From Candidatus Multivoradales bacterium (lineage in GTDB: Bacteria > Acidobacteriota > Thermoanaerobaculia > Multivoradales > J023): a stretch of 64,000 nt of DNA. A program made the translations under genes and the position numbers. Positions 1 through 64,000 of this stretch are shown piece after piece. The DNA lies in the NCBI GenBank assembly GCA_965248925.1, contig CBDFLE010000006.1, positions 2,464,001 to 2,528,000 of the forward strand, written 5' to 3'. Each line of letters starts with the position of its first letter. The first letter of the stretch is position 1. A model generated the notes under the pieces. It was not told the origin of the DNA, searched no databases, and worked only from the letters and a program-made list of their open reading frames with translations.

Positions 1-1
1 T

Positions 2-187
2 CCCGCCGGAGACCCGCGCCGAGAAACCGATCTCTACCTCGCCCTGATGGTGATCGATGTCCTCGACATCCTTTGCGCGAGTGGCGAACGAAGTTATTTC
101 CCGCAAGTGATCGAAGACGTTCGCCAGAGAATCGACCGCGCTGCCGCCAACTTTGTGCAGCGCCCCAAGGAACGGTCTGACCCCTAG
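2..187 (+). CDS. 3' end of a hypothetical protein (partial, runs off window)
   Basis: Frame 2 is open to TAG at 185-187 with GC3-rich codons (..LYLALMVIDVLDILCASGERSYFPQVIEDVRQRIDRAAANF..). Confidence 0.4.
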   Translation, partial: PAGDPRRETDLYLALMVIDVLDILCASGERSYFPQVIEDVRQRIDRAAANFVQRPKERSDP

Positions 188-229
188 CCCACCGGTGCCC
201 GGCCGAACCGCGCCCGGCGCCGCGTCACC

Positions 230-703
230 ATGACCCGAGCGGAATCTCAACGAGGTCGCCACCACCGCGAAGCAGCACGAATCCTGCGCCGCCTGAAGCT
301 GCTCATCCACCTCTCCAAGCCTACCCAGCGGGAGGTCGAAGAGCGGGCGGGAATGTCCCGTGGTTATTTGTCGCAGATCCTCGGTGGCAACGTCGAACTG
401 AAACTTCGGCATCTTTTCTCAGTCCTCGAAGCCCTGGCCATCGAGCCGCGAGAGTTCTTCTCCCAGGTCTATCCCGGTCAGCGTTTCGACGCCTTCCAAG
501 CTATTGAAAAGCTGTGGGTTCGGGGCTCGCGACCCAGCGACCGACAGCTGCGGCTCGAGCTCGCCCGCCTCTACGGCTTCGGCATCGAGACGGTTCTTGA
601 ACTGCGCTACCGACTGGAGACCTGCGAAGCCGCTCTGCGGGAACTCGAACAACTCGGTATCCTGCCTCCCAACCCTGACGACCGAGGCTTGGGCGACGGC
701 TGA
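230..703 (+). CDS. XRE-family helix-turn-helix transcriptional regulator
   Basis: TQREVEERAGMSRGYLSQILGG..LKLRHLFSVLEAL HTH pattern. Confidence 0.75.
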   Translation: MTRAESQRGRHHREAARILRRLKLLIHLSKPTQREVEERAGMSRGYLSQILGGNVELKLRHLFSVLEALAIEPREFFSQVYPGQRFDAFQAIEKLWVRGSRPSDRQLRLELARLYGFGIETVLELRYRLETCEAALRELEQLGILPPNPDDRGLGDG

Positions 704-793
704 ACTGGACGGGCCCCTTAGACGACTCCCGCCGCTTGGCCGTTTGCCTCAAATAGAGCCCGGTGGTCAGCACCACCGGGTGAACAACACCAC

Positions 794-1573
794 ATGGTTA
801 ACAGCACCGCCGGAGATCGAATGGGCAGCACAGAGCAGATGATCCACACTGCCGGTCTAGGCAAGACCTTTGGCAGTACCACCGCGGTCGAGCACCTGGA
901 CCTGGAGGTGGCGGCGGGAGAGATTTTCTGTTTTCTCGGCCCCAACGGTGCCGGCAAGACCACCACTATCAAGATGCTTACTGGCTTGGTCAGGCCGAGC
1001 CGCGGATACGTCCGGATCGGTGGCTTCGACGTCGTCAAGCAGCCCCTCGAAGCCAAACGGGTGGTGGGCTACGTGCCGGACACGCCAATGCTCTACGACA
1101 AGCTCACCGGCCGTGAGCTGATGCGCTTCGTCGCCGGCCTACACCGCTTGCCTGAAGACCGCTTCCAAGCCCGCTGCGAGCCGCTGCTCGATGCTTTCGA
1201 GGTACTCGAAGTCGCTGACCGCTTGATCGAAGGCTACAGCCACGGCATGCGGCAGAAGCTGTCCTTTGCCATCTGCTTCTTGAACGACCCGCGGCTGGTG
1301 GTGGTGGACGAGCCCTGGGTGGGCTTGGACCCCAAGAACATCCGCCGGATCAAAGACGATCTGCGAACGCGCTGTCGCGCCGGCCTGACCGTCTTCATGT
1401 CGACCCACACCTTGTCGATCGCCGAAGAAATGGCCGACCGGGTGGGGATTATCCATCGCGGTCGCCTGCTGCACACCGGCACAGTGGCCGAGATCAAGGC
1501 CCTGGCAAGTTCGCCAGGATCGTTGGAAGATGTCTTTCTGCAACTCACCAGCGACCTTGGAGAGAGCGCTTGA
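794..1573 (+). CDS. ABC transporter ATP-binding protein
   Basis: Walker A GPNGAGKTT, signature YSHGMRQK, Walker B VVVDEP, H-loop STH. Confidence 0.95.
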   Translation: MVNSTAGDRMGSTEQMIHTAGLGKTFGSTTAVEHLDLEVAAGEIFCFLGPNGAGKTTTIKMLTGLVRPSRGYVRIGGFDVVKQPLEAKRVVGYVPDTPMLYDKLTGRELMRFVAGLHRLPEDRFQARCEPLLDAFEVLEVADRLIEGYSHGMRQKLSFAICFLNDPRLVVVDEPWVGLDPKNIRRIKDDLRTRCRAGLTVFMSTHTLSIAEEMADRVGIIHRGRLLHTGTVAEIKALASSPGSLEDVFLQLTSDLGESA

Positions 1574-3255
1574 GTATGGGCCAGCTGCGACACATCTGGT
1601 GGGCCCAGCGACGCATGTCGTGGCATCGCCTGGTAGCTATCAGCCAACAGTCGAAGCTCAAGGTAGCTTTCGTCTCGATCTCGGCAACCCTGTTGTGGGT
1701 AGGTTTCTTTTTCGCCGCTATCCTTGTGCTGCGATTGATCGAGATTTTGGGCAACACGGCGAGCGGTCAGGGAGCCGGCATGGTGCAGCTTCTGATGGGT
1801 CGTCTACTGGCGGCCATGGCCATGGCCCTGTCGCTGATGTTGGTGATCTCGAATTTGCTGATCTCCTTTTCCTCTCTCTACCGGGCCAAGGATCTGGGGT
1901 TCTATCTGCAACGCCCGGTCTCCCTGCGAGTGTTTTTCTTGGCGCGCTTCGCTGAGAACGTCTGGATGAGTTCGTGGGCCACCGCCTATCTGGCCTCGCC
2001 GTTGGTGCTGGCCTATGGTTGGAGCAGCCGAACACCGCTGCTGTTTTATCTGGCGGCGCTGGTCTTCTACGGCGCCTTCGTCACCCTGCCAGCGGCCCTG
2101 GGCGCTCTGCTGGTGATTCTGGCGGCACCCCTGGCACGCTACTTCCGCTGGCTCGCCTGGCCGGCCTTCGCGGTCTTCGCGGTGGCCATTTTCAGGCTCT
2201 TTCGCCGCGGCCTCACAGTGCCCGATCTGACCTCGGGAACCAATCTCCAGGCCGCGGTGGAGAAAGTCGGCTTCAGCCAATCGCCCTTGCTGCCCAGCCA
2301 CTGGCTCAGCGTCGGCATTCAACAAGCTGCCAGCGGCGATTTCGCGGCGGCGGGCCTGCGTCTGCTGCTGTTGTTGACCACTGCCGCGGTGCTACTCGGG
2401 CTCGCCACCGTCGCGATGCAGCTGTGTTATGACCGTGGCCGCGCCGCCATCGAGGAAGCCGTGGACGGCCGGAAGCGCCGTTCCGGCGGCTTGCTGGATA
2501 AGCTCACCGTACCCCTCCAGGTGCTACCGCAGCCATGGCGAGCCTTGGTGGTCAAGGACATCAAGCAGTTCTGGCGCGACCCGGCCCAGTGGTCACAGTT
2601 CGTGATCTTCTTCGGCCTGCTGGCCTTCTACCTCGCCAGCTCCGGGCAGGCACTTGCCGATCCCCTGTGGCGCTCTTGGCGAGCTGTGCTCAACTCGACG
2701 GCGGGGCTGTTGATCCTGGCCACCCTGACCACCCGCTTTATTTTTCCGCTGGTCAGTCTCGAAGGGAGGCGTTTCTGGATCCTCGGCCTTTCCCCGGTCA
2801 CCCGGCGCCAGTTGGTGTTGCAGAAGATGGGCACTAGCGTCGGCCTGACGGGCATCTTCACCCTCGGCCTGGCGGCTCTTTCGGCCCACCGCCTGGATCT
2901 CGAAGCGCCAGCCTTGGTGCTGACCCTAGGCTGTTCGGCGGTCGGCACCCTGGCCTTGTCGGGGCTGGCGGTGGGCCTGGGTAGCCTTTACGTCAACCTC
3001 GATGAAGACAGTCCGGCGCGCATTGTCTCGGGGCTTGGCGGCACCCTGACCTTCCTGCTCAGCGTGGCCTACATCGCTCTCCTCTGCGCCGGCCTGGGAC
3101 TGCTGTTGCATTGGCCGCGGCTGAGTGCCCCGAGCGAGCTGGGGCCGGGGTGGATTCCCTGGCTGGTCGGCGTCGCCATGCTGGCTCTGAGTGGCCTGGC
3201 TTGCGGGCTGCCCTTGTGGCTGGGTAGCCGCCATCTCGCGCAGCTTGAGTTCTGA
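1570..3255 (+). CDS. Putative ABC transporter permease (ABC-2-associated, multi-TM)
   Basis: Many hydrophobic segments, KDIKQFWRDP motif, overlaps the ATPase stop. Confidence 0.8.
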   Translation: MSMGQLRHIWWAQRRMSWHRLVAISQQSKLKVAFVSISATLLWVGFFFAAILVLRLIEILGNTASGQGAGMVQLLMGRLLAAMAMALSLMLVISNLLISFSSLYRAKDLGFYLQRPVSLRVFFLARFAENVWMSSWATAYLASPLVLAYGWSSRTPLLFYLAALVFYGAFVTLPAALGALLVILAAPLARYFRWLAWPAFAVFAVAIFRLFRRGLTVPDLTSGTNLQAAVEKVGFSQSPLLPSHWLSVGIQQAASGDFAAAGLRLLLLLTTAAVLLGLATVAMQLCYDRGRAAIEEAVDGRKRRSGGLLDKLTVPLQVLPQPWRALVVKDIKQFWRDPAQWSQFVIFFGLLAFYLASSGQALADPLWRSWRAVLNSTAGLLILATLTTRFIFPLVSLEGRRFWILGLSPVTRRQLVLQKMGTSVGLTGIFTLGLAALSAHRLDLEAPALVLTLGCSAVGTLALSGLAVGLGSLYVNLDEDSPARIVSGLGGTLTFLLSVAYIALLCAGLGLLLHWPRLSAPSELGPGWIPWLVGVAMLALSGLACGLPLWLGSRHLAQLEF

Positions 3256-3310
3256 GTCGGCGACCCGCGGCTGCAATCAACCCCGGGGATGAGATAGTCT
3301 GCGCCCGCCG

Positions 3311-3883
3311 ATGCGAAAGAACACCTCTGTACTCGACCTCCTGCTAGAACTTCAGGCCCTCGACCGAGTGCCCAGGAGCGGCTACTCGCTGCGTGGCATC
3401 GCGGTGCCCGAGAGCGTTGCCGAGCACTCCTTCCACCTCGCCATGCTGGTCTGGGCATTGTCCCCTGAGGTGCCGGAAGTCGACCGCGAGCGCGCCGTTG
3501 AGCTGGCCCTGGTGCACGACTTGGCCGAGGTCAGGACCGGCGATTTTCCGCGCTCGGCTAGTGGCTACTTTCCCCCCGGCGCCAAGCGCGCCACCGAAGC
3601 CGCCGTCGCCCGCGACCTGCTCCACCCCTTGGGGGACCGGGCGCTGGAGCTATTTGCCGAATATCAAGCCAAGAGCACCACCGAGGCGCGATTCGTCGGC
3701 GCTTGCGACCGCCTACAGCTGCTGATCAAGACCCGTACCTATGAGAGTTCGGGCGCCACGGGGCTGGATGAGTTCTGGCACAAGGACTTCCCGGACGGGG
3801 GTTTCGAACCGATTAGGCAAATGCTCGACGAACTCCAACGCCGCCACGCCGCACAGCCTGGGTCCAAGCCCGGTCGAAAGTAG
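3311..3883 (+). CDS. HD-domain hydrolase (YfbR/HDDC2-like 5'-deoxynucleotidase)
   Basis: RSGY..ESVAEHS, VHDLAE..GD, DRL motifs. Confidence 0.85.
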   Translation: MRKNTSVLDLLLELQALDRVPRSGYSLRGIAVPESVAEHSFHLAMLVWALSPEVPEVDRERAVELALVHDLAEVRTGDFPRSASGYFPPGAKRATEAAVARDLLHPLGDRALELFAEYQAKSTTEARFVGACDRLQLLIKTRTYESSGATGLDEFWHKDFPDGGFEPIRQMLDELQRRHAAQPGSKPGRK

Positions 3884-3889
3884 GCAGCC

Positions 3890-4429
3890 TCAGTCGGCCA
3901 CGACAGATCCACCAGCCCGGTCGAGATCGATGCCTCGCTTGGCCAGCATCGCCCGCAAACGATCATAGACATTGTCACCGACCAGTGAGTGGGCACTGCC
4001 CAGAACATCACCCATCACCGTACGCAGCCGGCGAGTACCACTCCAGTGCTTCTCGGCAAAGGGCTCCATGTCGCGGCCGAGAACTTCGGTCAGCACCGCC
4101 ACGCTGAGCAGTAGATCGTCGAGAAACCCCATCGGGCCGAGCACCAACTCGGGCATCAGATCCAGCGGCATGATGAAGTAGGCCAAGGCACCCCCCACCA
4201 ACATGCGGGTCGAGCGCGGCACTTCTTTGTCGAGCGACAGTCGGACCAGGAGGATAAACACATCGGGCGCCAGCAGCAGCGCTTGTGCCGCTCCCGGACC
4301 CAGCTTACCGCCGCGCTTCTCCACCGTGTTTGCCACCCGTTCGCGCAGCCGGTCATAGAAGCTCAGCAAGCCAGCGGACGGCAGCTGATCGTCTTCGGCA
4401 TCGACAAAGGGCGTCGGTTCATTGCTCAT
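3890..4429 (-). CDS. DUF1232 (YkvA) domain protein
   Basis: ALAYFIMPLDLMPE..GPMGFLDD signature. Confidence 0.85.
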   Translation of the reverse strand: MSNEPTPFVDAEDDQLPSAGLLSFYDRLRERVANTVEKRGGKLGPGAAQALLLAPDVFILLVRLSLDKEVPRSTRMLVGGALAYFIMPLDLMPELVLGPMGFLDDLLLSVAVLTEVLGRDMEPFAEKHWSGTRRLRTVMGDVLGSAHSLVGDNVYDRLRAMLAKRGIDLDRAGGSVVAD

Positions 4430-4442
4430 GGTGCTCTCCCGG

Positions 4443-5426
4443 TCAAATCAGGTAGGCGACGGCAAAACCGATTTGGGCAAACATCATCATCAAATACATG
4501 TGTACCCAAGACGGATGATTCTCGGTCTCGGTCAGCGAATCGGGATCCCGCACTAGTAGGTAGACGGTGTAGGCACCCCAGATCGTCAACAGAACTCCGA
4601 GCCAGATCAGCAGAGTGCTATTGCCAGTGAGGATCGGATGGGCCGGGTTCTGCGGATCCGGCAAGCGCGCCCCCAGCGGTAAGAGCAGCCAGGGCAGGAC
4701 GAAAAAAGGAGCGATCATCCAGGCTGCTTTCTTTGGCCCGTAGACGATCGGCAGCGTCTTGCAGCCACCGGCCAGGTCCCCCTCGATGTCGGCGAAGTCC
4801 TTGGTCGAAGAAGCACCGATGATGAACAAGGTGAAGATCAAGCCGATAAACCAGGGCTCGGCGTGCCAGACATGGGCCACCATCGCCCAACCCGCCGACT
4901 TGAGCAAGAAACCCCGCGGAATCGCCATTGTCAAACTAGCCAGCACCCCTCGCGCCTTGGTGCGACCCAGCGCCGGCGCCGAGTAGGCGAAGGTGAAGAG
5001 CATGCCGGCCAGGTAGATGAAGAAGGTCTCGTGAAATTGCAGCGGCGCCAGCCACTTCTCGCCCCAGCCGGTGAAGGGATAGACCACCACGCCCCAGGTA
5101 GGCACCAGGGCAAGAGCATAGAACACCCAGGTGAAGATCCACGCCTGACGCAGCGACAGCGCGCCGGTGACCAGCGGTCGATCGGGCTTGTTCAGCCGAT
5201 CGATTTCGAGGTCGTAGATCTGGTTGATCGCGTTCGAAGCCGCGTTCATGAAGCTGGCGCAGAGGGAACCCAGAACGACGGTGAAGATCACCGAAGCGGT
5301 CAGCGCCCGGCTCGGATCGGGATTGTGGATCGAGCCAAAGGCGCAGATCGCTCCCGAGAGGATGCCAAAGAGGGGCGGCAGCAGGGTAAAAGGTCGCGCC
5401 AGTTTGAGGTAGGAAGACAAGCTCAT
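4443..5426 (-). CDS. UbiA-family prenyltransferase (DGGGP-synthase/chlorophyll-synthase-like)
   Basis: LARP N-terminus, NQIYDLEIDRLNKPDRP and KDFADIEGD aspartate-rich motifs, multi-TM. Confidence 0.9.
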   Translation of the reverse strand: MSLSSYLKLARPFTLLPPLFGILSGAICAFGSIHNPDPSRALTASVIFTVVLGSLCASFMNAASNAINQIYDLEIDRLNKPDRPLVTGALSLRQAWIFTWVFYALALVPTWGVVVYPFTGWGEKWLAPLQFHETFFIYLAGMLFTFAYSAPALGRTKARGVLASLTMAIPRGFLLKSAGWAMVAHVWHAEPWFIGLIFTLFIIGASSTKDFADIEGDLAGGCKTLPIVYGPKKAAWMIAPFFVLPWLLLPLGARLPDPQNPAHPILTGNSTLLIWLGVLLTIWGAYTVYLLVRDPDSLTETENHPSWVHMYLMMMFAQIGFAVAYLI

Positions 5427-6781
5427 CGGCTCAGCACCATCGCCAGCAGCGCCGCGACCAACGCTCCGACCAGCGTGTTGAAAAAGTTAATCGCTTCGTT
5501 ATCGAGCAAGCCATGCTCTTCGAGGGTCGCCCCGGCGAGACTCTCGACCACCGTGCCTACAAAGCCGGCGACGGTGACGATCAGCACCCCCGCGAGGCCA
5601 TAGAAACCCACCGCCGAACCCAGTAGTGCAAGCAGCAAGGTAGCCCCCAGGCCGGCCACGGTTCCTTCCAAGGAAACCGCCCCCTCAGTGCCCCGGGGCA
5701 CTGGCTTCAAAGTGGTCAGCAAGAAGGTGCGCCGGCCCCACAGCTGCCCCAGCTCAGAGCTCACCGTGTCACCCGCGGCGGTGGCGAAAGCAGCGGCAAA
5801 GGCCAGCAAGTAGATCTCTTGCTGGCCGGTGGTCGCCGCGAAAACCGCTGCCACCGCGGCGACACCCGCATTGGCCACCGCGTGCTTCGCGCTGCGCCGG
5901 CCGCCCCCCTCCTGGGCCAGCTTGGCCGCCGCCTTCTTGGCATAGCCGATCTTGGTGGTACCGGTGCCGAGGACAAAGAAAGCGACCAGCAGGAGAAAGC
6001 CGCGCCAATCCAGAAAAGCATAAATCGCGGTGCCGAGCACAAAGCCCATCACCGCCCCCGACAAATCCACCGAGCGGGCGGCGTAGGCGGCACCGGCCAA
6101 GAGCAAATTGACCCCGGCGCCGATCGCCGCGATCTCGATCAAACCATCGGCCAGTCCAGCGCACCAGTACGCCTCACCGGAAAGCACGCCGAGCAAGACC
6201 AAGCCAGCCAAGAAAGGCACCGAGACGTTGTCGTCGATACCCTGCGGCTGCGATTCGATGAAGGCGGCGAAAAGGGCGGTCACTAAACACGCCAAGGCGG
6301 CAAAACCCAGCTCGATCTCGCCGCCGCCGGCTTGCCGGGCAACCGTCCAGCAGAGCAAAGTCGTAGCACCGAGGGTGCCAAAAATCACGTAGGCCAAGCT
6401 TCCCGACCAGGTCTTGCGCGGGTTCCACGGCAAGCGCGGCCCGCCCACCGTCATCCCCACCAGCGAGGCCATGCCGTCGCCAAAAGCGAGAATTCCCCAA
6501 ATCGCCGCGGCGATTTCTAGCCGCCGCCAGAAAACCAAGATCAGCAGCAGCACCGCCAGCGGATAGAGCACGATGCCGAGCGAGCGACCGCTAGCGGTCT
6601 CATGTTCGCGCCACATCTTCTTGCCGCCGATCCTGGGTAGGACGAAGACGTTGCTCAGCACCGCCGCCAGGGCGCACAGCGCGCCACCCAGCGGCCCAAG
6701 ATAGGCCAGGAGAAAGGCCAGCAAGCCAACCGCCATATGCACCAGCTTGCGCAGCAACTCACCTGGGGAAAGAGCACTCAT
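5423..6781 (-). CDS. Fusion: phytol/dolichol-kinase-like CTP-dependent kinase + DUF92 (VTE6-like prenyl-phosphate kinase)
   Basis: N-half RKLVH, GDGMASLVG..LPWNPRKTWSGS, DDN; C-half DUF92 GGGRRSAKHAVANAG, GDTVSSELG, GTEGAVSLEGT; ATG at 6781 overlaps upstream stop. Confidence 0.85.
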   Translation of the reverse strand: MSALSPGELLRKLVHMAVGLLAFLLAYLGPLGGALCALAAVLSNVFVLPRIGGKKMWREHETASGRSLGIVLYPLAVLLLILVFWRRLEIAAAIWGILAFGDGMASLVGMTVGGPRLPWNPRKTWSGSLAYVIFGTLGATTLLCWTVARQAGGGEIELGFAALACLVTALFAAFIESQPQGIDDNVSVPFLAGLVLLGVLSGEAYWCAGLADGLIEIAAIGAGVNLLLAGAAYAARSVDLSGAVMGFVLGTAIYAFLDWRGFLLLVAFFVLGTGTTKIGYAKKAAAKLAQEGGGRRSAKHAVANAGVAAVAAVFAATTGQQEIYLLAFAAAFATAAGDTVSSELGQLWGRRTFLLTTLKPVPRGTEGAVSLEGTVAGLGATLLLALLGSAVGFYGLAGVLIVTVAGFVGTVVESLAGATLEEHGLLDNEAINFFNTLVGALVAALLAMVLSR

Positions 6782-7782
6782 CCGCTCCAAGCTCCGGTTT
6801 CCTTGAGCCAAGCGATGGTCTCCCCCAGGCCTTGCTCCAAAGTTCGCGGATCGTAGCCCAGGTCGTTCTGCGCCTTATACGACGACAGAGCCCAATCGTG
6901 GCGGTAGATCTCGATCAAGTCGGGAGTCAGCTTGGGAGTACCGCCGAACACTCGGGCCCAGGTTTTCATCAAGGCGCCGGATAAGGTCGCGACGCTGTCA
7001 GGAAACCGCAGCCCCGGCGGTTTGACCCCGGTCAGCCGATGGACCAGGGCGTAGAAATCGCCCTGCGAGATATTCTCGCCCCCCAGCACATAGCGCTCCC
7101 CGGCAGCCGCTTGCTCGAGCACCAGAACCACACCCTGCGCCACGTCGTCGACAAACGAGTAGTTCCAGCGCCGCGCCGGCTTGCCGACCAGGCCCGGCAG
7201 TTTGCGCCCCACCAAGTCGAGCAGGTGGCGGACCACGATATTGCCTTCAGTGAGTTCGCCAGGCCCGTAGATCACTCCCGGATAGACCACGTTCATCGGC
7301 ACCCCCTCGGCGATGGCCATGCGGGCGTGGCGATCTGACAGGGTCTTGGTGCGTTCGTAAGAGTTGATCCAAGGCCGGTCGTCCGGTGGCGCCGACTCAT
7401 CCAGCATGCCGCCGGGACCGTTCTCCGTCGGCCCCAACGCCATGAAGCTCGAAACATAGACCAGCTTAGCGACGCCCGCCTCCACCACCGCCTTGATGAC
7501 TTTCGCCGTACCGCCCACATTGATCCGATCAAAGTCGCCATCCGGCGCCATGATCTTGACCAAGGCAGCGGCATGAATCACCGCCTCACAGCCCTCGACC
7601 GCACGCCGCAGACTCTCCAGATCGGTGACATCTCCATCGGCGAACTCCACCCCCTCCGGAAGGCGCGAGCGATCAGAGGTCGGCCGCACCAGCAGCCTGA
7701 GCGAGTGGCCCTTCTGGTGCAATAGCGCGACCGTCTTACGGCCCAGAAACCCGGTGCCACCGGTGATCAGGATCTTCATCAT
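6778..7782 (-). CDS. NAD-dependent epimerase/dehydratase-family SDR (farnesol dehydrogenase/HpnA-like)
   Basis: TGGTGFLG Rossmann motif, YERTK (YxxxK), YPGVIYGPG, GERYVLGGEN. Confidence 0.85.
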   Translation of the reverse strand: MMKILITGGTGFLGRKTVALLHQKGHSLRLLVRPTSDRSRLPEGVEFADGDVTDLESLRRAVEGCEAVIHAAALVKIMAPDGDFDRINVGGTAKVIKAVVEAGVAKLVYVSSFMALGPTENGPGGMLDESAPPDDRPWINSYERTKTLSDRHARMAIAEGVPMNVVYPGVIYGPGELTEGNIVVRHLLDLVGRKLPGLVGKPARRWNYSFVDDVAQGVVLVLEQAAAGERYVLGGENISQGDFYALVHRLTGVKPPGLRFPDSVATLSGALMKTWARVFGGTPKLTPDLIEIYRHDWALSSYKAQNDLGYDPRTLEQGLGETIAWLKETGAWSG

Positions 7783-7976
7783 GGGGTCCTTAATTGCAAA
7801 GCGGGCAAAGCTGGAGAGACCGGCGATCAAGGGCCGCGTCGAGCCGCCTCAAAGGCAGTGAAACCACGTCATCCCAAGCCCTGTCACGAGCACCTACCCT
7901 ACCAGCAGGCGCCGTTTCGAGCGAGTCTCCATCCCCTTGCTGAGCAAGGAAGTGGGTGATGTTCACTGGCTTGGAC

Positions 7977-8294
7977 TCAGCGATCTGAGCCAAAGGGGCG
8001 CGACCGCTTTGGTGAGCGTTTCTGGCGCCCCTTGCGGTAGACGTCTTTGCGGTCAGCGATCCGAACCACGATCACCAGCAACCGATTGTCTTCGACGAAG
8101 TAGACGATCCGATAGGGTCCCTGGCGGATCCGGTACAACTTCGCTGCGCCCGAGAGCTTGACGCAACCGCGCGGCCGAGGCTCCTCTGCAAGCGCCAAGA
8201 TTCGGTCGACCAGCGTCCGGCGATCCTTCTTCCGAGTTACGCCATCAAGTTCCTTGGCCGCCGCCGCGGCGATACGGATTTCATATACGGCCAC
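7977..8294 (-). CDS. RelE/ParE-family toxin
   Basis: YEIRIAAAAAKEL..LAEEPRPRGCVKLSG..YRIRQGPYRIVY..IADRKDVY. Confidence 0.9.
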   Translation of the reverse strand: MAVYEIRIAAAAAKELDGVTRKKDRRTLVDRILALAEEPRPRGCVKLSGAAKLYRIRQGPYRIVYFVEDNRLLVIVVRIADRKDVYRKGRQKRSPKRSRPFGSDR

Positions 8295-8511
8295 GACGCC
8301 TCAGATCCCGGACGACTCCTTCAAAGCTAAGCTGTGGCCCATCGCGCCTCTCCCGGAAAGCCTCAAGATCTTCCGCGTCCTCGCCGAGGGAGAGTTCCAC
8401 CGCTTCGTTGACAAGCTCCGAGACCGACCGCTCGGTTGAGGCCGCCTTGAGCCGCAGAGCGCGGTGGAGTTCCGGGTCAAAGTAAACAGTGGCGCGCTTT
8501 GATGCTTGCAT
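8281..8511 (-). CDS. Ribbon-helix-helix antitoxin (cognate of the RelE toxin)
   Basis: KRATVYFDPELHRALRLKAA..SVSELVNEAV; overlaps the toxin start. Confidence 0.85.
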   Translation of the reverse strand: MQASKRATVYFDPELHRALRLKAASTERSVSELVNEAVELSLGEDAEDLEAFRERRDGPQLSFEGVVRDLRRRGRI

Positions 8512-8615
8512 GGACCAAGGCTAGCCCCAAGTCGTTAAAACGTCAAGACGTCACTCCCTTTGGACTACCTGCCCGCAGCTTGACCCCAGTCGTTCTAGCC
8601 TTCCATACTCGATCC

Positions 8616-9278
8616 ATGACGGACTCCGCCTGGGAACAGCCAGAAGCGGTCGCGAAGTTTGCCGGTCGCGATCCTGACCACCGCCTGCTCGAGCTGATCG
8701 AGGACTACGAGGACCCCAGCACCGTGCGGGTGCTGGACCTGGGATGCGCCGGTGGGCGCAACAGCGAGTTGCTGGCGCGTTGTGGTTTCGATCTAACGGC
8801 ACTCGATGCATCACGAGCCATGGTGGCCCACAGCCGAGAGAGGCTGGCGCCAGTCCTCGACGATGAACAGGCGCAGCGTCGGGTGCGCCATGGACGGATG
8901 GACGACCTGGGCGAGTTGGCGGATGGTTCGTTCGATCTGGTGGTCGCCCTGGGAGTCTATCACTGTGCTGAGAGCCGTGCCGAGTGGCAGTCTGCGCTCA
9001 GCGAAACCGCTCGGGTGCTGCGCAACGACGGCCATCTGCTTCTGGCGTTGTTCACTCCCGAAACCGATTTGACCGGCGATGGGATCCGCCCTGTGCCGGG
9101 GCAACCCGACGTCTATGAGGGGTTTCCTTCGGGACGATCGGTGTTGGTCGATCAGCAAGCCCTTGATGCTGAGATGGCGCGTCTCGGGCTGAAACCAGCA
9201 GTGCCCAGCCGCACGGTGCGAGTCGAGATGGATTCCGGACGCCGGGTGACGGTCAACGCCCTTTATCGTCGAGCGTAG
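8616..9278 (+). CDS. Class I SAM-dependent methyltransferase
   Basis: VLDLGCAGGRN motif I, SFDLVV, RVLRNDG. Confidence 0.85.
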   Translation: MTDSAWEQPEAVAKFAGRDPDHRLLELIEDYEDPSTVRVLDLGCAGGRNSELLARCGFDLTALDASRAMVAHSRERLAPVLDDEQAQRRVRHGRMDDLGELADGSFDLVVALGVYHCAESRAEWQSALSETARVLRNDGHLLLALFTPETDLTGDGIRPVPGQPDVYEGFPSGRSVLVDQQALDAEMARLGLKPAVPSRTVRVEMDSGRRVTVNALYRRA

Positions 9279-9405
9279 AGCCAGGGACGAGAAGCCGACC
9301 GAACCACCCTGCGCTTCCACGAGGGTTTGAAAGCCCTCGCTATGGTGTGACGTCCCTGTTGGGGTGAAGAGTAATATGCCTGTTTTCAGTCGTTTGTGTG
9401 AAGAC

Positions 9406-9639
9406 TTACGCTATTCGCTGGAGTTTGCGAACGGTAATCAGGTCGGTGTCGTCTACAGGTCGTACATCGCCCGGTTTCAGGGTCACCAATGCGCCGGTTC
9501 GGCCCGAGGCAGTAACAAATTCGACCTCTATACCGTCCGGCTCATAGGTTTCCACCACGGCGCCCAGATCACCCGCGCAGAGACCCTTGGAGGGTAAGTC
9601 GCGAGCCAGAACAACAGTGTCGAAGGACTTGTGGTCCAT
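9406..9639 (-). CDS. DUF4926 domain protein
   Basis: FDTVVLARDLP..GLCAGDLGAVVE..IEVEFVTASGRT. Confidence 0.8.
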   Translation of the reverse strand: MDHKSFDTVVLARDLPSKGLCAGDLGAVVETYEPDGIEVEFVTASGRTGALVTLKPGDVRPVDDTDLITVRKLQRIA

Positions 9640-9641
9640 GA

Positions 9642-9977
9642 TCAATTCTCCGGATACACGGTAACGAAGCGGGGAATCCCCTCGCCCACCAGTACGATCC
9701 ACACGGTCACAACTTCGGCAGTCCGCCCCATCTTACCGACCATCCTACCGCGAACTACGTACTTTTGCCCATAGGCGCTGCGGTCGCCGACTTCCGCACT
9801 GCCTTGGACAGCGATCCTCTTGAGTTCGGCCGCGAATTCCTGCGAGGTCTCGCGACTGAACCCGAGCTTCGCAAAGAAGAGGGCTTTGAACCGGCCGACG
9901 GGATGTTCAAGCGAGAGTATGTAGTCACGGATCTTCTGCGGTGCAATGGTGACGTGCTCAGCTTGTGGGAGCTTCAT
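9642..9977 (-). CDS. DUF6883 domain protein
   Basis: KIRDYILSLEHPVGRFKALFF..GF, YGQKY, VTVWIV..PRFVTVYP. Confidence 0.8.
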   Translation of the reverse strand: MKLPQAEHVTIAPQKIRDYILSLEHPVGRFKALFFAKLGFSRETSQEFAAELKRIAVQGSAEVGDRSAYGQKYVVRGRMVGKMGRTAEVVTVWIVLVGEGIPRFVTVYPEN

Positions 9978-10214
9978 CGGCTAACACTCCAGAGGAACGC
10001 GCGAACATCTGCCAACCCACCGGCCTCAAATGTGACATGACTATTGGGAAGATCTCTGGCATTGCTCTTGCTGGATTTCGACTGGTACCTCCCATTCCTT
10101 CTAGGAGATATCCAGAAAAGCGGACCACTTCTAAAGACCTTCGCAGAGCCCCTCGGATCCCGACACCGCGAACTTCAGATTCTAGCACATCCAAGGCACT
10201 CTCTTCGCCGCTCC

Positions 10215-12341
10215 TTATCTCCCCTCCGCACCGCCAAATATTCCACGAAAGATTGCTTCAAACTCGGGCACGTACTCGCCGCAGTCATCGATCTTCTCAC
10301 CCAGACTTCGCGCATCTTGCGTGCATGAAATCTCTTTGCACAGCGACTGAGCCCTCGTCGGCTTGTCAGAGCCCGTGACGCTGACCGGGTAATACGCCTC
10401 GATCGCGCCTTTCTCCAAGACATAGATGCTGCAAGACCTGAGTTCGGCGAGCAACTCTCTCTTTCTCCGCTGTATCTCGACTTTAGAGCTGTCCTTAAGC
10501 ACTGCCAGCCTCGGATTCGTCTTCTCAAAGACAAAGAGATCGCCCAGCAGACCCACCACCTTATCGTGCTCCCTGACCTCGCGCGCGCATAGGATTTTGT
10601 CGTATATCTGTCTCGCACGACCACGCTGCAATTCTCTCTGGAGTAACTTTACATCGGGCTTTGGAAGATCGTCTTCCCTCTTGATGATGGCGTCAACATC
10701 CCGCAGCAGACTGTCGCGAATCCTTCTCGCGCTATCAGACGGCTCGAGCTGTGCAAATCCGTCCACCAGAACATCAAGATCGGCGACAATAGCCACGTCC
10801 ACGCCGAAGCGCCTGAAGAAATTCGCATAGCGCCGGAAACTACCCTTACCAGAAGTCTTTATCAAACTCGTAGATGTGGACTTAAAATCCCAGCGCGAAT
10901 CCAGCAACTGCGCAATGTGGGGCAGCACGATCAACTCACTGTCACCCTCAACGAGGACGATCCGATCTGAAAAGAAAGCTAAATTACTACTCTCGAAACA
11001 GATGAGTTGAAACTTGTCCTTCTCCTTCAAATCTCCTAGATCTATAACGGAGCAGCTGCTCGCGGGCCGAGAGAAGCCCTCGTCTTGCTTCTTCTGAATC
11101 TTCACGAACATTGTTGTTTCACCCGCGGAGAAAAAGAACGGCGAGTGGGTTGTCACGATCACCTGATGCTCGCTTGAAATCAAGACCAATGCGTCAAAGA
11201 GAATATTCTGAGCACTGGGATGAAGGTAGAGTTCGGGCTCCTCGAAAAGGAAAATGAACTTCTCCCGCTGGCGTCTTGCGCTATCGCCATCCTCCCCCCA
11301 GACGGCATCATGCGATAACTGAACGTAGCTTCGGAGGATGCTGAACGCCACCGCTCTCTTGAACCCATCCCCCTTATTGTCAACGGGGCCGCGCACGCCA
11401 TCATCGGCCACAATTGTCGCGCTCGAGAGAACTGTCTTGATCTCAGGAGGCGGAATCTCCAATTCGATCTTAACATCACGAAACGTCTCACTCAGATTCT
11501 CCTGAATCCTCCTCTCGATCATTTTGACTTTACTCAACCGCTCATCCACAACCGTGCCATCATCTTGATAGATGCGGTTCAGTTTCTTCCTGAGATCATC
11601 AAACGTCTTCGCCTCTTCTCCCAGTTCTCCCGCGATCATATCGAGAAGAATGCTAATCAACTTTCCAAACGACGCACCACTTCTTGTCTTGAGATCATCA
11701 GAAAGATCTTTGACTGCGGGGATGTAAATGGGCTCGGGCAGCAGAGACCGGATGCTGTTGTCAATACCAGTTGGCAACGAGATATCGTCCTTTGTCAACT
11801 GGCTTGGCGGCAAGCTGTCGACATACTTCTCAACAACATCTTTTGCCGCCTTCTGCGTCTTTATGTTAGCCGCATCTTCGCGCGTCGTCGTGCTCGGGTA
11901 GCGTTCGAGTAGCGCTTTGCCGTTCTCGGCCCCCTTCTTTCCTTTGAAAGTGAGCCCGACTTCTTCGCTACGGTACTTTTTGTCGCGAGGAACTAACGTT
12001 ACGACTTTTAGCTTGGAGGACCCGCTGGTAGCATAGCGGCGCGCGAGCACCAGCGTCCCACCTGACACATACTGCGCAAGTTTATCCCGGTGTTCATCTG
12101 TGAGAGAGGAGAGTATTTCTGCGGTCACTCCCGCCAAAGTGACAGTGATGAGGATTTCTTGATCAGGATCATAGTACTCAGCCGGGCTGAGCTTCGTACC
12201 ATTCACGAAGAGTAGCAGTGCCTGCAGAAGAGAAGATTTGCCTGCATTGTTTTGCCCAACAACACAGACAAAATTAGACATCCCGCATTCAGCTTCTCGC
12301 AACCCCTTATAGTTCTCAACCTTCAAATGCGTAATATTCAC
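10215..12341 (-). CDS. OLD-family ATP-dependent nuclease (ABC ATPase + TOPRIM)
   Basis: GQNNAGKS Walker A, LFEEPELYLHP Walker B, TTHSP, TOPRIM LVEGDSE and ADLD; lower GC than flanks. Confidence 0.9.
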   Translation of the reverse strand: MNITHLKVENYKGLREAECGMSNFVCVVGQNNAGKSSLLQALLLFVNGTKLSPAEYYDPDQEILITVTLAGVTAEILSSLTDEHRDKLAQYVSGGTLVLARRYATSGSSKLKVVTLVPRDKKYRSEEVGLTFKGKKGAENGKALLERYPSTTTREDAANIKTQKAAKDVVEKYVDSLPPSQLTKDDISLPTGIDNSIRSLLPEPIYIPAVKDLSDDLKTRSGASFGKLISILLDMIAGELGEEAKTFDDLRKKLNRIYQDDGTVVDERLSKVKMIERRIQENLSETFRDVKIELEIPPPEIKTVLSSATIVADDGVRGPVDNKGDGFKRAVAFSILRSYVQLSHDAVWGEDGDSARRQREKFIFLFEEPELYLHPSAQNILFDALVLISSEHQVIVTTHSPFFFSAGETTMFVKIQKKQDEGFSRPASSCSVIDLGDLKEKDKFQLICFESSNLAFFSDRIVLVEGDSELIVLPHIAQLLDSRWDFKSTSTSLIKTSGKGSFRRYANFFRRFGVDVAIVADLDVLVDGFAQLEPSDSARRIRDSLLRDVDAIIKREDDLPKPDVKLLQRELQRGRARQIYDKILCAREVREHDKVVGLLGDLFVFEKTNPRLAVLKDSSKVEIQRRKRELLAELRSCSIYVLEKGAIEAYYPVSVTGSDKPTRAQSLCKEISCTQDARSLGEKIDDCGEYVPEFEAIFRGIFGGAEGR

Positions 12342-12706
12342 TGGATAACTTCTCAGTGTTGGTTAGTTGGCGCTAGTGCCCCCTTGGGGGATGGGTCGAA
12401 ACCTCCAAGACAAGGGAACCGCCAGCCTGCGCGACCAGTCCCCAGTTCGCACTCGCAACGCCGTTCGTGATCGAGTCTGGTGCACTGAAGACACGCCCCA
12501 GCCAGCGCTCTGAGCAACACAACTACGCAGATTTTGCTCTTCTTGGCAGGGCGAAAGGCAACCACTGGCTTCTCCAAGTCGGAATTCTTGACCTCGATTA
12601 TCAAGGTTACCAGGGCGACCTTACCCTCCGTCACACATCAGCATGAACTCCTGCCACTGCGTGTCCATGCACAATTATTCAAGAGTAGTGGCCACTTCGC
12701 CGCACG

Positions 12707-12964
12707 TCAAGACAGCCGGAGACGAATATTGCGGCTTGTAACGAGGAGCAGCTTCAACGGTTCGCCGCGAATATGCAGCGAGTCGACGAAGTCGGAATCC
12801 TTGGTTGCGACAACCCTGGTTTCGCGGATAGAGAGTTCGTTGATCTCGCGATCCGTGATCCCGTTGGCCCGTTTCAGGTCTGGGGTGTGGATGGCATCGT
12901 GCCTGCGTTCGCGGAGTCGGAACACGAGACGGCGGGGAAGGTGGGCGTCGATCAGGAAATCCAA
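12707..12964 (-). CDS. DUF5615 (PIN-like) toxin, probably C-terminally truncated
   Basis: FLIDAHLP, TDREI, TKDSDF motifs; only 85 aa. Confidence 0.75.
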   Translation of the reverse strand: MDFLIDAHLPRRLVFRLRERRHDAIHTPDLKRANGITDREINELSIRETRVVATKDSDFVDSLHIRGEPLKLLLVTSRNIRLRLS

Positions 12965-13191
12965 CCAGCTGCCGGATCGATGCGTTTGAGGCGCACTACC
13001 CGTGCCGCGTATGCCAAAGCAGCGAGGATGTCGTCTTGTTCGAGATCCTCGTAGTCTGCGAGTATCTCCTCTAACGTCATGCCTGAACTCAACAGCTCAA
13101 GCACCATCTCCACGGTATAGTGCAATCCGCGAAGCGTCGGTCTGCCGTGGCAAATATCCGGGTCAATCGCTATACGGTCAAGCTGTTCCAT
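12952..13191 (-). CDS. DUF433 antitoxin
   Basis: RIAIDPDICHGRPTLRG..TVEMVLELLSSGMTLEEILADYEDLEQDDI. Confidence 0.9.
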   Translation of the reverse strand: MEQLDRIAIDPDICHGRPTLRGLHYTVEMVLELLSSGMTLEEILADYEDLEQDDILAALAYAARVVRLKRIDPAAGWIS

Positions 13192-13253
13192 GAACTCACC
13201 TCACTGCGATCCTACTACTCCGCAGACCGCTCTTTCCTACCAACCGCATCCTC

Positions 13254-14174
13254 TCAGCGCTTCGCCACCGCCTGCCAGAGATCGCGCAAGGCTTCGTCCA
13301 GCGAGCGCTCCGGCTTCCAGCCCAGCGCTCGCAGACGAGCGCTGTCACCACAGAGCACCGGCACGTCGATCGGGCGTACGCGGCTTTCTTCGCGTTCGAT
13401 CTCGGCGGTGACCCCTGAGATCGAACGCAGTCGATCCAAGACTTCGGCAATCGAATGTGCCTTGCCGGTGGCCAGGTTGTAGACCTCGCCGGGCTCGCCG
13501 CGTTCTAGCAAGATGCAGTAGCCGCGGGCGTAATCGGCGATGTGGACAAAGTCTCGTCGCGGGCTCAGATCACCCACCCGGATCACCGGTTCGGCTTCGC
13601 CGCGATCGATCGCCGCGAGCTGGGCGGCGAAGGAGGGCAGGGCAAACTGCGGCGACTGGCCCGGACCGATGGCGTTGAACGACCGGGCCACCAGCGCCCC
13701 ATGATCCTGTGCCACCACTTCGGCACAGGCCTTGGTCATGGCATAGGGAGTGCGCGGATCGAGGGGTCGGTTTTCTGCAATCGGCTGCTGGTCTTCGGGC
13801 ACCGAGCCATAGACCTCGGCGCTCGAAGCGAACAGCACTTTGCAGTCGATACCCCGGTGCAGGCGCACCGCCCGCACCAAGTTACGGGTGCCAACGAAAT
13901 TGACCCGCTGGTAGTCGCCCGGACGCTGCCACGATTCACCAACATGGGACAGGCCGGCGAGGTGGACGACGGCGTCGGGACGGCAGGACTCGATGACCTC
14001 GTTCAACCGCTCGGGGTCGAGCACGTCGGCAACGTGGATCTGGATATCCGCCAGCGCGCCACCACGGCCATTGGTGTCGCTGGTCAAGCCCTCGACTGAG
14101 TGCCCGGCGGCCTGTAGCTCTGGGGCTAGCTGGCCGCCGACGAAACCGGTGATGCCAGTGATCAGAATTCGCAT
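13254..14174 (-). CDS. GDP-6-deoxy-D-mannose reductase (Rmd)-like SDR
   Basis: TGITGFVG, HLAGLSHVGESW, SSAEVYG, PYAMTK, FNAIGPGQ. Confidence 0.8.
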   Translation of the reverse strand: MRILITGITGFVGGQLAPELQAAGHSVEGLTSDTNGRGGALADIQIHVADVLDPERLNEVIESCRPDAVVHLAGLSHVGESWQRPGDYQRVNFVGTRNLVRAVRLHRGIDCKVLFASSAEVYGSVPEDQQPIAENRPLDPRTPYAMTKACAEVVAQDHGALVARSFNAIGPGQSPQFALPSFAAQLAAIDRGEAEPVIRVGDLSPRRDFVHIADYARGYCILLERGEPGEVYNLATGKAHSIAEVLDRLRSISGVTAEIEREESRVRPIDVPVLCGDSARLRALGWKPERSLDEALRDLWQAVAKR

Positions 14175-14180
14175 CGCGGC

Positions 14181-15140
14181 TCAGGCAACCCGCTCGAGCC
14201 AGTAGTCGAAGGTGTCGCGCAAGGTCTTGTCGAACGGCACCTTGGGCTCCCAACCGGTATCGGCCCGCAGTTTCGAGCTGTCGCCGATCAGAATCTCGAC
14301 GTCTGAGGGTCGCAGACGGTCCGGGTCGGTCTGCACGTCGACCTCGACCTCGGCCAGCACGATCAGGCGGTCGAGCAACTCGCGGATGGTGATGCCCACC
14401 CCGGTGCAGATGTTGTAGACCTCGCCCGGCTTGCCAAGCTGGGTGGCCAACCAGTAGGCGCGCACGGTGTCGCGCACGTCGGTGAAGTCACGGATCGCAT
14501 CGAGATTGCCCACTCGCATCACCGGTTTGGCCAGGCCTTTCTTGATCCGCGCCAGCTGACGGGCGAAGTTGGAGGTGACGAAAACTTCTCCGCGCCGCGG
14601 TCCGGTGTGATTGAAACCGCGGGTACGCAGGGTCTTCAGACCATAGCTCTGGAAGTATTGGTAGGCCAGATAATCCTGACCGACCTTGGACACCGCGTAG
14701 GGGGACAGCGGGCGTAGCGGATTGGTCTCTTTGATCGGCGTCTCATCAGAATGCACCAGGCCGTACTCCTCGCTCGAGCAGGCGATCTGAATCACCGGAT
14801 CGAGACCCAGATCACGTACCGCCTCGAAGATGTGAGTCTGGCCGAGGATGTTGCCACTCAGGGTATCCATCGGCGCGCTCCAGCTGGTCGGCACGAAACT
14901 CTGCGCCGCCAGGTGGAAAATCAAATCCGGCCGCACCGCCGCCAGGGTGCGATGGACCGATTGATAATCGCGCAATTCGGTCTCGTGCAAGGTAACCTGA
15001 TCAAGGATGCCCTCGATGTTGTCTAGCGGACTGCGCCAGCGGCGAGTGCCGTGAATCTCGACCTGCGGTTGCTCGGCGAGCAGCAGCTCGGCCAAGTGCG
15101 AACCGGCAAAGCCGGTAATGCCAGTGATCAATGCTTTCAT
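14181..15140 (-). CDS. gmd: GDP-mannose 4,6-dehydratase family protein
   Basis: ALITGITGFAGSHLAELLL, HLAAQSFV, SSEEYG, SPYAVSK, FNHTGPRRGEVFVT, GNLDAIRD. Confidence 0.75.
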   Translation of the reverse strand: MKALITGITGFAGSHLAELLLAEQPQVEIHGTRRWRSPLDNIEGILDQVTLHETELRDYQSVHRTLAAVRPDLIFHLAAQSFVPTSWSAPMDTLSGNILGQTHIFEAVRDLGLDPVIQIACSSEEYGLVHSDETPIKETNPLRPLSPYAVSKVGQDYLAYQYFQSYGLKTLRTRGFNHTGPRRGEVFVTSNFARQLARIKKGLAKPVMRVGNLDAIRDFTDVRDTVRAYWLATQLGKPGEVYNICTGVGITIRELLDRLIVLAEVEVDVQTDPDRLRPSDVEILIGDSSKLRADTGWEPKVPFDKTLRDTFDYWLERVA

Positions 15141-15985
15141 GCTATTCCTCTTGAATCATCCAAGTAGGCCACCAGCCCTGCTTCCCAGGATTCGGCGGGC
15201 CGGCCGACAGCGGCCTCGAAACGTTCAACACCGAGCACCGAGTAGGGCGGTCGGCAAGCAGGTCGTGGAAACTCCTCGGTGGGCACCGGGCTGATCTCGT
15301 GCCCGGGCCGCACATGGCTTGAGATGGCGACGGCGAAGCCGTGCCAGGACACCGCCTGGCGATTGCGATAGTGCATCACCCCATGGCTGCCACGCTGCGC
15401 TAGATCCCAAATGGCGCGCGCCAAATAAGGGGTGTAGGTGGGACAACCCGTCTGGTCGTCCACCACTCGCAAAGGGGTGCCGGCAAGCATCAAGCGTCGC
15501 ATGGTGAGAACAAAATTCGGGCCACCCGGCCCAAAAAGCCAACTCGAACGCAGCACCAAGGCGCGTCGATAGCGCAAAGCGCTCTGCTCACCGAGCAACT
15601 TGCTCTCGCCATAGACCGACAACGGGCCGGTGTCGGCATCCTCAGGGTAGGGCTCGCTGCCGCCGCCAGCAAAAACATAGTCGCTCGACACCTGGACCAA
15701 CGCCGCGTCGTGTAGCTCGGCCGCCGCCACCGCGTTCTCGACCGCTCGGCCATTGATCTCCAAAGCGTGCTCGCGCTGTTCTTCGCAGGCATCGACCTGG
15801 GTGAAGGCGGCACAATTGACGATCAGTTGCGGACGGAAGGTATCGGCCCAGTAGAGCAGCCGTTGGCGGTCGGTCAAATCGGCTTGCGAACTTGACAGCG
15901 CGAGCACCGCCACATCCCGCCGCCGCCACTCGGCAGCCACCGCTTGGCCCAACATGCCTGTACCGCCCAACACCAAAGCACGCAT
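15137..15985 (-). CDS. rfbD: dTDP-4-dehydrorhamnose reductase
   Basis: LGGTGMLG, NCAAFTQVDACE, SSDYVF, YGESKLLGE, DQTGCPT; real start at MRALVLGG (15985). Confidence 0.92.
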   Translation of the reverse strand: MRALVLGGTGMLGQAVAAEWRRRDVAVLALSSSQADLTDRQRLLYWADTFRPQLIVNCAAFTQVDACEEQREHALEINGRAVENAVAAAELHDAALVQVSSDYVFAGGGSEPYPEDADTGPLSVYGESKLLGEQSALRYRRALVLRSSWLFGPGGPNFVLTMRRLMLAGTPLRVVDDQTGCPTYTPYLARAIWDLAQRGSHGVMHYRNRQAVSWHGFAVAISSHVRPGHEISPVPTEEFPRPACRPPYSVLGVERFEAAVGRPAESWEAGLVAYLDDSRGIA

Positions 15986-15996
15986 CGACTGCCTCC

Positions 15997-17067
15997 TCAG
16001 GCTATGCCCACCTCGGAGTTGTCTCCGAGCATGAAGCGATAGGCCTTGGGCTTGATGTCGGGGCGAGCGATGCGCACGTTGCGGCCGATCAACGAGCCGT
16101 CGATGCGGAGCGGCACATCGCTGATCTCGCTGTCGGCGAGGACGATCGAGTTCTCGATCTCGCAATGGGACAGCCGGCAGCCATCGCCGATCGAAGTGTA
16201 GGGGCCGACGAAGGTGTGGCTCAGCCGCACCCCATTGCCGATCACCGCCGGCCCGCGCACCACGCAATCGTGCAATTCGGTATTGGCGCCAAGCTGCACC
16301 CGCCCTTCAATCCGATTACCGGCGCTGGTGGCATGCCCACCATGGGGGATATTCATCGATTCGAGCACGATGTGGTTGGCTTCGAGCATGTCTTCCAGTT
16401 TGCCGGTGTCTTTCCACCATCCCCGGATTTTGTGCGGATGCACACTGAGCCCGCGATCGATCAGGTCCTGAATCGCATCGGTGATCTCCAGCTCGCCCCG
16501 CGCCGAGGGCCTGATCCGGTGCACCGACTCGAAAATCTTGGCGTCGAACATGTAGACCCCAACCAGGGCCAGGTTGGAGCGCGGTTCGGCGGGTTTCTCG
16601 ACCAAACGCTCGACCCGGCCGTCGGCGGTCAGCTCGGCAACCCCGAACTGCTGCGGATTGGGTACTTCGGCAAGCAAGATCTCGCTGTTGCAACCCAGTT
16701 CCTGGAACTCCTCCACCAGCGAAGTGATGCCACCCGCGATCAGATTGTCGCCCAGGTACATGACGAAGGAATCGTCGCCGATGAAGTCCTCGGCGATCAT
16801 CACCGCATGGGCCAAACCGCGGGGTGCGTCTTGCTCGATGTAAGTCACGCGGGCGCCGAATTGACTGCCATCGCCCACCGCTGCCTTGATCTCGTCTTTG
16901 GTCTCACCGACGATGATGCCGATCTCGGTGATGCCGGCGGCAACAATCGACTCGATGCCGAAAAAGAGCACCGGCTTGTTGGCCACCGGCACCAGCTGTT
17001 TGGCCGAGGTGTAGGTCAGCGGTCTGAGCCGTGTACCTTTGCCACCGGAAAGAATCAATCCTTTCAT
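15997..17067 (-). CDS. rfbA: Glucose-1-phosphate thymidylyltransferase (long form)
   Basis: LSGGKGTRLRPLT..AKQLVPVANKP, YLGDN, VEKP, SARGELEITD, WWKDTG. Confidence 0.92.
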   Translation of the reverse strand: MKGLILSGGKGTRLRPLTYTSAKQLVPVANKPVLFFGIESIVAAGITEIGIIVGETKDEIKAAVGDGSQFGARVTYIEQDAPRGLAHAVMIAEDFIGDDSFVMYLGDNLIAGGITSLVEEFQELGCNSEILLAEVPNPQQFGVAELTADGRVERLVEKPAEPRSNLALVGVYMFDAKIFESVHRIRPSARGELEITDAIQDLIDRGLSVHPHKIRGWWKDTGKLEDMLEANHIVLESMNIPHGGHATSAGNRIEGRVQLGANTELHDCVVRGPAVIGNGVRLSHTFVGPYTSIGDGCRLSHCEIENSIVLADSEISDVPLRIDGSLIGRNVRIARPDIKPKAYRFMLGDNSEVGIA

Positions 17068-17126
17068 TTCTTTTCTACTCTGGACCGCGCCAAGGTCCCG
17101 CGGTCACGGGTCACGGAGCCCGGCGC

Positions 17127-19571
17127 TCAGGAGGAACCGAGCCTGCCGGTGAGGTCCAAGAAAGTGCCCACGTTCTTGAGCGTGAACGAGAAGCGGTAAT
17201 CGCGGTCGGTGTCACGCTGGGGGCTGTTCACCCCACCTTGGCGCAACTTCGATTCGCGGTATTCGAGTTCCAAGCTGTAGCAACTGCCGATATAACGAAT
17301 GAAGTGACGCTGTTGCAGCAGCTCTTTTGCCAGCAAGTCGTAGCTGACCCCCGAATCGAGATAGAGCCGTTCCGGTAGCAACGAGAAACTGGTGCTGAAG
17401 CGCAACTGATCACTGCGCCGACGCTTCACCTCCTCATTATCGGTCAAGCGGAAGCGGGTGAACCAGCTGACTCCGAAACCATGGTTGCCGATCTTGCTAC
17501 CACCGCTCAAGGAGAAATTCTCCACCTGGCTGAAGAGGGTGCTGTACCGGGTTTCGAGCTTGAAGCTGGTTTCGGGATTAGGATTGAAGCGAAACAAGCC
17601 GTTGATCGGCCCCGCCGAACGGGTCGCCGGCATCCCATCCAGAGTTCCCCGCTGACCGGGAAGGTCGTCGTCGAGGCTAACGCCCTGGCTGAAGCTCAGC
17701 GAGGCGATTTCGAATGCGCTGCCTTCATTGCCATCTTCATCCGGCGGTGGCTTGGCGAGGATCCGATTGGTCAGAGTGAAGAACAGTCCGTTGACCGAAA
17801 ATAGCGGATCAACCTCGTCGAAGAGGAAGATCCGGTCTTGGTCAGAAGGACCGTCGCCGCCGTCGGTGGCATTCATACTGCCATCAACGAAGGCATATTG
17901 AATCCGCGGCTCGATGATGTGCTTGAGCTTGCCTTTCTTCTTTTTGCCGCCTTCACGATCGTAAATCCGCGAGAAGCTTGGCCCGATTAGCTCCAAGCTG
18001 GCGGTAGGAAAGGTACGTACCAGGCTGTCACCGGTAAACTTGGTGCGCGCCGCGTCGACGACCTCGCCATCGTCGTCGAGAATGTCGGCTCCATTCAGGC
18101 TGTCGGAATACCAGGTGAATCGCTGTCCCAGCTTCAGTTCGGCCGACAACCATGGCAGACGGCTCAAGGGAATCGATATTTCCGGCAGCAGGTCGGCGCG
18201 CTGGTAGGCGTAATTGAACTCTTCAAACTTCGCTTCGCGACCGCTGCCGTCGGTAAGAACTTCGAGATCGATTTCAAAACTACTCACCGAACTCAGCACA
18301 CTGAGATAGATCGGCAGCTTGCCCAGCTTGTTGTTGCGCAACCGGTATTCGACCTCGGGCAGCTGGCGACGCACGTCCAGAGTGCCGGTGCCGCTAGTGG
18401 GACGAATGATCTCACGCTGGTCGACCTGGAAATTCAGCGAGTGGTTGCCAAAACTACGACTCAGATGCCCTACTGAGTAGACTTCGGCCCGGGTCTGGCG
18501 TGACACATCGCGCTCGTACTCTTGCTGGAAATCGAGATCGGAGTAGTCTTCGAAATGCAAGATACCCCGCCAGCCCCCCCACAGGTTGTTGCTTTGGTGG
18601 TCGTAGCGAATTCGCCACCGATTGCGGGTGACTCCTGGCTCGTAGTTACGTGGATCGAAGAAGGCGAAGATGCCATCTTCTTCGAGGCCCTCCAGACCGC
18701 TGGGCTCGTTGAGCAGGTAGCCGCTAAAGCTACCGCTCGAATCCTCGGAAAAGCGGTAGCGATATTCGGCACCGAAGCCATAAAACTGCTTGCTGTAGAG
18801 ATCGAGAAAGAAGGTGGCGTCGGCACTGCGGCCGAGGGTCTTGAAGTAAGCCAAGCCGAGGTAGCCACCGCGGCGGTTCGAATAGCCGGGCTTGGGAATC
18901 AGCATGCCGCTGCTGCGCTCGGTCTTCGCCGGCCACAGGATGTAGGGAAAATACATCGCCGGAATGTTGCCGAAGCGCATTCGCGCGTTGCGGATCCGCG
19001 CATAGCCGCCGACGGTGATCGAAGCCTTGGTCAAGGCTAGAGACCAGGGCGGTTTGTCCTCGTCGTCACAGGAGGTGAAGACACCGTCGGTGATGAGGTA
19101 CTCGTCGGGGCCCACTTTGGCGATGGTGTCACCGGTGAAGTAATACCCGGGATCGACGAAGGCCTTGCCGTTGGTGATCTTGCCGGTGCGGGTTTCGAGG
19201 TCCCATTCGAGGCTGTCGCCGGACATCCGTCGCGGCCCCTCGTCAATGATCACGTTGCCTTCGGCGGTGAGCAGGTGGGTGGCGATGTCGTAACGAGCGC
19301 GATCGGCCTGCACCTTGGTGTCGCCATACTTCAACCGCAGCCCTTCGGTGGCGAGGAAATACTCCCCCGCTTGGTACTGAAACTGGCCGGCCGAGCCCTC
19401 GATCTGGCCACCCTGTTCGAGCTTGATGTCGAAAGAGGTGCGGTCGCTGGTGTCTGCGGCCACGTCTTCTTCGGCGGCATCGGTCCGGGCGGACTGCTGG
19501 GCCTGCAACGGCAGCCCACCGGCCAGCAGGCCGAAAAGCAACAACGGAGTCACGAATAACGATCGAATCAT
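17127..19571 (-). CDS. lptD: LPS-assembly protein LptD
   Basis: Signal peptide, N-terminal beta-jellyroll, FTSCD..PPW, RSSGMLIP, beta-barrel C-terminus; ATG overlaps thiolase stop. Confidence 0.8.
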   Translation of the reverse strand: MIRSLFVTPLLLFGLLAGGLPLQAQQSARTDAAEEDVAADTSDRTSFDIKLEQGGQIEGSAGQFQYQAGEYFLATEGLRLKYGDTKVQADRARYDIATHLLTAEGNVIIDEGPRRMSGDSLEWDLETRTGKITNGKAFVDPGYYFTGDTIAKVGPDEYLITDGVFTSCDDEDKPPWSLALTKASITVGGYARIRNARMRFGNIPAMYFPYILWPAKTERSSGMLIPKPGYSNRRGGYLGLAYFKTLGRSADATFFLDLYSKQFYGFGAEYRYRFSEDSSGSFSGYLLNEPSGLEGLEEDGIFAFFDPRNYEPGVTRNRWRIRYDHQSNNLWGGWRGILHFEDYSDLDFQQEYERDVSRQTRAEVYSVGHLSRSFGNHSLNFQVDQREIIRPTSGTGTLDVRRQLPEVEYRLRNNKLGKLPIYLSVLSSVSSFEIDLEVLTDGSGREAKFEEFNYAYQRADLLPEISIPLSRLPWLSAELKLGQRFTWYSDSLNGADILDDDGEVVDAARTKFTGDSLVRTFPTASLELIGPSFSRIYDREGGKKKKGKLKHIIEPRIQYAFVDGSMNATDGGDGPSDQDRIFLFDEVDPLFSVNGLFFTLTNRILAKPPPDEDGNEGSAFEIASLSFSQGVSLDDDLPGQRGTLDGMPATRSAGPINGLFRFNPNPETSFKLETRYSTLFSQVENFSLSGGSKIGNHGFGVSWFTRFRLTDNEEVKRRRSDQLRFSTSFSLLPERLYLDSGVSYDLLAKELLQQRHFIRYIGSCYSLELEYRESKLRQGGVNSPQRDTDRDYRFSFTLKNVGTFLDLTGRLGSS

Positions 19572-20755
19572 GCCGAGAGCCGCTCCACGATGACCGCGGT
19601 GGCCTCGCCGCCACCGAGACAAATTGCCGCCAAGCCGCGACGCACACCGCGTTCCTGCATGGCATGTAAGAGGGTCACTACAATGCGCGCGCCGGAGGCG
19701 CCGATCGGATGCCCCAGAGCTACCGCCCCGCCCCGCACATTGAGCCTCTCTTCGGCAATGCCCAGATCCTTCATGCAGGCCAGGGCAACCACCGAGAAAG
19801 CCTCGTTGATCTCGAACAAATCAATCTCGTCAATCTGCAAACCAGCGCGTTCCAACACCCGCTGGGCAGCACCCACCGGCGCGGTGGTAAACCACTCCGG
19901 CTGCTGCGCGAAGGTGGCCTGAGCGACTAGCCGAGCCAACGGCCGACATCCCAGTTCGGCGGCTCGCTCCGCAGTGCTCAGCACCAGCGCGGCGGCGCCG
20001 TCGTTGATGGTGCTGGCATTGGCGGCGGTCACCGTCCCGCCATCGCGCTTGAATGCCGGCCGCAAGCGGGCCATCTTCTCGAAGTTCGCCCGCGAGGGCT
20101 CCTCGTCGGCCTCGACGATCCGTAGATCACCGCGGCGCTGCGGCACCTCGACAGGCACGATCTCCTGCGCTGTCAGACCCGCTTCCATCGCCGCTTGTGC
20201 CCGCTCGTAGCTGCGCTGGGCGAAAGCGTCCTGCGACTCACGGCCGAAACCGTATTCGGCGGCACAGATCTCGGCGCAGTTGCCCATGTGGAAGTCGTTC
20301 TTGGCATCCCACAAGCCGTCGTGAACCAGTGAGTCGAGCAACTGGCTGTGGCCGAGTCGCAGACCGCTGCGGGCCTTGGGCAGTAGGTAGGGTGCATTTG
20401 ACATGCTCTCCATGCCACCGGCGGCGACCAGGCCGAAGTCGCCACAGCGGAGATCGTTGGCGGCGCCCATTAGCGCCCACATGCCGGAGCCGCAAACCTT
20501 GTTCAGGGTAATGGCACCGGTAGCAGGCGGGCAGCCGGCGCCGAGAGCCGCCTGGCGAGCCGGTGCTTGGCCAACGCCGGCCGGCAGGACGCAGCCCATG
20601 TAGACCTGATCGACCTGTCCGGGATCCACACCAGCCCGTTCGACGGCCCCGCGCAGCGCTACACTGCCTAACTCGGGGCCGGTTTGACTGGCCAATGCAC
20701 CCTGAAAAGCACCGATCGGAGTCCGAGCGGCACTCAAGATGACGACGTCCTGCAT
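19568..20755 (-). CDS. Acetyl-CoA C-acetyltransferase (thiolase)
   Basis: NKVCGSG, NEAF, GHPIGASG, CLGGG. Confidence 0.95.
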   Translation of the reverse strand: MQDVVILSAARTPIGAFQGALASQTGPELGSVALRGAVERAGVDPGQVDQVYMGCVLPAGVGQAPARQAALGAGCPPATGAITLNKVCGSGMWALMGAANDLRCGDFGLVAAGGMESMSNAPYLLPKARSGLRLGHSQLLDSLVHDGLWDAKNDFHMGNCAEICAAEYGFGRESQDAFAQRSYERAQAAMEAGLTAQEIVPVEVPQRRGDLRIVEADEEPSRANFEKMARLRPAFKRDGGTVTAANASTINDGAAALVLSTAERAAELGCRPLARLVAQATFAQQPEWFTTAPVGAAQRVLERAGLQIDEIDLFEINEAFSVVALACMKDLGIAEERLNVRGGAVALGHPIGASGARIVVTLLHAMQERGVRRGLAAICLGGGEATAVIVERLSA

Positions 20756-20944
20756 AAAATGTCTCCCGAGGGCCTATCGCTTCCTTCACGTCCTGGATGG
20801 CTGGAGCGGGTCGTTCGATCAGAGCATGGCGGCGGGGCTGGGGCCGACGGGCCGGCGCCCTTAATAGACCGGTGAATTGCTTTACCGCGAGTGCCGATGT
20901 TAACACAGCAGAAAGCCGCTCGCAGCGGCCAGACAAGGAGCTTC

Positions 20945-21424
20945 ATGCGGGTACTAGGGATAGATTTTGGCGAGCGCCGCATTGGTTTGGCGATCTCTGA
21001 GGAGAGTGGCGGCTGGGCTCTGCCACTGGACGCTATCGAACGCACCACCGACCGTCGCGCTATCTATCAACTGGCGGCGCTGGCCCGCTCGCGGGAAGTC
21101 GGCATGGTGGTGCTCGGCGAGCCCCGTCTGCTGGACGGTCAGCCCAGCGCCAACGCGGCGCGCATCCGACGCTTTGGCGAGCGCTTGGGCAAGGTCTGCG
21201 GCTTGCCAATTCGCCGGATCGAAGAGACCCTGACCACCGTCGAAGCCGGCGAGCGACTGCGTCAGGCCGGCTTGACGTTGCGCGGCCAGCGCCAGCGCCG
21301 TGACTCGCTGGCCGCCCAGATCCTGCTCCAGGAGTTCCTCGACCAGGCCGGACCAACCAGCGCCGATGAGGCAACTGCCAACGATCCGACCGGTCGCGAC
21401 ACGGCCGATGGCGATTTTGCATAG
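20945..21424 (+). CDS. ruvX: YqgF/RuvX pre-16S rRNA nuclease
   Basis: LGIDFGERRIGLA, EETLTT, DSLAAQILLQ. Confidence 0.9.
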   Translation: MRVLGIDFGERRIGLAISEESGGWALPLDAIERTTDRRAIYQLAALARSREVGMVVLGEPRLLDGQPSANAARIRRFGERLGKVCGLPIRRIEETLTTVEAGERLRQAGLTLRGQRQRRDSLAAQILLQEFLDQAGPTSADEATANDPTGRDTADGDFA

Positions 21425-21433
21425 GATGGTCCG

Positions 21434-22477
21434 ATGAACCGCTGGATTCTCCGCCTGCTACTCTTGCTGCTGGTCGCCACCGCGGCCGTCGCCGGTGCTG
21501 GCATCTGGGCTTGGCGCCACATCCACCAGCCCTTTGGCACTGGCCAGCGCACGGTCGCAGTGGCCCCAGGCACCGGTGCTAGCAGAATCCTCAAGCAACT
21601 CGAACAAGAGGCGGTGATCGTCGATGCTCGGCTGGCACGAGCCTACTTGGTCTACCACCTGGGCGACCCGCCTTTGCGCGCCGGCGAGTACCTCTTCGAT
21701 GGCGAAATATCCACCCCTCAGGCACTCGCCAAGCTGATCCGCGGCGAAGTGGTGACCTACCCCCTGGTGCTGATCGAAGGACTGACCCGGCGGGAGATCG
21801 CCAGTTCGGTGGCGGCGCAAGGTTTCGGTGATGTCGATGTGCTGTTGCGCGAGACTGAGCGCAGCAGTTTGATCGCCGATCTGGATCCACTGGCCAGCGA
21901 TCTGGAAGGTTATCTGTATCCCGACACCTACCACTTCGCCCGCGGCACCGCCGAGGGGGAGATCATTGCCACTCTGGTGCGCACCTTCCGTCTTCGTTTC
22001 GAACAGCAGGTGGCGCCGCTGCTGACGCAACGCCCGGACCCGCCATCGATTCGCGAGCTGGTCAGTCTGGCAGCGATCATCGAGAAGGAAGCGCAGTTGG
22101 AGGAAGAGCGGCCGCTGATCGCCGCGGTCTACACCAACCGTCTGCGCCGCGGCATTGCCCTCTACGCCGACCCAACAGTGATTTTCGCCCTCAAGCAACT
22201 CGGTCGGTGGGACGGCAATATTCGCCGCCGTGACTTGCAGCTCGACTCGCCCTACAACACCTATCTTTATCCTGGATTGCCGCCGGGGCCGATCTGCTCG
22301 CCGCGCGCCGCCAGCCTGGCCGCGGCAGCAGCGCCTGCGAATCAGCCATTCTTGTATTTCGTCAGCCGTAACGACGGCAGCCACGTATTTGCCAACACCC
22401 TCGCCGAACACAACCGCAACGTCGAGCAGTGGCAGCGGCGCTACTGGCGGCGTAAATGGGCTGAGAAGAAGCGTTAG
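21434..22477 (+). CDS. mltG: Endolytic transglycosylase MltG (YceG)
   Basis: LEGYLYPDTY, AAIIEKEA, DSPYNTY..GLPPGPI. Confidence 0.95.
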   Translation: MNRWILRLLLLLLVATAAVAGAGIWAWRHIHQPFGTGQRTVAVAPGTGASRILKQLEQEAVIVDARLARAYLVYHLGDPPLRAGEYLFDGEISTPQALAKLIRGEVVTYPLVLIEGLTRREIASSVAAQGFGDVDVLLRETERSSLIADLDPLASDLEGYLYPDTYHFARGTAEGEIIATLVRTFRLRFEQQVAPLLTQRPDPPSIRELVSLAAIIEKEAQLEEERPLIAAVYTNRLRRGIALYADPTVIFALKQLGRWDGNIRRRDLQLDSPYNTYLYPGLPPGPICSPRAASLAAAAAPANQPFLYFVSRNDGSHVFANTLAEHNRNVEQWQRRYWRRKWAEKKR

Positions 22478-22674
22478 AAACAGCTCCCTGGCGAGATCCA
22501 AGCGCTGGACATCCTCCGCCAGGCTGATTGGCTGGCGAATCTTGCTGGATTATCCACAGCGGTCGGAGTAGGATAAGCCTCTATATCTCTTATGAGTTAT
22601 CGCTAATTACCTATGCCATCAGGGGACCCGGAAACGTCGTTTCCCCGCGCCACGCTTTGTTTTCTGGAGCCGTG

Positions 22675-24795
22675 ATGAATACTCGCGAACAGTTCGGCAA
22701 GTACCTCCTCTTGAAGAAGCTGACCGAAGACTCGCTGGGCGAGTCTTTTCGCGCCGGCATGCTCGGCAACCAGGGGATGGAGCGAGTGGTCTTGCTACGC
22801 GTCTTCAACGGCCAGCCGATCAGCGGTGAACGGCTGTGGGAAGCAGTCGCGGATAGAGCCGGAGTGCAGCAAGTGCTGCGCAGCCCCAACATCGGTGAGG
22901 GGGTCGAACTCGGCAAAGTCCAGGGCATCCCTTACGCCGCCTACGATTACGTCTCCGGCAAGAACCTGGCCAACTTGCTGCAACAGGCCGCCAAGCGGCA
23001 GAGTTTCATCCCTACCGAGCACGCCATATTGATCACCGAGCGCATCGCTCTAGCCCTCGCCCTGGCGGGCGAAAGCCGCTTTCAAGGCGCACGGGTCCTG
23101 CATGGCTTCTTGGTGCCGCAGCTGGTGATGATCTCCAACGAAGGAGAGACCCGGCTGGTGGGCTTTGAAGTTGCTCCCGGTCTGCGCGGTTTCTCCGCCA
23201 ACCCGGTAATTCGCCAGCACTTTGGTCGCTACCTCTCGCCCGAAGCAATGGCCGGCGCGGCGACCGAAGCCTCGGACGACATCTATTCGCTCGGGGTACT
23301 GCTCTACGAGCTGCTGACCGGAGCACCACTGCCAGCACCGGCGGAAGACGGCTACAGCTCGATCATCGAACAAGCCAAACTAGCGACCGAGGGCACCCCT
23401 TTTCCGGCAGAACTCAAGGAGCTGCTCAGCCGCAGCCTGGTCACCCGCGATAACCGGCTGCAGGATGTTGTCGCCTGGCACAAGAGCCTCAACCGGTGGA
23501 TGTTCGAGGGGCAGTACAACCCGACCACCTTCAACCTGGCTTTCTTCATGCACAACCTGTTCCGTCAGGAGATTGAGCGCGAGAGCCAGGAGATCGAGGT
23601 CGAGAAGACCCTCCCCCTTCCTGTGGTGCAGGCCGGTAAGGTGCAAACCGGCACCCTGGAGATTCCCACCAACACCGAGTTGGCCGCGACTTCTGAGCAC
23701 ACCTCAGGAGCCATTCCGCTGCCTGCCGTGGCAGCAGCGGAGGCTGAAGGGCAACTCACCAGCGGCTCGACTCCAACGGTGGCCGCGGACGAGGGCAAGA
23801 AGTCGAAGACCGGATTATGGCTGCTGCTGGCGGCGTTGCTATTGGCCGCGCTGGCCGCCGGGTACTTTTTCTTCCCCCGACCCGGTCAAGACAACGAACC
23901 AGCCGCCTCGACCGCCACCCCTTTGGCGATGCAGCTGCCGGCGGAGGAATCACCCTCAGAGCTGGCCGATGGCGAAATGGTCGATGGCGAAATGGGTGAT
24001 GACGGGCTGGGCGATGGCGGATTGGCCACCGGCGAGCTGGCCGACGGCGAGAGTGCCACGGATGCTATTGCGGCCGCGGCGGCGCCAGCCGATGTGCAAG
24101 CACAAATCGACGCCATGATCGAGCAGAAAGCCACCGCCATGGAGGCACAGCTGCGCAAGAAATTCGATCAAGAACTCGCCAAGCTGCAATCAGAACTCGA
24201 AACCGCCAAGCAGGCCACCGCCAAGCGTGAAGAAGAACTCCTCGCCCAGCAGCTAGCCGAACAGCAAGAGCAGGAGGCGGCCCAGGAAGCGGAACGTCTA
24301 GCCCAGGAGGAAGCGGCGAAGCAAACCACGGCTGCTGTGGAGCAAGCCGCCGCATCCCCCACCGACCCCGCCAGCGGACCGGCCAGTGGCCCGGACGCCA
24401 CCCAGACCGCGGCAGCCTCTACACAACCAGCAGCGCAGGGTGCCACCTCTGCTCCGCCACCCAAGACCAACGTCGAAACCGTTCGTCCGAAAGTACGTCG
24501 TGGCGACTTGGTGAAAATGGGCAAAGGAGTCGTAGAACCCAAAGTGCTCCGTCGCGCCAGCCCGCGTTTCCCCGAGGTGGCTCGCCGCATGGGCAAGCCG
24601 GGCGGCACCGTCAAAGTGCGGGTACTGATCGACGAAAACGGCAAGGTGCTGCGAACGGAGCTGCTCAACAAGCTTGGCTTCGGCTTCGATGGCGAGGCCT
24701 TGAACGCCGCTAAACGAGCCACCTGGGCTCCGGCCACTAAATACGGCGTACCGGTGAAGATGTGGAAGGAACTGAGCGTCACCTTCCAGAAATAG
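22675..24795 (+). CDS. Ser/Thr pseudokinase - TM - coiled coil - TonB C-terminal domain fusion
   Basis: Kinase fold (YLSPE, DIYSLGVLLYELLTG) with degenerate catalytic motifs; TM WLLLAALLLAALAAGYFFF; TonB-C PEVARR..GTVKVRVLIDENGKV..PATKYGVPV. Confidence 0.8.
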   Translation: MNTREQFGKYLLLKKLTEDSLGESFRAGMLGNQGMERVVLLRVFNGQPISGERLWEAVADRAGVQQVLRSPNIGEGVELGKVQGIPYAAYDYVSGKNLANLLQQAAKRQSFIPTEHAILITERIALALALAGESRFQGARVLHGFLVPQLVMISNEGETRLVGFEVAPGLRGFSANPVIRQHFGRYLSPEAMAGAATEASDDIYSLGVLLYELLTGAPLPAPAEDGYSSIIEQAKLATEGTPFPAELKELLSRSLVTRDNRLQDVVAWHKSLNRWMFEGQYNPTTFNLAFFMHNLFRQEIERESQEIEVEKTLPLPVVQAGKVQTGTLEIPTNTELAATSEHTSGAIPLPAVAAAEAEGQLTSGSTPTVAADEGKKSKTGLWLLLAALLLAALAAGYFFFPRPGQDNEPAASTATPLAMQLPAEESPSELADGEMVDGEMGDDGLGDGGLATGELADGESATDAIAAAAAPADVQAQIDAMIEQKATAMEAQLRKKFDQELAKLQSELETAKQATAKREEELLAQQLAEQQEQEAAQEAERLAQEEAAKQTTAAVEQAAASPTDPASGPASGPDATQTAAASTQPAAQGATSAPPPKTNVETVRPKVRRGDLVKMGKGVVEPKVLRRASPRFPEVARRMGKPGGTVKVRVLIDENGKVLRTELLNKLGFGFDGEALNAAKRATWAPATKYGVPVKMWKELSVTFQK

Positions 24796-24801
24796 TCCTG
24801 G

Positions 24802-24845
24802 CAGAACGAAAGCGGCCGACTTCAGAGCCGGCCGCTTTCGTTCTG
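24802..24845. terminator. Bidirectional intrinsic terminator
   Basis: CAGAACGAAAGCGGCCG / CGGCCGCTTTCGTTCTG inverted repeat between convergent genes. Confidence 0.8.
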
Positions 24846-24882
24846 GACTCTCTCCAGATAGGCTCCAGGAGCCTGCTCAAGC

Positions 24883-25506
24883 CTAGAGATCGGCTGCCTT
24901 GAGGCTCGCCATCAACTCGCTGATCATCGGCTTGAGGACTTTGTCGAACATCTTGTTGTCGTCGACGCCACCACCAATCCCACTGACGAAGACCTTAGAG
25001 GTTTTCTCCATCTTGCGCGACTCGTCGGCCCATAGGATCTCGCCGGTCTCGGTATCGATGATGCGGGCGTTCATGGCGGCGGTGAAGGTTTTTTTCTTGA
25101 CTGAGAACGACGGCAAGCCGCGGATCGACCTGGCGCGGGCACCAGAAGTCGAGGTGCCGTATTCGGTCAACGCGCCGGTCAGGAAATACTGCACACCCAA
25201 CAATCGGCCGGCTTTGACGGCGGTGGCTGTGCTGACATCGCCGGATAGCGACAAATTCTTTTCGCGCATCAGATCAGCGAGACGTTCACGATCGATGACC
25301 CGGAACTTACCGCTCTTGACCAACTCGGTGACGAAGACATCTTGTGCCGCCGCGCCACCGCGCGAGTGCCACCAGCTGTAGTCGGCCTTATTCTCGAACT
25401 GTAGTACCGCGATACGAGGCTTCTCGCTCGCGCCACCGACCGCGGGTGCCAGGGCTACCGTCGCGACCAAGATCGCGAGCATCACTAAACCTGTTTTCTT
25501 CATCAT
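24883..25506 (-). CDS. CsgG/HfaB-family exported protein
   Basis: Signal peptide, KPRIAVLQFENK, FRVIDRERL..LMRE, ARIIDTETGEILW; GGAGG RBS. Confidence 0.85.
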   Translation of the reverse strand: MMKKTGLVMLAILVATVALAPAVGGASEKPRIAVLQFENKADYSWWHSRGGAAAQDVFVTELVKSGKFRVIDRERLADLMREKNLSLSGDVSTATAVKAGRLLGVQYFLTGALTEYGTSTSGARARSIRGLPSFSVKKKTFTAAMNARIIDTETGEILWADESRKMEKTSKVFVSGIGGGVDDNKMFDKVLKPMISELMASLKAADL

Positions 25507-25760
25507 TGCTACCTCCTTCGGGCACGCTCTCATCACCCTTCAAACCAGACCAAACGTGCCTTGCGTGGTGTTGGACTCTCGACAAATTGCGCGGAGGATT
25601 TGACTAAAACTCCCCGTGGCTGAGCGTGAACCCATCCGCACCTCAAATCTGGTACCGACCTTCGGTACCACGGCGACAGGCCGCCGCTTGAATCGCTAGG
25701 ATCTGTCAGCTCTTGGCTGAACATTCACCATTGTAGCGCGATTTCAGCCGCTGGCCGCCG

Positions 25761-28052
25761 CTACTCCTCTTCCATGGCACGCGGGGCATCGGCCCGCTCC
25801 TGCGCATCGACCACACAGATCGCCGCCATGTTGACGATGTCGGTGACTTCGACCCCGCGCTGCAGCACATGCACCGGCTTGTCCATACCGAGCAAAATCG
25901 GCCCGATGGCCTCGACATCGGCCAGCCGCCAGAGCAGCTTGTAGGCGATGTTCGCCGACTGTAGCTCGGGGAAGATCAACACGTTGGCAGGCTCTTTCAA
26001 TCGACTCCAAGGGTAGTTTTCATCGAGAATCGAGCCCAACACCGCCGTGTCTGCCTGCATTTCGCCGTCGATCGTCAGCTGGGGATCACGCGCCGAGGCC
26101 AGCTCTACAGCCCGGCGCACCCGGGCCGCGGCGGGATGGGCGTTGGAGCCGAAATTCGAGAACGACAGCATGGCAACCCGCGGCTCAATGCCGAATCGCC
26201 GGGCGAAGCGGGCGGTCAACAGGGCGATTTCGGCCAGCTCCTCGGCCGTCGGCTCGATGTTGACCGTGGTGTCGGCGAGAAAGAGCAGACGCTCGCGGAA
26301 AACCAGAATGTAAGCACCGGAAACCCGCTCCACTCCTGGCTCGGTGCCGATCACCTGCAACGCTGGCCGGATGGTCTGGTTGTAGTACTGGGTCAAGCCT
26401 GAGATCAGACCGTCAGCATCGCCCTGCTCGACCATCATCGAGCCGAAGAAGTTGCGCGACAGCATCTCCTGGTGGGCATCTTCCTGGGTGACCCCACGGC
26501 GGCGGCGAGCGCGAAAGTACGCTGCGGCATAGCGCTCGTGCATGTCGCCCGGCGGGTCAGCAACATGGATCACCGTTAGCTTTTCGATCGGCAGGTCGAG
26601 TTGCTCCAGGATGGGCTCGATTTTCTCGCGCCGCGCCAGCAACACTGGATGGGCGATACCGCGGTCGACCAAAATCTTCGCCGCGCGCAGGATCTTGTCG
26701 TGTTCGCCCTCGGGAAACACCACCCGCTTGGGATCGCGACGCGCCTGGTCGATGACTCCATGCATCAATTCCAGACGGCGTGAGATCAACCGCTCCAAGC
26801 GCCGCCGATAGTCGCGGAAGTCGGTAATCGGCAGCTGCGCCACCCCACTGTCCATGGCCGCCTTGGCCACCGCAGGTGCCACCCGCAGCAGCACCCGATG
26901 GTCGAAGGGTTTGGGGATCAGGTACTCTGTGCCGAAGGATAGGCTGGCCAAATCGTAGGCTTTGAGCACCGCGTCCGGCACATCTTCGCGCGCCAGCCCG
27001 GCCAGAGCGTGCACGGCGGCCATTTTCATCTCCTCGTTGATGTCGGTGGCACGGACGTCTAGGGCTCCACGAAAAATGAACGGAAAACCGAGCACATTGT
27101 TGACCTGATTGGGAAAGTCGCTACGCCCGGTGGCCACGATGACGTCGGGCCGCGCCGCCTTCGCCGCCTCGTAGCCGATCTCTGGATCCGGATTGGCCAT
27201 GGCAAAGACGATCGGCTTCTGCGCCATCGGCAGCAGCATCTCGGGCTTGACCACTCCACCGATCGACAAACCGATGAAAACATCGGCACCCACCAATGCT
27301 GCCGCCAGGGAACGGGCCTCGGTCTCCGCAGCGTATTTTGCTTTTAGTGGATTCATACCGGCCTCGCGACCGACGTAGACCGGCCCCTTGCTGTCGCAGA
27401 GCACGATATTGCTCTGCTCGACCCCCAGCTGTACGTAGAGCTTCATGCAGGCGATCGCCGCCGCGCCAGCGCCGGAGATCACCAGCCGTACCGCTTGCGG
27501 CTGCTTGCCGGCAATCTCCAAGGCGTTGACCAGCGCCGCCGCTGAGATGATCGCCGTGCCATGCTGATCGTCGTGAAAAACTGGGATCGACAACTCTTCC
27601 TTGAGCCGCGCCTCGACCTCGAAGCACTCTGGCGAACGAATGTCTTCAAGGTTGATGCCGCCAAAGGTAGGTTCGAGCAACTTGACCGTGCGCACCAACT
27701 CATCCACGTCCTCAGTGGCGACCTCGAGGTCGAAGACATCGATGTCGGCAAAGCGTTTGAACAGCACCGCCTTGCCTTCCATCACCGGCTTGCCGGCCAA
27801 AGCACCGATATTGCCCAGGCCGAGCACCGCGGTACCGTTCGAGATCACCGCCACCAAGTTGCCCTTGGCGGTGTAGTCGTAAGCCAGCAGCGGATCGTGA
27901 TGGATTTCGCGGCAGGGCGCGGCCACCCCGGGAGTGTAGGCTAGCGACAGATCGTCCTGGGTCAAGGTAGGCTTGGTCGGTACGACCTGTATCTTTCCCC
28001 GGCGCTCGCGCGAGTGGTATAGCAGCGCTTCATGATCGTAGTTTTTCGTCAT
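25761..28052 (-). CDS. maeB: NADP-dependent malic enzyme with phosphotransacetylase-like domain
   Basis: [40 protein letters not shown]-terminal PTA domain (DGEMQAD). Confidence 0.95.
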
Positions 28053-28077
28053 CGTCGAGACAGTCTATATTGAGCCT

Positions 28078-28875
28078 ATGATCGTAGTCGCCCAGAATGG
28101 CATGTTGCGGGTCATCACCCAGAATGACCACGCCCACCTGGCGGCCGAGATGCTGACCTTGTGGCGTGCCGACCAGCTACCCGCGAACCCACGTCGGCGT
28201 GACCTGCTTCTTGCTGCCCGCGAGCATGACAACGGTTGGCGAGAAACCGACGCCGCTCCCCGCTTCGACGCTGCCACCGGGCGACCCCACGATTTCATCT
28301 CCCTACCCCAGGCCGAACGTCGAGAACTCTGGCAACGCGGCACCGAGCGCTTTGTCGACGCTGAGCCCTACGCCTCTCTCCTGATCCTGCAACATGCCCG
28401 CAACCTGCACCACAGTCTGAGTGAGCAGCAGGGCTGGCGGCCGCTCTTCGCCCGTTGGCAAGAGCTCGAAATCCAGTTGCTCGACCGCACCGGGGCCAGC
28501 CGGGAACGACTGGCCGGGGACTATCGCTGGATTGAACTCAGCGACCTCTTCTCGCTGTCACTGTGCAGATCTCGGTGCAGTTCACTGTGCGGATCACGAC
28601 GCGGATCACGACGCGGATCACGATCAGAATCGGCAGCCGCGGAACCGGGCCACCGCATCACCGAGCCACTCGCTGGCCACGGCTACCGCGGCCACCTACT
28701 AGGCAACACTCTGCACCTCGATCCTCTACCATTGGCCGGCGCCACCACCTTCAGTGTGCCCAGCCGGCTGATTGCTGATCGCCCATACCGCAGTAACATC
28801 GATGTGGCCATGGAACTGGCTACCGCCCGCTGGGGGCAAACCTCATTGCGGCTGGCTCCCTGCGACAGCGAGTAA
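28078..28875 (+). CDS. DUF3891-family protein
   Basis: ITQNDHAHLA..W, EHDNGW..D, GRPHDF, PYASLLILQH. Confidence 0.75.
   Translation: MIVVAQNGMLRVITQNDHAHLAAEMLTLWRADQLPANPRRRDLLLAAREHDNGWRETDAAPRFDAATGRPHDFISLPQAERRELWQRGTERFVDAEPYASLLILQHARNLHHSLSEQQGWRPLFARWQELEIQLLDRTGASRERLAGDYRWIELSDLFSLSLCRSRCSSLCGSRRGSRRGSRSESAAAEPGHRITEPLAGHGYRGHLLGNTLHLDPLPLAGATTFSVPSRLIADRPYRSNIDVAMELATARWGQTSLRLAPCDSE
28589..28623 (+). repeat. In-frame 12-bp tandem repeat (GCGGATCACGAC, ~3 copies)
   Basis: Directly visible; encodes GSRRGSRRGSR. Confidence 0.85.
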
Positions 28876-28991
28876 TAGGAAAAAGCCGCACTCCCCAAGC
28901 CACTCACCGTGGCGTGCGGTAATACCGTAACGTGCGGTAAGATCGATGTGCCGCACCTTGCATACTCGCGGATCGAGGAACAACAGCAACC

Positions 28992-29921
28992 ATGAGCCAA
29001 GAAACAAACTGGACCCAGAGGCGTCGAAGACTGGTCCGCTGCAAGAAACATGACCTTCATTTCGACCCCGGCATGACTTCCGGCTGCGCTCTATGCCGCA
29101 AGGAAGAGCCCCTGGCCCATCATAAGGGGCCGCAGATCTTGGTCCTGCTACTGGCCTTACTAGGCGTAGCCGTCGCCGCCTACCAGATGTTCAAGCCTCG
29201 ACCAGGGGAGCCGGGCCCGGCAAGAGCACCGAGCATTGTCGCTTTGGAACGCGGTTCACAAGTTCTCGATCCAGAGAAGTACCGTGTCCCCCTGATGGAG
29301 TTCGAATCGGTTCTGTTCAGCGCCGACAGCGCGAACTTCGACCAACTAACCCTCCGCCTCGGCGATGCGGCCAACAGCCTGAGTAGCGCTCTGCATCGTC
29401 AAGGCAACCGCCACAGTGAGAGCGTGGCCGGGCAGATCGAGTCGCTGACCGCTGATTTTGACTCCACGCCCATGAATCTGACTCGTTTGCAATCCACCCG
29501 CCAACGCTGGCGTAGCTTGCGCCAGCGGCACTTCGACTATGCCCCTTGGCTGCACAACGCCAAGACTGCCCGCCGCGACAGCGAGCAAACCCAGCTTCTG
29601 GCTTTGCGCAATACCGCCGAACAGCTTCTAGATCTGGCTTGGGAAGGAAACTCTCAAGCCACCGATGGCGACAATTGGGCGACCTGGAGCAGCGATTGGC
29701 GGCAGCGTATTGTTGACCTGCGCCAAGACATGCCCGATCGCCCTGGACCTAGTTCTGCCGCCAGCACCCTGCTCGGCTTCCAGGAACTCAGCCGCAGCAT
29801 TGCTCAGCTTCTGGCTCTTGCCGAGGACCCGGAGCTACCGAGCCGCGGCGATTTCGAGGCCCGGTTTTCCTCGGTGACGACTTCAATCCAGTCTGCTCAG
29901 CGTTCGTTCGACGGCGCTTAG
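28992..29921 (+). CDS. Hypothetical membrane-anchored protein with N-terminal CxxH..CxxC motif
   Basis: RCKKH..GCALC, then TM ILVLLLALLGVAVAAY, helical C-terminus. Confidence 0.6.
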   Translation: MSQETNWTQRRRRLVRCKKHDLHFDPGMTSGCALCRKEEPLAHHKGPQILVLLLALLGVAVAAYQMFKPRPGEPGPARAPSIVALERGSQVLDPEKYRVPLMEFESVLFSADSANFDQLTLRLGDAANSLSSALHRQGNRHSESVAGQIESLTADFDSTPMNLTRLQSTRQRWRSLRQRHFDYAPWLHNAKTARRDSEQTQLLALRNTAEQLLDLAWEGNSQATDGDNWATWSSDWRQRIVDLRQDMPDRPGPSSAASTLLGFQELSRSIAQLLALAEDPELPSRGDFEARFSSVTTSIQSAQRSFDGA

Positions 29922-29985
29922 GCGCCCTAGTTATTCTTCTCGAAGATTACCCCAACGCCTGACTGGCCTGCTCCGCGGCTGCTAG

Positions 29986-30948
29986 CTAGCGGCTCTCCAG
30001 CTGCAACTCGACTTCGAGGTTGCCTTCCTCGGCAATCGTCACCAGCTGGCGCTGGGTGGCGTAGCCTGGCCGCACGACTTCGAGACGGTGCTCGCCCGGC
30101 TCTACCACCAAACCCGCGCTGAGCCCGGCCAACTCATCGGCGATACCGAGAAAATGACCGTCGAGATAGATCGCGGCATCCGCCGGCCGAATATCGAGCA
30201 ACAAGCGGCCGACCGGGCGGGCGGCTCCGCGCCGCGGCTCCGCCGTTGCCTGGCGCTGGCGCTCGCGACGCTCGCGGCGCTCACGATTGACGGTCGATTT
30301 CGACACCAGATCTTCGGGCCGCACCGACTCTCCGGCCTCCATTCGATCCTCGATATCGATCACCACGCCGGGATAGATCGTCATCTGGCGTGCCAGGGTC
30401 TTGTAACCCTCTTTGTAGATCACCAGGTCATACGTGCCCTTGGGCAACCACAGAAACTCGGGAAAACCATCGAAGTTGTCGGCAATTCCAAGGCGATTGC
30501 CGTCGAGATAGACTTCGGCTTTCTCCGGCCGCACGTCAAGATCCAAGGCGCCTTTTCCCTCACCGCTGGCATAGCGACCTCGGCCAAGAACGTAGGGACC
30601 GTAGCCATAGCCGCTGGAGTACGGCGAGTAGTGGTAGTAGCTGCTGTGGTGCGGACCGTAGTAGGAGAAATAGGGATAGCCCACACCATAGTGGCGGTAG
30701 TGGCGGTAAGTTCGATAACCGCGGTAGTTCCGGCTGCTGTGGTGAGACCTGTAGTGGGAACGGGTGCCATGCTGAGCCCGCGCGGTGCCTCGCTCAACCG
30801 AGGTTCGAGTGCGTGCCGCCTGGCGACTGCCCGCGGCGGCCAAAGCCGTACCCGCCAGCGAGCCGGCGAGCAGGAACATCGCCGCCAGCGGCCCCAGAAA
30901 TCTTGGTTGGCGCCGGCGGCGCTTCGTTGCAGTGCCCATCGTCGTCAT
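29986..30948 (-). CDS. Exported PEGA-domain protein with Tyr/His/Gly-rich N-terminal region
   Basis: Two repeats (VRPEKAEVYLDG..GY; IRPADAAIYLDG..PGEHRLEVVRPGY), signal peptide. Confidence 0.8.
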   Translation of the reverse strand: MTTMGTATKRRRRQPRFLGPLAAMFLLAGSLAGTALAAAGSRQAARTRTSVERGTARAQHGTRSHYRSHHSSRNYRGYRTYRHYRHYGVGYPYFSYYGPHHSSYYHYSPYSSGYGYGPYVLGRGRYASGEGKGALDLDVRPEKAEVYLDGNRLGIADNFDGFPEFLWLPKGTYDLVIYKEGYKTLARQMTIYPGVVIDIEDRMEAGESVRPEDLVSKSTVNRERRERRERQRQATAEPRRGAARPVGRLLLDIRPADAAIYLDGHFLGIADELAGLSAGLVVEPGEHRLEVVRPGYATQRQLVTIAEEGNLEVELQLESR

Positions 30949-30951
30949 CGG

Positions 30952-31887
30952 TCAATCTCCTTCGACCAGCCTTTCCCGTTCCGGCCAAGCCCGGTGGAGG
31001 CCGCTCAAGTAGTGGTAGCGAAGCACCTCCTGCCACAAGCTAGGGGTGTGAAGAGGCATGCGTTGCAAGGCGCGCGCCAAACCCTCGAGCAGGCCCTGGC
31101 GGTGGGCGGACGGAAACGGCGGCGGGCCCTCGGGGCCCAGTCCTAGAAATGGCCCCAGCTCGGGATGCAAACGGTGAAAAACCACCGCCGAGTAGCCCGC
31201 CTTCTCCTGTCGGCCGGTGAAGCGCTCAAGGTCCGTCGGATGATCGTGGAACACCTCCGCGGCTGGCTCGTATATCAACCTCAAGCCTCTCTTCTGCAAG
31301 CGATAGCTGAGTTCGATGTCCTCCCAAGCGGCATACGGAAAGCGCAAATCGAAGGGCTCTTGTAACAAAAGCTGCCGTTCCAACGACAAGTTAGAAGTGT
31401 AGAAGAAGTTGAACGGCACATTTTCACGGTCGTCGATCAGAGCATAGCCGAATTGCAGACCATACTCATTGATGTAGCGCAGGAAGGGATTGAGGTGCAT
31501 GCGCGAATGCCAAGCGGTATAGCCGATCACCGCCAGATCTTCCCCCGGCCGTTGGAGATGGGCCTGATGGTGGGCGGCAAGCCATCCAGCGGACGGGACG
31601 GTATCGTCCCCGAGAAAGGCCACCCAGCGCCCCTGAGCTGCTTCTACGCCGCGGTTGCGAGCCGCTGCAGGTCCACCGTTGGGCTGCGACAAGATCCGGG
31701 CAGGCATCTGCCACGAACGCTCGGCAAGCCATTCTCCGGTGCCGTCCCGAGAGCCGTCATCAACCACCACAATCTCAAAGGGGGGCGCCTTTTGCTGCTG
31801 CTCGATCGCCAGCAGAACCTCGGCCAGCACTTCCAAGCGGTCGAAGGTCGGCACGACGACCGAGAACAGTGGCTGTTGCTTCGGCAC
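30952..31887 (-). CDS. Glycosyltransferase family 2
   Basis: SVVVPTFDR, VVDDGSRDGT, GPAAARNRG, FLGDD, WEDIEL. Confidence 0.92.
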   Translation of the reverse strand: MPKQQPLFSVVVPTFDRLEVLAEVLLAIEQQQKAPPFEIVVVDDGSRDGTGEWLAERSWQMPARILSQPNGGPAAARNRGVEAAQGRWVAFLGDDTVPSAGWLAAHHQAHLQRPGEDLAVIGYTAWHSRMHLNPFLRYINEYGLQFGYALIDDRENVPFNFFYTSNLSLERQLLLQEPFDLRFPYAAWEDIELSYRLQKRGLRLIYEPAAEVFHDHPTDLERFTGRQEKAGYSAVVFHRLHPELGPFLGLGPEGPPPFPSAHRQGLLEGLARALQRMPLHTPSLWQEVLRYHYLSGLHRAWPERERLVEGD

Positions 31888-31938
31888 CTATTTTTCTCCA
31901 GCTTCGAATAACCCGCGGCACATGCCGTATAGCATAGT

Positions 31939-32583
31939 GTGGAACACCAGATGATTTTCTCCAAGCCCGCTATGACTCCATTGTCGGCAAATCCAGAAGC
32001 CGACCTGGTTTCCCGCGCACGCGAAGGAGACAGGGCCGCCCAAGAGGATCTGGTTCGCCAGTACCGCAAGTCGGCCTATTTCCTCGCCTTGCAATTGTTG
32101 GGCAATCCGGACGACGCCTTGGACGTGACTCAGGACGCTTTGCTGCGCTTCCTGACCAACTTGCACCGCTTCGACATTGGGCGACCGGTCAAGCCTTGGC
32201 TCTACCAGATTGTTCGTAACCGGGTCACGGATCTACGGCGCCGCCAACGGGTGCGCCGCCACGACTCGATCGACGTGATCGTAGAAAACCGTCCGCGCTT
32301 GGAGCTGGTCGACCACAGTGTAGACCCGGAACGCGATGCTGGCCAGGCTCAGCTGCGCCAGCGGGTGTGGAAGGCTCTAGGGCAGCTGTCGGACAAACAG
32401 CGGGAGATTCTGGTGTTACGTGACTATCAGGATCTTTCCTATGCCGAGATCGCCCAGACTTTGTCGATTCCGATCGGCACCGTCATGTCGCGTCTGCACG
32501 CCGCCCGTAAGCGGCTTCGCGATCATGTGAACAAAGATCTGCGGTCGCTCAATCGCTGGACAGAGGAGAGGGTGCGCAAATGA
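31939..32583 (+). CDS. ECF RNA polymerase sigma factor
   Basis: DALDVTQD region 2, WLYQIVRN, LSYAEIA..IPIGTVMSRLHAAR region 4. Confidence 0.95.
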   Translation: MEHQMIFSKPAMTPLSANPEADLVSRAREGDRAAQEDLVRQYRKSAYFLALQLLGNPDDALDVTQDALLRFLTNLHRFDIGRPVKPWLYQIVRNRVTDLRRRQRVRRHDSIDVIVENRPRLELVDHSVDPERDAGQAQLRQRVWKALGQLSDKQREILVLRDYQDLSYAEIAQTLSIPIGTVMSRLHAARKRLRDHVNKDLRSLNRWTEERVRK

Positions 32584-33017
32584 CGTCATCCCAGCCATTC
32601 GACGAAGAGCTGCTCTCGGGCTATCTCGATGGCGCACTCAACCAGGCAGAATCGCAGAAGGTGCGCCTCTGCCTGGAGAACGATGCTGAAGCTCGAGCCT
32701 TGTTCGAAGAAATGAAGACACTGCGCGCGGCCACCTCGTCGACCCGCTTCAAAGCGCCCGACGACGACGCTTGGCCCGAGTTGCCCCACACTCTGCCAGG
32801 AAAGGCCACGCGGCCCCTCGGTTGGATCGTCCTGACCGCCTGGCTGCTGGTGGTCGGCAGCCTGGCCCTGTGGCGTTTTCTGACCGCTAGCGGCAGCCCA
32901 TTGGAAATCTTCTTGACGCTCGGCTTGCCGGGCGGCTTGGTGCTGCTTTTTGTTTCGGTGCTCAGCGACCGCCTACGCGAACTCAAGTCCGATCGCTACC
33001 GGGGAGTGAAGCGATGA
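32580..33017 (+). CDS. Membrane-bound anti-sigma factor
   Basis: LLSGYLDGAL N-terminus, two TM helices, coupled to the sigma gene. Confidence 0.8.
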   Translation: MTSSQPFDEELLSGYLDGALNQAESQKVRLCLENDAEARALFEEMKTLRAATSSTRFKAPDDDAWPELPHTLPGKATRPLGWIVLTAWLLVVGSLALWRFLTASGSPLEIFLTLGLPGGLVLLFVSVLSDRLRELKSDRYRGVKR

Positions 33018-33334
33018 TTCTGACGACCACTGAAACGGTCGCCGGCAAGCGGGTGGTGCGAACCCTCGGCCTGGCCCGCGGCCTGTCTATCCGCAGCCGG
33101 CACGCCGGCAAGGACATCATGGCGATCATGCGCGGTTTGGTCGGCGGCGAGATTCACGAATACACCAAGATGATGGCCGAGTGCCGCGAAGAAGCGCTCG
33201 ACCGGATGGTGCAAGAAGCCGAAGGACTCGGCGCCAACGCGGTGATCTGTCTGCGTTTCGCCACCGCCGAAGCGATGCGCAGCGCCGCCGAGCTGATGGC
33301 CTATGGCACCGCGGTGGTGCTCGAAAACGATTGA
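33014..33334 (+). CDS. YbjQ/UPF0145-family protein
   Basis: LTTTETVAG, GLVGGEIHEYT, GANAV..RF, AYGTAV. Confidence 0.92.
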   Translation: MILTTTETVAGKRVVRTLGLARGLSIRSRHAGKDIMAIMRGLVGGEIHEYTKMMAECREEALDRMVQEAEGLGANAVICLRFATAEAMRSAAELMAYGTAVVLEND

Positions 33335-33343
33335 TCCAGCACC

Positions 33344-34699
33344 CTAGACTTTCATGATCTGATCCAGGCGACGACGCTTGATGGGCAGATCTTTGGGCAG
33401 CCATTCGGCAAACGCCTCGGTGGCGAAAAGCCGCTCGTCGCCGGGATAGGTAGGCACCAGATAGAGCGGAAAGCGCTCGAAAATCTCCAGGTCCGAACGC
33501 TGGCGACGAGCCTGAACCACCCGTCGCTTGGCCGCCGAGCGGTCGAGGTTGCCCAACAAGTAGGTCAGTGCGCGCAACTGCGCCACGGTGCGGCCATCGG
33601 TGAGGGCCGCGGTACCGGGCGCTAGCCGGCTCCGCGGCGACGGCAACAGGCTGCGCTTCGCTTTGGCCAAACCCCGGCGGACGAATTCCTTTGAGCCGTA
33701 CTGCCGCCACTTCTCGGCTAGCCCTGACCCCTTCGCTTCTATTTCTGCCGGCTCACCGGCCAGCAGCGCGGATTCACCTTCGAATACCGTCTCTTGCCGA
33801 CTTTCGCGGCAGGTGTTGGCGATCAAGCCGGCGTAGGGATCGAAGGTCAGCTGCTCACCGCCTGGATTCGACTGCACCATCATCGTCTGAGTGCGGTGCA
33901 TCAGGGTCAGCTGCACCGCCGGCATGATTTTCTGCCAGAGCCCCTCTTCGTAGTTCTTATATGCGGTCAGGAAAGCGTTGCGCTCGAACAAGAAGCCGCG
34001 ATTGTTGTGCCCCAGCAGATCACTGGTGGCCATTGAGCGATGGTGCACCACCGCCTCGGGAGCCAGCAACACTCGCTCGCCACCTGACCACAGCCGCCAG
34101 CCAAGATCGACGTCTTCCAGATAGGCAAAGTAGTCCGCGTCGAAGCCGCCAGCGGCGAGATAAGACGAGCGCCGGATCAGCATGTTGCCACCACAGGCGA
34201 AGGCCAACTCGCTGCCAGCGGCGGGAATCTGCACCTGATCGAGGGGTTGGCCAAAATCGAGTTGGAAGGCATGGCCATCAAAGGTCATCGCAGCACGAGC
34301 AAAGTCCAGGCGCTCGCCAGCCCAATCGACAATCTGGCCAGACACCGCCGCCACATCCGCTGGAGCTGAACGCAGCCCGTCGACCAGCGCCGCCAGCCAC
34401 TCTGGTCGCGGTCGAGTATCGTTGTTGAGCAACGCCACGGCATCACCGCTGGCCTCGTCGATCAAGCGGTTGTTACCGGCGCAAAAGCCCAGATTGTGTG
34501 GACTCTCGATCAGCCGCACCTGCGGATGGTGCTGGCGCACCCATTCCACGGTGCCATCGCTGGAGCCGTTGTCGAGCACCAGGACTTCCCACTCCACCCC
34601 AGGGTCGATCTGCTGCCGCAGTGCCGGCAGGCAGACTTCCAGATGGGCTCGACCATTCCAACTGAGAATGGCGACGGAGACCTTGTCGATGCGACTCAC
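33344..34699 (-). CDS. Glycosyltransferase family 2 (rhamnosyltransferase-like)
   Basis: LDNGSSDG, NLGFCAGNN, LLNND, YLEDVDLGWR. Confidence 0.92.
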   Translation of the reverse strand: MSRIDKVSVAILSWNGRAHLEVCLPALRQQIDPGVEWEVLVLDNGSSDGTVEWVRQHHPQVRLIESPHNLGFCAGNNRLIDEASGDAVALLNNDTRPRPEWLAALVDGLRSAPADVAAVSGQIVDWAGERLDFARAAMTFDGHAFQLDFGQPLDQVQIPAAGSELAFACGGNMLIRRSSYLAAGGFDADYFAYLEDVDLGWRLWSGGERVLLAPEAVVHHRSMATSDLLGHNNRGFLFERNAFLTAYKNYEEGLWQKIMPAVQLTLMHRTQTMMVQSNPGGEQLTFDPYAGLIANTCRESRQETVFEGESALLAGEPAEIEAKGSGLAEKWRQYGSKEFVRRGLAKAKRSLLPSPRSRLAPGTAALTDGRTVAQLRALTYLLGNLDRSAAKRRVVQARRQRSDLEIFERFPLYLVPTYPGDERLFATEAFAEWLPKDLPIKRRRLDQIMKV

Positions 34700-34765
34700 G
34701 ATTTTATTGGGGTCCAGATTGAATCGGGCTGCCGGATAGTACCAGCCGCGCGACGGCCGGAGAAG

Positions 34766-36025
34766 CTAGCGCCGAAACCGCCGCTGGAGCCACCGGCGGG
34801 CGCGAAATGAAAGACCGTCGGCAGGTGCTTCGGTGGCTGGGCGGAAGGCGAAATCTTGCTTGGACCCGTCGCTCCGGGGATTGACACAGAAAGCCACCAG
34901 AGGCGCCAAGACCCGCTCCCAGGCAAAGTCGCTCAGCAGCAGCCGGGCAGCCTCCTGGTGAGCCTGATCGAATCCTCCGTCATCGAGAATCTCGACGAAG
35001 GCCCGCTGCAAGGCCGCAGGGTCGGACGGTGGTACCACCCAACCCGCGCCCTGCTCTTGCAGCAAGCGGCTCATCGCCCCCCCTTCGGTGGTGACCACCG
35101 GGCAACCGGTCGCCAGGGCCTCGAGAAAGCGGGTACGCAGCGACAAGCGGGTCTCGAGAGTGATCTGGTGAGTACTGACCAGCAGGTCGACATCGCGCAG
35201 TAGATCAAAACGACGAGCTGACGGGATCCAGTCGAGGGCTTGCACTCGCTGCCCCCACAGCTGGCGCTTTTCACACCATTTGCGAACCTGCTCAAAGAGC
35301 TTCTGCGGCGTACTCTCGGGATTGGGATTGCGGATGAAGAGCAGCGTCCAATCGTCACGCTCCGCCTGCTCGATGACCCGCAGCACCGGCCATGGATCGT
35401 ACCAATCGTAGAGCCCGCCAAAAAGCAGGCGACGCTCGCCCGGAGCCCGCTCGCCAAGCAGCGGACGCGATGGTGGCAAGGAGTCCGGCACCCCGAAGGG
35501 CACCGCGGCGATCAAGCGTTCAAGGTCCGGGTCTTGGCCGACGTTGTGTGGGTTCACCCGGCCAAGCGCCGCCAGGAACCCGAGATAGAACTGCCGCTGC
35601 TCGTCCGAAGAGCAGAGGAAGAAGTCCCCTCGCGAGAGCTGCAACACCCAGGTTGCATGGTCGTTGCGGTAGGGGTCGAGTCCGAGATTCTCCACGTAGT
35701 GCAGATTCTCGACCAGGAACGGATCGTAGAGATCCACCGCCACCGGCAGCTGCGGCAACTCGATCAGCAGGTCATTAGCCAGCTGGCCCTGAGCGACCGC
35801 GGCATCGCAATCCGCCAACAGCTCAGCCAAACGACCGCGCTCGAAACGGCGCACTTCGAAGTCCGCCCCCTCAGTCTCGGGAACCTCCGCGGGATCCCCC
35901 GAAGTGACTAGTACGACTTCCAAACCGGATCGCGGCAGCCGCCGCGCCAGTTCCAGATAGCGAATGCCGATACCCGCCATCTGCGGCCGGATCGGCTCGC
36001 TCGACAGCAATGCCACCCGGCTCAC
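34766..36025 (-). CDS. Glycosyltransferase family 4
   Basis: MAGIGIRYLELA, DLYDP, RTRFLEALATGCPVVTT. Confidence 0.85.
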   Translation of the reverse strand: MSRVALLSSEPIRPQMAGIGIRYLELARRLPRSGLEVVLVTSGDPAEVPETEGADFEVRRFERGRLAELLADCDAAVAQGQLANDLLIELPQLPVAVDLYDPFLVENLHYVENLGLDPYRNDHATWVLQLSRGDFFLCSSDEQRQFYLGFLAALGRVNPHNVGQDPDLERLIAAVPFGVPDSLPPSRPLLGERAPGERRLLFGGLYDWYDPWPVLRVIEQAERDDWTLLFIRNPNPESTPQKLFEQVRKWCEKRQLWGQRVQALDWIPSARRFDLLRDVDLLVSTHQITLETRLSLRTRFLEALATGCPVVTTEGGAMSRLLQEQGAGWVVPPSDPAALQRAFVEILDDGGFDQAHQEAARLLLSDFAWERVLAPLVAFCVNPRSDGSKQDFAFRPATEAPADGLSFRARRWLQRRFRR

Positions 36026-37938
36026 GACTTACGCCTTTGCCACCACTCGTGCAAACGCCAAGCACGGCTGGCACGCATGGTCTCCAAGATGCTACCGAGA
36101 CGCTCGATCTCACCATAGGTGCGGCCCAGATGCCCGCCCTGGTCATCGATCTTGGCCCGCAACTCGGCGATTTCCCGAGCGCCGGCGCGCAGCTCCTGGT
36201 CTCGCGTCCGGACCTCTCGATCACGGCGGTGTAGCTCGCGCTCGTGGGCGCGCAGCTCTTGCTTGAGCTTCCCCACCTCGTCGACCAGGCTGTGGTTGTG
36301 GATTTCGAGGTGGTCGGCTCTACCCTGCTGTTCCTCTCCCTGGCGGCTGGCTTGGCGCAACTGCTCTCGCAAGCGGCCGGCGGACTCCGCTTCGGTCACC
36401 GCCTCAGCCCGCAAGCGGTCGACAACCCGAGCGATGAGCTGACCGTCGTGATGCTCGGCATGCTTGCTCACCACCCGCGCTTTGACTTGCAGAAAATCAG
36501 CCCGCTGACGGGGTTGATCGGCCAGGATATGGTGGCCGGCACCGCGGAAATGACGGTACTCGCAAGTTACCCGTGGGCAGTGATGAAAAGGGGTCTGCCG
36601 CGCCAAACGGATCAACAGATCCCAGTCTTCGAAGAACGGCAGAGAAGTATCCAGCGGCCCAACCTGGTCGAGCAGGCGGCGTTCGATCAACAGGGTGTTG
36701 AAGGGGATATAGTTGTCGAACAGCAGCAGATCGCCATCGAAATCACGGCTGTAGGGCAACCGGCGCTGGCGACAGACCCAGCCGGAGCCCGCTTGCGGCT
36801 CGCCGGATAGCTCATACACCCCCACCGCCGCATCAGTGTAGGCCACCCGCACTCCAGCCCCCGCCACCAAAGCCGCCAGCACCGCCAGGTGCTCGGACTC
36901 CACCAGGTCGTCGTCATCGAGAAAGGCGATGTACTCACCCTTCGCCACCTCGATTCCAGCATTGGCTGCGGCGGCGCGCCCTCCCTGCCGTGGCAAGTCA
37001 ACCCGGCGCAGCTCAAGCGGATAGTCGGCCGGCAACTCGGGAGGCTCGCCGGCATCGTTGACCACCACTACCTCGACCCGGCGATAGGTGCTGGCCGCCA
37101 AACTGGCCAACGCCTGGTCCAGCAGCTCGGGTCGATTGCGCGTGCGTACCACCACCGACAGCCGAGGGCCCTGATCGACGGCCGTATACTCCGGCGTACC
37201 ACCCAGCTCGGTGACCAGACGACCATGACCCGAAGTTTCGAAATCTGCCGCTGAAAGCTCACGATAAGCCTCCACCGCCGGATGGCCAGGCGCCAGACTC
37301 AAACCACGGAAACGCAGCAGTCCGAGGCAAGCACCCAGGTAGTCGTGACGCTGCTGCTGGCTGACGTAACAAGCCATCGCTTGCTCGATTTGCGGCAGCT
37401 GCGCACCAACATCGATCAGCAAATCCGGATAGAGAGGCTGATTGACCTCGTAGGTGAGCACCCTCAAAGATCTGGCCACCACGGCCAAGAGATTGGGAGA
37501 ACGGGTCCCACTGAGCAGGTGGTGTACCGCCGCGAACGCCGCCCGGTGGTCAGCGCTGACCTCGAGGGGTGAAGTCACTAGCAGTAACTCGGGTCGCTGA
37601 CTGAGCAAGGCGCGGCGAATCCCCGCCTGCAACTCTTCGAGGTGCTGCTCCAAAGCGCCATCGGGCAGCAATAGCTCGTCAAAACCGGCGACGCCTAGCA
37701 CCTCAAGGGCGCGGCGAGCCTCTGCCTGGCGCTGTTCGACATAGTCTTGGCGGGCGGCTGGCGTCGCCCCGTGACCGCCGTCGGCAAGGAACAACACCCG
37801 CACCACCGCTCCAGCTGCGCTCAGCTGCGCCACCAACCCACCACAGCCCAGCACTTCATCGTCATAGTGGGGAGCAAGCACCAAGGCGCTCCGCGCATGG
37901 ACCTCAGCGGTCTTTCCCGGGGGCGAGAAGGGGCTCAT
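36022..37938 (-). CDS. PIG-L deacetylase + GT2 + C-terminal coiled-coil fusion
   Basis: APHYDDEVLGCGG and ADH (PIG-L); VVVRTRNR, FLDDDD, FEDWD (GT2); heptad region ending ASRAWRL. Confidence 0.88.
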   Translation of the reverse strand: MSPFSPPGKTAEVHARSALVLAPHYDDEVLGCGGLVAQLSAAGAVVRVLFLADGGHGATPAARQDYVEQRQAEARRALEVLGVAGFDELLLPDGALEQHLEELQAGIRRALLSQRPELLLVTSPLEVSADHRAAFAAVHHLLSGTRSPNLLAVVARSLRVLTYEVNQPLYPDLLIDVGAQLPQIEQAMACYVSQQQRHDYLGACLGLLRFRGLSLAPGHPAVEAYRELSAADFETSGHGRLVTELGGTPEYTAVDQGPRLSVVVRTRNRPELLDQALASLAASTYRRVEVVVVNDAGEPPELPADYPLELRRVDLPRQGGRAAAANAGIEVAKGEYIAFLDDDDLVESEHLAVLAALVAGAGVRVAYTDAAVGVYELSGEPQAGSGWVCRQRRLPYSRDFDGDLLLFDNYIPFNTLLIERRLLDQVGPLDTSLPFFEDWDLLIRLARQTPFHHCPRVTCEYRHFRGAGHHILADQPRQRADFLQVKARVVSKHAEHHDGQLIARVVDRLRAEAVTEAESAGRLREQLRQASRQGEEQQGRADHLEIHNHSLVDEVGKLKQELRAHERELHRRDREVRTRDQELRAGAREIAELRAKIDDQGGHLGRTYGEIERLGSILETMRASRAWRLHEWWQRRKS

Positions 37939-38112
37939 AGGGTAGTAGAGGGATGGCGAGCGGAACTGGGCCTTGGAAGTGACGAACGGTTAGCGCCTAG
38001 AATCGCGGCAGCGCACCAAACTGTAGATGATCAATGACTCGCCCGAGTATACCCTTACGGGGTGACGGCCGAACAGCGACCGCCGAACGGTAGTGGCCTA
38101 AGACTGTGTGGG

Positions 38113-38410
38113 CGGTGTGAGACTTGTCGATGAGAATCCATCGCGCTCCGCAGTTGCAGCCACGAAGCGTTCGAGTGAACACGCTGTTTGATTCCCCACA
38201 ACACCCTAGAAGGGTTACAAGTGCTTCAGTCTCCCTGCAAGAAGACCGCCGGGCACCCTGTGGTTATGCCCCGTTCCCTAGCGTGAACGGTGGGGCTGTT
38301 TCCGGCCACGCCTCACGAGGTTGCCCACATGAGACGAACCCGCGGGTTTCGCGAGTCTCCTCATCAGGAGCCCTCCTTTCAGCGCTGCGCCCCTCGATTG
38401 GGGCACTAAG
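38113..38410 (-). ncRNA. Candidate structured non-coding RNA in the outer element
   Basis: No convincing ORF; run of stems whose G-U pairs form only on the minus strand. Confidence 0.3.
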
Positions 38411-38450
38411 ACTCTACTACGGCCCACCGAGCGCGCTATTCATCCTCCTG

Positions 38451-38524
38451 TAGAATTCTCCGCACCACCACGGCGCGGCTAGGTTAGCCACCAAGCACCG
38501 GGCACCCGCCCCGGCCGTCGCGCC
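38451..38524 (+). repeat. ~70-bp conserved motif, copy C (also at 44083-44151 and 45624-45692)
   Basis: TAGAATTCTC..GGCGCGGCTAGGT..CCGGG..CCGG..GTCGCGCC. Confidence 0.65.
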
Positions 38525-38552
38525 CCTCAACCGGGAGCATCACGGGGGATGC

Positions 38553-38961
38553 TTGGCGAATCGGAACAAGTACAGCGAGCACGAGCTGTGGCAGGTCGTC
38601 GAGTTGATCCATAAAGGCTTCGACATCCGAGCTGCTGCGCGTGAGGTCGGCGGCTGGAATGGCCAACAAGGGAGACCTCAAGAGATACGAACGGCGTCTC
38701 CGCAAGGCGTACTATCGGCGGAGAGCTACCGGCTCACTCTCCCTAGAAGACCCTAAGTGGTCTTCTCAAGAAGAGGCTATTCGGAGATCGTTCAGAGCCA
38801 ATGACAGCCATCGTACAAAGTGTCTTGAACAGATGGCGAGAGCTGAACGATGGCGAGAGCTGAACGTGAAGCGGCTGAGATCGGCTTCTCGCTGGAAGGC
38901 GCAGAAAAAATTCTGTAGCAATCTCTATACCGAGAGCTTGAGTCCTACACCGATCTCGTAA
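38553..38961 (+). pseudogene. Possible frameshifted small HTH DNA-binding protein
   Basis: YSEHELWQVVELIHKGFDIRAAAREVG (psq-like HTH) continues plausibly as GDLKRYERRLRKAY in another frame near 38660. Confidence 0.3.
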
Positions 38962-39129
38962 ACGCAAGCCCAAGCGGCACAGCAGAGACGATGTTGAACA
39001 GCGAGGCGTCTGCCGAAGATGGCATCCGCCGACTTCGTGAGGCTCGTGTGGGGGCCCGCTAGCCTCACAGAGAAGATTCGGATCCTGTCGGCCTACCTCG
39101 AAGCCAAGCGCTACGTAGGTGCTGTTAGC

Positions 39130-39249
39130 GGGAAAAATTCCTCCACAGCTAATGGGGAACAAGTTCCAGGGCTTGGAGAAGAATCAGCCTAAGCCGGGGA
39201 ACAATTCCTGTTTGCCGGGGACAAATCCCGGCATCGCCAGGGACAAGCC
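39130..39249 (+). repeat. Array of ~6 GGG(G)A(A)CAA-NTCC-like motifs at ~21-bp spacing (iteron/operator-like)
   Basis: Copies at about 39130, 39154, 39175, 39196, 39217 and 39239. Confidence 0.55.
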
Positions 39250-39321
39250 TGTTGAGGTAGCCGCGCAAGCTCTTTGATTACAGCAATTAGGTTTTACAGG
39301 GCATCTTGGTGTGGCGTAGAA

Positions 39322-39360
39322 CTAGAAAGCCGTAGCGATTAGAGCGCTACGGCTTTCTAG
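39322..39360. repeat. Perfect 16-bp inverted repeat (CTAGAAAGCCGTAGCG / 7-nt loop)
   Basis: Directly visible. Confidence 0.9.
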
Positions 39361-39570
39361 AACCCAGGTGCAAGCACCGCACGAGGTTCCAGCAGGAATA
39401 GCCTACTCTGTGGCGGAGCTGTGCCGCAACCCCAAGAGGGTGAAGCATGGCCGACTGGAAGAGCATCAGAACGCGGCAACGGTGGCGGGTCTGGTGGCCC
39501 TTGCTGCCGCGTTCCTGGATACCGCCCGGCGGCAGTTGCCGGGTCCGACCCCCGCCTCTGTCGCCAGCCC

Positions 39571-39744
39571 TCACTCCTCAGCAGAATCGATCTTCAGCGC
39601 CCGCGCTTTCTCCAGGGCCGCCGAGATCATGTAGCTCGTCCGGTTGAGCCCGAGTATCTCGGCCGCTTCGTCAATCCGCTCGATCTGCTCGTCTGAGCAC
39701 CAGAGCTGCACTTTCTTTGTCTTCTTGGCTTTCTCTCCACTCAT
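39571..39744 (-). CDS. Ribbon-helix-helix (DUF1778/CopG-like) regulator of the outer element, 57 aa, not in the ORF track
   Basis: MSGEKAKKTKKVQLWCSDEQIERIDEAAEILGLNRTSYMISAALEKARALKIDSAEE; TTGACC-18-TAATCT promoter 7 nt before ATG. Confidence 0.8.
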   Translation of the reverse strand: MSGEKAKKTKKVQLWCSDEQIERIDEAAEILGLNRTSYMISAALEKARALKIDSAEE

Positions 39745-39840
39745 GAGCACCAGATTACTCCCAAGAGACTCCTGGGGTCAACCTGAATTACTCCTATTCG
39801 GAGTATAAACCTGCCTAAATGGTTGAGAGATACTCCTGCG
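39745..39840. promoter_or_regulatory. Divergent rhh/tnp promoter region with 5 TACTCC/GGAGTA-type boxes
   Basis: ATTACTCC, GACTCC, ATTACTCC, GGAGTAT, ATACTCC. Confidence 0.6.
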
Positions 39841-40228
39841 AGAAGTCAATTAGGATCGTGGAACGGCAGCCCACAACCCAATCGGCGATCGAGCCGCCTA
39901 CCTGCCCGCACTGCGGCGCGGGTTGGGTGCGTTAGGGCAAAGATCGGGACGGGCACCAGCGCTACAAGTGCATTTGAATCTCCGGATGCGCATGCGCCGC
40001 TTGACTCGGTTGACTGCCTGCACCGACGGAAACCGACCACCGATTCCGATTGAAAGTGACCAGTGATTCCAACGGAATCTGACCATCGATTCCGATCGAA
40101 AGTGACCACTTTTCCGGGTCGATCGGAATGGGTGGTCAGATTGGATCGGAATCCTGGCCACGGCGGAGTTCGACGGTAGCGCGCTCCTCACAATTGGGGT
40201 ATTCCAGCCTCCTTGAAAGGAGGATTGG

Positions 40229-41803
40229 ATGCCGAGAGTGAGGACATCGATGCGCAAGATACGCGAGGTACTGAGACTGAAATGGCAGCATGGCCTGTCG
40301 CACCGCCAGATCGGACGGTCGGTTCGGCTGGGCCACGGGACGGTGTGCAGCTACCTGCTGCGAGCCAAGGTTGAAGGCCTGAGCTGGGAGCAAGTAGCAG
40401 CTTTGAGCGACGCTGAGCTGGAGCAACGCCTGTACCCTCGGCCGCAGCCGCTTCGGAGGGGTGGTCAGCGAGCCTTGCCCGACTGGACCAAGGTGCATGG
40501 CGAGCTGAAGAAGAAGTGCGTAACCCTGTCGCTGCTGTGGCAGGAGTACCGGGAGGACCATCCTGACGGCTACGGTCTCAGCCGCTTCTGTCAGCTGTAC
40601 CGGATCTGGGAAGGGCGCCTGGATGTGTGCCTGCGCCAAGCCTACCGGGCGGGCGAGAAGCTGTTCGTCGACTATGCCGGACAGACCGTGAGGGTGATCG
40701 ACCCGGCGACTGGCAAAGAGCGCGAAGCGCAGATCTTCGTGGCGGTGCTGGGGGCGAGCAACTACACCTATGCCGAAGCAACGTGGAGCCAGGGCCTGGA
40801 GGACTGGATCGGCTCTCATGTGCGGACCTTCGCGGCTCTGGGCGGGGTGAGCGAGCTGGTGGTGCCGGACAATCTGAAGAGCGGCGTGACCAGCCCGTGC
40901 CGCTACGAGCCGGAGATCAATCGCACCTACGCGGAGTTGGCCGAGCACTACGGCGTGGCGGTGGTGCCGGCGCGGGTGAGGAAGCCCCAAGACAAGGCGA
41001 AGGTCGAAAACGGTGTATTGCAAGTGGAGCGCTGGATTCTGGCCCGGCTGCGTAACCAGCAGTTCTTCAGCCTGCGAGAGCTCAACGAGAGCATCGCGAA
41101 GCTTCTGGTCGAGCTTAACGACCGTCCGCTGAAGGTGTTGGGCGTCTCGCGCCGAGCGCTGTTCGAGCAGGTCGATCGTCCTGCTCTGGGTGCTTTGCCG
41201 CTCCAGCCCTACGAGCTTGCCGAATGGAAGAAGGTACGCGTTGCCCCGGACTACCACGTCGAGTTCGAGGGCCACTATTACAGTGTGCCGTACCAGCTGA
41301 TCAAGAAGCAGCTCGATCTGCGGGCGACGGCGCAACTGGTGGAGGTGCTCGATCGCGGCAAGCGTGTGGCTGCTCATCGTCGCAATCGGTGTCGGGGTCG
41401 GCACACGACCCAGAGCGAGCACATGCCCAAAGCGCACCAGGCGTACCTGGAGTGGACACCGACACGGCTGATCAGCTGGGCGGCGAAAACAGGCCAGGCG
41501 ACGGCCGAACTGGTGGAGACCATCATGCTTAACCGCTCCCATCCTCAGCACGGCTTTCGCTCGTGTCTGGGGCTGATGCGCCTGGGCAAGACCTATGGTG
41601 CCAATCGTTTGGAGGCTGCGTGCCGCCGCGCGCTCGCCATTCACGGCCTGTCCTACAAGAGCGTGAAGTCGATCCTGAAGAGCGGCCTGGACCAGCAAGC
41701 AGCGCCCGAGCCCACCGAAGTGACGGCGCCGATCGAGCACCGCAACGTCCGCGGCGCCAGCTACTACAGTGCCGCGCGCCGCGAGGAGACGCCGCCATGC
41801 TGA
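40229..41803 (+). CDS. istA: IS21 transposase IstA
   Basis: AGEKLFVDYAG, VPDNLKSGV, PQDKAKVENGV. Confidence 0.95.
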   Translation: MPRVRTSMRKIREVLRLKWQHGLSHRQIGRSVRLGHGTVCSYLLRAKVEGLSWEQVAALSDAELEQRLYPRPQPLRRGGQRALPDWTKVHGELKKKCVTLSLLWQEYREDHPDGYGLSRFCQLYRIWEGRLDVCLRQAYRAGEKLFVDYAGQTVRVIDPATGKEREAQIFVAVLGASNYTYAEATWSQGLEDWIGSHVRTFAALGGVSELVVPDNLKSGVTSPCRYEPEINRTYAELAEHYGVAVVPARVRKPQDKAKVENGVLQVERWILARLRNQQFFSLRELNESIAKLLVELNDRPLKVLGVSRRALFEQVDRPALGALPLQPYELAEWKKVRVAPDYHVEFEGHYYSVPYQLIKKQLDLRATAQLVEVLDRGKRVAAHRRNRCRGRHTTQSEHMPKAHQAYLEWTPTRLISWAAKTGQATAELVETIMLNRSHPQHGFRSCLGLMRLGKTYGANRLEAACRRALAIHGLSYKSVKSILKSGLDQQAAPEPTEVTAPIEHRNVRGASYYSAARREETPPC

Positions 41804-42561
41804 GGCACGCGACGCTCGATCAACTCGCCGCGCTCAAGCTCCACGGTATGGCCAAAGCCTTTGAGGAGCAGCTGTCGATGGTCGATGTCTCAGAGCTCTC
41901 CTTCGAAGAGCGCCTCGGGCTGCTGGTCGAGCGCGAAGCGACCGAGCGATCCAGCCGCCGCTTGATAGCGCGGTTGCGAAAAGCCAAGCTGCGCGAGCAG
42001 GCGGCCATCGAAGACATCGACTGGCGAGCCAAGAGGGGCCTGGACAAAGGCCAGATCCTGCGCCTGGCCTCGTGCCAGTGGATCGCCGAGCATCTCAACG
42101 TGCTGATCACCGGCAAGGCCGGGGTGGGCAAGACCTTTCTCGCCTGCGCCTTCGCGCACAAGGCATGTCGGGAGGGTTACACCGCTTTGTACCTGCGGGT
42201 GCCGAGGCTGTTTCGCCAGCTCGCCATCGCGCGGGGTGATGGTAGCTACGAGAAGCTGCTCAAGAGCTATGCTCGCACAGACCTGCTCATCCTCGACGAC
42301 TGGGGGCTGGCGCCGATCGGGGCCAGCGAGCGGCGCGACCTGCTCGAGATTCTTGAGGACCGCTACGGCAACCGCTCCACGCTGGTGACCTCCCAGCTAC
42401 CGGTTGAGAGCTGGTACGAGGTCATCGGCGATCCGACCTTGGCCGACGCCATCCTCGATCGCATTGTCCACGGCGCCTACAAGCTCGCGGTGGACGGTGA
42501 CTCCATGCGGGCGAAGAGAGCCGGCGGTATTCGCAAGGCCGCCCAGCGAGAGGCAAGGTGA
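41797..42561 (+). CDS. istB: IS21 AAA+ helper ATPase IstB
   Basis: GKAGVGKT, LLILDDWG, TSQLP..W, ADAILDRIVH. Confidence 0.95.
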   Translation: MLRHATLDQLAALKLHGMAKAFEEQLSMVDVSELSFEERLGLLVEREATERSSRRLIARLRKAKLREQAAIEDIDWRAKRGLDKGQILRLASCQWIAEHLNVLITGKAGVGKTFLACAFAHKACREGYTALYLRVPRLFRQLAIARGDGSYEKLLKSYARTDLLILDDWGLAPIGASERRDLLEILEDRYGNRSTLVTSQLPVESWYEVIGDPTLADAILDRIVHGAYKLAVDGDSMRAKRAGGIRKAAQREAR

Positions 42562-43094
42562 GATCCAAGAGCATGCTGAAGCGATCGCCGATCCGGACCC
42601 ATCAGCGGGCCTGCGGCCCGATCCGGACCCGACCCAAGATGGACTGTGGAAGCTGCCGCGGTTGTGGAAATCGCTCTGCGATTCCCACAACCGCTTGGAA
42701 AACGCCCCCCGGCCACCCACCCGCGTTTCCCACAGCTACGCACAGCCCCGACGACGGGTTATTTGAATACAATCAACCAAGAAGAAGAGCCGGAAGGAGG
42801 GCTCCAGCTACAGCGAAAGTGGACACTTACAACTGAGGAGAGCGCGAGCGTCGCTTCGCTCCGACAAGTGGTCGGTTTCGATCGGAATGGCTGGTCAGTT
42901 TCGTCGGAATAGGCAGTTGACGAACGGATTCAGCAAGAAATGGGCGAACCTCCGGGCAGCTGTGGCGCTGGAGATGGCGCACCACAACCTGTGCCGGATT
43001 CACGGTGCGATCCACTGCACCCCCGCGATGGCTGCCGGGATCTGCAAAGGCATCTGGTCGGTGGGCGATCTGGTGACGGCGTGAAGCCGCGAAG

Positions 43095-43463
43095 CTAAAC
43101 GGAGCTGCTCGGGAAAATGTACTTTGCTACCACCACGAATAGAGCAATGATGTTCACCGTTGTAGTGGCGAGCGCGGCTATTAGTACGGGGTCTGAAAGG
43201 TAGAACCCGAGGCAGTTGCCGAAGCCCTGAAAAAACAGCAGCACGACCATCGCAAGGAGCCAAAAACATAGGAGGCCATATAGCAGTGCTGCATATAGCT
43301 TCCGGTGGCCGATGTTCTGGGTGAGTTCGTCAACCAGCGCTTGTCGGTGATCGCGATCTAGATCGTCCTCCCACTCGCGGGTCTTCGCATCTGGCTGCGC
43401 CGCGGGCTCGGTTCGGTCTTCCTGCCCAATGTCCTTAATTGAGGGGCGACGATCCTCAGTCAT
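43095..43463 (-). CDS. Two-TM membrane protein, putative PanT toxin
   Basis: Overlaps the Panacea gene 3' end; two hydrophobic helices. Confidence 0.6.
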   Translation of the reverse strand: MTEDRRPSIKDIGQEDRTEPAAQPDAKTREWEDDLDRDHRQALVDELTQNIGHRKLYAALLYGLLCFWLLAMVVLLFFQGFGNCLGFYLSDPVLIAALATTTVNIIALFVVVAKYIFPSSSV

Positions 43464-43944
43464 GGCGTACTAGCTCGCGGAAGTGTCTCGCTATCAACTG
43501 ATTGTTGATCCGCTTGTTGTTGCGGCCCCGCCCTTCTTTCCAGGTCTGATCCCACGGAGTCCCGTCCTGGTGTGTCAGGTTGGAGAGCTGAACGCCTGTG
43601 TACTTGCTGTAAGCCTCCAAGACCTTGTCGAGCAACTCTTGGACTTGATTGTCGTCGTAGGCAACACTTGGGACAGAGATCTCGCCAAATCGACGAACGA
43701 TCGCCTCATTCTCGACAACAGGAGCATTGCCGTGCCTCTTGAACGCTTGGTAAAGACTCGGGATAACTGGCCCGTACTTCCACGCCTGGACGGGCTCGTC
43801 AATTAGGGCGATATCGAAGATTGCCAGGTGCCAGCCATGCGCTATGTAGACGAGCTTCTGGATCTTGAGATGATCCAAGACCTTCCCGGACATATTGGCC
43901 TTGTCGATGAAGTAGTTGGCTACAGCGAGTGCTGGATACTGCAT
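43456..43944 (-). CDS. Panacea (DUF4065/SocA/GepA) antitoxin
   Basis: VANYFI, LKIQKLVYIAHGW, AWKYGPV, LSNLTHQDGTPW. Confidence 0.92.
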   Translation of the reverse strand: MQYPALAVANYFIDKANMSGKVLDHLKIQKLVYIAHGWHLAIFDIALIDEPVQAWKYGPVIPSLYQAFKRHGNAPVVENEAIVRRFGEISVPSVAYDDNQVQELLDKVLEAYSKYTGVQLSNLTHQDGTPWDQTWKEGRGRNNKRINNQLIARHFRELVRHD

Positions 43945-44148
43945 GCTTACGCCTCCTTTACGCCATCCTATAACGGCGATTCGCTGATGGCAATGGGGAA
44001 AGATCGCGCCATTACGTGAGGTACCCTAGCAGCCTTGTCAAGTGCGGGCCGTGGGATGAGCGGGCCGATCGGACAGCGAACCGGCGCGGCGGGCCGAGGT
44101 ACGGGGAGCCCGGCGTTCGGCGGCCAGACCTAGCCGCACCTGAGAATT

Positions 44149-44529
44149 CTACCAGCTACCGCGCCGGGACAGCGAAACCCAGCGTCCAGCCGATCCCGCG
44201 ATCACATGATCCACAAGCTCGATGCCGATCAGCTCGGCGGCTCGCGCCATTCGGCGGGTGAAGATCAAGTCTTCCTTGCTCGGCGACGGGTCGCCGCTGG
44301 GGTGGGTGTGGAACAGCAGCAGCGCCGTAGCCTGGTGGTGTAGCGCCTCAGCGAAGACCGGCCGCGGGTCGGCTGCTGCTCGGATCGCCGTCCCGCGGAA
44401 GATCTCGCGTTCAGCGATCAGCCAATGCCGGCAGTCGAGGAACAGCACGCCCACCACTTCCTGGCCGAGCCCACCGTAGTGCAGCAGCGCGTATTCGGCC
44501 ACAGTGCCCGGAACATCGAGCAGCCTACC
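44149..44529 (-). pseudogene. radC: radC (JAB) of the outer element, 3' half
   Basis: QEVVGVLFLD..HTHPSGDPSPSKED..LVDHVI; starts exactly at the inner element's TSD. Confidence 0.9.
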
Positions 44530-44698
44530 GGTGGTGTCCTAACAGTGTGTTGGTCCGATAGGGGCGGGTGAAAGGCAGGCTGGCGGGTGGTACGTTCGCC
44601 GCGAAGCCGAGGCGGTGAACGTCTCCACCTTACCACCCAGCGGCTCTGACGGCGGCGGTAACCGACGCCAGAGCCTAGCCACGCAGAGGACATAGCCA

Positions 44699-44989
44699 AT
44701 GCGAGACCGCCGTAAGTGTACCGTCTACGACGTGCAGAGAGAGCTTGCTGCTCTCGTTCCAAACCTACAGACCGTTGACCTCCGACTAGCCCGGATCGCC
44801 CGCGCGGTTCAGCCATCGCCACATCTCCTACCCGTAGAGCTTCGCGGCCGGGTCGAAGCCGTGCGCTCCGATTTGATCGGCGACGCCATCGCGACGCTGG
44901 CCGAGCTTTCCCAGCTCACTGAAGACGACGCGGCGCGCCACCGGGTGCAGCTCCTCGACCTGGCTTTGAGGCTGGCCGATGCAAAGTAA
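44699..44989 (+). CDS. Conserved 96-aa helical hypothetical protein upstream of radC (orf96)
   Basis: Close paralog at 49904-50197; AGAGG RBS; overlaps the radC start. Confidence 0.8.
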   Translation: MRDRRKCTVYDVQRELAALVPNLQTVDLRLARIARAVQPSPHLLPVELRGRVEAVRSDLIGDAIATLAELSQLTEDDAARHRVQLLDLALRLADAK

Positions 44990-45626
44990 CCTACGGCCGC
45001 GCGACCGGCTGCTACGCCACGGCGCAGCCGGCCTGACGGATGCTGAGCTGCTGGCGGTGCTATTGAGGTACCGTTCGGCAGAGAAGGCGGCAGAGCGTCT
45101 CCTGTCGGCTGCTGGTGGTCTGAGAGGGCTACTGCGCGCCGCGCGGCCAGTCTTGTGCCGCAACGGTGCCACTGAGGGCAGAGCAGCTGTGGTACTGGCC
45201 GCTGGCGAGCTTATGCGGCGGCTGGCAGAGCATCAGCTCGACCGCCGCAGGCTGCTCGATCAGCCGATAGCCCTGGCCGAGTATGTAGCAATGAAGTACA
45301 GCGAGCTTGGCCAAGAGGTTCTTGGCGCGATCTACCTCGATTGCCGTCACCGGCTGATTGCCGAGCGAGAGATCTTCCGCGGCACAGCTACCCGAGCAGC
45401 GGCTGAGCCTGGGCCGATCTTGCGAGAAGCGCTCCAGCACCACGCCGCGAAGCTGATCATTTTTCACACCCACCCCAGCGGCGACCCATCGCCGAGCAAC
45501 GAGGATCTGCTCTTCACCGAGAGGATGGCGAAGGCCAGCGAATTGATTGGCGTCAAGCTGGTGGACCACTTGATTGTTGGAGCGCTCGGCCGCTGGGTGT
45601 CCCTGTCCCGGCGTGGTAGCTGGTAG
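44979..45626 (+). CDS. radC: RadC-family JAB/MPN-domain protein
   Basis: RPRDRLL..GLTDAELLAVLL N-terminus; QE..HTHPSGDPSPSNED JAMM motif; LVDHLIVG. Confidence 0.92.
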   Translation: MQSNLRPRDRLLRHGAAGLTDAELLAVLLRYRSAEKAAERLLSAAGGLRGLLRAARPVLCRNGATEGRAAVVLAAGELMRRLAEHQLDRRRLLDQPIALAEYVAMKYSELGQEVLGAIYLDCRHRLIAEREIFRGTATRAAAEPGPILREALQHHAAKLIIFHTHPSGDPSPSNEDLLFTERMAKASELIGVKLVDHLIVGALGRWVSLSRRGSW

Positions 45627-45722
45627 GATTCTCGGGCGCGGCTAGGTCTGGCCGCCGAACGCCGGGCACCCCGTTGCTCGGCCCGCCGCGCCATCATCCC
45701 TCCTCTCAGATCGTCTAGATTC

Positions 45723-46787
45723 TCAATTCTTCGGTTTCGCTGTTGGCATCATCATCGTATCTCCATATCTTGGCAATGCGCGGTTGATCCGGTTTTCGAA
45801 ATCTTCCCAATCATTGTCTTCACACGTCTTCATGATGACGATCAAGTTCGTGAGCTGATCTCGCAACTCTTGAATTCCGAAATCTGGTGAAAGGCTCTGA
45901 AACAGCTTGCGCGACCTGCGCCCTTTTGGATTCTTAGGGGTCAACTTCTTTAGCGCCTTCAAAACGCCGGGTGCCAGACGCGAGTAAACAATGTTGTTGG
46001 TAACGTGGCCAATCCACTGAGGCCGCTTCCCGCCAATGCTTGGGTACGACAGGCCCTTGAGTCGAAACACCTGTTTATAGAATTCGTCTGGGAATCGCTT
46101 TGTCCACTTCGAGTACTCGTCCGTTAGGTACTTGTCGAGGATAGCCTGAAGAGCTAGCCGATCTCGAACGTCCTGGTATCCGGTCGCTTCATCAACGAGG
46201 GCGTCGATACCAGTCTTGGCGAGTGATCTGATTAGTGCCTCTGCCTTCTGCGCCTTGCCGAGTTGCTGTTCTTGAAGCTCTCCGGCTGCGCGAGCTTCAA
46301 GCCACACTTCGCACACGTCAACCAAGATGGAGGCTTCGTACCCCTTGACTATCTTCTTTCCATGAACGTATTCAATAGGATTCAGGGGCCCGGCCATTAA
46401 ATGGCTGGGAATAAAAGACTTAAGCCTAGCAGGAGCCAGAAACAACGGGACAAGGGCCCGGCCATCCGATGCCGCTTTGAGCCGCTTCGAAGCGCCGCTA
46501 CGACCACCCAGAATGGCTCTTGTAATCCCGTGTTCAGACAGCACACGGCGGACCGTATTTTCGTTTCCGCTCTCGCCTTCGATAACAGCGCATGGCAATA
46601 TTGTTCCACCGAGGTCAATCGATGCCGCGTAGTTCGAGAGAACGCGCGGCAAACTATCTGGAGGGTCCTCTTGGTCCCATCTTGCGCGTGCAGCATTCGA
46701 AGCCTGCGCAGATCTTTCTTCTGGTGACATCTTCTCCGCCCTCGCGTATCCACCGATAGCCCTTCCCGTTGGTCCTTCAGTTGGCAT
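45723..46787 (-). CDS. P63C-domain protein (phage Mx8 p63-like)
   Basis: GGYARA..ASNAARARW, GIDALVDEATGYQ..R, WTKRFPDEFY, TNNIVYSRLAPGVL; GGAG RBS before ATG 46787. Confidence 0.85.
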   Translation of the reverse strand: MPTEGPTGRAIGGYARAEKMSPEERSAQASNAARARWDQEDPPDSLPRVLSNYAASIDLGGTILPCAVIEGESGNENTVRRVLSEHGITRAILGGRSGASKRLKAASDGRALVPLFLAPARLKSFIPSHLMAGPLNPIEYVHGKKIVKGYEASILVDVCEVWLEARAAGELQEQQLGKAQKAEALIRSLAKTGIDALVDEATGYQDVRDRLALQAILDKYLTDEYSKWTKRFPDEFYKQVFRLKGLSYPSIGGKRPQWIGHVTNNIVYSRLAPGVLKALKKLTPKNPKGRRSRKLFQSLSPDFGIQELRDQLTNLIVIMKTCEDNDWEDFENRINRALPRYGDTMMMPTAKPKN

Positions 46788-46886
46788 TTGCAAGCACTCC
46801 ATTGGAAATTATACGTGCATCTTACGATAGTTTCCCAAAAATGCAAGCATTTCTACAAACTATCCCGCCTGATGCCTGCATTATTC

Positions 46887-47876
46887 TTATGCCGCCACCA
46901 GATCACCGACCGACCAGATCCCTTTGCAGAGGTTAGCCGCCATCGCTGGCGTGCAGCGGATCGCGCCGTGGATGCGGCAGAAGTTGTGGTGCGCCATCTC
47001 AAGCGCTACGGCTGCCCGCAGGTTCGCCCACTTCTTGGAGAACCCGTTGGTCAACCGCGTCAGACGGCGCATCCTCATGCGGAGGTTGAGATTCTGTCGC
47101 TCGATGTGCGACGTGCAGATCTGCTTGCGATCAGGCTTGCCGTGGATGGCCCGCTTCTCGGAGGCTATTATCGTCGCCGGTGAGTACCGGCGCTGGTCCT
47201 CTGAAGAGCCTTTGCCGTAGTGCTTGACTACCTGGCCATACTGAACGCGGGTGCCGAGCTGGTGAACGATGGGATCAGCATAGCTGTCGAGCCCGTCCGT
47301 GCTGAGCTGGAATTCGCCCTTCGTCGCGCGGTCGAGCTTGCCGATGAAGAACGAGGTATCGAGCGCCGTGCGGTGGCCCAGGTGATGAGCCAAGATCAGC
47401 TTGCTCTCGCGCTCGATCGCCACGTAGGTCCAGGCATCGCCGATCTCTGGATCGCTGAGACTCTTGAATCTCTTCGTCTTGGCCTTCATCCCGACGAATC
47501 CCCAGATTTCGTCAGCCTGCACGTCCTTGACCTCGACATCTCGCACGATCCGCGCGAGCAGGCTTTCGCACTTGCCACCGACTACGCGGAGCAGGCGGCA
47601 GATCGTGTCCCGATGGACGCCAGTCACGCGCTCAGCAGCGCGAATGCTCATGCCTTCGACCAGCAGCGAGACAACCGTGGTGGCCTTCTCCACCGGTAGC
47701 CGCATCGTGCCCAGCGGACGACGCGGGCGAACGGCGAAGGTCTTGCGGCAGCTCGCGCCTTTGCACTTGTAGCGCTGGTGCCCGTCGCGGTCTTTGCCCC
47801 AACGCACGAAGCCTGCCCCGCAATGGGGACAAGTCGTCGGCTCGATCGCCGGTTGGGGTTGGGGCCGCGTCGTCAT
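46887..47876 (-). CDS. IS1-family DDE transposase (zinc ribbon-HTH-DDE), intact
   Basis: CPHC..RYKC..C zinc ribbon, EGMSIRAAERVTGV HTH, ADEIWGFV, STDG, TSHIERQNL. Confidence 0.92.
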   Translation of the reverse strand: MTTRPQPQPAIEPTTCPHCGAGFVRWGKDRDGHQRYKCKGASCRKTFAVRPRRPLGTMRLPVEKATTVVSLLVEGMSIRAAERVTGVHRDTICRLLRVVGGKCESLLARIVRDVEVKDVQADEIWGFVGMKAKTKRFKSLSDPEIGDAWTYVAIERESKLILAHHLGHRTALDTSFFIGKLDRATKGEFQLSTDGLDSYADPIVHQLGTRVQYGQVVKHYGKGSSEDQRRYSPATIIASEKRAIHGKPDRKQICTSHIERQNLNLRMRMRRLTRLTNGFSKKWANLRAAVALEMAHHNFCRIHGAIRCTPAMAANLCKGIWSVGDLVAA

Positions 47877-47950
47877 GTGATGAGTATATCCAATGGATAT
47901 CCATAGTGTCAAGGGTTGACTTGGATATTTTTTGGATATATTCTGGATAC
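47877..47950. promoter_or_regulatory. Back-to-back sigma70 promoters for tnp and rhh with GGATA/TATCC boxes
   Basis: Minus strand TTGACA-18-TATACT-6-ATG; plus strand TTGACT-17-TATTCT-6-ATG; repeated GGATA(T/C) boxes in the spacers. Confidence 0.75.
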
Positions 47951-48136
47951 ATGGCTGACACCGAACAACCTGACCGGCAGCACTCGAAATCGAGGCTGCT
48001 TCGCTTCAAGCCGGAACACGACGCGCTGATATGCGAAGCTGCTGAAAACTCAGGGCTTAGCGTTACGAGCTGGATTCGTGAGCGGCTGATTCGCTTTGCA
48101 CGACAAGAGATAGAGGAGGCGGGCCGTCGCGCGTAA
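47951..48136 (+). CDS. Ribbon-helix-helix regulator of the inner element (61 aa)
   Basis: SKSRLLRFKPEHDALICEAAENSGLSVTSWIRERL. Confidence 0.8.
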   Translation: MADTEQPDRQHSKSRLLRFKPEHDALICEAAENSGLSVTSWIRERLIRFARQEIEEAGRRA

Positions 48137-48217
48137 CGGCGGCCCGCCTGGGCTATATCTGGGACCGTGGTAGCAGTTGCCACAGGATGAGTAGAGACTG
48201 CCGGCGATCCCAGAACG

Positions 48218-48241
48218 TGCCCATTGACATGGGCATTTTTC
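48218..48241 (+). terminator. Intrinsic terminator after rhh
   Basis: TGCCCAT-TGAC-ATGGGCA-TTTTT. Confidence 0.65.
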
Positions 48242-48288
48242 TAACTTTCGCGCTTGACTACGGAAGGCTTTCGCCGTAACGTCAAACG

Positions 48289-48416
48289 CAGCAACCCCTT
48301 ACGGCTCGCTTTTGAGCAGCCCTCCGGGTGACTAGCTTGAGAGTCCTGCAAGACAAAGCTCAAGCCAGTATTGTTTGCTAGATCAGGGCCGGCCACGCGC
48401 CGGCCCTTTCGTTTTT
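48289..48416 (+). ncRNA. Candidate ~130-nt small RNA
   Basis: TTGACT(48254)-17-TAACGT promoter, internal stems, terminator AGGGCCGGC/GCCGGCCCT-TTCGTTTTT; no RBS-led ORF. Confidence 0.5.
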
Positions 48417-48422
48417 GCTGTC

Positions 48423-48992
48423 TTAGTTGGAGCCTCCCAGATTGTGAAAGCGCGCTACTGCTACCGGCGATAACGGGCCATGGTCTTCCGCTTGTTTTTC
48501 GCCGCCTCCCCCCGTATCAACGGAGCCATAAACTTCGGCTACCGTCTCGGGTTCAAACATGTCTGGTCGGCCGTATACGAAAGGCGCCATACTCCCAGCA
48601 GGTGCCCGGCGCCTTTCCAGCTTCCTAGCCTTGGCCAGTTTCCTTGTCGAAACGCTCATGGTCTGACGTGACAGGCTAGTGCCATCATCTCTCAACAGGC
48701 GCATCAATTCAGCTTGAGTGACCGGCCTCTCAAGGCGCGGCAGATAGGCCTCAATGAGTTCTAGAGATGTCGCCCGTCTTGCTGGTCTCTCGGGGCGTGA
48801 TTGCCGCTCGATTACCGGTTTCTCAACGGCTCCCTGCTTCAAGGAAGCCGAGGTCTGCTCGGGCTGGGCTGTTGAGCTACTCCGGGAAAGGCCGAGGAGA
48901 GCATCGATGTGGGCCAGCATTGATGTGGCCTCGCGCTTCACAGACTCCCAGTGTCCCTTCAGCTCGCCTAGGCTCTTGTTCTTCAAGTCCAT
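48423..48992 (-). CDS. Hypothetical protein: N-terminal helix, linker, winged-helix-like domain
   Basis: LELIEAYL..PVTQAELMRLL..LSRQTMSVSTRKLAKARKLER..VY; AAAGGTG RBS. Confidence 0.6.
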   Translation of the reverse strand: MDLKNKSLGELKGHWESVKREATSMLAHIDALLGLSRSSSTAQPEQTSASLKQGAVEKPVIERQSRPERPARRATSLELIEAYLPRLERPVTQAELMRLLRDDGTSLSRQTMSVSTRKLAKARKLERRRAPAGSMAPFVYGRPDMFEPETVAEVYGSVDTGGGGEKQAEDHGPLSPVAVARFHNLGGSN

Positions 48993-49438
48993 TTGCTCGG
49001 CACCTTTTCTAGACAGGCGCCCAAAGAGGGCTGCCTGGTTGCGGCAGACGGGAACCTTGAGCCACCAATCATGCCTGTGTCCAGCCTGCTAGCCATCGGG
49101 CGCGGGCCGGCTCGTGCGATAAGTTGTATTTTGACGCCATCGGGATAGGTTGTCAACCGCGCCGCGGAATGATTGACACGCTGTCAACCCAGTTACCAGA
49201 CGGCCGCCATCCGCCGAGTGCCATGCGCAGCGCGAGGGCTAAGAGCTATCAGATGCTAAGATGACTCGTCGCGGCCCGGAATGGCTGGTCAAGCCAAGGC
49301 ATCGTTAGGCGCGGCAAGACGCTGCGCAGGCACCAGGAGAGGCGGCTTCGGCCGCCTTTCGGCGATCAGGACTTCTTTTGCAAATCGGCCAGGAGGCGCT
49401 ATCCAGGCGCCACTGAAGCCAAAGGAGCGCTTGGGGGA

Positions 49439-49582
49439 ATGAGCTTTCTTAGTAGCTTTGGTAAGGAGTTCAGCTCTTCGATGGACGCCATAGGCGGGTT
49501 GGTCGGCAGCTGCTTACCGTGGGCCGCAATATTGTTAGCAGCGCTGCTGGTCTTCGGCTGGGTCATGAAGTTCTTGTTCTAG
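49439..49582 (+). CDS. 47-aa single-TM peptide, not in the ORF track
   Basis: MSFLSSFGKEFSSSMDAIGGLVGSCLPWAAILLAALLVFGWVMKFLF; purine-rich RBS-like sequence upstream. Confidence 0.5.
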   Translation: MSFLSSFGKEFSSSMDAIGGLVGSCLPWAAILLAALLVFGWVMKFLF

Positions 49583-49646
49583 ATAATCTAGGGCTCCACC
49601 CGGTCGAGAAGGCGCCAACACTGAGTTAGGACACTACCAGCCTACC

Positions 49647-49917
49647 GGCGATCCAGCCGGTAGGCTGCCAACCGCCGCACAAGCTCACCAGCGGCCAGGA
49701 GGACGGCAGCTCTGCCGTCTGTAGCACTGTTCCGCCGTAGCGCCGGCCGTTCGCTGCGCAGCAGCCCTTGCAACCCACCAGCAGCCGTCAAGAGCCGCTC
49801 TGCCGCGTTCTCAGCAGCTCGGCGGCGCAGCAACACCGACAACAGCTCAGCGTCCGTCAGACCAGCCGCGCCATGCCGTAGCAACCGGGCCCGCGGCGCA
49901 AGCTCAGCCCTCGGAAT
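49647..49917 (-). pseudogene. radC: radC of the outer element, 5' half (start codon ATT)
   Basis: LLRHGAAGLTDAELLSVLL..LAAYRLDR aligns with the N-terminus of 44979-45626; ends at the inner element's TSD. Confidence 0.88.
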
Positions 49918-50197
49918 CGGCCAGCCGTAGCGACAGGTCGAGCAGCTGCACTCGATGGCACAGCGCGTCCTCTTCGGTCAGTTGCGACAGCTCTTCTAGC
50001 GTCGCGATGGCGTCGCCGAGCAGATCGACGCGCACCGCCTCCGCTCGGCCACGGAGCTCGACCGGCAAAAGGTGCGGGGATGGCTGGATCGCCTTAGCGA
50101 TCCTGGCTAGACGAAGGTCAACGGTCTGTAGGTTGGGGACGAGAGCAGCAAGCTCTCTCTGCACGTTGTAGACGGTACACTTCCGGCGGTCGCGCAT
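49904..50197 (-). CDS. orf96 paralog of the outer element (97 aa)
   Basis: MRDRRKCTVYNVQRELAALVPNLQTVDLRLARIA.., nearly identical to 44699-44989. Confidence 0.8.
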   Translation of the reverse strand: MRDRRKCTVYNVQRELAALVPNLQTVDLRLARIAKAIQPSPHLLPVELRGRAEAVRVDLLGDAIATLEELSQLTEEDALCHRVQLLDLSLRLADSEG

Positions 50198-50422
50198 TGG
50201 GCTGTGTCCTCTGCGTGGCTAGGCTTCGGCGACGGTGACAGCCGTCGTCGAGGTCGCTGGTGGTAGGGTGGAGGGCGTTCGCTGCCCGGGCTTCGCGGCA
50301 AACGTACTACCCGCCCGCCTGCCGCTCACCCGCCCCTATCGGACCAACACACTGTCAGGACACCACCCGCCGAACAGCAACCAGCACCCGGCGAGCTGGG
50401 CAGGCGCGGATTTGGAGACCTC

Positions 50423-51862
50423 TTGACTAGCGTTGCAACGAACATGGACTCGACTCCTACCGCCAGCCCACCCTGGCCCGAGATTTTTCGACTCCTGCAG
50501 CGGGCTGGCTGCCCGAAGTTGATCTCGGTCGCTGTCGCGCCGCCCCCCGGCAGCTTCAAGGTGGCCGACCAAGGGCTGAAGATCGAGCCGGTGACTGAAC
50601 TGGCGGCATTGGCCGAGTACCCACCCTGCCCGGCTGTGTTGCTGACGACTACCGACTACCAAATCCTCGCCAAGGACCTGGCTGCGGTCCACCCGCGACT
50701 GACCGAGGACGGACGCTTGCTGATTTGGGGCTGTTGGCAGGCGAGCCGCATGACCGGCGGCTTGGAGCCGGCAGGGCACGAGGAGGCGGTGCGACAGCTC
50801 TCGGAAACGGGCTTTTCGGTAATCGAAGAATTGCTGCTCGACAGCGGCGCGCAGCAGCCTGGTATTCGCCGTACTTCGCTGATCGTCGCTCGGCCGGAGA
50901 CCTCGGTGGTGCGGGGCTACCAAGCCGGCGACGAGATAGCTATCGCGGATTGCTTTCGTGCTTGTTTCCAGGTCGAGCGAAGTCTTGAGCAGTGGCGTTG
51001 GAAGTATCTCGACAATCCCTATGGCGGACCGCTGATCAGCCTGGCATTCGAGCAAGACCGCTTGCTGGCCCAATACGCCGGCTATCCCTTGCCTCTACAT
51101 CTCGGACCAGGTCCGCCAGCCCTTGCCGTGCAGATGGGCGACACCATGACCGCGCCGCAAGCACGCAGCGTCGGGCGTCGCTCCACCAGCTTGCTGCGGC
51201 GGGCAGTACGGCACTTTTTCGCTACCTACTCAGAGCCCGAAGTAGCGTACTACTACGGCTTCAACACCGGCGCCATCCACCGCTTCTCCAAGCGCTTCGT
51301 TCGCGGACAGCGGCATTCACAAGTGAGTTTCTGGCAGCGTGATGCCAAACTGCCTCGCCTACGCCAGCACTATCGGGTGAAGCTGCAACAGCACATCCAA
51401 GCAGGCTTCGATCGGTTCTGGCGCCGCACCGCTCGCCGCTATGGCGTGCTCTTGCAGCGCGATGCTTGCTACCTGAGCTGGCGCTACCAAGAATGCCCGG
51501 ATGTCGACTACCAGATCTTCTCCGCCAGGCGTTGGGGGAGATTGGTCGGCTGGGGAGTTTTTCGCCGCCAGGGTCGAATCCTGGCTTGGGGCGATGCGAT
51601 GTTCGATCCGCGCCACTGCGACGCTGCAAGCGATGTGCTTCGAGCCGCTCTTAGCAACGAATCCAACCAGGGGGTCGAAGAAATTACCGCCTGGTTTCCA
51701 GAGCATCCTGGTTGGTGGCGCCGCACGGTCGCAGGACTGGGATTCGCCCGTGCTACCGAACCCGAGGACCTGGCACTGGTCTACCGGCCCCATGCTACCC
51801 GCGACATTCAGCAGCGACTCGAATCTCTGTACTACACCATGGGTGATAGCGACTTGTTCTGA
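50423..51862 (+). CDS. GNAT-family N-acyltransferase with N-terminal extension
   Basis: VRGYQAGDE..F..RSLEQWRWKYLDNPYG, QMGDTMTAPQAR, YYYGF, C-terminal TMGDSDLF. Confidence 0.7.
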   Translation: MTSVATNMDSTPTASPPWPEIFRLLQRAGCPKLISVAVAPPPGSFKVADQGLKIEPVTELAALAEYPPCPAVLLTTTDYQILAKDLAAVHPRLTEDGRLLIWGCWQASRMTGGLEPAGHEEAVRQLSETGFSVIEELLLDSGAQQPGIRRTSLIVARPETSVVRGYQAGDEIAIADCFRACFQVERSLEQWRWKYLDNPYGGPLISLAFEQDRLLAQYAGYPLPLHLGPGPPALAVQMGDTMTAPQARSVGRRSTSLLRRAVRHFFATYSEPEVAYYYGFNTGAIHRFSKRFVRGQRHSQVSFWQRDAKLPRLRQHYRVKLQQHIQAGFDRFWRRTARRYGVLLQRDACYLSWRYQECPDVDYQIFSARRWGRLVGWGVFRRQGRILAWGDAMFDPRHCDAASDVLRAALSNESNQGVEEITAWFPEHPGWWRRTVAGLGFARATEPEDLALVYRPHATRDIQQRLESLYYTMGDSDLF

Positions 51863-51879
51863 GCCTCCGGGTCCGCGGC

Positions 51880-52950
51880 TTAGCGCTCTAGAGTCTGCAC
51901 GCCGAGTTCTCGCCCCTCGGCATCCAAGAAACGTCGATAGTAGATGCCCGGTCCGAGCCGCGACCACAGCTCCTCGGGTAACTCCGTCGCCACACTCGCT
52001 GGAGTGCGCAAAGCCGCCGGGAAACCCCAGGGCGAAGCGGAGAGTTCTTCCCGCACGGCGGCTGTCGGTGGCACTCGCAAAAAAGGCGGCGACAGCGGTG
52101 GCGAGGTCCGATCCAGGATGCGCAGCAGACGTTCGAACCCAGCGCCGTAACGACGCCGACGGAAACGCCGGCTGGAGGCATCGAACCACTCACTAGCTCG
52201 CGGCTCGGCAACCGAACTCTGAGCATAGAGATGCACAGCTTCAGCTGCCGGCACGAAGCTCGCCCGAAGGCCGCCGGCCCGCAATCGGCAGAGCCAATCT
52301 GTTTCTTCGAAGTAGAGCTGATACTTGTCGTCAAACGGACCGATCTGCCGCCAAGCCTGGCGACTGACGGCCAACAGAGCACCGCTGAGTTCGAAAGCGG
52401 ACACCGTGTCGCGGGTGGCCCACAAGCGCTCGGCATGCTGGCGCCAGCGCTGCCTCGCCCATCTGGCCCAGGGCTTGCCACGGCGAGCCAGCACCGCCAG
52501 CAGCTCATCGCGACGAGTGCGAGGCTCGGTGGGTGGTAGCTGAAACCGTCGTTCACGATCCCACCAAAAACGCGGACCGGCAGCTCCGGCCCCCTGCTCG
52601 AGAGCGCCACACAGAGCCGCCAAACAACCGGGCAGCACCTCGACATCGGGATTCATCGCCAGCAGATAGTCCGCTGACGCCTCGGAGAACCCCAAGTTGA
52701 TCGCCCCGGCGTAGCCCAGATTGGCTCGCGGATCGAGCCGTCGAGCTGGCAGATCGCGCCACACTCCCTGGTCTTCGGGCTGGCTACCGTTGTCGACCAC
52801 CAGGCATTCCAACTCGATGGCCGAACTCGCCGCATCGCGCCGCAAAGCCGCCACCGCGGACAGCAGCAGATTTGGCGTGTGGTAGTGGACGAGGATCGCG
52901 CTGAGCTTCAAGCGCTCTTGCTCCGCTGGTTGACCGTAAGATGCCGGCAC
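51880..52950 (-). CDS. Glycosyltransferase family 2
   Basis: VVDNGS, NLGYAGAIN, MNPD, LYFEETDW. Confidence 0.9.
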   Translation of the reverse strand: MPASYGQPAEQERLKLSAILVHYHTPNLLLSAVAALRRDAASSAIELECLVVDNGSQPEDQGVWRDLPARRLDPRANLGYAGAINLGFSEASADYLLAMNPDVEVLPGCLAALCGALEQGAGAAGPRFWWDRERRFQLPPTEPRTRRDELLAVLARRGKPWARWARQRWRQHAERLWATRDTVSAFELSGALLAVSRQAWRQIGPFDDKYQLYFEETDWLCRLRAGGLRASFVPAAEAVHLYAQSSVAEPRASEWFDASSRRFRRRRYGAGFERLLRILDRTSPPLSPPFLRVPPTAAVREELSASPWGFPAALRTPASVATELPEELWSRLGPGIYYRRFLDAEGRELGVQTLER

Positions 52951-52996
52951 CTCCGGCTGCCGACAAGCCTACACCGCAACGGACTCAGCGGTACAA

Positions 52997-54142
52997 TTGC
53001 CGCCCATGACCTCGATCCACAACCGCCAGCCGGTGCTCTGGCTGCGCACCGGCCGCCAGCGCTCGGTCGTCGCCGCCCATCTTCGCCATGTGGCGGGGAA
53101 CTTCGCCGCCGCCGGTTGGCGGACTTGCAGCGACCGCGAACCACCGGCCACCACCGGCCCAGTCGCCGTGCTGGACGATCCGTGGCTGGATCCTCTGCCG
53201 CAGCTGGCCTTGTTTCTAGCCAACGCCACGGCGGCCAAGCCCGGCTGCTGGAGGCTACCGCGAGTCTTCGCCGCCACCGGCGAGCAAGGTTGGCATCCGG
53301 CCGCTGGTCCCTACACACTGCGTGACTATGAACGGTTGACGATTCCCCGCAGCGGCAGGGGCGGCCGTGGCCGACCACTCGGCGAACCGCCGGCCAGTAC
53401 CGGTTTCGCCGTTGCCGCCGCGGGCGAAGCTGAGTATTTGCTGGCCGGCGGCTGGCCACCGAGCGCTGAGCGGCTGCTACTGGTCAGGGAGGCCTGCCTC
53501 TACCGCTATGGCGATCCAGCCCGGCACCCGCGGCTCGAGCTCGACCCGTTCATTCCCGACAGCACCGAGTTGCTGGTCGATGTGGGCTGCGGTCATGGCC
53601 AACTCGGCGCTCGTCACCGACGGCCCGGCCGCCGAGTCATTGGTATCGAGCCCGATTGGCAGCTGGCCCAACAAGCGGCCAAGCGTTTGGACCTGGTGCT
53701 GCCGGCCACCGCCGAGCTGGGCCTGCGGGCATTGGGCCAGCGCCCTGACTGCCTGATCTTCGCCGATGTGTTGGAGCACACAAGCGACCCCCAAGGCATC
53801 CTGAAGCTCGCCGCTGAGAAGCTTGCCAAAGGAGGCAGGATCGTGGTCTCACTGCCCAACACGGCCTGGGCGCCGGTGTTGAGCGCCCTAGCCGCGGGCC
53901 GCTGGGATCCGACCCTGGCGGGAGTGCAGGCCCGCGATCACCTGGTGCCGATGACGCCGCACTCGTTCTCGACCATGGCCGCCGAATGTGGTCTGGAAAC
54001 CCTGTCGATGAACCCTCTGCCTGTGCCCCTTCCCTGGCGGCTCAGGCTGCTGGCGCGGCTGGCGGCACTGCTCTCCGGCGGCTCGGCGGCAACCCTGGGT
54101 GCCCCCCAGTGGATTGCCGTCCTGCGCCACACCGACAAGTGA
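52997..54142 (+). CDS. Class I SAM-dependent methyltransferase (glycan-locus type)
   Basis: LVDVGCGHG, GIEPD, FADVLEH..DP, SLPN. Confidence 0.85.
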   Translation: MPPMTSIHNRQPVLWLRTGRQRSVVAAHLRHVAGNFAAAGWRTCSDREPPATTGPVAVLDDPWLDPLPQLALFLANATAAKPGCWRLPRVFAATGEQGWHPAAGPYTLRDYERLTIPRSGRGGRGRPLGEPPASTGFAVAAAGEAEYLLAGGWPPSAERLLLVREACLYRYGDPARHPRLELDPFIPDSTELLVDVGCGHGQLGARHRRPGRRVIGIEPDWQLAQQAAKRLDLVLPATAELGLRALGQRPDCLIFADVLEHTSDPQGILKLAAEKLAKGGRIVVSLPNTAWAPVLSALAAGRWDPTLAGVQARDHLVPMTPHSFSTMAAECGLETLSMNPLPVPLPWRLRLLARLAALLSGGSAATLGAPQWIAVLRHTDK

Positions 54143-54164
54143 ACCGCCGGCCAGAACCGCGCCG

Positions 54165-55496
54165 TCAGCGAGGAGGAATCGTCCCCGTTTCGGTGATCAG
54201 CGGGTTGAGATCATCGCAAGCCGAGGTCAGCGCAACCGCCGCATAGCCGACCTGGAAGAGGCCCTTGGCGTTGTGCACCACGGTGACAAAGCTCTGGGCG
54301 ATGTTGCCATCGACGCCGAAATCGACATCGAAATTCACCCCAACATCATCGATGTTGAGATTGAGGAACATCCAGCCTGACTGGTAGGGCAGGGTCAGGT
54401 CCCCTTCGCCGACCTCCACCCGCTGAGTTTCGAGGGGGAAACATGGCGGATCGACATTGGGATCGGGCGGTGAGATCACCCCACCCCCCAAGTTGAAGCA
54501 GATTTCCACCGCGTTCTCTTGTTCGTCAAAGGCCACCGCTTCGGTCTCGTTGAGGGGGTACCACGACGGTCCGACTCCGCAGCTGTAGAACTGCTGCGTG
54601 TCCGAGGTGGTCGAGTCGCGCCACACCAAGAGGCCGGTTCCGCCGTCGACCACCACATTTTCCAAATAGCGCGCCGCCCAAGTGGTGCCCAAGGGCTCGC
54701 GATTGTCGGCGCCCGTCATGCCGGGATCGTAGCGTCCGTAGAAGGTGACCCCACTGGCCGTCGAGCCGGCATTGAAGAAGTCATCGGCCTCGATCGACAC
54801 CAAAGTATCGCCGATCGCCGAGGCATTCAGCTGATTGATGATGAAGTAGTCGCCCCACAGCAAGTTGCGATTGTTGGCAATGCCAGTGCCGCCGTCGACG
54901 AAGTAGCCGGTCTCGTTGGGAAACACCGTCGAGCATTGATTGACACTGTCAATGGTGAGGTAGCCGCGCGCTAAACCGTCGCCATGATCCTGGCCCATGC
55001 AACCCAATCCGAGCACATCCTGGCCGGTGTGGCCATTGCGCAAGCGGGTCAGATTGGCAGTGCTGACCACTGGGTTGTTGAAGGGCAGAATTCCCAGGCA
55101 ACCCGGAAAACTGCCGTCCCAGGAGGGGTTCAGTCCATGCGGGCTAATGCTGTCGGCGCCATCGTTCTGCGCGTCCGCGGTGACCGGCAGATTGCCTTGA
55201 AAGACATCGTAGAGGTTCACCGGCACTACGTCGTAGCCCGACAGGAAGACATCAAAATCGATGGTTGGCTGCGTCCAGTCGGTCCACAGAGTGACATGTG
55301 CTAAAGCCGGGGTCGCGGAGGCATTGTTGATCGTGAATAGAGTGGTAATCCCGGCCTGGTCGGCGATATCGACCTCGAAGTATGGCAGCAGCAAGGTGGC
55401 TGCCGGGACACTGTCCAGGGTACAGAGCTCGGCCTGCAAAGTGGCGCTGCCCACCAAGAACAGCAGGGCGGCCAAAACCAGAATCTTCTTCAGCAT
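54165..55496 (-). CDS. Secreted acidic protein, paralog 2 (S-layer/surface protein candidate)
   Basis: Sec signal peptide, GGAGG RBS, LCTLDSVPAATLLLPYFEVD; collinear with 61794-63140. Confidence 0.75.
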   Translation of the reverse strand: MLKKILVLAALLFLVGSATLQAELCTLDSVPAATLLLPYFEVDIADQAGITTLFTINNASATPALAHVTLWTDWTQPTIDFDVFLSGYDVVPVNLYDVFQGNLPVTADAQNDGADSISPHGLNPSWDGSFPGCLGILPFNNPVVSTANLTRLRNGHTGQDVLGLGCMGQDHGDGLARGYLTIDSVNQCSTVFPNETGYFVDGGTGIANNRNLLWGDYFIINQLNASAIGDTLVSIEADDFFNAGSTASGVTFYGRYDPGMTGADNREPLGTTWAARYLENVVVDGGTGLLVWRDSTTSDTQQFYSCGVGPSWYPLNETEAVAFDEQENAVEICFNLGGGVISPPDPNVDPPCFPLETQRVEVGEGDLTLPYQSGWMFLNLNIDDVGVNFDVDFGVDGNIAQSFVTVVHNAKGLFQVGYAAVALTSACDDLNPLITETGTIPPR

Positions 55497-55608
55497 CGCG
55501 GAATCCTCCATCGGCGCCACCAGGCTAGTTCAACCACCGTGGCGACCCTCGACCGGGATTAATAAGAGAGACATGCCTAATTTAACATACTTGAATAGGT
55601 TGGTGTTA

Positions 55609-56316
55609 CTACCACTCGTCTTCGTGGCTCTTGCGGAAAATCGTGTCGTGGGGTGCGCTCTTCTCCGCCGCCGGTCTGCCGTTGGTGTAGAAGTACATCG
55701 ACAGGGATCTGCGGCAGCGGTCCCTGGGACAGCTCAAGGGCTGCGGGTTGCCATGAAACGAGGTGTCCGTAGTGCTAAAAACCACCGCCCGATTGAACAC
55801 CGGCAGAATTCGTTGTTCGCAGTGAGCGACCTCGCTGTCCCAGAGTTCTAGATGGCCACCGTAGTCTTCGCGCCAATCCCGGTTCAGATAGATCAGCAGA
55901 TTGAGGCGACGATCCAGCCTCAGCTTGGGATGCCAGTTGAAATCAGCATGGAGCTTAAGGAAGCCACCCGGCTGTAGCTGATGGGGGCCTGCGCCGCCAA
56001 AGTACGGGTCCGGAATCAAGCCCTCTATCCCGGTGAGCTGCTCCAAGAACTCCAGCATTGCTGCGGAGTTGAGAAAGTACATCAGGCTCTGTAGATCGGC
56101 GCCTACCGGGGTGCGGTAGTCGAACCCTTGCTTCTGTTCTTGTGCGTTCTCAAAGCGACGCCAATGGGAGTCTTCCGGAGGCGGAAAGTCTGCCAAGGCC
56201 CGATCCAGGACAACTTCTGAGAACAACCCATCGATAACCGCATGCGGAAATGGACTCGCCTCCTGGTAGGCCGAGTTCAGCCCTTGTGGAGATTTCTGTA
56301 GCTCGATTCTCATCAT
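55609..56316 (-). CDS. 2OG-Fe(II) oxygenase
   Basis: PFPHAVID, LHADFN (HxD), SFHG, RRS. Confidence 0.88.
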   Translation of the reverse strand: MMRIELQKSPQGLNSAYQEASPFPHAVIDGLFSEVVLDRALADFPPPEDSHWRRFENAQEQKQGFDYRTPVGADLQSLMYFLNSAAMLEFLEQLTGIEGLIPDPYFGGAGPHQLQPGGFLKLHADFNWHPKLRLDRRLNLLIYLNRDWREDYGGHLELWDSEVAHCEQRILPVFNRAVVFSTTDTSFHGNPQPLSCPRDRCRRSLSMYFYTNGRPAAEKSAPHDTIFRKSHEDEW

Positions 56317-57407
56317 CTTCCGGCCTCCGGTAGTGTGGGTCGACTTGGTCTCGTCGCGGATTGAGGCGACTGCCGACTGGCCCAGTCGACGGCGGCGAAT
56401 AGCTGCTCAGAGACCTTGTCGGGGTCGAATTTTTGCGCCGCGCGATAGCCGGCTCGCCGCGCCTGGCGCCAGCGAGCTGGTCGCAAGAGCAGACGACGGC
56501 TCGCTGCGGCAAAAGCGTCGGCATCACCCGCCGGTACCAGGCTGACGGCCTCGCCGGCCATGAACTCCGTGGAGGGAATCCGCGACGCTACCGCCGGCAC
56601 CTTGGCAACCATCGCCTCCAGCAAGGGAAGACCAAATCCTTCCTCCGGCTGCGACGGTAGCAGCAGCAAGTCACAGCTGGCCAGCTCCTCAGCCACCTGC
56701 TGTGGCGGAATGTCGCAGAGATACCGATCCGGTACTAGCAAGGCCCTTTCACTCTCACTGAGAGGCACCGTCGAGATTCTTAGCAAGCGACAGGCGACAC
56801 CCCCTTGGCGCAGCCTTCTAACCGCCGCCAAGGCCGTAGCAACACCCTTGACCGGCGCCTCGAACACCCCCGGCACAACCACCCAGGGGCGGCGCCGCGG
56901 CCGCCACCGCGGCAGCGACCGAAAGGCTGGATCGAGCGGTGGTGGAACCACTCGGCTCTGGCGATCGAAGAGCCGCTCTAGAAGATCCACCAGATGAGGA
57001 GTCACCGCCAGTCCCGAGCAGGGCTCGGCATAGGCAGCTTCGATTTCCTTCAACTGCTGGTGGTAGTGCCGGTGGCTACCCTCGTAACCCTGGCAGAAGT
57101 GGGCCAGGGGCCCAAGTTGCAAAGCGCGGGCAGTCGCCAGCGTGGTCCAGAAGGTCGCGATCACCAGATCCTGTGACGGCAAGGTCGCCGATTGGCTGCT
57201 GGCATCGATGTAGCGACCGGCGATCGGCATCCATGTTGGCCGCGGCCCTTGGGCCAACAGAGTGACCTCGTCGCCACGCGCGGCCAACAGCTGGGCGTGC
57301 TGAAAAATGACTTTATTTCCCCCACCGAGTTCAGGCTGGGGCAAGACGTAGGTGATTCGCACGCGCTGGGGTCCGAGAAGTTTCTTCGAAAATGGCAGGT
57401 TCGCCAA
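56313..57407 (-). CDS. Glycosyltransferase family 4
   Basis: GGGNKVIFQHA, ATFWTT, EGFGLPLLEAM. Confidence 0.9.
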   Translation of the reverse strand: MANLPFSKKLLGPQRVRITYVLPQPELGGGNKVIFQHAQLLAARGDEVTLLAQGPRPTWMPIAGRYIDASSQSATLPSQDLVIATFWTTLATARALQLGPLAHFCQGYEGSHRHYHQQLKEIEAAYAEPCSGLAVTPHLVDLLERLFDRQSRVVPPPLDPAFRSLPRWRPRRRPWVVVPGVFEAPVKGVATALAAVRRLRQGGVACRLLRISTVPLSESERALLVPDRYLCDIPPQQVAEELASCDLLLLPSQPEEGFGLPLLEAMVAKVPAVASRIPSTEFMAGEAVSLVPAGDADAFAAASRRLLLRPARWRQARRAGYRAAQKFDPDKVSEQLFAAVDWASRQSPQSATRPSRPTLPEAGR

Positions 57408-57415
57408 TCGCCGAG

Positions 57416-58636
57416 CTACCGTGTGACCTCACGAACCTGCCGGACCCAAGTATGCTCGATCTCGAACAATCCGGCGCGCAATTTCCGGCTTTCGACCCTG
57501 AACGCTCCGGTGAGCTGCTGCGTGTCGTAGATGTGCAGACCAGCCTCGTCGAGTAGGAACACCACCAAGGTGAACTCGCCGTGGTTGATCTTCAGCTGCG
57601 GCAACTGCAGCAGATGCCGATACTCACGGCTTCCGCTGAGCGGCTCGAGCCCATCCCAATGGGTCGAGAAGCCACAAACTTGAACGCCGTCGAGTCGCTC
57701 GACGGAAACTCCGACATGGAAGGCCAGCTCAGGATTCTCGGTATGCCAGCGAATAGCCAATCGCCAGGGTTCGCCGCTCTGGTAAACAGCCCCCAGGCGC
57801 TCCCTCCCAGGTTGGCTGACTTCTACCAACTTGGCCGGCGCCACCGCGCCTTCGCTGAGTTCCGGAGTGCTGGCGCCCACAACTTCCCCGGCATTGCGCC
57901 GTTCGCCGCCACGGCCGATCAGGTAGCTGTCGTATTCGCGGATGATCAGCTCAGCCGACCCATATCCCGCCGGCTCGCCACCGCGCAACCACAGCGCATG
58001 CTGGCAAAAGGCGGCGATGTGGTACATCGAGTGGGAGCAGAAGACTAACGTTCGCCCGCCATCGAGAAAGGCCCGGATACGGTCGACACACTTCTTCTGA
58101 AAATAGCCATCGCCTACCGACAGCGCCTCGTCAATGATCAGGATTTCAGGGTCGACTTGGATCGCGATCGAGAAGCCCAACCGCATAACCATGCCGGTGG
58201 AGTAGGTCTTGACCGGCCGGTCGATAAACTCACCGAGTTCACTGAAGGCAATAATCTCGGGCTCAGCTGCCGCGACTTGGTCTTCAGATAAACCCAGCAC
58301 CGCCGCGTTGAGGCGGATGTTCTGCCGGCCACTGAACTCCGGATGAAAACCCATCCCGAGTTCGAGTAACGAAGCCACTTTGCCGGCGACCGTCAGCGTA
58401 CCGGTGGTTGGCGGTGTAACCCCCGCCAGTATCCGCAGGAGGGTGCTCTTGCCGGCGCCGTTCTCACCGATCAGCCCCAGGCTCTGACCCCGCAAGACCT
58501 CGAAGTCGATACCCTGCAAGGCTTCGAACACTTGGTGCCGAGCACGGCCGCCGAGCATTTCGCGCAGCCGATCCCAGGGGCTGTCGTAGAGCCGATAGGT
58601 CTTGCCGAGGTTCTCGGCGGCGATCAGAACGGTCAT
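57416..58636 (-). CDS. wzt: Polysaccharide ABC exporter ATPase with C-terminal Wzt domain
   Basis: GENGAGKSTLL, YSTGMVMRLGF, IDEALSVGD..FQKKC, C-terminal beta-domain. Confidence 0.9.
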   Translation of the reverse strand: MTVLIAAENLGKTYRLYDSPWDRLREMLGGRARHQVFEALQGIDFEVLRGQSLGLIGENGAGKSTLLRILAGVTPPTTGTLTVAGKVASLLELGMGFHPEFSGRQNIRLNAAVLGLSEDQVAAAEPEIIAFSELGEFIDRPVKTYSTGMVMRLGFSIAIQVDPEILIIDEALSVGDGYFQKKCVDRIRAFLDGGRTLVFCSHSMYHIAAFCQHALWLRGGEPAGYGSAELIIREYDSYLIGRGGERRNAGEVVGASTPELSEGAVAPAKLVEVSQPGRERLGAVYQSGEPWRLAIRWHTENPELAFHVGVSVERLDGVQVCGFSTHWDGLEPLSGSREYRHLLQLPQLKINHGEFTLVVFLLDEAGLHIYDTQQLTGAFRVESRKLRAGLFEIEHTWVRQVREVTR

Positions 58637-58705
58637 CAGGCAACCGCCCGAGCGGCCAATCGTCGCGCGATTCCGACGACTGGCTCGCGGGGCGGCAGAG
58701 TGGGC

Positions 58706-61498
58706 TTAGTTGATGATGAACAACGAGTCCTGCAGCGAGAACGGCGGGGACATCTGCGCCCCGTCGACCGCCCGAACATTCGGATCGGCCACTCCCGTGC
58801 TGGTGAAGGTGTGGGTGACCGGTACGGTCACCAGGAACGTCGAGTCGAAGTTACCGTTGGGCTCCCAGTCAAACTCGAGGGTGTCAGGTGTACCAGTGAA
58901 GGTAACATCGAAGGTAATCGACGAACCGACGGTGCAGAAACAACCGAATTGATCACAGGGCGAGCAAGTCGGCGAAGCCGCCACGTTGACCATGAAGCCG
59001 GTGATCACCGGTGGATCCGGCGCCGTGATGTTATCCACCGCCACCGTGACCGCCGCGGTCAGCGGAGTGGTCTGACCCTCGACACAGTTGCGAATCGCCA
59101 GCGTCACCCCATAGTTGCCCGCTACATTCGGCGAGGTCCAGGTGAACGAAGTGTCAGCGTCGTCTACTCCCCAATCATAGATCTGACAGGTGGTGTAGAA
59201 CATGCACCCCGAGGTGCTGCCATTGGCCGGGTCTTCGAATTCCCAGCGCCATTCGGTGGCACTCTCGGTGTTGGCCGCGAAGTTGTACTGAGCGTTACCC
59301 TGATCGGTGAAAGTCAGCGCCGGCACGCCAAAGCCAAGGGCGCCGAGGGCGGTCAGCGTCAGCTCCAGAGTGTCGATATCGGACTCAGCATTTGGGTTGG
59401 TCGCTTGCAGCGAAACGGTGAACACTTCACTCGCAGGCACCCCGCGAGTCAGCAGTCCAGAACTCCAAGCGTTGGTGTTTCCAGATTCGAAACCATCGCT
59501 AAAGATCTGTTCCGGCAGGTCGACATCGATACCCGTGGTGTCCCAAACGATCGGAAAACTGGTACCGCTGGCCACCGTGGTCTTGGTCGAATCCTCGATG
59601 TTCCAGCTATAGGAGAAGGGAGTCTTGCCGTCGACTACCGCGTCGACCGTGATCTCGGTACATACCGGGTAAGTCCCCGGTGGGGATCCCACCGGCGATA
59701 CCGAGAAGGAGCGGATATGAGGCCGCCGGTCCTGGACCAGGATATTGGCTCGATCCTGGATCAACGCCCCATTGCCGGTGCATACGCTGTCGTCGTTCAG
59801 CGCCCAGACTTCGATGGTTTTGTCCGGGCAATCCGCGGCTGCGCACTCGGCCCAAGTGATGGCGTTGGTGGCGGCACCCGGTCCGAGGCCGCCGGTCACC
59901 ACAGTATCGCTGGCGCTCCACTGCCAACCGGCTTGGGCAGTTGAGCAATTGGTGGCGGTGGCGGTGAAAGTGATCGGCTCTTTGAACCACTGCGGGCTCG
60001 GAGTCACCACGTTGGTGGTGTACTTCGGCGCACTGACATTGCCCGCCAGCTGGTGGATATCGAAGATGCCCCGCGCCGCGCGGTAGAAGTAGTTGCCGCT
60101 GAAACGTCCCTGGTTGGGCACGGCGTTGCGCAAGCCGAAATCGTTGAGTTGGTAGTAATCGCCCCAATAGTCCACTTGCAGGCTGTTGCAAGTATCCGTG
60201 TAGTGGGCACCCCCATCGGTTACTTCGGAGATCACATTAGTGCCGCCGAGGTTCGACAGGTCCCAAAGGAATTCCTTTTGGGTGCCGGAGAACAAATCCG
60301 AGAATAGGCTGTAGTAGAGATATGGGGTGGTGCCGGCCATCGAGAAGGTCAGCAACTGGGCCTCCCCCGGCTGGCTGCTCACCGGCAGACTAACCGTAGG
60401 CGCGCCAAGAGAGGTGCAACCATTGGCATCGAGGCAGCTATCGACATCGTAGATCTCGACAATGTAGTTCTCTACCAGCGCCAGGTAGGTGCTGCCGTTC
60501 CAGTCGAAGAACTCAAGGCCGCGGATGTCGCGAATATCCGGGTTCAAGCCACCGCCGGAGTAACGCAGGTCGGCGAATTGAGGAAAGGCCGGATCGGCTA
60601 CTTCAAAGATGTCGAGTTTGAGCGGCCGCGAGGACACCCGGCTACCGTCTGAAACCGCCACCCACAGCTTGCCGCCTTTTTCCGTCACTGCCACGTAGCG
60701 GGTAACCCGCTCCAAATCGCCCAATAAGCCGCGATAGACGTTGCTGCACTGCCGGCCGGCCAGTGCCGCATTGTCGAAGCAAGGTGCCAGCGTTCGCGCT
60801 CGGGTCAGGTCGTAGACCGCCAGGCCTCCGTCGCTGGTATCACTGGCGGCAAAAGCCCAAACCGTGCCGTTGAGTTCGGCCATCCTGATCATCCGCGTCT
60901 TGATGCTGTCATCCTGGTAGGCCTGAGTAAGGCTGTCGACACCAGGGCGGTTGATCCACAGAGCAACGCCCGCTGGCAAATCGCCGGCGGTCGCGATCAT
61001 GTCGTCCTGGACCGCATTAGGATCCTCCATCGCATCCACCGAGTAGGTCCAGGTATCGACTTCGCCGAAATGGCCCCACGCGTGCCAGTGGCCAGCGAGG
61101 GCGTCAGCAACATCCTCGCGCACGGGCATTTCTTCTTTGCCAGGGCCGATATCCCAGACCTGCAAGCCGGCGCCGTAGAGCATGTAGAGCCGGTCGTCAA
61201 CGATGTCCAAAGACTGGAACAGTTCGTGGCCAAAGGCGAAGGTAGGGAAGGTACCGAACGAGGTGTAGCTGGTGCTGTCTCGATCGGCAGGCAGTTGCTG
61301 GCTCGGCTTCACCGGCGAGAAGTTGTTCGGCCAAACCCGTACTCCCTCGCGAAATTCCTCCACCGGTAAAGCTGGTGAGCCGGCGCCACAGAGCCCTCCT
61401 GCCTCGGCCGCCGGAGAGGAAACTAGAATTCCCAGCGCCGTGCCAGCCAGGAACAGATACCTCGACACTAGGAAACTGATTCCTCGAACACCGCGCAT
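58706..61498 (-). CDS. Large secreted protein: propeller-like N-half, PKD/Ig-like repeats
   Basis: GGAGAGG RBS and signal peptide at 61498; WRWEFED, FDWEPNG PKD-like motifs; internal IFSDGFESG. Confidence 0.7.
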   Translation of the reverse strand: MRGVRGISFLVSRYLFLAGTALGILVSSPAAEAGGLCGAGSPALPVEEFREGVRVWPNNFSPVKPSQQLPADRDSTSYTSFGTFPTFAFGHELFQSLDIVDDRLYMLYGAGLQVWDIGPGKEEMPVREDVADALAGHWHAWGHFGEVDTWTYSVDAMEDPNAVQDDMIATAGDLPAGVALWINRPGVDSLTQAYQDDSIKTRMIRMAELNGTVWAFAASDTSDGGLAVYDLTRARTLAPCFDNAALAGRQCSNVYRGLLGDLERVTRYVAVTEKGGKLWVAVSDGSRVSSRPLKLDIFEVADPAFPQFADLRYSGGGLNPDIRDIRGLEFFDWNGSTYLALVENYIVEIYDVDSCLDANGCTSLGAPTVSLPVSSQPGEAQLLTFSMAGTTPYLYYSLFSDLFSGTQKEFLWDLSNLGGTNVISEVTDGGAHYTDTCNSLQVDYWGDYYQLNDFGLRNAVPNQGRFSGNYFYRAARGIFDIHQLAGNVSAPKYTTNVVTPSPQWFKEPITFTATATNCSTAQAGWQWSASDTVVTGGLGPGAATNAITWAECAAADCPDKTIEVWALNDDSVCTGNGALIQDRANILVQDRRPHIRSFSVSPVGSPPGTYPVCTEITVDAVVDGKTPFSYSWNIEDSTKTTVASGTSFPIVWDTTGIDVDLPEQIFSDGFESGNTNAWSSGLLTRGVPASEVFTVSLQATNPNAESDIDTLELTLTALGALGFGVPALTFTDQGNAQYNFAANTESATEWRWEFEDPANGSTSGCMFYTTCQIYDWGVDDADTSFTWTSPNVAGNYGVTLAIRNCVEGQTTPLTAAVTVAVDNITAPDPPVITGFMVNVAASPTCSPCDQFGCFCTVGSSITFDVTFTGTPDTLEFDWEPNGNFDSTFLVTVPVTHTFTSTGVADPNVRAVDGAQMSPPFSLQDSLFIIN

Positions 61499-61722
61499 TG
61501 CTTCCTCTCCTTCGACCCCGAGTCCAGCAGCGCTCTGAGTTGCACACTCAGCGGACTCATACTCTGGTGAGTGGACTCGTTCGCCACCCGGATGTGATGG
61601 TTGTGCAGTGGCCCTGGTCCCTTCCGGAGCACGGCCTATCTGAACCGAGCTATGGTGACACAGCATGAGAAAAAGATCAAGCTCAGAGCCTGTCCACTCC
61701 GTGCTGGTTGCCTGCAAATAGC

Positions 61723-61756
61723 AAAAGGGCCCGACTGCGAACAGTCGAGCCCTTTT
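61723..61756 (-). terminator. Intrinsic terminator after the surface-protein gene
   Basis: Minus strand GGGCTCGACTG-TTCG-CAGTCGGGCCC-TTTT. Confidence 0.85.
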
Positions 61757-61793
61757 CCATGTCAGACCAGCTTACGCCGACCTGGCAGATTCC

Positions 61794-63140
61794 CTAGTTT
61801 GCGCTGGGAATCACGCCAGTATCGGTGATCAACGGGTTGACATCGTCGCAGGCCGAGGTCAGCGGCAACGCCGAGTAGCCGACCTGGAACAGGCCAAGGG
61901 CACTGATCGTGGTCGTCACATGGCTCTGAGCCAACGAACCGTCGGAACCGAAGTCGACGTCGAAGGCGACGCCAATGTCGTCGATGTTCAAGTTCAAGAA
62001 CATCCAACCCGACTCATACGGAAGGGCCAGGTTGCCGTCGCCTACCGTCGCCCGCTGGGTCTCCAGCGGGAAGCACGGCGGATCCACGTCCGGGTCCGGA
62101 GGCGAAATCACGCCGCCACCCAGGTTGAAGCAGATCTCCACTGCGTTCTCCTGCTCGTCGAACGCCACAACCTCGGTCTCGTTCAGCGGGTTCCACGACG
62201 GGCCAGCACCAGGGCCAGAGCCACAGGCGTAGAACTGCTGGGTGTCAGAGGTCGTCGAGTCACGCCACACCAAGAGGTCGGTACCACCGGTGAAACCAGC
62301 GTTCTCGATGTAACGAGTCGCCCAGGTGGTGGCCAACGGCTCGCGGTTATCCGAGCCGGTCAGGCCTGGATCGTAGCGACCGTAGAAGGTGTAACCGGTA
62401 GGCGTCGAGGCGGCGTTGAACTGCGGATCGGCCTCAATCGCCACCAACGGCTCACCGAAGGAGAAGGCGTTGACCTGGTCGACAATGTAGTAATCGCCCC
62501 ACAGCTCGTTGATGTCGTTGGCAATGCCGACGCCGCCGTCTACGAAGTAGCCGGTCTCGTTCGGGAACACCGTCGAACACTGGTTGACGTTGTCGATCGT
62601 GATGTAACCACGAGCGATGGCGTCACTGTGATCCTCGCCCATGCAGCCCAGACCCAGCACGTCCTGGCCGGTGTGGCCATTCTGCAAACGGGTCAGGTTG
62701 GCCGAGGAAACCACCGGGTTGTTGAACGGGAATACGCCCAAGCAACCAGGGAAGCTACCGTCCCACTGCGGGTTCAAGCCGTGCGGGCTGATCAAGTCGG
62801 CGCCGTCGTTCTGGGCATCGGCCGTGACCGGCAGGTTGCCCTGGAAGACGTCGAACAAGTTAACCGGCACGATGTCGTAGCCAGTGAGGAAAACGTCGAA
62901 GTCGATCGTCGGCTGGGTCCAATCGGTCCACAGCGTGACGTGAGCCAGCGCCGGAGCGGCTGACGCGTTGTTGATCGTGAACAGCGTGGTGGTACCCGCC
63001 GCGTTTGTGTAGTCCACCTCGAAATAGGGCAACAGCAAGGTCGCCGCCGGCACGTTGTCGATCGTGCACAGATCAGCGAAGGCCTGGCCGCCTAAAGCGA
63101 GGAGACTAGCCACTAGAAGGACTAGAACTATCTTTTTCAT
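61794..63140 (-). CDS. Secreted acidic protein, paralog 1 (major S-layer/surface protein candidate)
   Basis: Sec signal MKKIVLVLL..AFA; mature part has no Lys and is D/E/N/T/G-rich; own terminator; structured leader. Confidence 0.8.
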   Translation of the reverse strand: MKKIVLVLLVASLLALGGQAFADLCTIDNVPAATLLLPYFEVDYTNAAGTTTLFTINNASAAPALAHVTLWTDWTQPTIDFDVFLTGYDIVPVNLFDVFQGNLPVTADAQNDGADLISPHGLNPQWDGSFPGCLGVFPFNNPVVSSANLTRLQNGHTGQDVLGLGCMGEDHSDAIARGYITIDNVNQCSTVFPNETGYFVDGGVGIANDINELWGDYYIVDQVNAFSFGEPLVAIEADPQFNAASTPTGYTFYGRYDPGLTGSDNREPLATTWATRYIENAGFTGGTDLLVWRDSTTSDTQQFYACGSGPGAGPSWNPLNETEVVAFDEQENAVEICFNLGGGVISPPDPDVDPPCFPLETQRATVGDGNLALPYESGWMFLNLNIDDIGVAFDVDFGSDGSLAQSHVTTTISALGLFQVGYSALPLTSACDDVNPLITDTGVIPSAN

Positions 63141-63649
63141 ACCTGATCAATCTCCCCAGGTTGAAAACTATCTCCGAAGGTTTGGGTGGAGCGTCGAGCC
63201 ACGGGCTCGGGCTCCTCTCGGTAGAGCCTATCGGGCTCACCGCCTAGAACTAGGGTGCGGGCACTCACCTCCTGTTTAAAGACTTCAAACTCTAAATTAG
63301 CTCGATTGGAGCTGTAAAAGCTCTGCGAAACAGGGCCGAAGACTGACGGGTAGGCCATGTTCTTGCTGCCTCGGCCAACCAGAATCAGCCCAAACACCCT
63401 CCCAGGGTCCGCAAACGGACGGGCTGGGCGACTATCTGAGCAAGAGGTTGGAGCCGCGAGGTTCTTCCGAACGTAAGTTACGGCCAGCACAGGGTGGATG
63501 TCAACCCCAAAAACCAAGGGTTTGGGCCTGGCAGGAGGTTTGCTCCGCAAAACCGGGGGAGGAAACTGGGGAGGAGGGCTCTCGGCCGGAGGGAGCCCCG
63601 CAGGCCCTCCAGTCCGCCGGCCGGGAGCTGCCGGCCGGGAGCTAGCGGG

Positions 63650-64000
63650 TCAAGGTGCGTCGGCAGCGACGCTGCGCCACACCCGCAACGATCCCTGCTG
63701 CGGACAACCCGGCTGGTACAAGGCTCCCATTCCAGGCAGACCAGTTGGCTCGCCGGCGAATCCAGCTATCAGCTCGTCGGTACCGTCGCCGTCTAGATCG
63801 GTCAGCCGGGCCAGCCAGCCGGTACAGCCAATGGCCGGCTGGGGGAATTCTGGCGAGACTTCGAGTTGAAAGCCGCCACCCCCGTCGCCGAGGAAGATCA
63901 TCACTTCACCTTCGCCGTTGAGGGCCACCAGATCCTGCTTGGCGTCACCGTCAAAATCGCCGGTGGCAAACGAGGAGAATTCGTTACGGCCCAGGTGCGA
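63650..64000 (-). CDS. FG-GAP/VCBS repeat protein, 3' end (partial)
   Basis: ATGDFDGDAKQDLV and LTDLDGDGTDELI repeats. Confidence 0.8.
   Translation of the reverse strand, partial: SHLGRNEFSSFATGDFDGDAKQDLVALNGEGEVMIFLGDGGGGFQLEVSPEFPQPAIGCTGWLARLTDLDGDGTDELIAGFAGEPTGLPGMGALYQPGCPQQGSLRVWRSVAADAP

What the first reader, a model, noticed from the sequence alone, without database searches (positions are those of the whole stretch)
38089..50367. A family of ~5-kb IS1-type cargo transposons with a fixed orf96-radC / tnp-rhh backbone and two variable cargo slots
Seen: two elements (38089-50367 and 44530-49638), each with 24-bp GGT(A/G)GTG TIRs and an exact 8-bp TSD. Read from the GGTGGTG end, both have the order IR > leader > orf96 > radC > 70-bp motif > slot 1 > tnp (reverse) > rhh (divergent from tnp) > slot 2 > IR. 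Slot 1 holds a Panacea+TM pair in the outer element and P63C in the inner one. Slot 2 holds a repeat array, HTH remnant and structured region (outer) or an sRNA candidate, wHTH-like protein and TM peptide (inner). Known: IS1 ends start with GGT and give 8-9-bp TSDs, and some IS1 (ISMhu11-group) members carry passenger genes. Inference: a conserved JAB/RadC module plus RHH control inside an IS1 unit transposon with exchangeable TA/regulatory cargo is not an architecture I recognise, and may be an undescribed element family.
Basis: partly seen in the sequence, partly recalled or inferred. Interest (0 to 1): 0.88.

Follow-up and report, generated by a model that had tools for sequence, protein, structure and literature searches.

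The report
Nested IS1-family cargo-carrying insertion sequences
Two jumping genes of the IS1 family that carry extra passenger genes sit one inside the other (with a third, unrelated jumping gene inside the outer one), and they belong to a large, little-described group of such cargo-carrying elements in soil Acidobacteriota.

Summary
The core observation holds. The outer element (38089-50367) and the inner one (44530-49638) each have 24-bp GGT(A/G)GTG inverted ends and an exact 8-bp target duplication.

Corrections:
- The outer transposase is a dead remnant. It has a stop codon and a ~660-bp internal deletion, and a 2901-bp IS21-family element (40015-42915, 6-bp duplication) is inserted in it.
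- The "70-bp motif" and the outer "structured region" are copies of one structured motif. It resembles Rfam int-alpA but scores below that family's threshold.

In 21 of 23 same-family genomes the two flanking genes are adjacent, so the 12.3 kb is an insertion.

The transposase is IS1-family, intact in the inner copy, and has thousands of relatives. Of 80 related genomic loci, 38 showed matching ends. Of those, 27 had an exact 8-bp duplication. Element lengths were 2.3-8.1 kb, so all carry passengers: P63C, HTH-M78, Panacea, methylases, TIR, ATPases.

The orf96-radC module is not a family backbone. It was absent from 160 loci with up to 8-kb flanks and present in only two loci of one other genus. 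The RHH-transposase pair marks the nearest sub-clade.

Verdict: real transporter ISs, a new variant of a known kind. The "fixed backbone" is specific to this lineage.

The parts
38081..38088 (.). Left copy of the outer element's 8-bp target duplication (CGCCGAAC)
38089..50367 (.). Outer IS1-family transporter IS, non-autonomous. It spans 12279 bp including two later insertions, about 4255 bp of its own DNA
   Evidence: The flanking genes are adjacent in 21 of 23 relatives
38089..38112 (+). Outer terminal inverted repeat, GGTAGTG end
38113..39570 (.). Outer slot 2: orphan DNA with no relatives found. It holds one copy of the structured motif and a 17-bp x2.4 tandem repeat (38826-38866)
38466..38531 (+). 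Structured int-alpA-like motif, copy in outer slot 2, on the same strand as tnp and upstream of it. This is the usual position in relatives
   Evidence: Rfam RF02996 32.8 bits against gathering 35.8; model R1 54 bits
39571..39750 (-). Outer ribbon-helix-helix gene (59 aa), divergent from tnp
   Evidence: weak MobA/VapB-type matches. It clusters with the inner RHH by blastp
39751..39866 (.). Outer rhh-tnp intergenic region with iterated (T)ACTCC words, including TACTCC..GGAGTA. Candidate operator
   Evidence: read
39867..40014 (+). 5' remnant of the outer transposase: residues ~16-50, an in-frame TAG, a deletion junction near 39972-39976, then residues ~275-287
40015..42915 (+). IS21-family insertion sequence (IstA 40229-41803, IstB within 41563-42561). 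It has 23-bp terminal repeats and the 6-bp duplication GTTGAC at 40009-14 and 42916-21. About 25 copies more than 99% identical occur in this genome
   Evidence: Contig depth is about 20-fold that of the flanks
42916..43084 (+). 3' remnant of the outer transposase (residues ~287-341)
43095..43463 (-). 122-aa ORF with a hydrophobic C-terminal half, overlapping the end of the Panacea gene. Candidate toxin partner (outer slot 1)
43456..43944 (-). SocA/Panacea-domain protein, 162 aa (outer slot 1)
   Evidence: Pfam PF13274 4.6e-20. NCBIfam SocA scores 115 bits, below its cut-off of 190
44076..44146 (-). Structured motif, copy just 3' of the outer radC
   Evidence: R1 78.3 bits; 92% identical to the inner copy
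44149..44526 (-). 3' piece of the outer radC (matches residues 91-216 of the inner RadC, 70% identity)
44522..44529 (.). Left copy of the inner element's 8-bp target duplication (AGCCTACC). The right copy is at 49639-49646
44530..49638 (.). Inner IS1-family transporter IS, 5109 bp, with all parts intact. It is the only full copy in the genome
44530..44698 (+). Inner GGTGGTG inverted repeat (44530-44553) plus leader. It is 85-91% identical among the copies in this genome and absent from other genomes beyond the 24-25-bp repeat
44699..44989 (+). orf96: a three-helix protein with no known family, overlapping the radC start by 11 nt
44979..45626 (+). RadC-family JAB protein, 215 aa, with an intact HxH..S..D motif
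   Evidence: Pfam RadC 2.3e-34; NCBIfam NF000642 181.6 bits against cut-off 180; invariant H163, H165 and D176
45629..45699 (+).
   Evidence: Rfam RF02996 27.2 bits, below gathering; R1 81.2 bits; covariation
45723..46802 (-). P63C-domain protein, 359 aa (inner slot 1)
   Evidence: Pfam 2.2e-28; phrog_2384 4.7e-99
46887..47912 (-). Intact single-ORF IS1-family transposase: Zn ribbon, HTH and DDE. The likely start is at 47876 (329-aa form on record)
47877..47950 (.). Inner tnp-rhh intergenic region packed with TGGATAT words, including the palindrome ATGGATATCCAT and an 11-bp x2.6 tandem repeat. Candidate RHH operator and divergent promoters
47906..48136 (+). Inner ribbon-helix-helix gene (76-aa ORF, probable start at 47951)
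   Evidence: Pfam HicB 2.9e-5, NikA-like, TacA1; relatives divergent from tnp in other genomes
48137..49614 (.). Inner slot 2: orphan DNA with a 189-aa ORF (48423-48992, minus strand) that matches no family
49615..49638 (-). Inner terminal inverted repeat, GGTAGTG end
49645..49911 (-). 5' piece of the outer radC (matches residues 2-90, 75% identity)
49904..50197 (-). Outer orf96 (97 aa, 86% identical to the inner one)
50198..50367 (-). Outer leader and GGTGGTG terminal inverted repeat (50344-50367)
50368..50375 (.). Right copy of the outer element's 8-bp target duplication

Best explanation
The interval is a nest of three transposition events in the short intergenic region between two conserved, divergently transcribed genes.

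Order of events:
1. An IS1-family transporter IS, about 4.9 kb when intact, inserted with an 8-bp duplication. This is the outer element.
2. Its transposase gene later decayed through a stop codon and a ~660-bp deletion.
3. A related, still intact 5.1-kb element inserted into the outer radC with its own 8-bp duplication. This is the inner element.
4. An IS21-family element that is very active in this genome inserted into the outer tnp remnant.

Shown:
- The ends, the duplications and the nesting.
- An IS1-family transposase with its conserved acidic residues intact in the inner copy.
- The empty site, at the level of gene order, in relatives.
- A wide family of relatives with the same ends, the same duplication length and passenger genes.

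Inferred mechanism:
- The single-ORF Zn-ribbon/HTH/DDE transposase binds the 24-bp GGTRGTG ends and inserts the whole unit with 8-bp staggered cuts.
- The divergent RHH protein binds the iterated words in the 74-bp tnp-rhh intergenic region (TGGATAT in the inner element, ACTCC in the outer one). It thereby represses both promoters and keeps transposition low.
- The passengers ride along. They are orf96-radC next to the GGTGGTG end, and then P63C or a Panacea-plus-membrane-ORF pair. They probably pay for the element's keep through addiction, defence or anti-defence functions.
- The int-alpA-like hairpin motif lies at the 3' end of the inward-reading passenger operon and faces the tnp core. It most likely ends or stabilises those transcripts and shields tnp from read-through.
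- orf96-radC is a module captured by this lineage, not a part of the transposition machinery.
For: Anatomy in the window:
- Ends and duplications.
- The inner element splits the outer radC between residues 90 and 91 with no loss of sequence.
- IS21 limits come from 7 other copies, and the window copy has the GTTGAC duplication. About 25 copies are more than 99% identical.
- Independent contigs from 4 runs of one sample bridge the outer-left, IS21-left, outer/inner and inner-right plus outer-right junctions with 0 differences (table 8).

Empty site:
- The left-flank (638 aa) and right-flank (479 aa) genes lie side by side in 21 of 23 same-family loci, each 4.2 kb or shorter.

Transposase:
- Pfam DDE_Tnp_IS1 scores 33.2 bits against a cut-off of 24.1.
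- NCBIfam IS1 family scores 97.1 against 100, and the IS1/IS1595 Zn domain 38.1 against 28.
- At least 7936 protein clusters match at E<=1e-3, and sources name them 'IS1 family transposase'.
- D130, D134, E135, D206 and E271 are conserved across 24 sequences and present in the inner copy.

Family:
- 38 of 80 genomic loci have a matching GGTRGTG end pair. Of these, 27 have an 8/8 flanking repeat and 2 more have 7/8.
- Lengths are 2272-8084 bp against a ~1-kb tnp.
- Cargo tally over 150 mechanical ORFs of 36 elements: HTH_3 6, P63C 5, Peptidase_M78 4, methylase 2, DUF3800 2, plus TIR, AAA_21/15, Panacea, Mrr and DUF4145.

RHH:
- An rhh relative divergent from tnp occurs in 16 of 80, 17 of 29 and 13 of 80 loci.
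- The two RHH genes here differ, and so do the iterated words in their intergenic regions.

Motif:
- 6 of 15 pairs keep pairing through changes on both sides.
- Its only 4 hits in this genome are all in these elements.
- It recurs about 1.0-1.4 kb upstream of tnp in relatives.
Against: - No transposition, excision or empty-site molecule was observed, so activity of the inner copy is inferred from intactness only.
- There is only one intact copy in the genome.
- The NCBIfam IS1 model scores just under its cut-off (97.1 against 100).
- 42 of 80 related loci gave no end pair with my simple search. Many of those sit on short contigs or may have diverged ends.
- My choice of the best end pair favoured pairs with a matching flank, although an 8/8 match by chance is about 1 in 65,000 per pair.
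- The cargo ORFs were called mechanically in high-GC DNA, and 112 of 163 proteins clustered were singletons. Cargo counts are therefore rough.
- The roles of the RHH, of the intergenic words and of the motif are inferred from position only. The motif has no clear U-tract.
- The C5 fragment has two GGTGGTG-type ends but no duplication.
Confidence: 0.85

Rival explanations
1. orf96-radC and tnp-rhh form a true, conserved four-gene backbone of a distinct element family. In this view RadC is needed for the element's own movement or establishment, for example by processing DNA ends or host factors.
For: - All four copies or fragments in this genome keep the leader, with orf96 and/or radC, next to the GGTGGTG end.
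- Two loci of another genus in the same order have the same arrangement of rhh, tnp, a short slot and radC, at only 45-50% protein identity. One of them has a small ORF ahead of radC and matching ends.
- That suggests an old association.
Against: - radC and orf96 are absent from 80 of 80 genomic and 80 of 80 metagenomic loci with up to 8-kb flanks. These include the nearest transposase relatives at 55-62% identity.
- The third copy here lacks orf96.
- orf96-radC pairs occur without IS ends in 6 of the 16 loci of related genomes.
- Five further radC paralogues here sit behind a different 330-aa gene.
- Elements without radC show perfect 8-bp duplications, so radC is not needed for transposition.
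Confidence: 0.1
2. The shared layout is only common descent of a few copies within one genome, with slot differences made by unrelated deletions and insertions. On this view there are no 'exchangeable cargo slots' and no wider cargo-carrying family.
For: - All copies with orf96 or radC, bar two loci, are in this one genome.
- The copies are decayed in different ways: deletion, truncation, nested ISs.
Against: - 36 bounded relatives in other genomes carry different passengers between the same kind of ends.
- Copies here are only 75-87% identical in shared parts, yet their slots share no detectable similarity at all. That fits replacement better than decay.
- P63C and Panacea recur in other elements at other positions.
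Confidence: 0.05

Closest known systems
IS1 family insertion sequences (classical IS1 of enterobacteria)
   Same: - DDE transposase matching the IS1 Pfam domain and, nearly, the NCBIfam IS1 model, with an N-terminal Zn ribbon.
- Ends beginning GGT..TG and an 8-bp target duplication.
- The C-terminal ..SH(I/V)ERQNL..R..RL.R..FSK.. stretch is conserved and lies in the part matched by PF03400.
   Different: - A single long ORF with no InsA/InsB frameshift arrangement.
- Elements of 2.3-8 kb with passenger genes, instead of about 0.77 kb.
- A separate divergent regulator gene (RHH, P63C or HTH-M78) in place of InsA.
- The size and frameshift of IS1, and the GGnnnTG end consensus, are recalled, not taken from a call.
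Transporter ISs (tIS) of the IS1595 and IS66 families; ISMhu11 subgroup of IS1
   Same: - An IS-like unit with one transposase, terminal inverted repeats, a target duplication and passenger genes inside the ends.
- IS1595 is described as related to IS1. I saw this only as the title of Siguier et al. 2009 in the reference list of PMC3129680.
   Different: [quoted passage not shown] These elements match IS1, and of the IS1595 models only the shared Zn domain.
A search for 'ISMhu11' found 0 papers, and no reference sequence was available for comparison.
Rfam RF02996 int-alpA RNA motif
   Same: The same three-way shape: an 8-bp closing stem around two small hairpins. It shares sequence words (GCGCGGCUAG, CCGGG..CCCGG) and is linked to mobile DNA.
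   Different: - Scores are 32.8 and 27.2 bits, below the gathering score of 35.8.
- It is found here inside IS1-family elements of Acidobacteriota-type genomes, not beside integrase and alpA genes.
- What is published on int-alpA I did not read. It is recalled only, and the details are probably in supplements, which are closed.
Panacea-domain (SocA/PanA) toxin-antitoxin pairs
   Same: A Panacea-domain gene comes first and overlaps a small downstream gene on the same strand.
   Different: - The partner is an unassigned 122-aa ORF with a hydrophobic tail, and no toxin family matched.
- The NCBIfam SocA equivalog scores below its cut-off.
- No test of toxicity was made.

Membership tests
IS1 family | Transposase matches the family's DDE domain model | tested here: met
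   Pfam PF03400 scores 33.2 bits against cut-off 24.1, residues 264-294. Sources name the relatives 'IS1 family transposase'
IS1 family | Transposase reaches NCBIfam's whole-protein IS1 equivalog cut-off | tested here: inconclusive
   NF033558 scores 97.1 bits against cut-off 100, E 1.2e-27
IS1 family | N-terminal zinc-ribbon DNA-binding region | tested here: met
   NF050000 scores 38.1 bits against cut-off 28. C28, C31, C50 and C55 are conserved
IS1 family | Terminal inverted repeats starting GG...TG and an 8-9-bp target duplication (consensus recalled) | tested here: met
   27 of 38 related end pairs have an exact 8-bp repeat
IS1 family (classical group) | Two overlapping ORFs joined by a programmed -1 frameshift (recalled) | tested here: not met
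   One uninterrupted 329-341-aa ORF here and in relatives
ISMhu11 subgroup of IS1 | Similarity to ISMhu11-group transposases and ends | not testable with these tools
   ISfinder is not available, and 0 papers hold the name
IS1595 family | Match to IS1595 transposase models | tested here: not met
   Only the Zn domain shared by IS1 and IS1595 matched. No IS1595 DDE or family model was listed at E<=0.01
Transporter IS (tIS) | Passenger genes unrelated to transposition between the two ends of a single-transposase element | tested here: met
   RadC, P63C and Panacea genes lie inside the ends. The same holds in 36 bounded relatives
IS21 family (the inserted third element) | IstA and IstB genes, multiple terminal repeats, short target duplication | tested here: met
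   NF033546 scores 288.9 bits against cut-off 160. IstB_IS21 3.5e-76. 23-bp repeats. GTTGAC duplication
RadC family (JAB/JAMM) | Family model above cut-off and the HxH..S..D metal-binding motif | tested here: met
   NF000642 scores 181.6 bits against cut-off 180. FHTHPSGDPSPSNED is present, and H163, H165 and D176 are invariant in 7 sequences
Rfam int-alpA RNA (RF02996) | Score at or above the family's gathering threshold | tested here: not met
   32.8 and 27.2 bits against 35.8
Panacea (SocA-like) toxin-antitoxin | Panacea domain protein with an adjacent toxin | tested here: inconclusive
   Domain met (PF13274, 73.1 bits against cut-off 25.7). The SocA equivalog scores 115 against 190. The partner is unassigned

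The most novel reading that the evidence does not exclude
This IS1-family clade may be a modular cargo platform. In this reading, the int-alpA-like structured motifs, which sit at the inner edge of passenger blocks and sometimes flank the rhh-tnp core as an inverted pair, act as the joints at which passenger cassettes are swapped between elements. Alternatively they may act as an element-encoded RNA that couples passenger expression to transposition. That would make these elements a previously unrecognised vehicle for shuffling defence, anti-defence and addiction genes in Acidobacteriota.
Probability: 0.1. Interest if true: 0.75.

Novelty: new variant of a known kind. Interest (0 to 1): 0.5.

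Why it matters
Insertion sequences are usually treated as bare transposase genes. Passenger-carrying 'transporter ISs' are said in print to be limited to the IS1595 and IS66 families.

Here a large IS1-family clade has clean ends and 8-bp duplications. At least 7936 protein clusters are related to its transposase. It regularly carries regulators and genes typical of defence or addiction systems: TIR, Mrr, methylases, AAA_21 ATPases, Panacea, HTH-M78, P63C and RadC.

If this holds up, these elements are a simple and abundant route for moving such genes within and between soil Acidobacteriota and Planctomycetota genomes. Genome annotation that stops at 'IS1 family transposase' would miss both the element boundaries and the mobility of the neighbouring genes.

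The paired differences between the RHH genes and their intergenic words also offer an easy model for how such elements keep transposition in check.

Tried and rejected
- orf96 binding to RadC: complex prediction returned 'no answer' (score 0.01, mark 0.32). This is neither for nor against binding.
- orf96 function: AlphaFold gave a confident three-helix bundle (pLDDT 93). Foldseek against the PDB gave no match at E<=0.001, only generic helical bundles. The ESM Atlas gave no usable hit.
- Empty site or excision in reads: the 4 runs found (one sample, one study, probably the source of the assembly) are kept as contigs. No contig joined across the inner, outer or IS21 element. The one joint listed (44116 to 45678, depth 3, side 25) lies between two copies of the motif and is too weak to count. 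Contigs cannot show rare variants, so this says nothing about mobility.
- Loose ends at 44529 in X2 and X3. Their last letters resemble the flank of the third genomic copy, so I took them for that copy and not for a new insertion. This was not checked further.
- A 15-nt match between the IS21 end and inner slot 2 (49277-49291). No longer IS21 similarity exists there, so I treated it as chance.
- Slot 2 contents: tblastx of both slot 2 regions against all loci and the genome found nothing convincing.
- PADLOC on ten passenger proteins (six of the window, three of the third copy, one of L242): only weak JAB matches for RadC and one weak PDC-M32A match in the third copy.
- Target duplication of the radC-bearing element in L242: I could not find one.
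- Literature: 'ISMhu11' gave 0 papers. 'IS1 family' + 'passenger genes' + 'insertion sequences' gave 2 papers, neither on this topic. 'IS1 family' + cargo + 'defense systems' gave 3 papers, none relevant by listing. In PMC3469429 on Acidobacteria mobile elements, a find for IS1, IS1595 and passenger gave 0 occurrences. 'int-alpA' gave 2 papers, listing only. 'RadC' + 'insertion sequence' + transposase + JAB gave 7 papers, of which I read only passages of the TnCentral preprint. I therefore found no paper in this library that describes the clade. ISfinder, TnPedia and paper supplements were not available.

Full report
**What is at the coordinates**

Repeat finding and direct reading confirm both elements.
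- The outer element runs from 38089 to 50367. Its 24-bp inverted ends match at 18 of 24 positions, and CGCCGAAC is repeated on both sides.
- The inner element runs from 44530 to 49638. Its ends match at 20 of 24 positions, and AGCCTACC is repeated on both sides.
- The long inverted matches show that the left part of the inner element (leader, orf96, radC, motif; 44530-45692) is homologous, in reverse, to 50367-49646 continued at 44526-44083.
- The inner element therefore sits inside the outer radC. By tblastn the two outer radC pieces match residues 2-90 and 91-216 of the inner RadC, so nothing was lost at the insertion.

**Gene content**

From, the inner element holds:
- orf96, which matches no family;
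- a RadC-family JAB protein;
- a P63C-domain protein;
- a 341-aa ORF that matches the IS1 transposase domain and the IS1/IS1595 Zn ribbon;
- a small ribbon-helix-helix (RHH) gene divergent from the transposase;
- 1.5 kb of orphan DNA.

The outer element holds an orf96 that is 86% identical to the inner one, the split radC, a Panacea-domain gene overlapping a 122-aa ORF with a hydrophobic tail, a different RHH gene, and orphan DNA.

The outer transposase is a wreck.
- Only residues ~16-50 and ~275-342 remain.
- Reading the DNA shows a TAG stop where the inner protein has tryptophan, and a deletion junction near 39972-39976.
- A 2901-bp IS21-family element lies at 40015-42915. I set its limits by comparing seven other copies. 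The window copy has the 6-bp repeat GTTGAC on both sides.
- The left flank of that insertion still encodes the same C-terminal transposase stretch that continues on the right. The IS21 insertion and the 660-bp deletion are therefore separate events.
- The genome holds about 25 copies of this IS21 at more than 99% identity, one of them 100% identical to the window copy. Contig depth over it is about 20-fold that of the flanks.
- The 23-bp x3.5 array at 40029-40109 is this element's terminal repeat set.

**It is an insertion**

The genes flanking the outer element are a 638-aa protein on the left and a 479-aa protein on the right, transcribed divergently. They lie side by side in 21 of 23 loci from other genomes of the same family, each locus 4.2 kb or shorter. 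Contigs from four runs of one sample bridge all the junctions without differences. The sample is probably the assembly's own, so this checks the assembly but is not independent biology.

**Other copies in the same genome**

From:
- A third copy at C6:~132230-135331 has one GGTGGTG end, the leader (91%), no orf96, radC (86% protein identity), the motif, three unrelated slot-1 ORFs, and only the C-terminal half of tnp, which carries a stop.
- A 1.4-kb fragment at C5:1618153-1619568 has two GGTGGTG-type ends, the leader, orf96, the first 25 codons of radC and a pentapeptide-repeat ORF. It has no flanking duplication.
- The inner element is therefore the only intact copy.

**The wider family**

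- The transposase has at least 7936 related protein clusters, the nearest at 65% identity. Sources call them IS1 family transposases.
- In 80 loci from named genome records, the titles are mostly Acidobacteriota, including Thermoanaerobaculia, Blastocatellia, Pyrinomonadaceae, Bryobacterales and Terracidiphilus. Some are Gemmataceae and other Planctomycetota, and one is titled Deltaproteobacteria.
- A simple search found a matching GGTRGTG end pair around the transposase in 38 of those 80 loci.
- Of the 38, 27 have an exact 8-bp flanking repeat, two have 7 of 8 and one has 6 of 8.
- Lengths are 2272-8084 bp, and one locus shows nesting again (L076).
- Every bounded element is therefore at least twice the size of its transposase gene.
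- A Pfam tally of 150 mechanically called ORFs from 36 elements found HTH_3 (6), P63C (5), Peptidase_M78 (4), N6/N4 methylase (2), DUF3800 (2) and SDH protease (2). Single cases were TIR, AAA_21/AAA_15, Panacea, DUF4145, Mrr and others. RadC was not found.
- The gene divergent from tnp varies. It is P63C in 5 to 6 elements and a 366-385-aa HTH_3-plus-M78 protein in 5. It is an RHH of the inner type in 3 of the 36 bounded elements. The RHH type is present in 16 of 80, 17 of 29 and 13 of 80 loci overall, mostly those with the most similar transposases.
- In same-order genomes the transposase was found in 47 of 150. In the window's own family it was found in only 2 of 21, and those matches were weak.

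**Is orf96-radC a backbone?**

- radC and orf96 were found within up to 8 kb of the transposase in 0 of 80 genomic loci and 0 of 80 metagenomic loci. Many metagenomic contigs are short.
- The same-order genomes gave 29 tnp-match loci. I widened the flanks of 26 of them and fetched three further tnp places.
- Two loci, both of one other genus, have radC beside tnp. L234 is a 3.2-kb contig.
- L242 shows the order end, rhh, tnp, a 166-aa ORF, radC, a 120-aa ORF, end. It lies between two arrays of regularly repeated sequence that look like CRISPR arrays.
- Protein identity to the window is only 45-50%, so the association is either old or has arisen twice.
- orf96 relatives (34-48% identity) occur in 13 of 23 same-family genomes. 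In 6 of the 16 loci fetched from those genomes radC follows directly, and no IS ends lie within the ~1.5 kb fetched on either side.
- Five other radC paralogues in this genome follow a different 330-aa gene in a five-copy repeat.
- I conclude that orf96-radC is a pre-existing two-gene module captured as a passenger.

**The 70-bp motif**

- The stretch just 3' of radC is conserved in all three radC-bearing copies here (92-95%). It also occurs in outer slot 2 and in other genomes.
- Rfam's nearest family is int-alpA, at 32.8 and 27.2 bits against a gathering score of 35.8.
- An alignment of 18 copies folds into an 8-bp stem enclosing two hairpins. Six of 15 pairs keep pairing through changes on both sides.
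- A covariance model found only the four known copies in this genome, though only 150 of 7640 first-look candidates were scored.
- It found 7 of 80 genomic loci, two of them new, and 23 hits in 21 of 72 further loci, about half of them new places.
- The usual place is 1.0-1.4 kb upstream of tnp on the tnp strand.
- The outer element, L218 and L231 have a second, inverted copy on the other side of tnp.
- In L007 the motif follows a DUF3800 gene that reads inward from the end, just as it follows radC here.
- The position fits a transcript-end or insulator element facing the tnp core. This is inference.

**Regulation**

- The 74 bp between the likely tnp start (47876) and the likely rhh start (47951) hold at least five TGGATAT words. 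These include the palindrome ATGGATATCCAT and an 11-bp x2.6 tandem repeat.
- The outer element has a different RHH, and its intergenic region holds iterated (T)ACTCC words with an inverted pair.
- Matched changes of protein and words fit an RHH repressor with its operator. This is untested.

**Comparison with what is known, and novelty**

- By domain models, ends and duplication length, these are IS1-family elements of a single-ORF type.
- Passenger-carrying ISs are a known concept, seen in passages of PMC3129680. The TnCentral preprint says they are presently restricted to IS1595 and IS66 (passage).
- That ISfinder lists an IS1 subgroup (ISMhu11) reaching about 4.6 kb is recalled, not checked.
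- My searches found no paper describing this clade, its passengers or its motif.
- I rate it a new variant of a known kind.

Noticed in passing
window 40015-42915 and about 25 other places in G000: An IS21-family element of 2901 bp is present in about 25 copies at more than 99% identity. One copy is 100% identical to the window copy. It is evidently in a current burst of transposition, with 5-7-bp duplications.
   Followed up: partly
G000 C6:1176444, C6:781573, C6:4480916, C6:3021740, C5:272532: Five copies of a repeat unit in which a 330-aa ORF (beginning VSHQSPIQLADLRRAGLL..) is directly followed by a 241-aa radC paralogue, about 60% identical to the IS-borne RadC. This is probably another multi-copy mobile element.
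   Followed up: no
L242 5974-7430 and 10828-12369 (G079:C24): The radC-bearing IS1-type element of another genus lies between two arrays of regularly repeated sequence. All six frames read as repeated peptides, which looks like two CRISPR arrays with different repeats. The IS may therefore have inserted into or between CRISPR arrays.
   Followed up: no
L006 3931-4066 (G000 C5:~1617931-1618066) and at least 25 other sites: A ~135-bp dispersed repeat at about 80% identity is scattered over the genome. It is MITE- or REP-like, and one copy lies about 90 bp from the C5 fragment of the IS1-type element.
   Followed up: no
G000 C5:1618153-1619568 (L006 4154-5569): A 1.4-kb transposase-less unit is bounded by two GGTGGTG-type ends, both with leader sequence. 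It carries orf96, a radC stub and a pentapeptide-repeat ORF, and has no target duplication. It may be a cassette-like derivative or a recombination product.
   Followed up: partly
L015, L016, L019, L021, L036, L040, L041 left ends: Small ~80-100-aa ORFs next to the left end of several related elements share the N-terminal ~40 residues of the P63C proteins (the stretch with GG.ARA..S.EER). This short module appears to occur on its own as well as fused to P63C.
   Followed up: no
L076 5088-10778 with 5913-8970 inside: A second case of one IS1-type cargo element nested in another, in a Pyrinomonadaceae record. Self-nesting may be common in this family.
   Followed up: no
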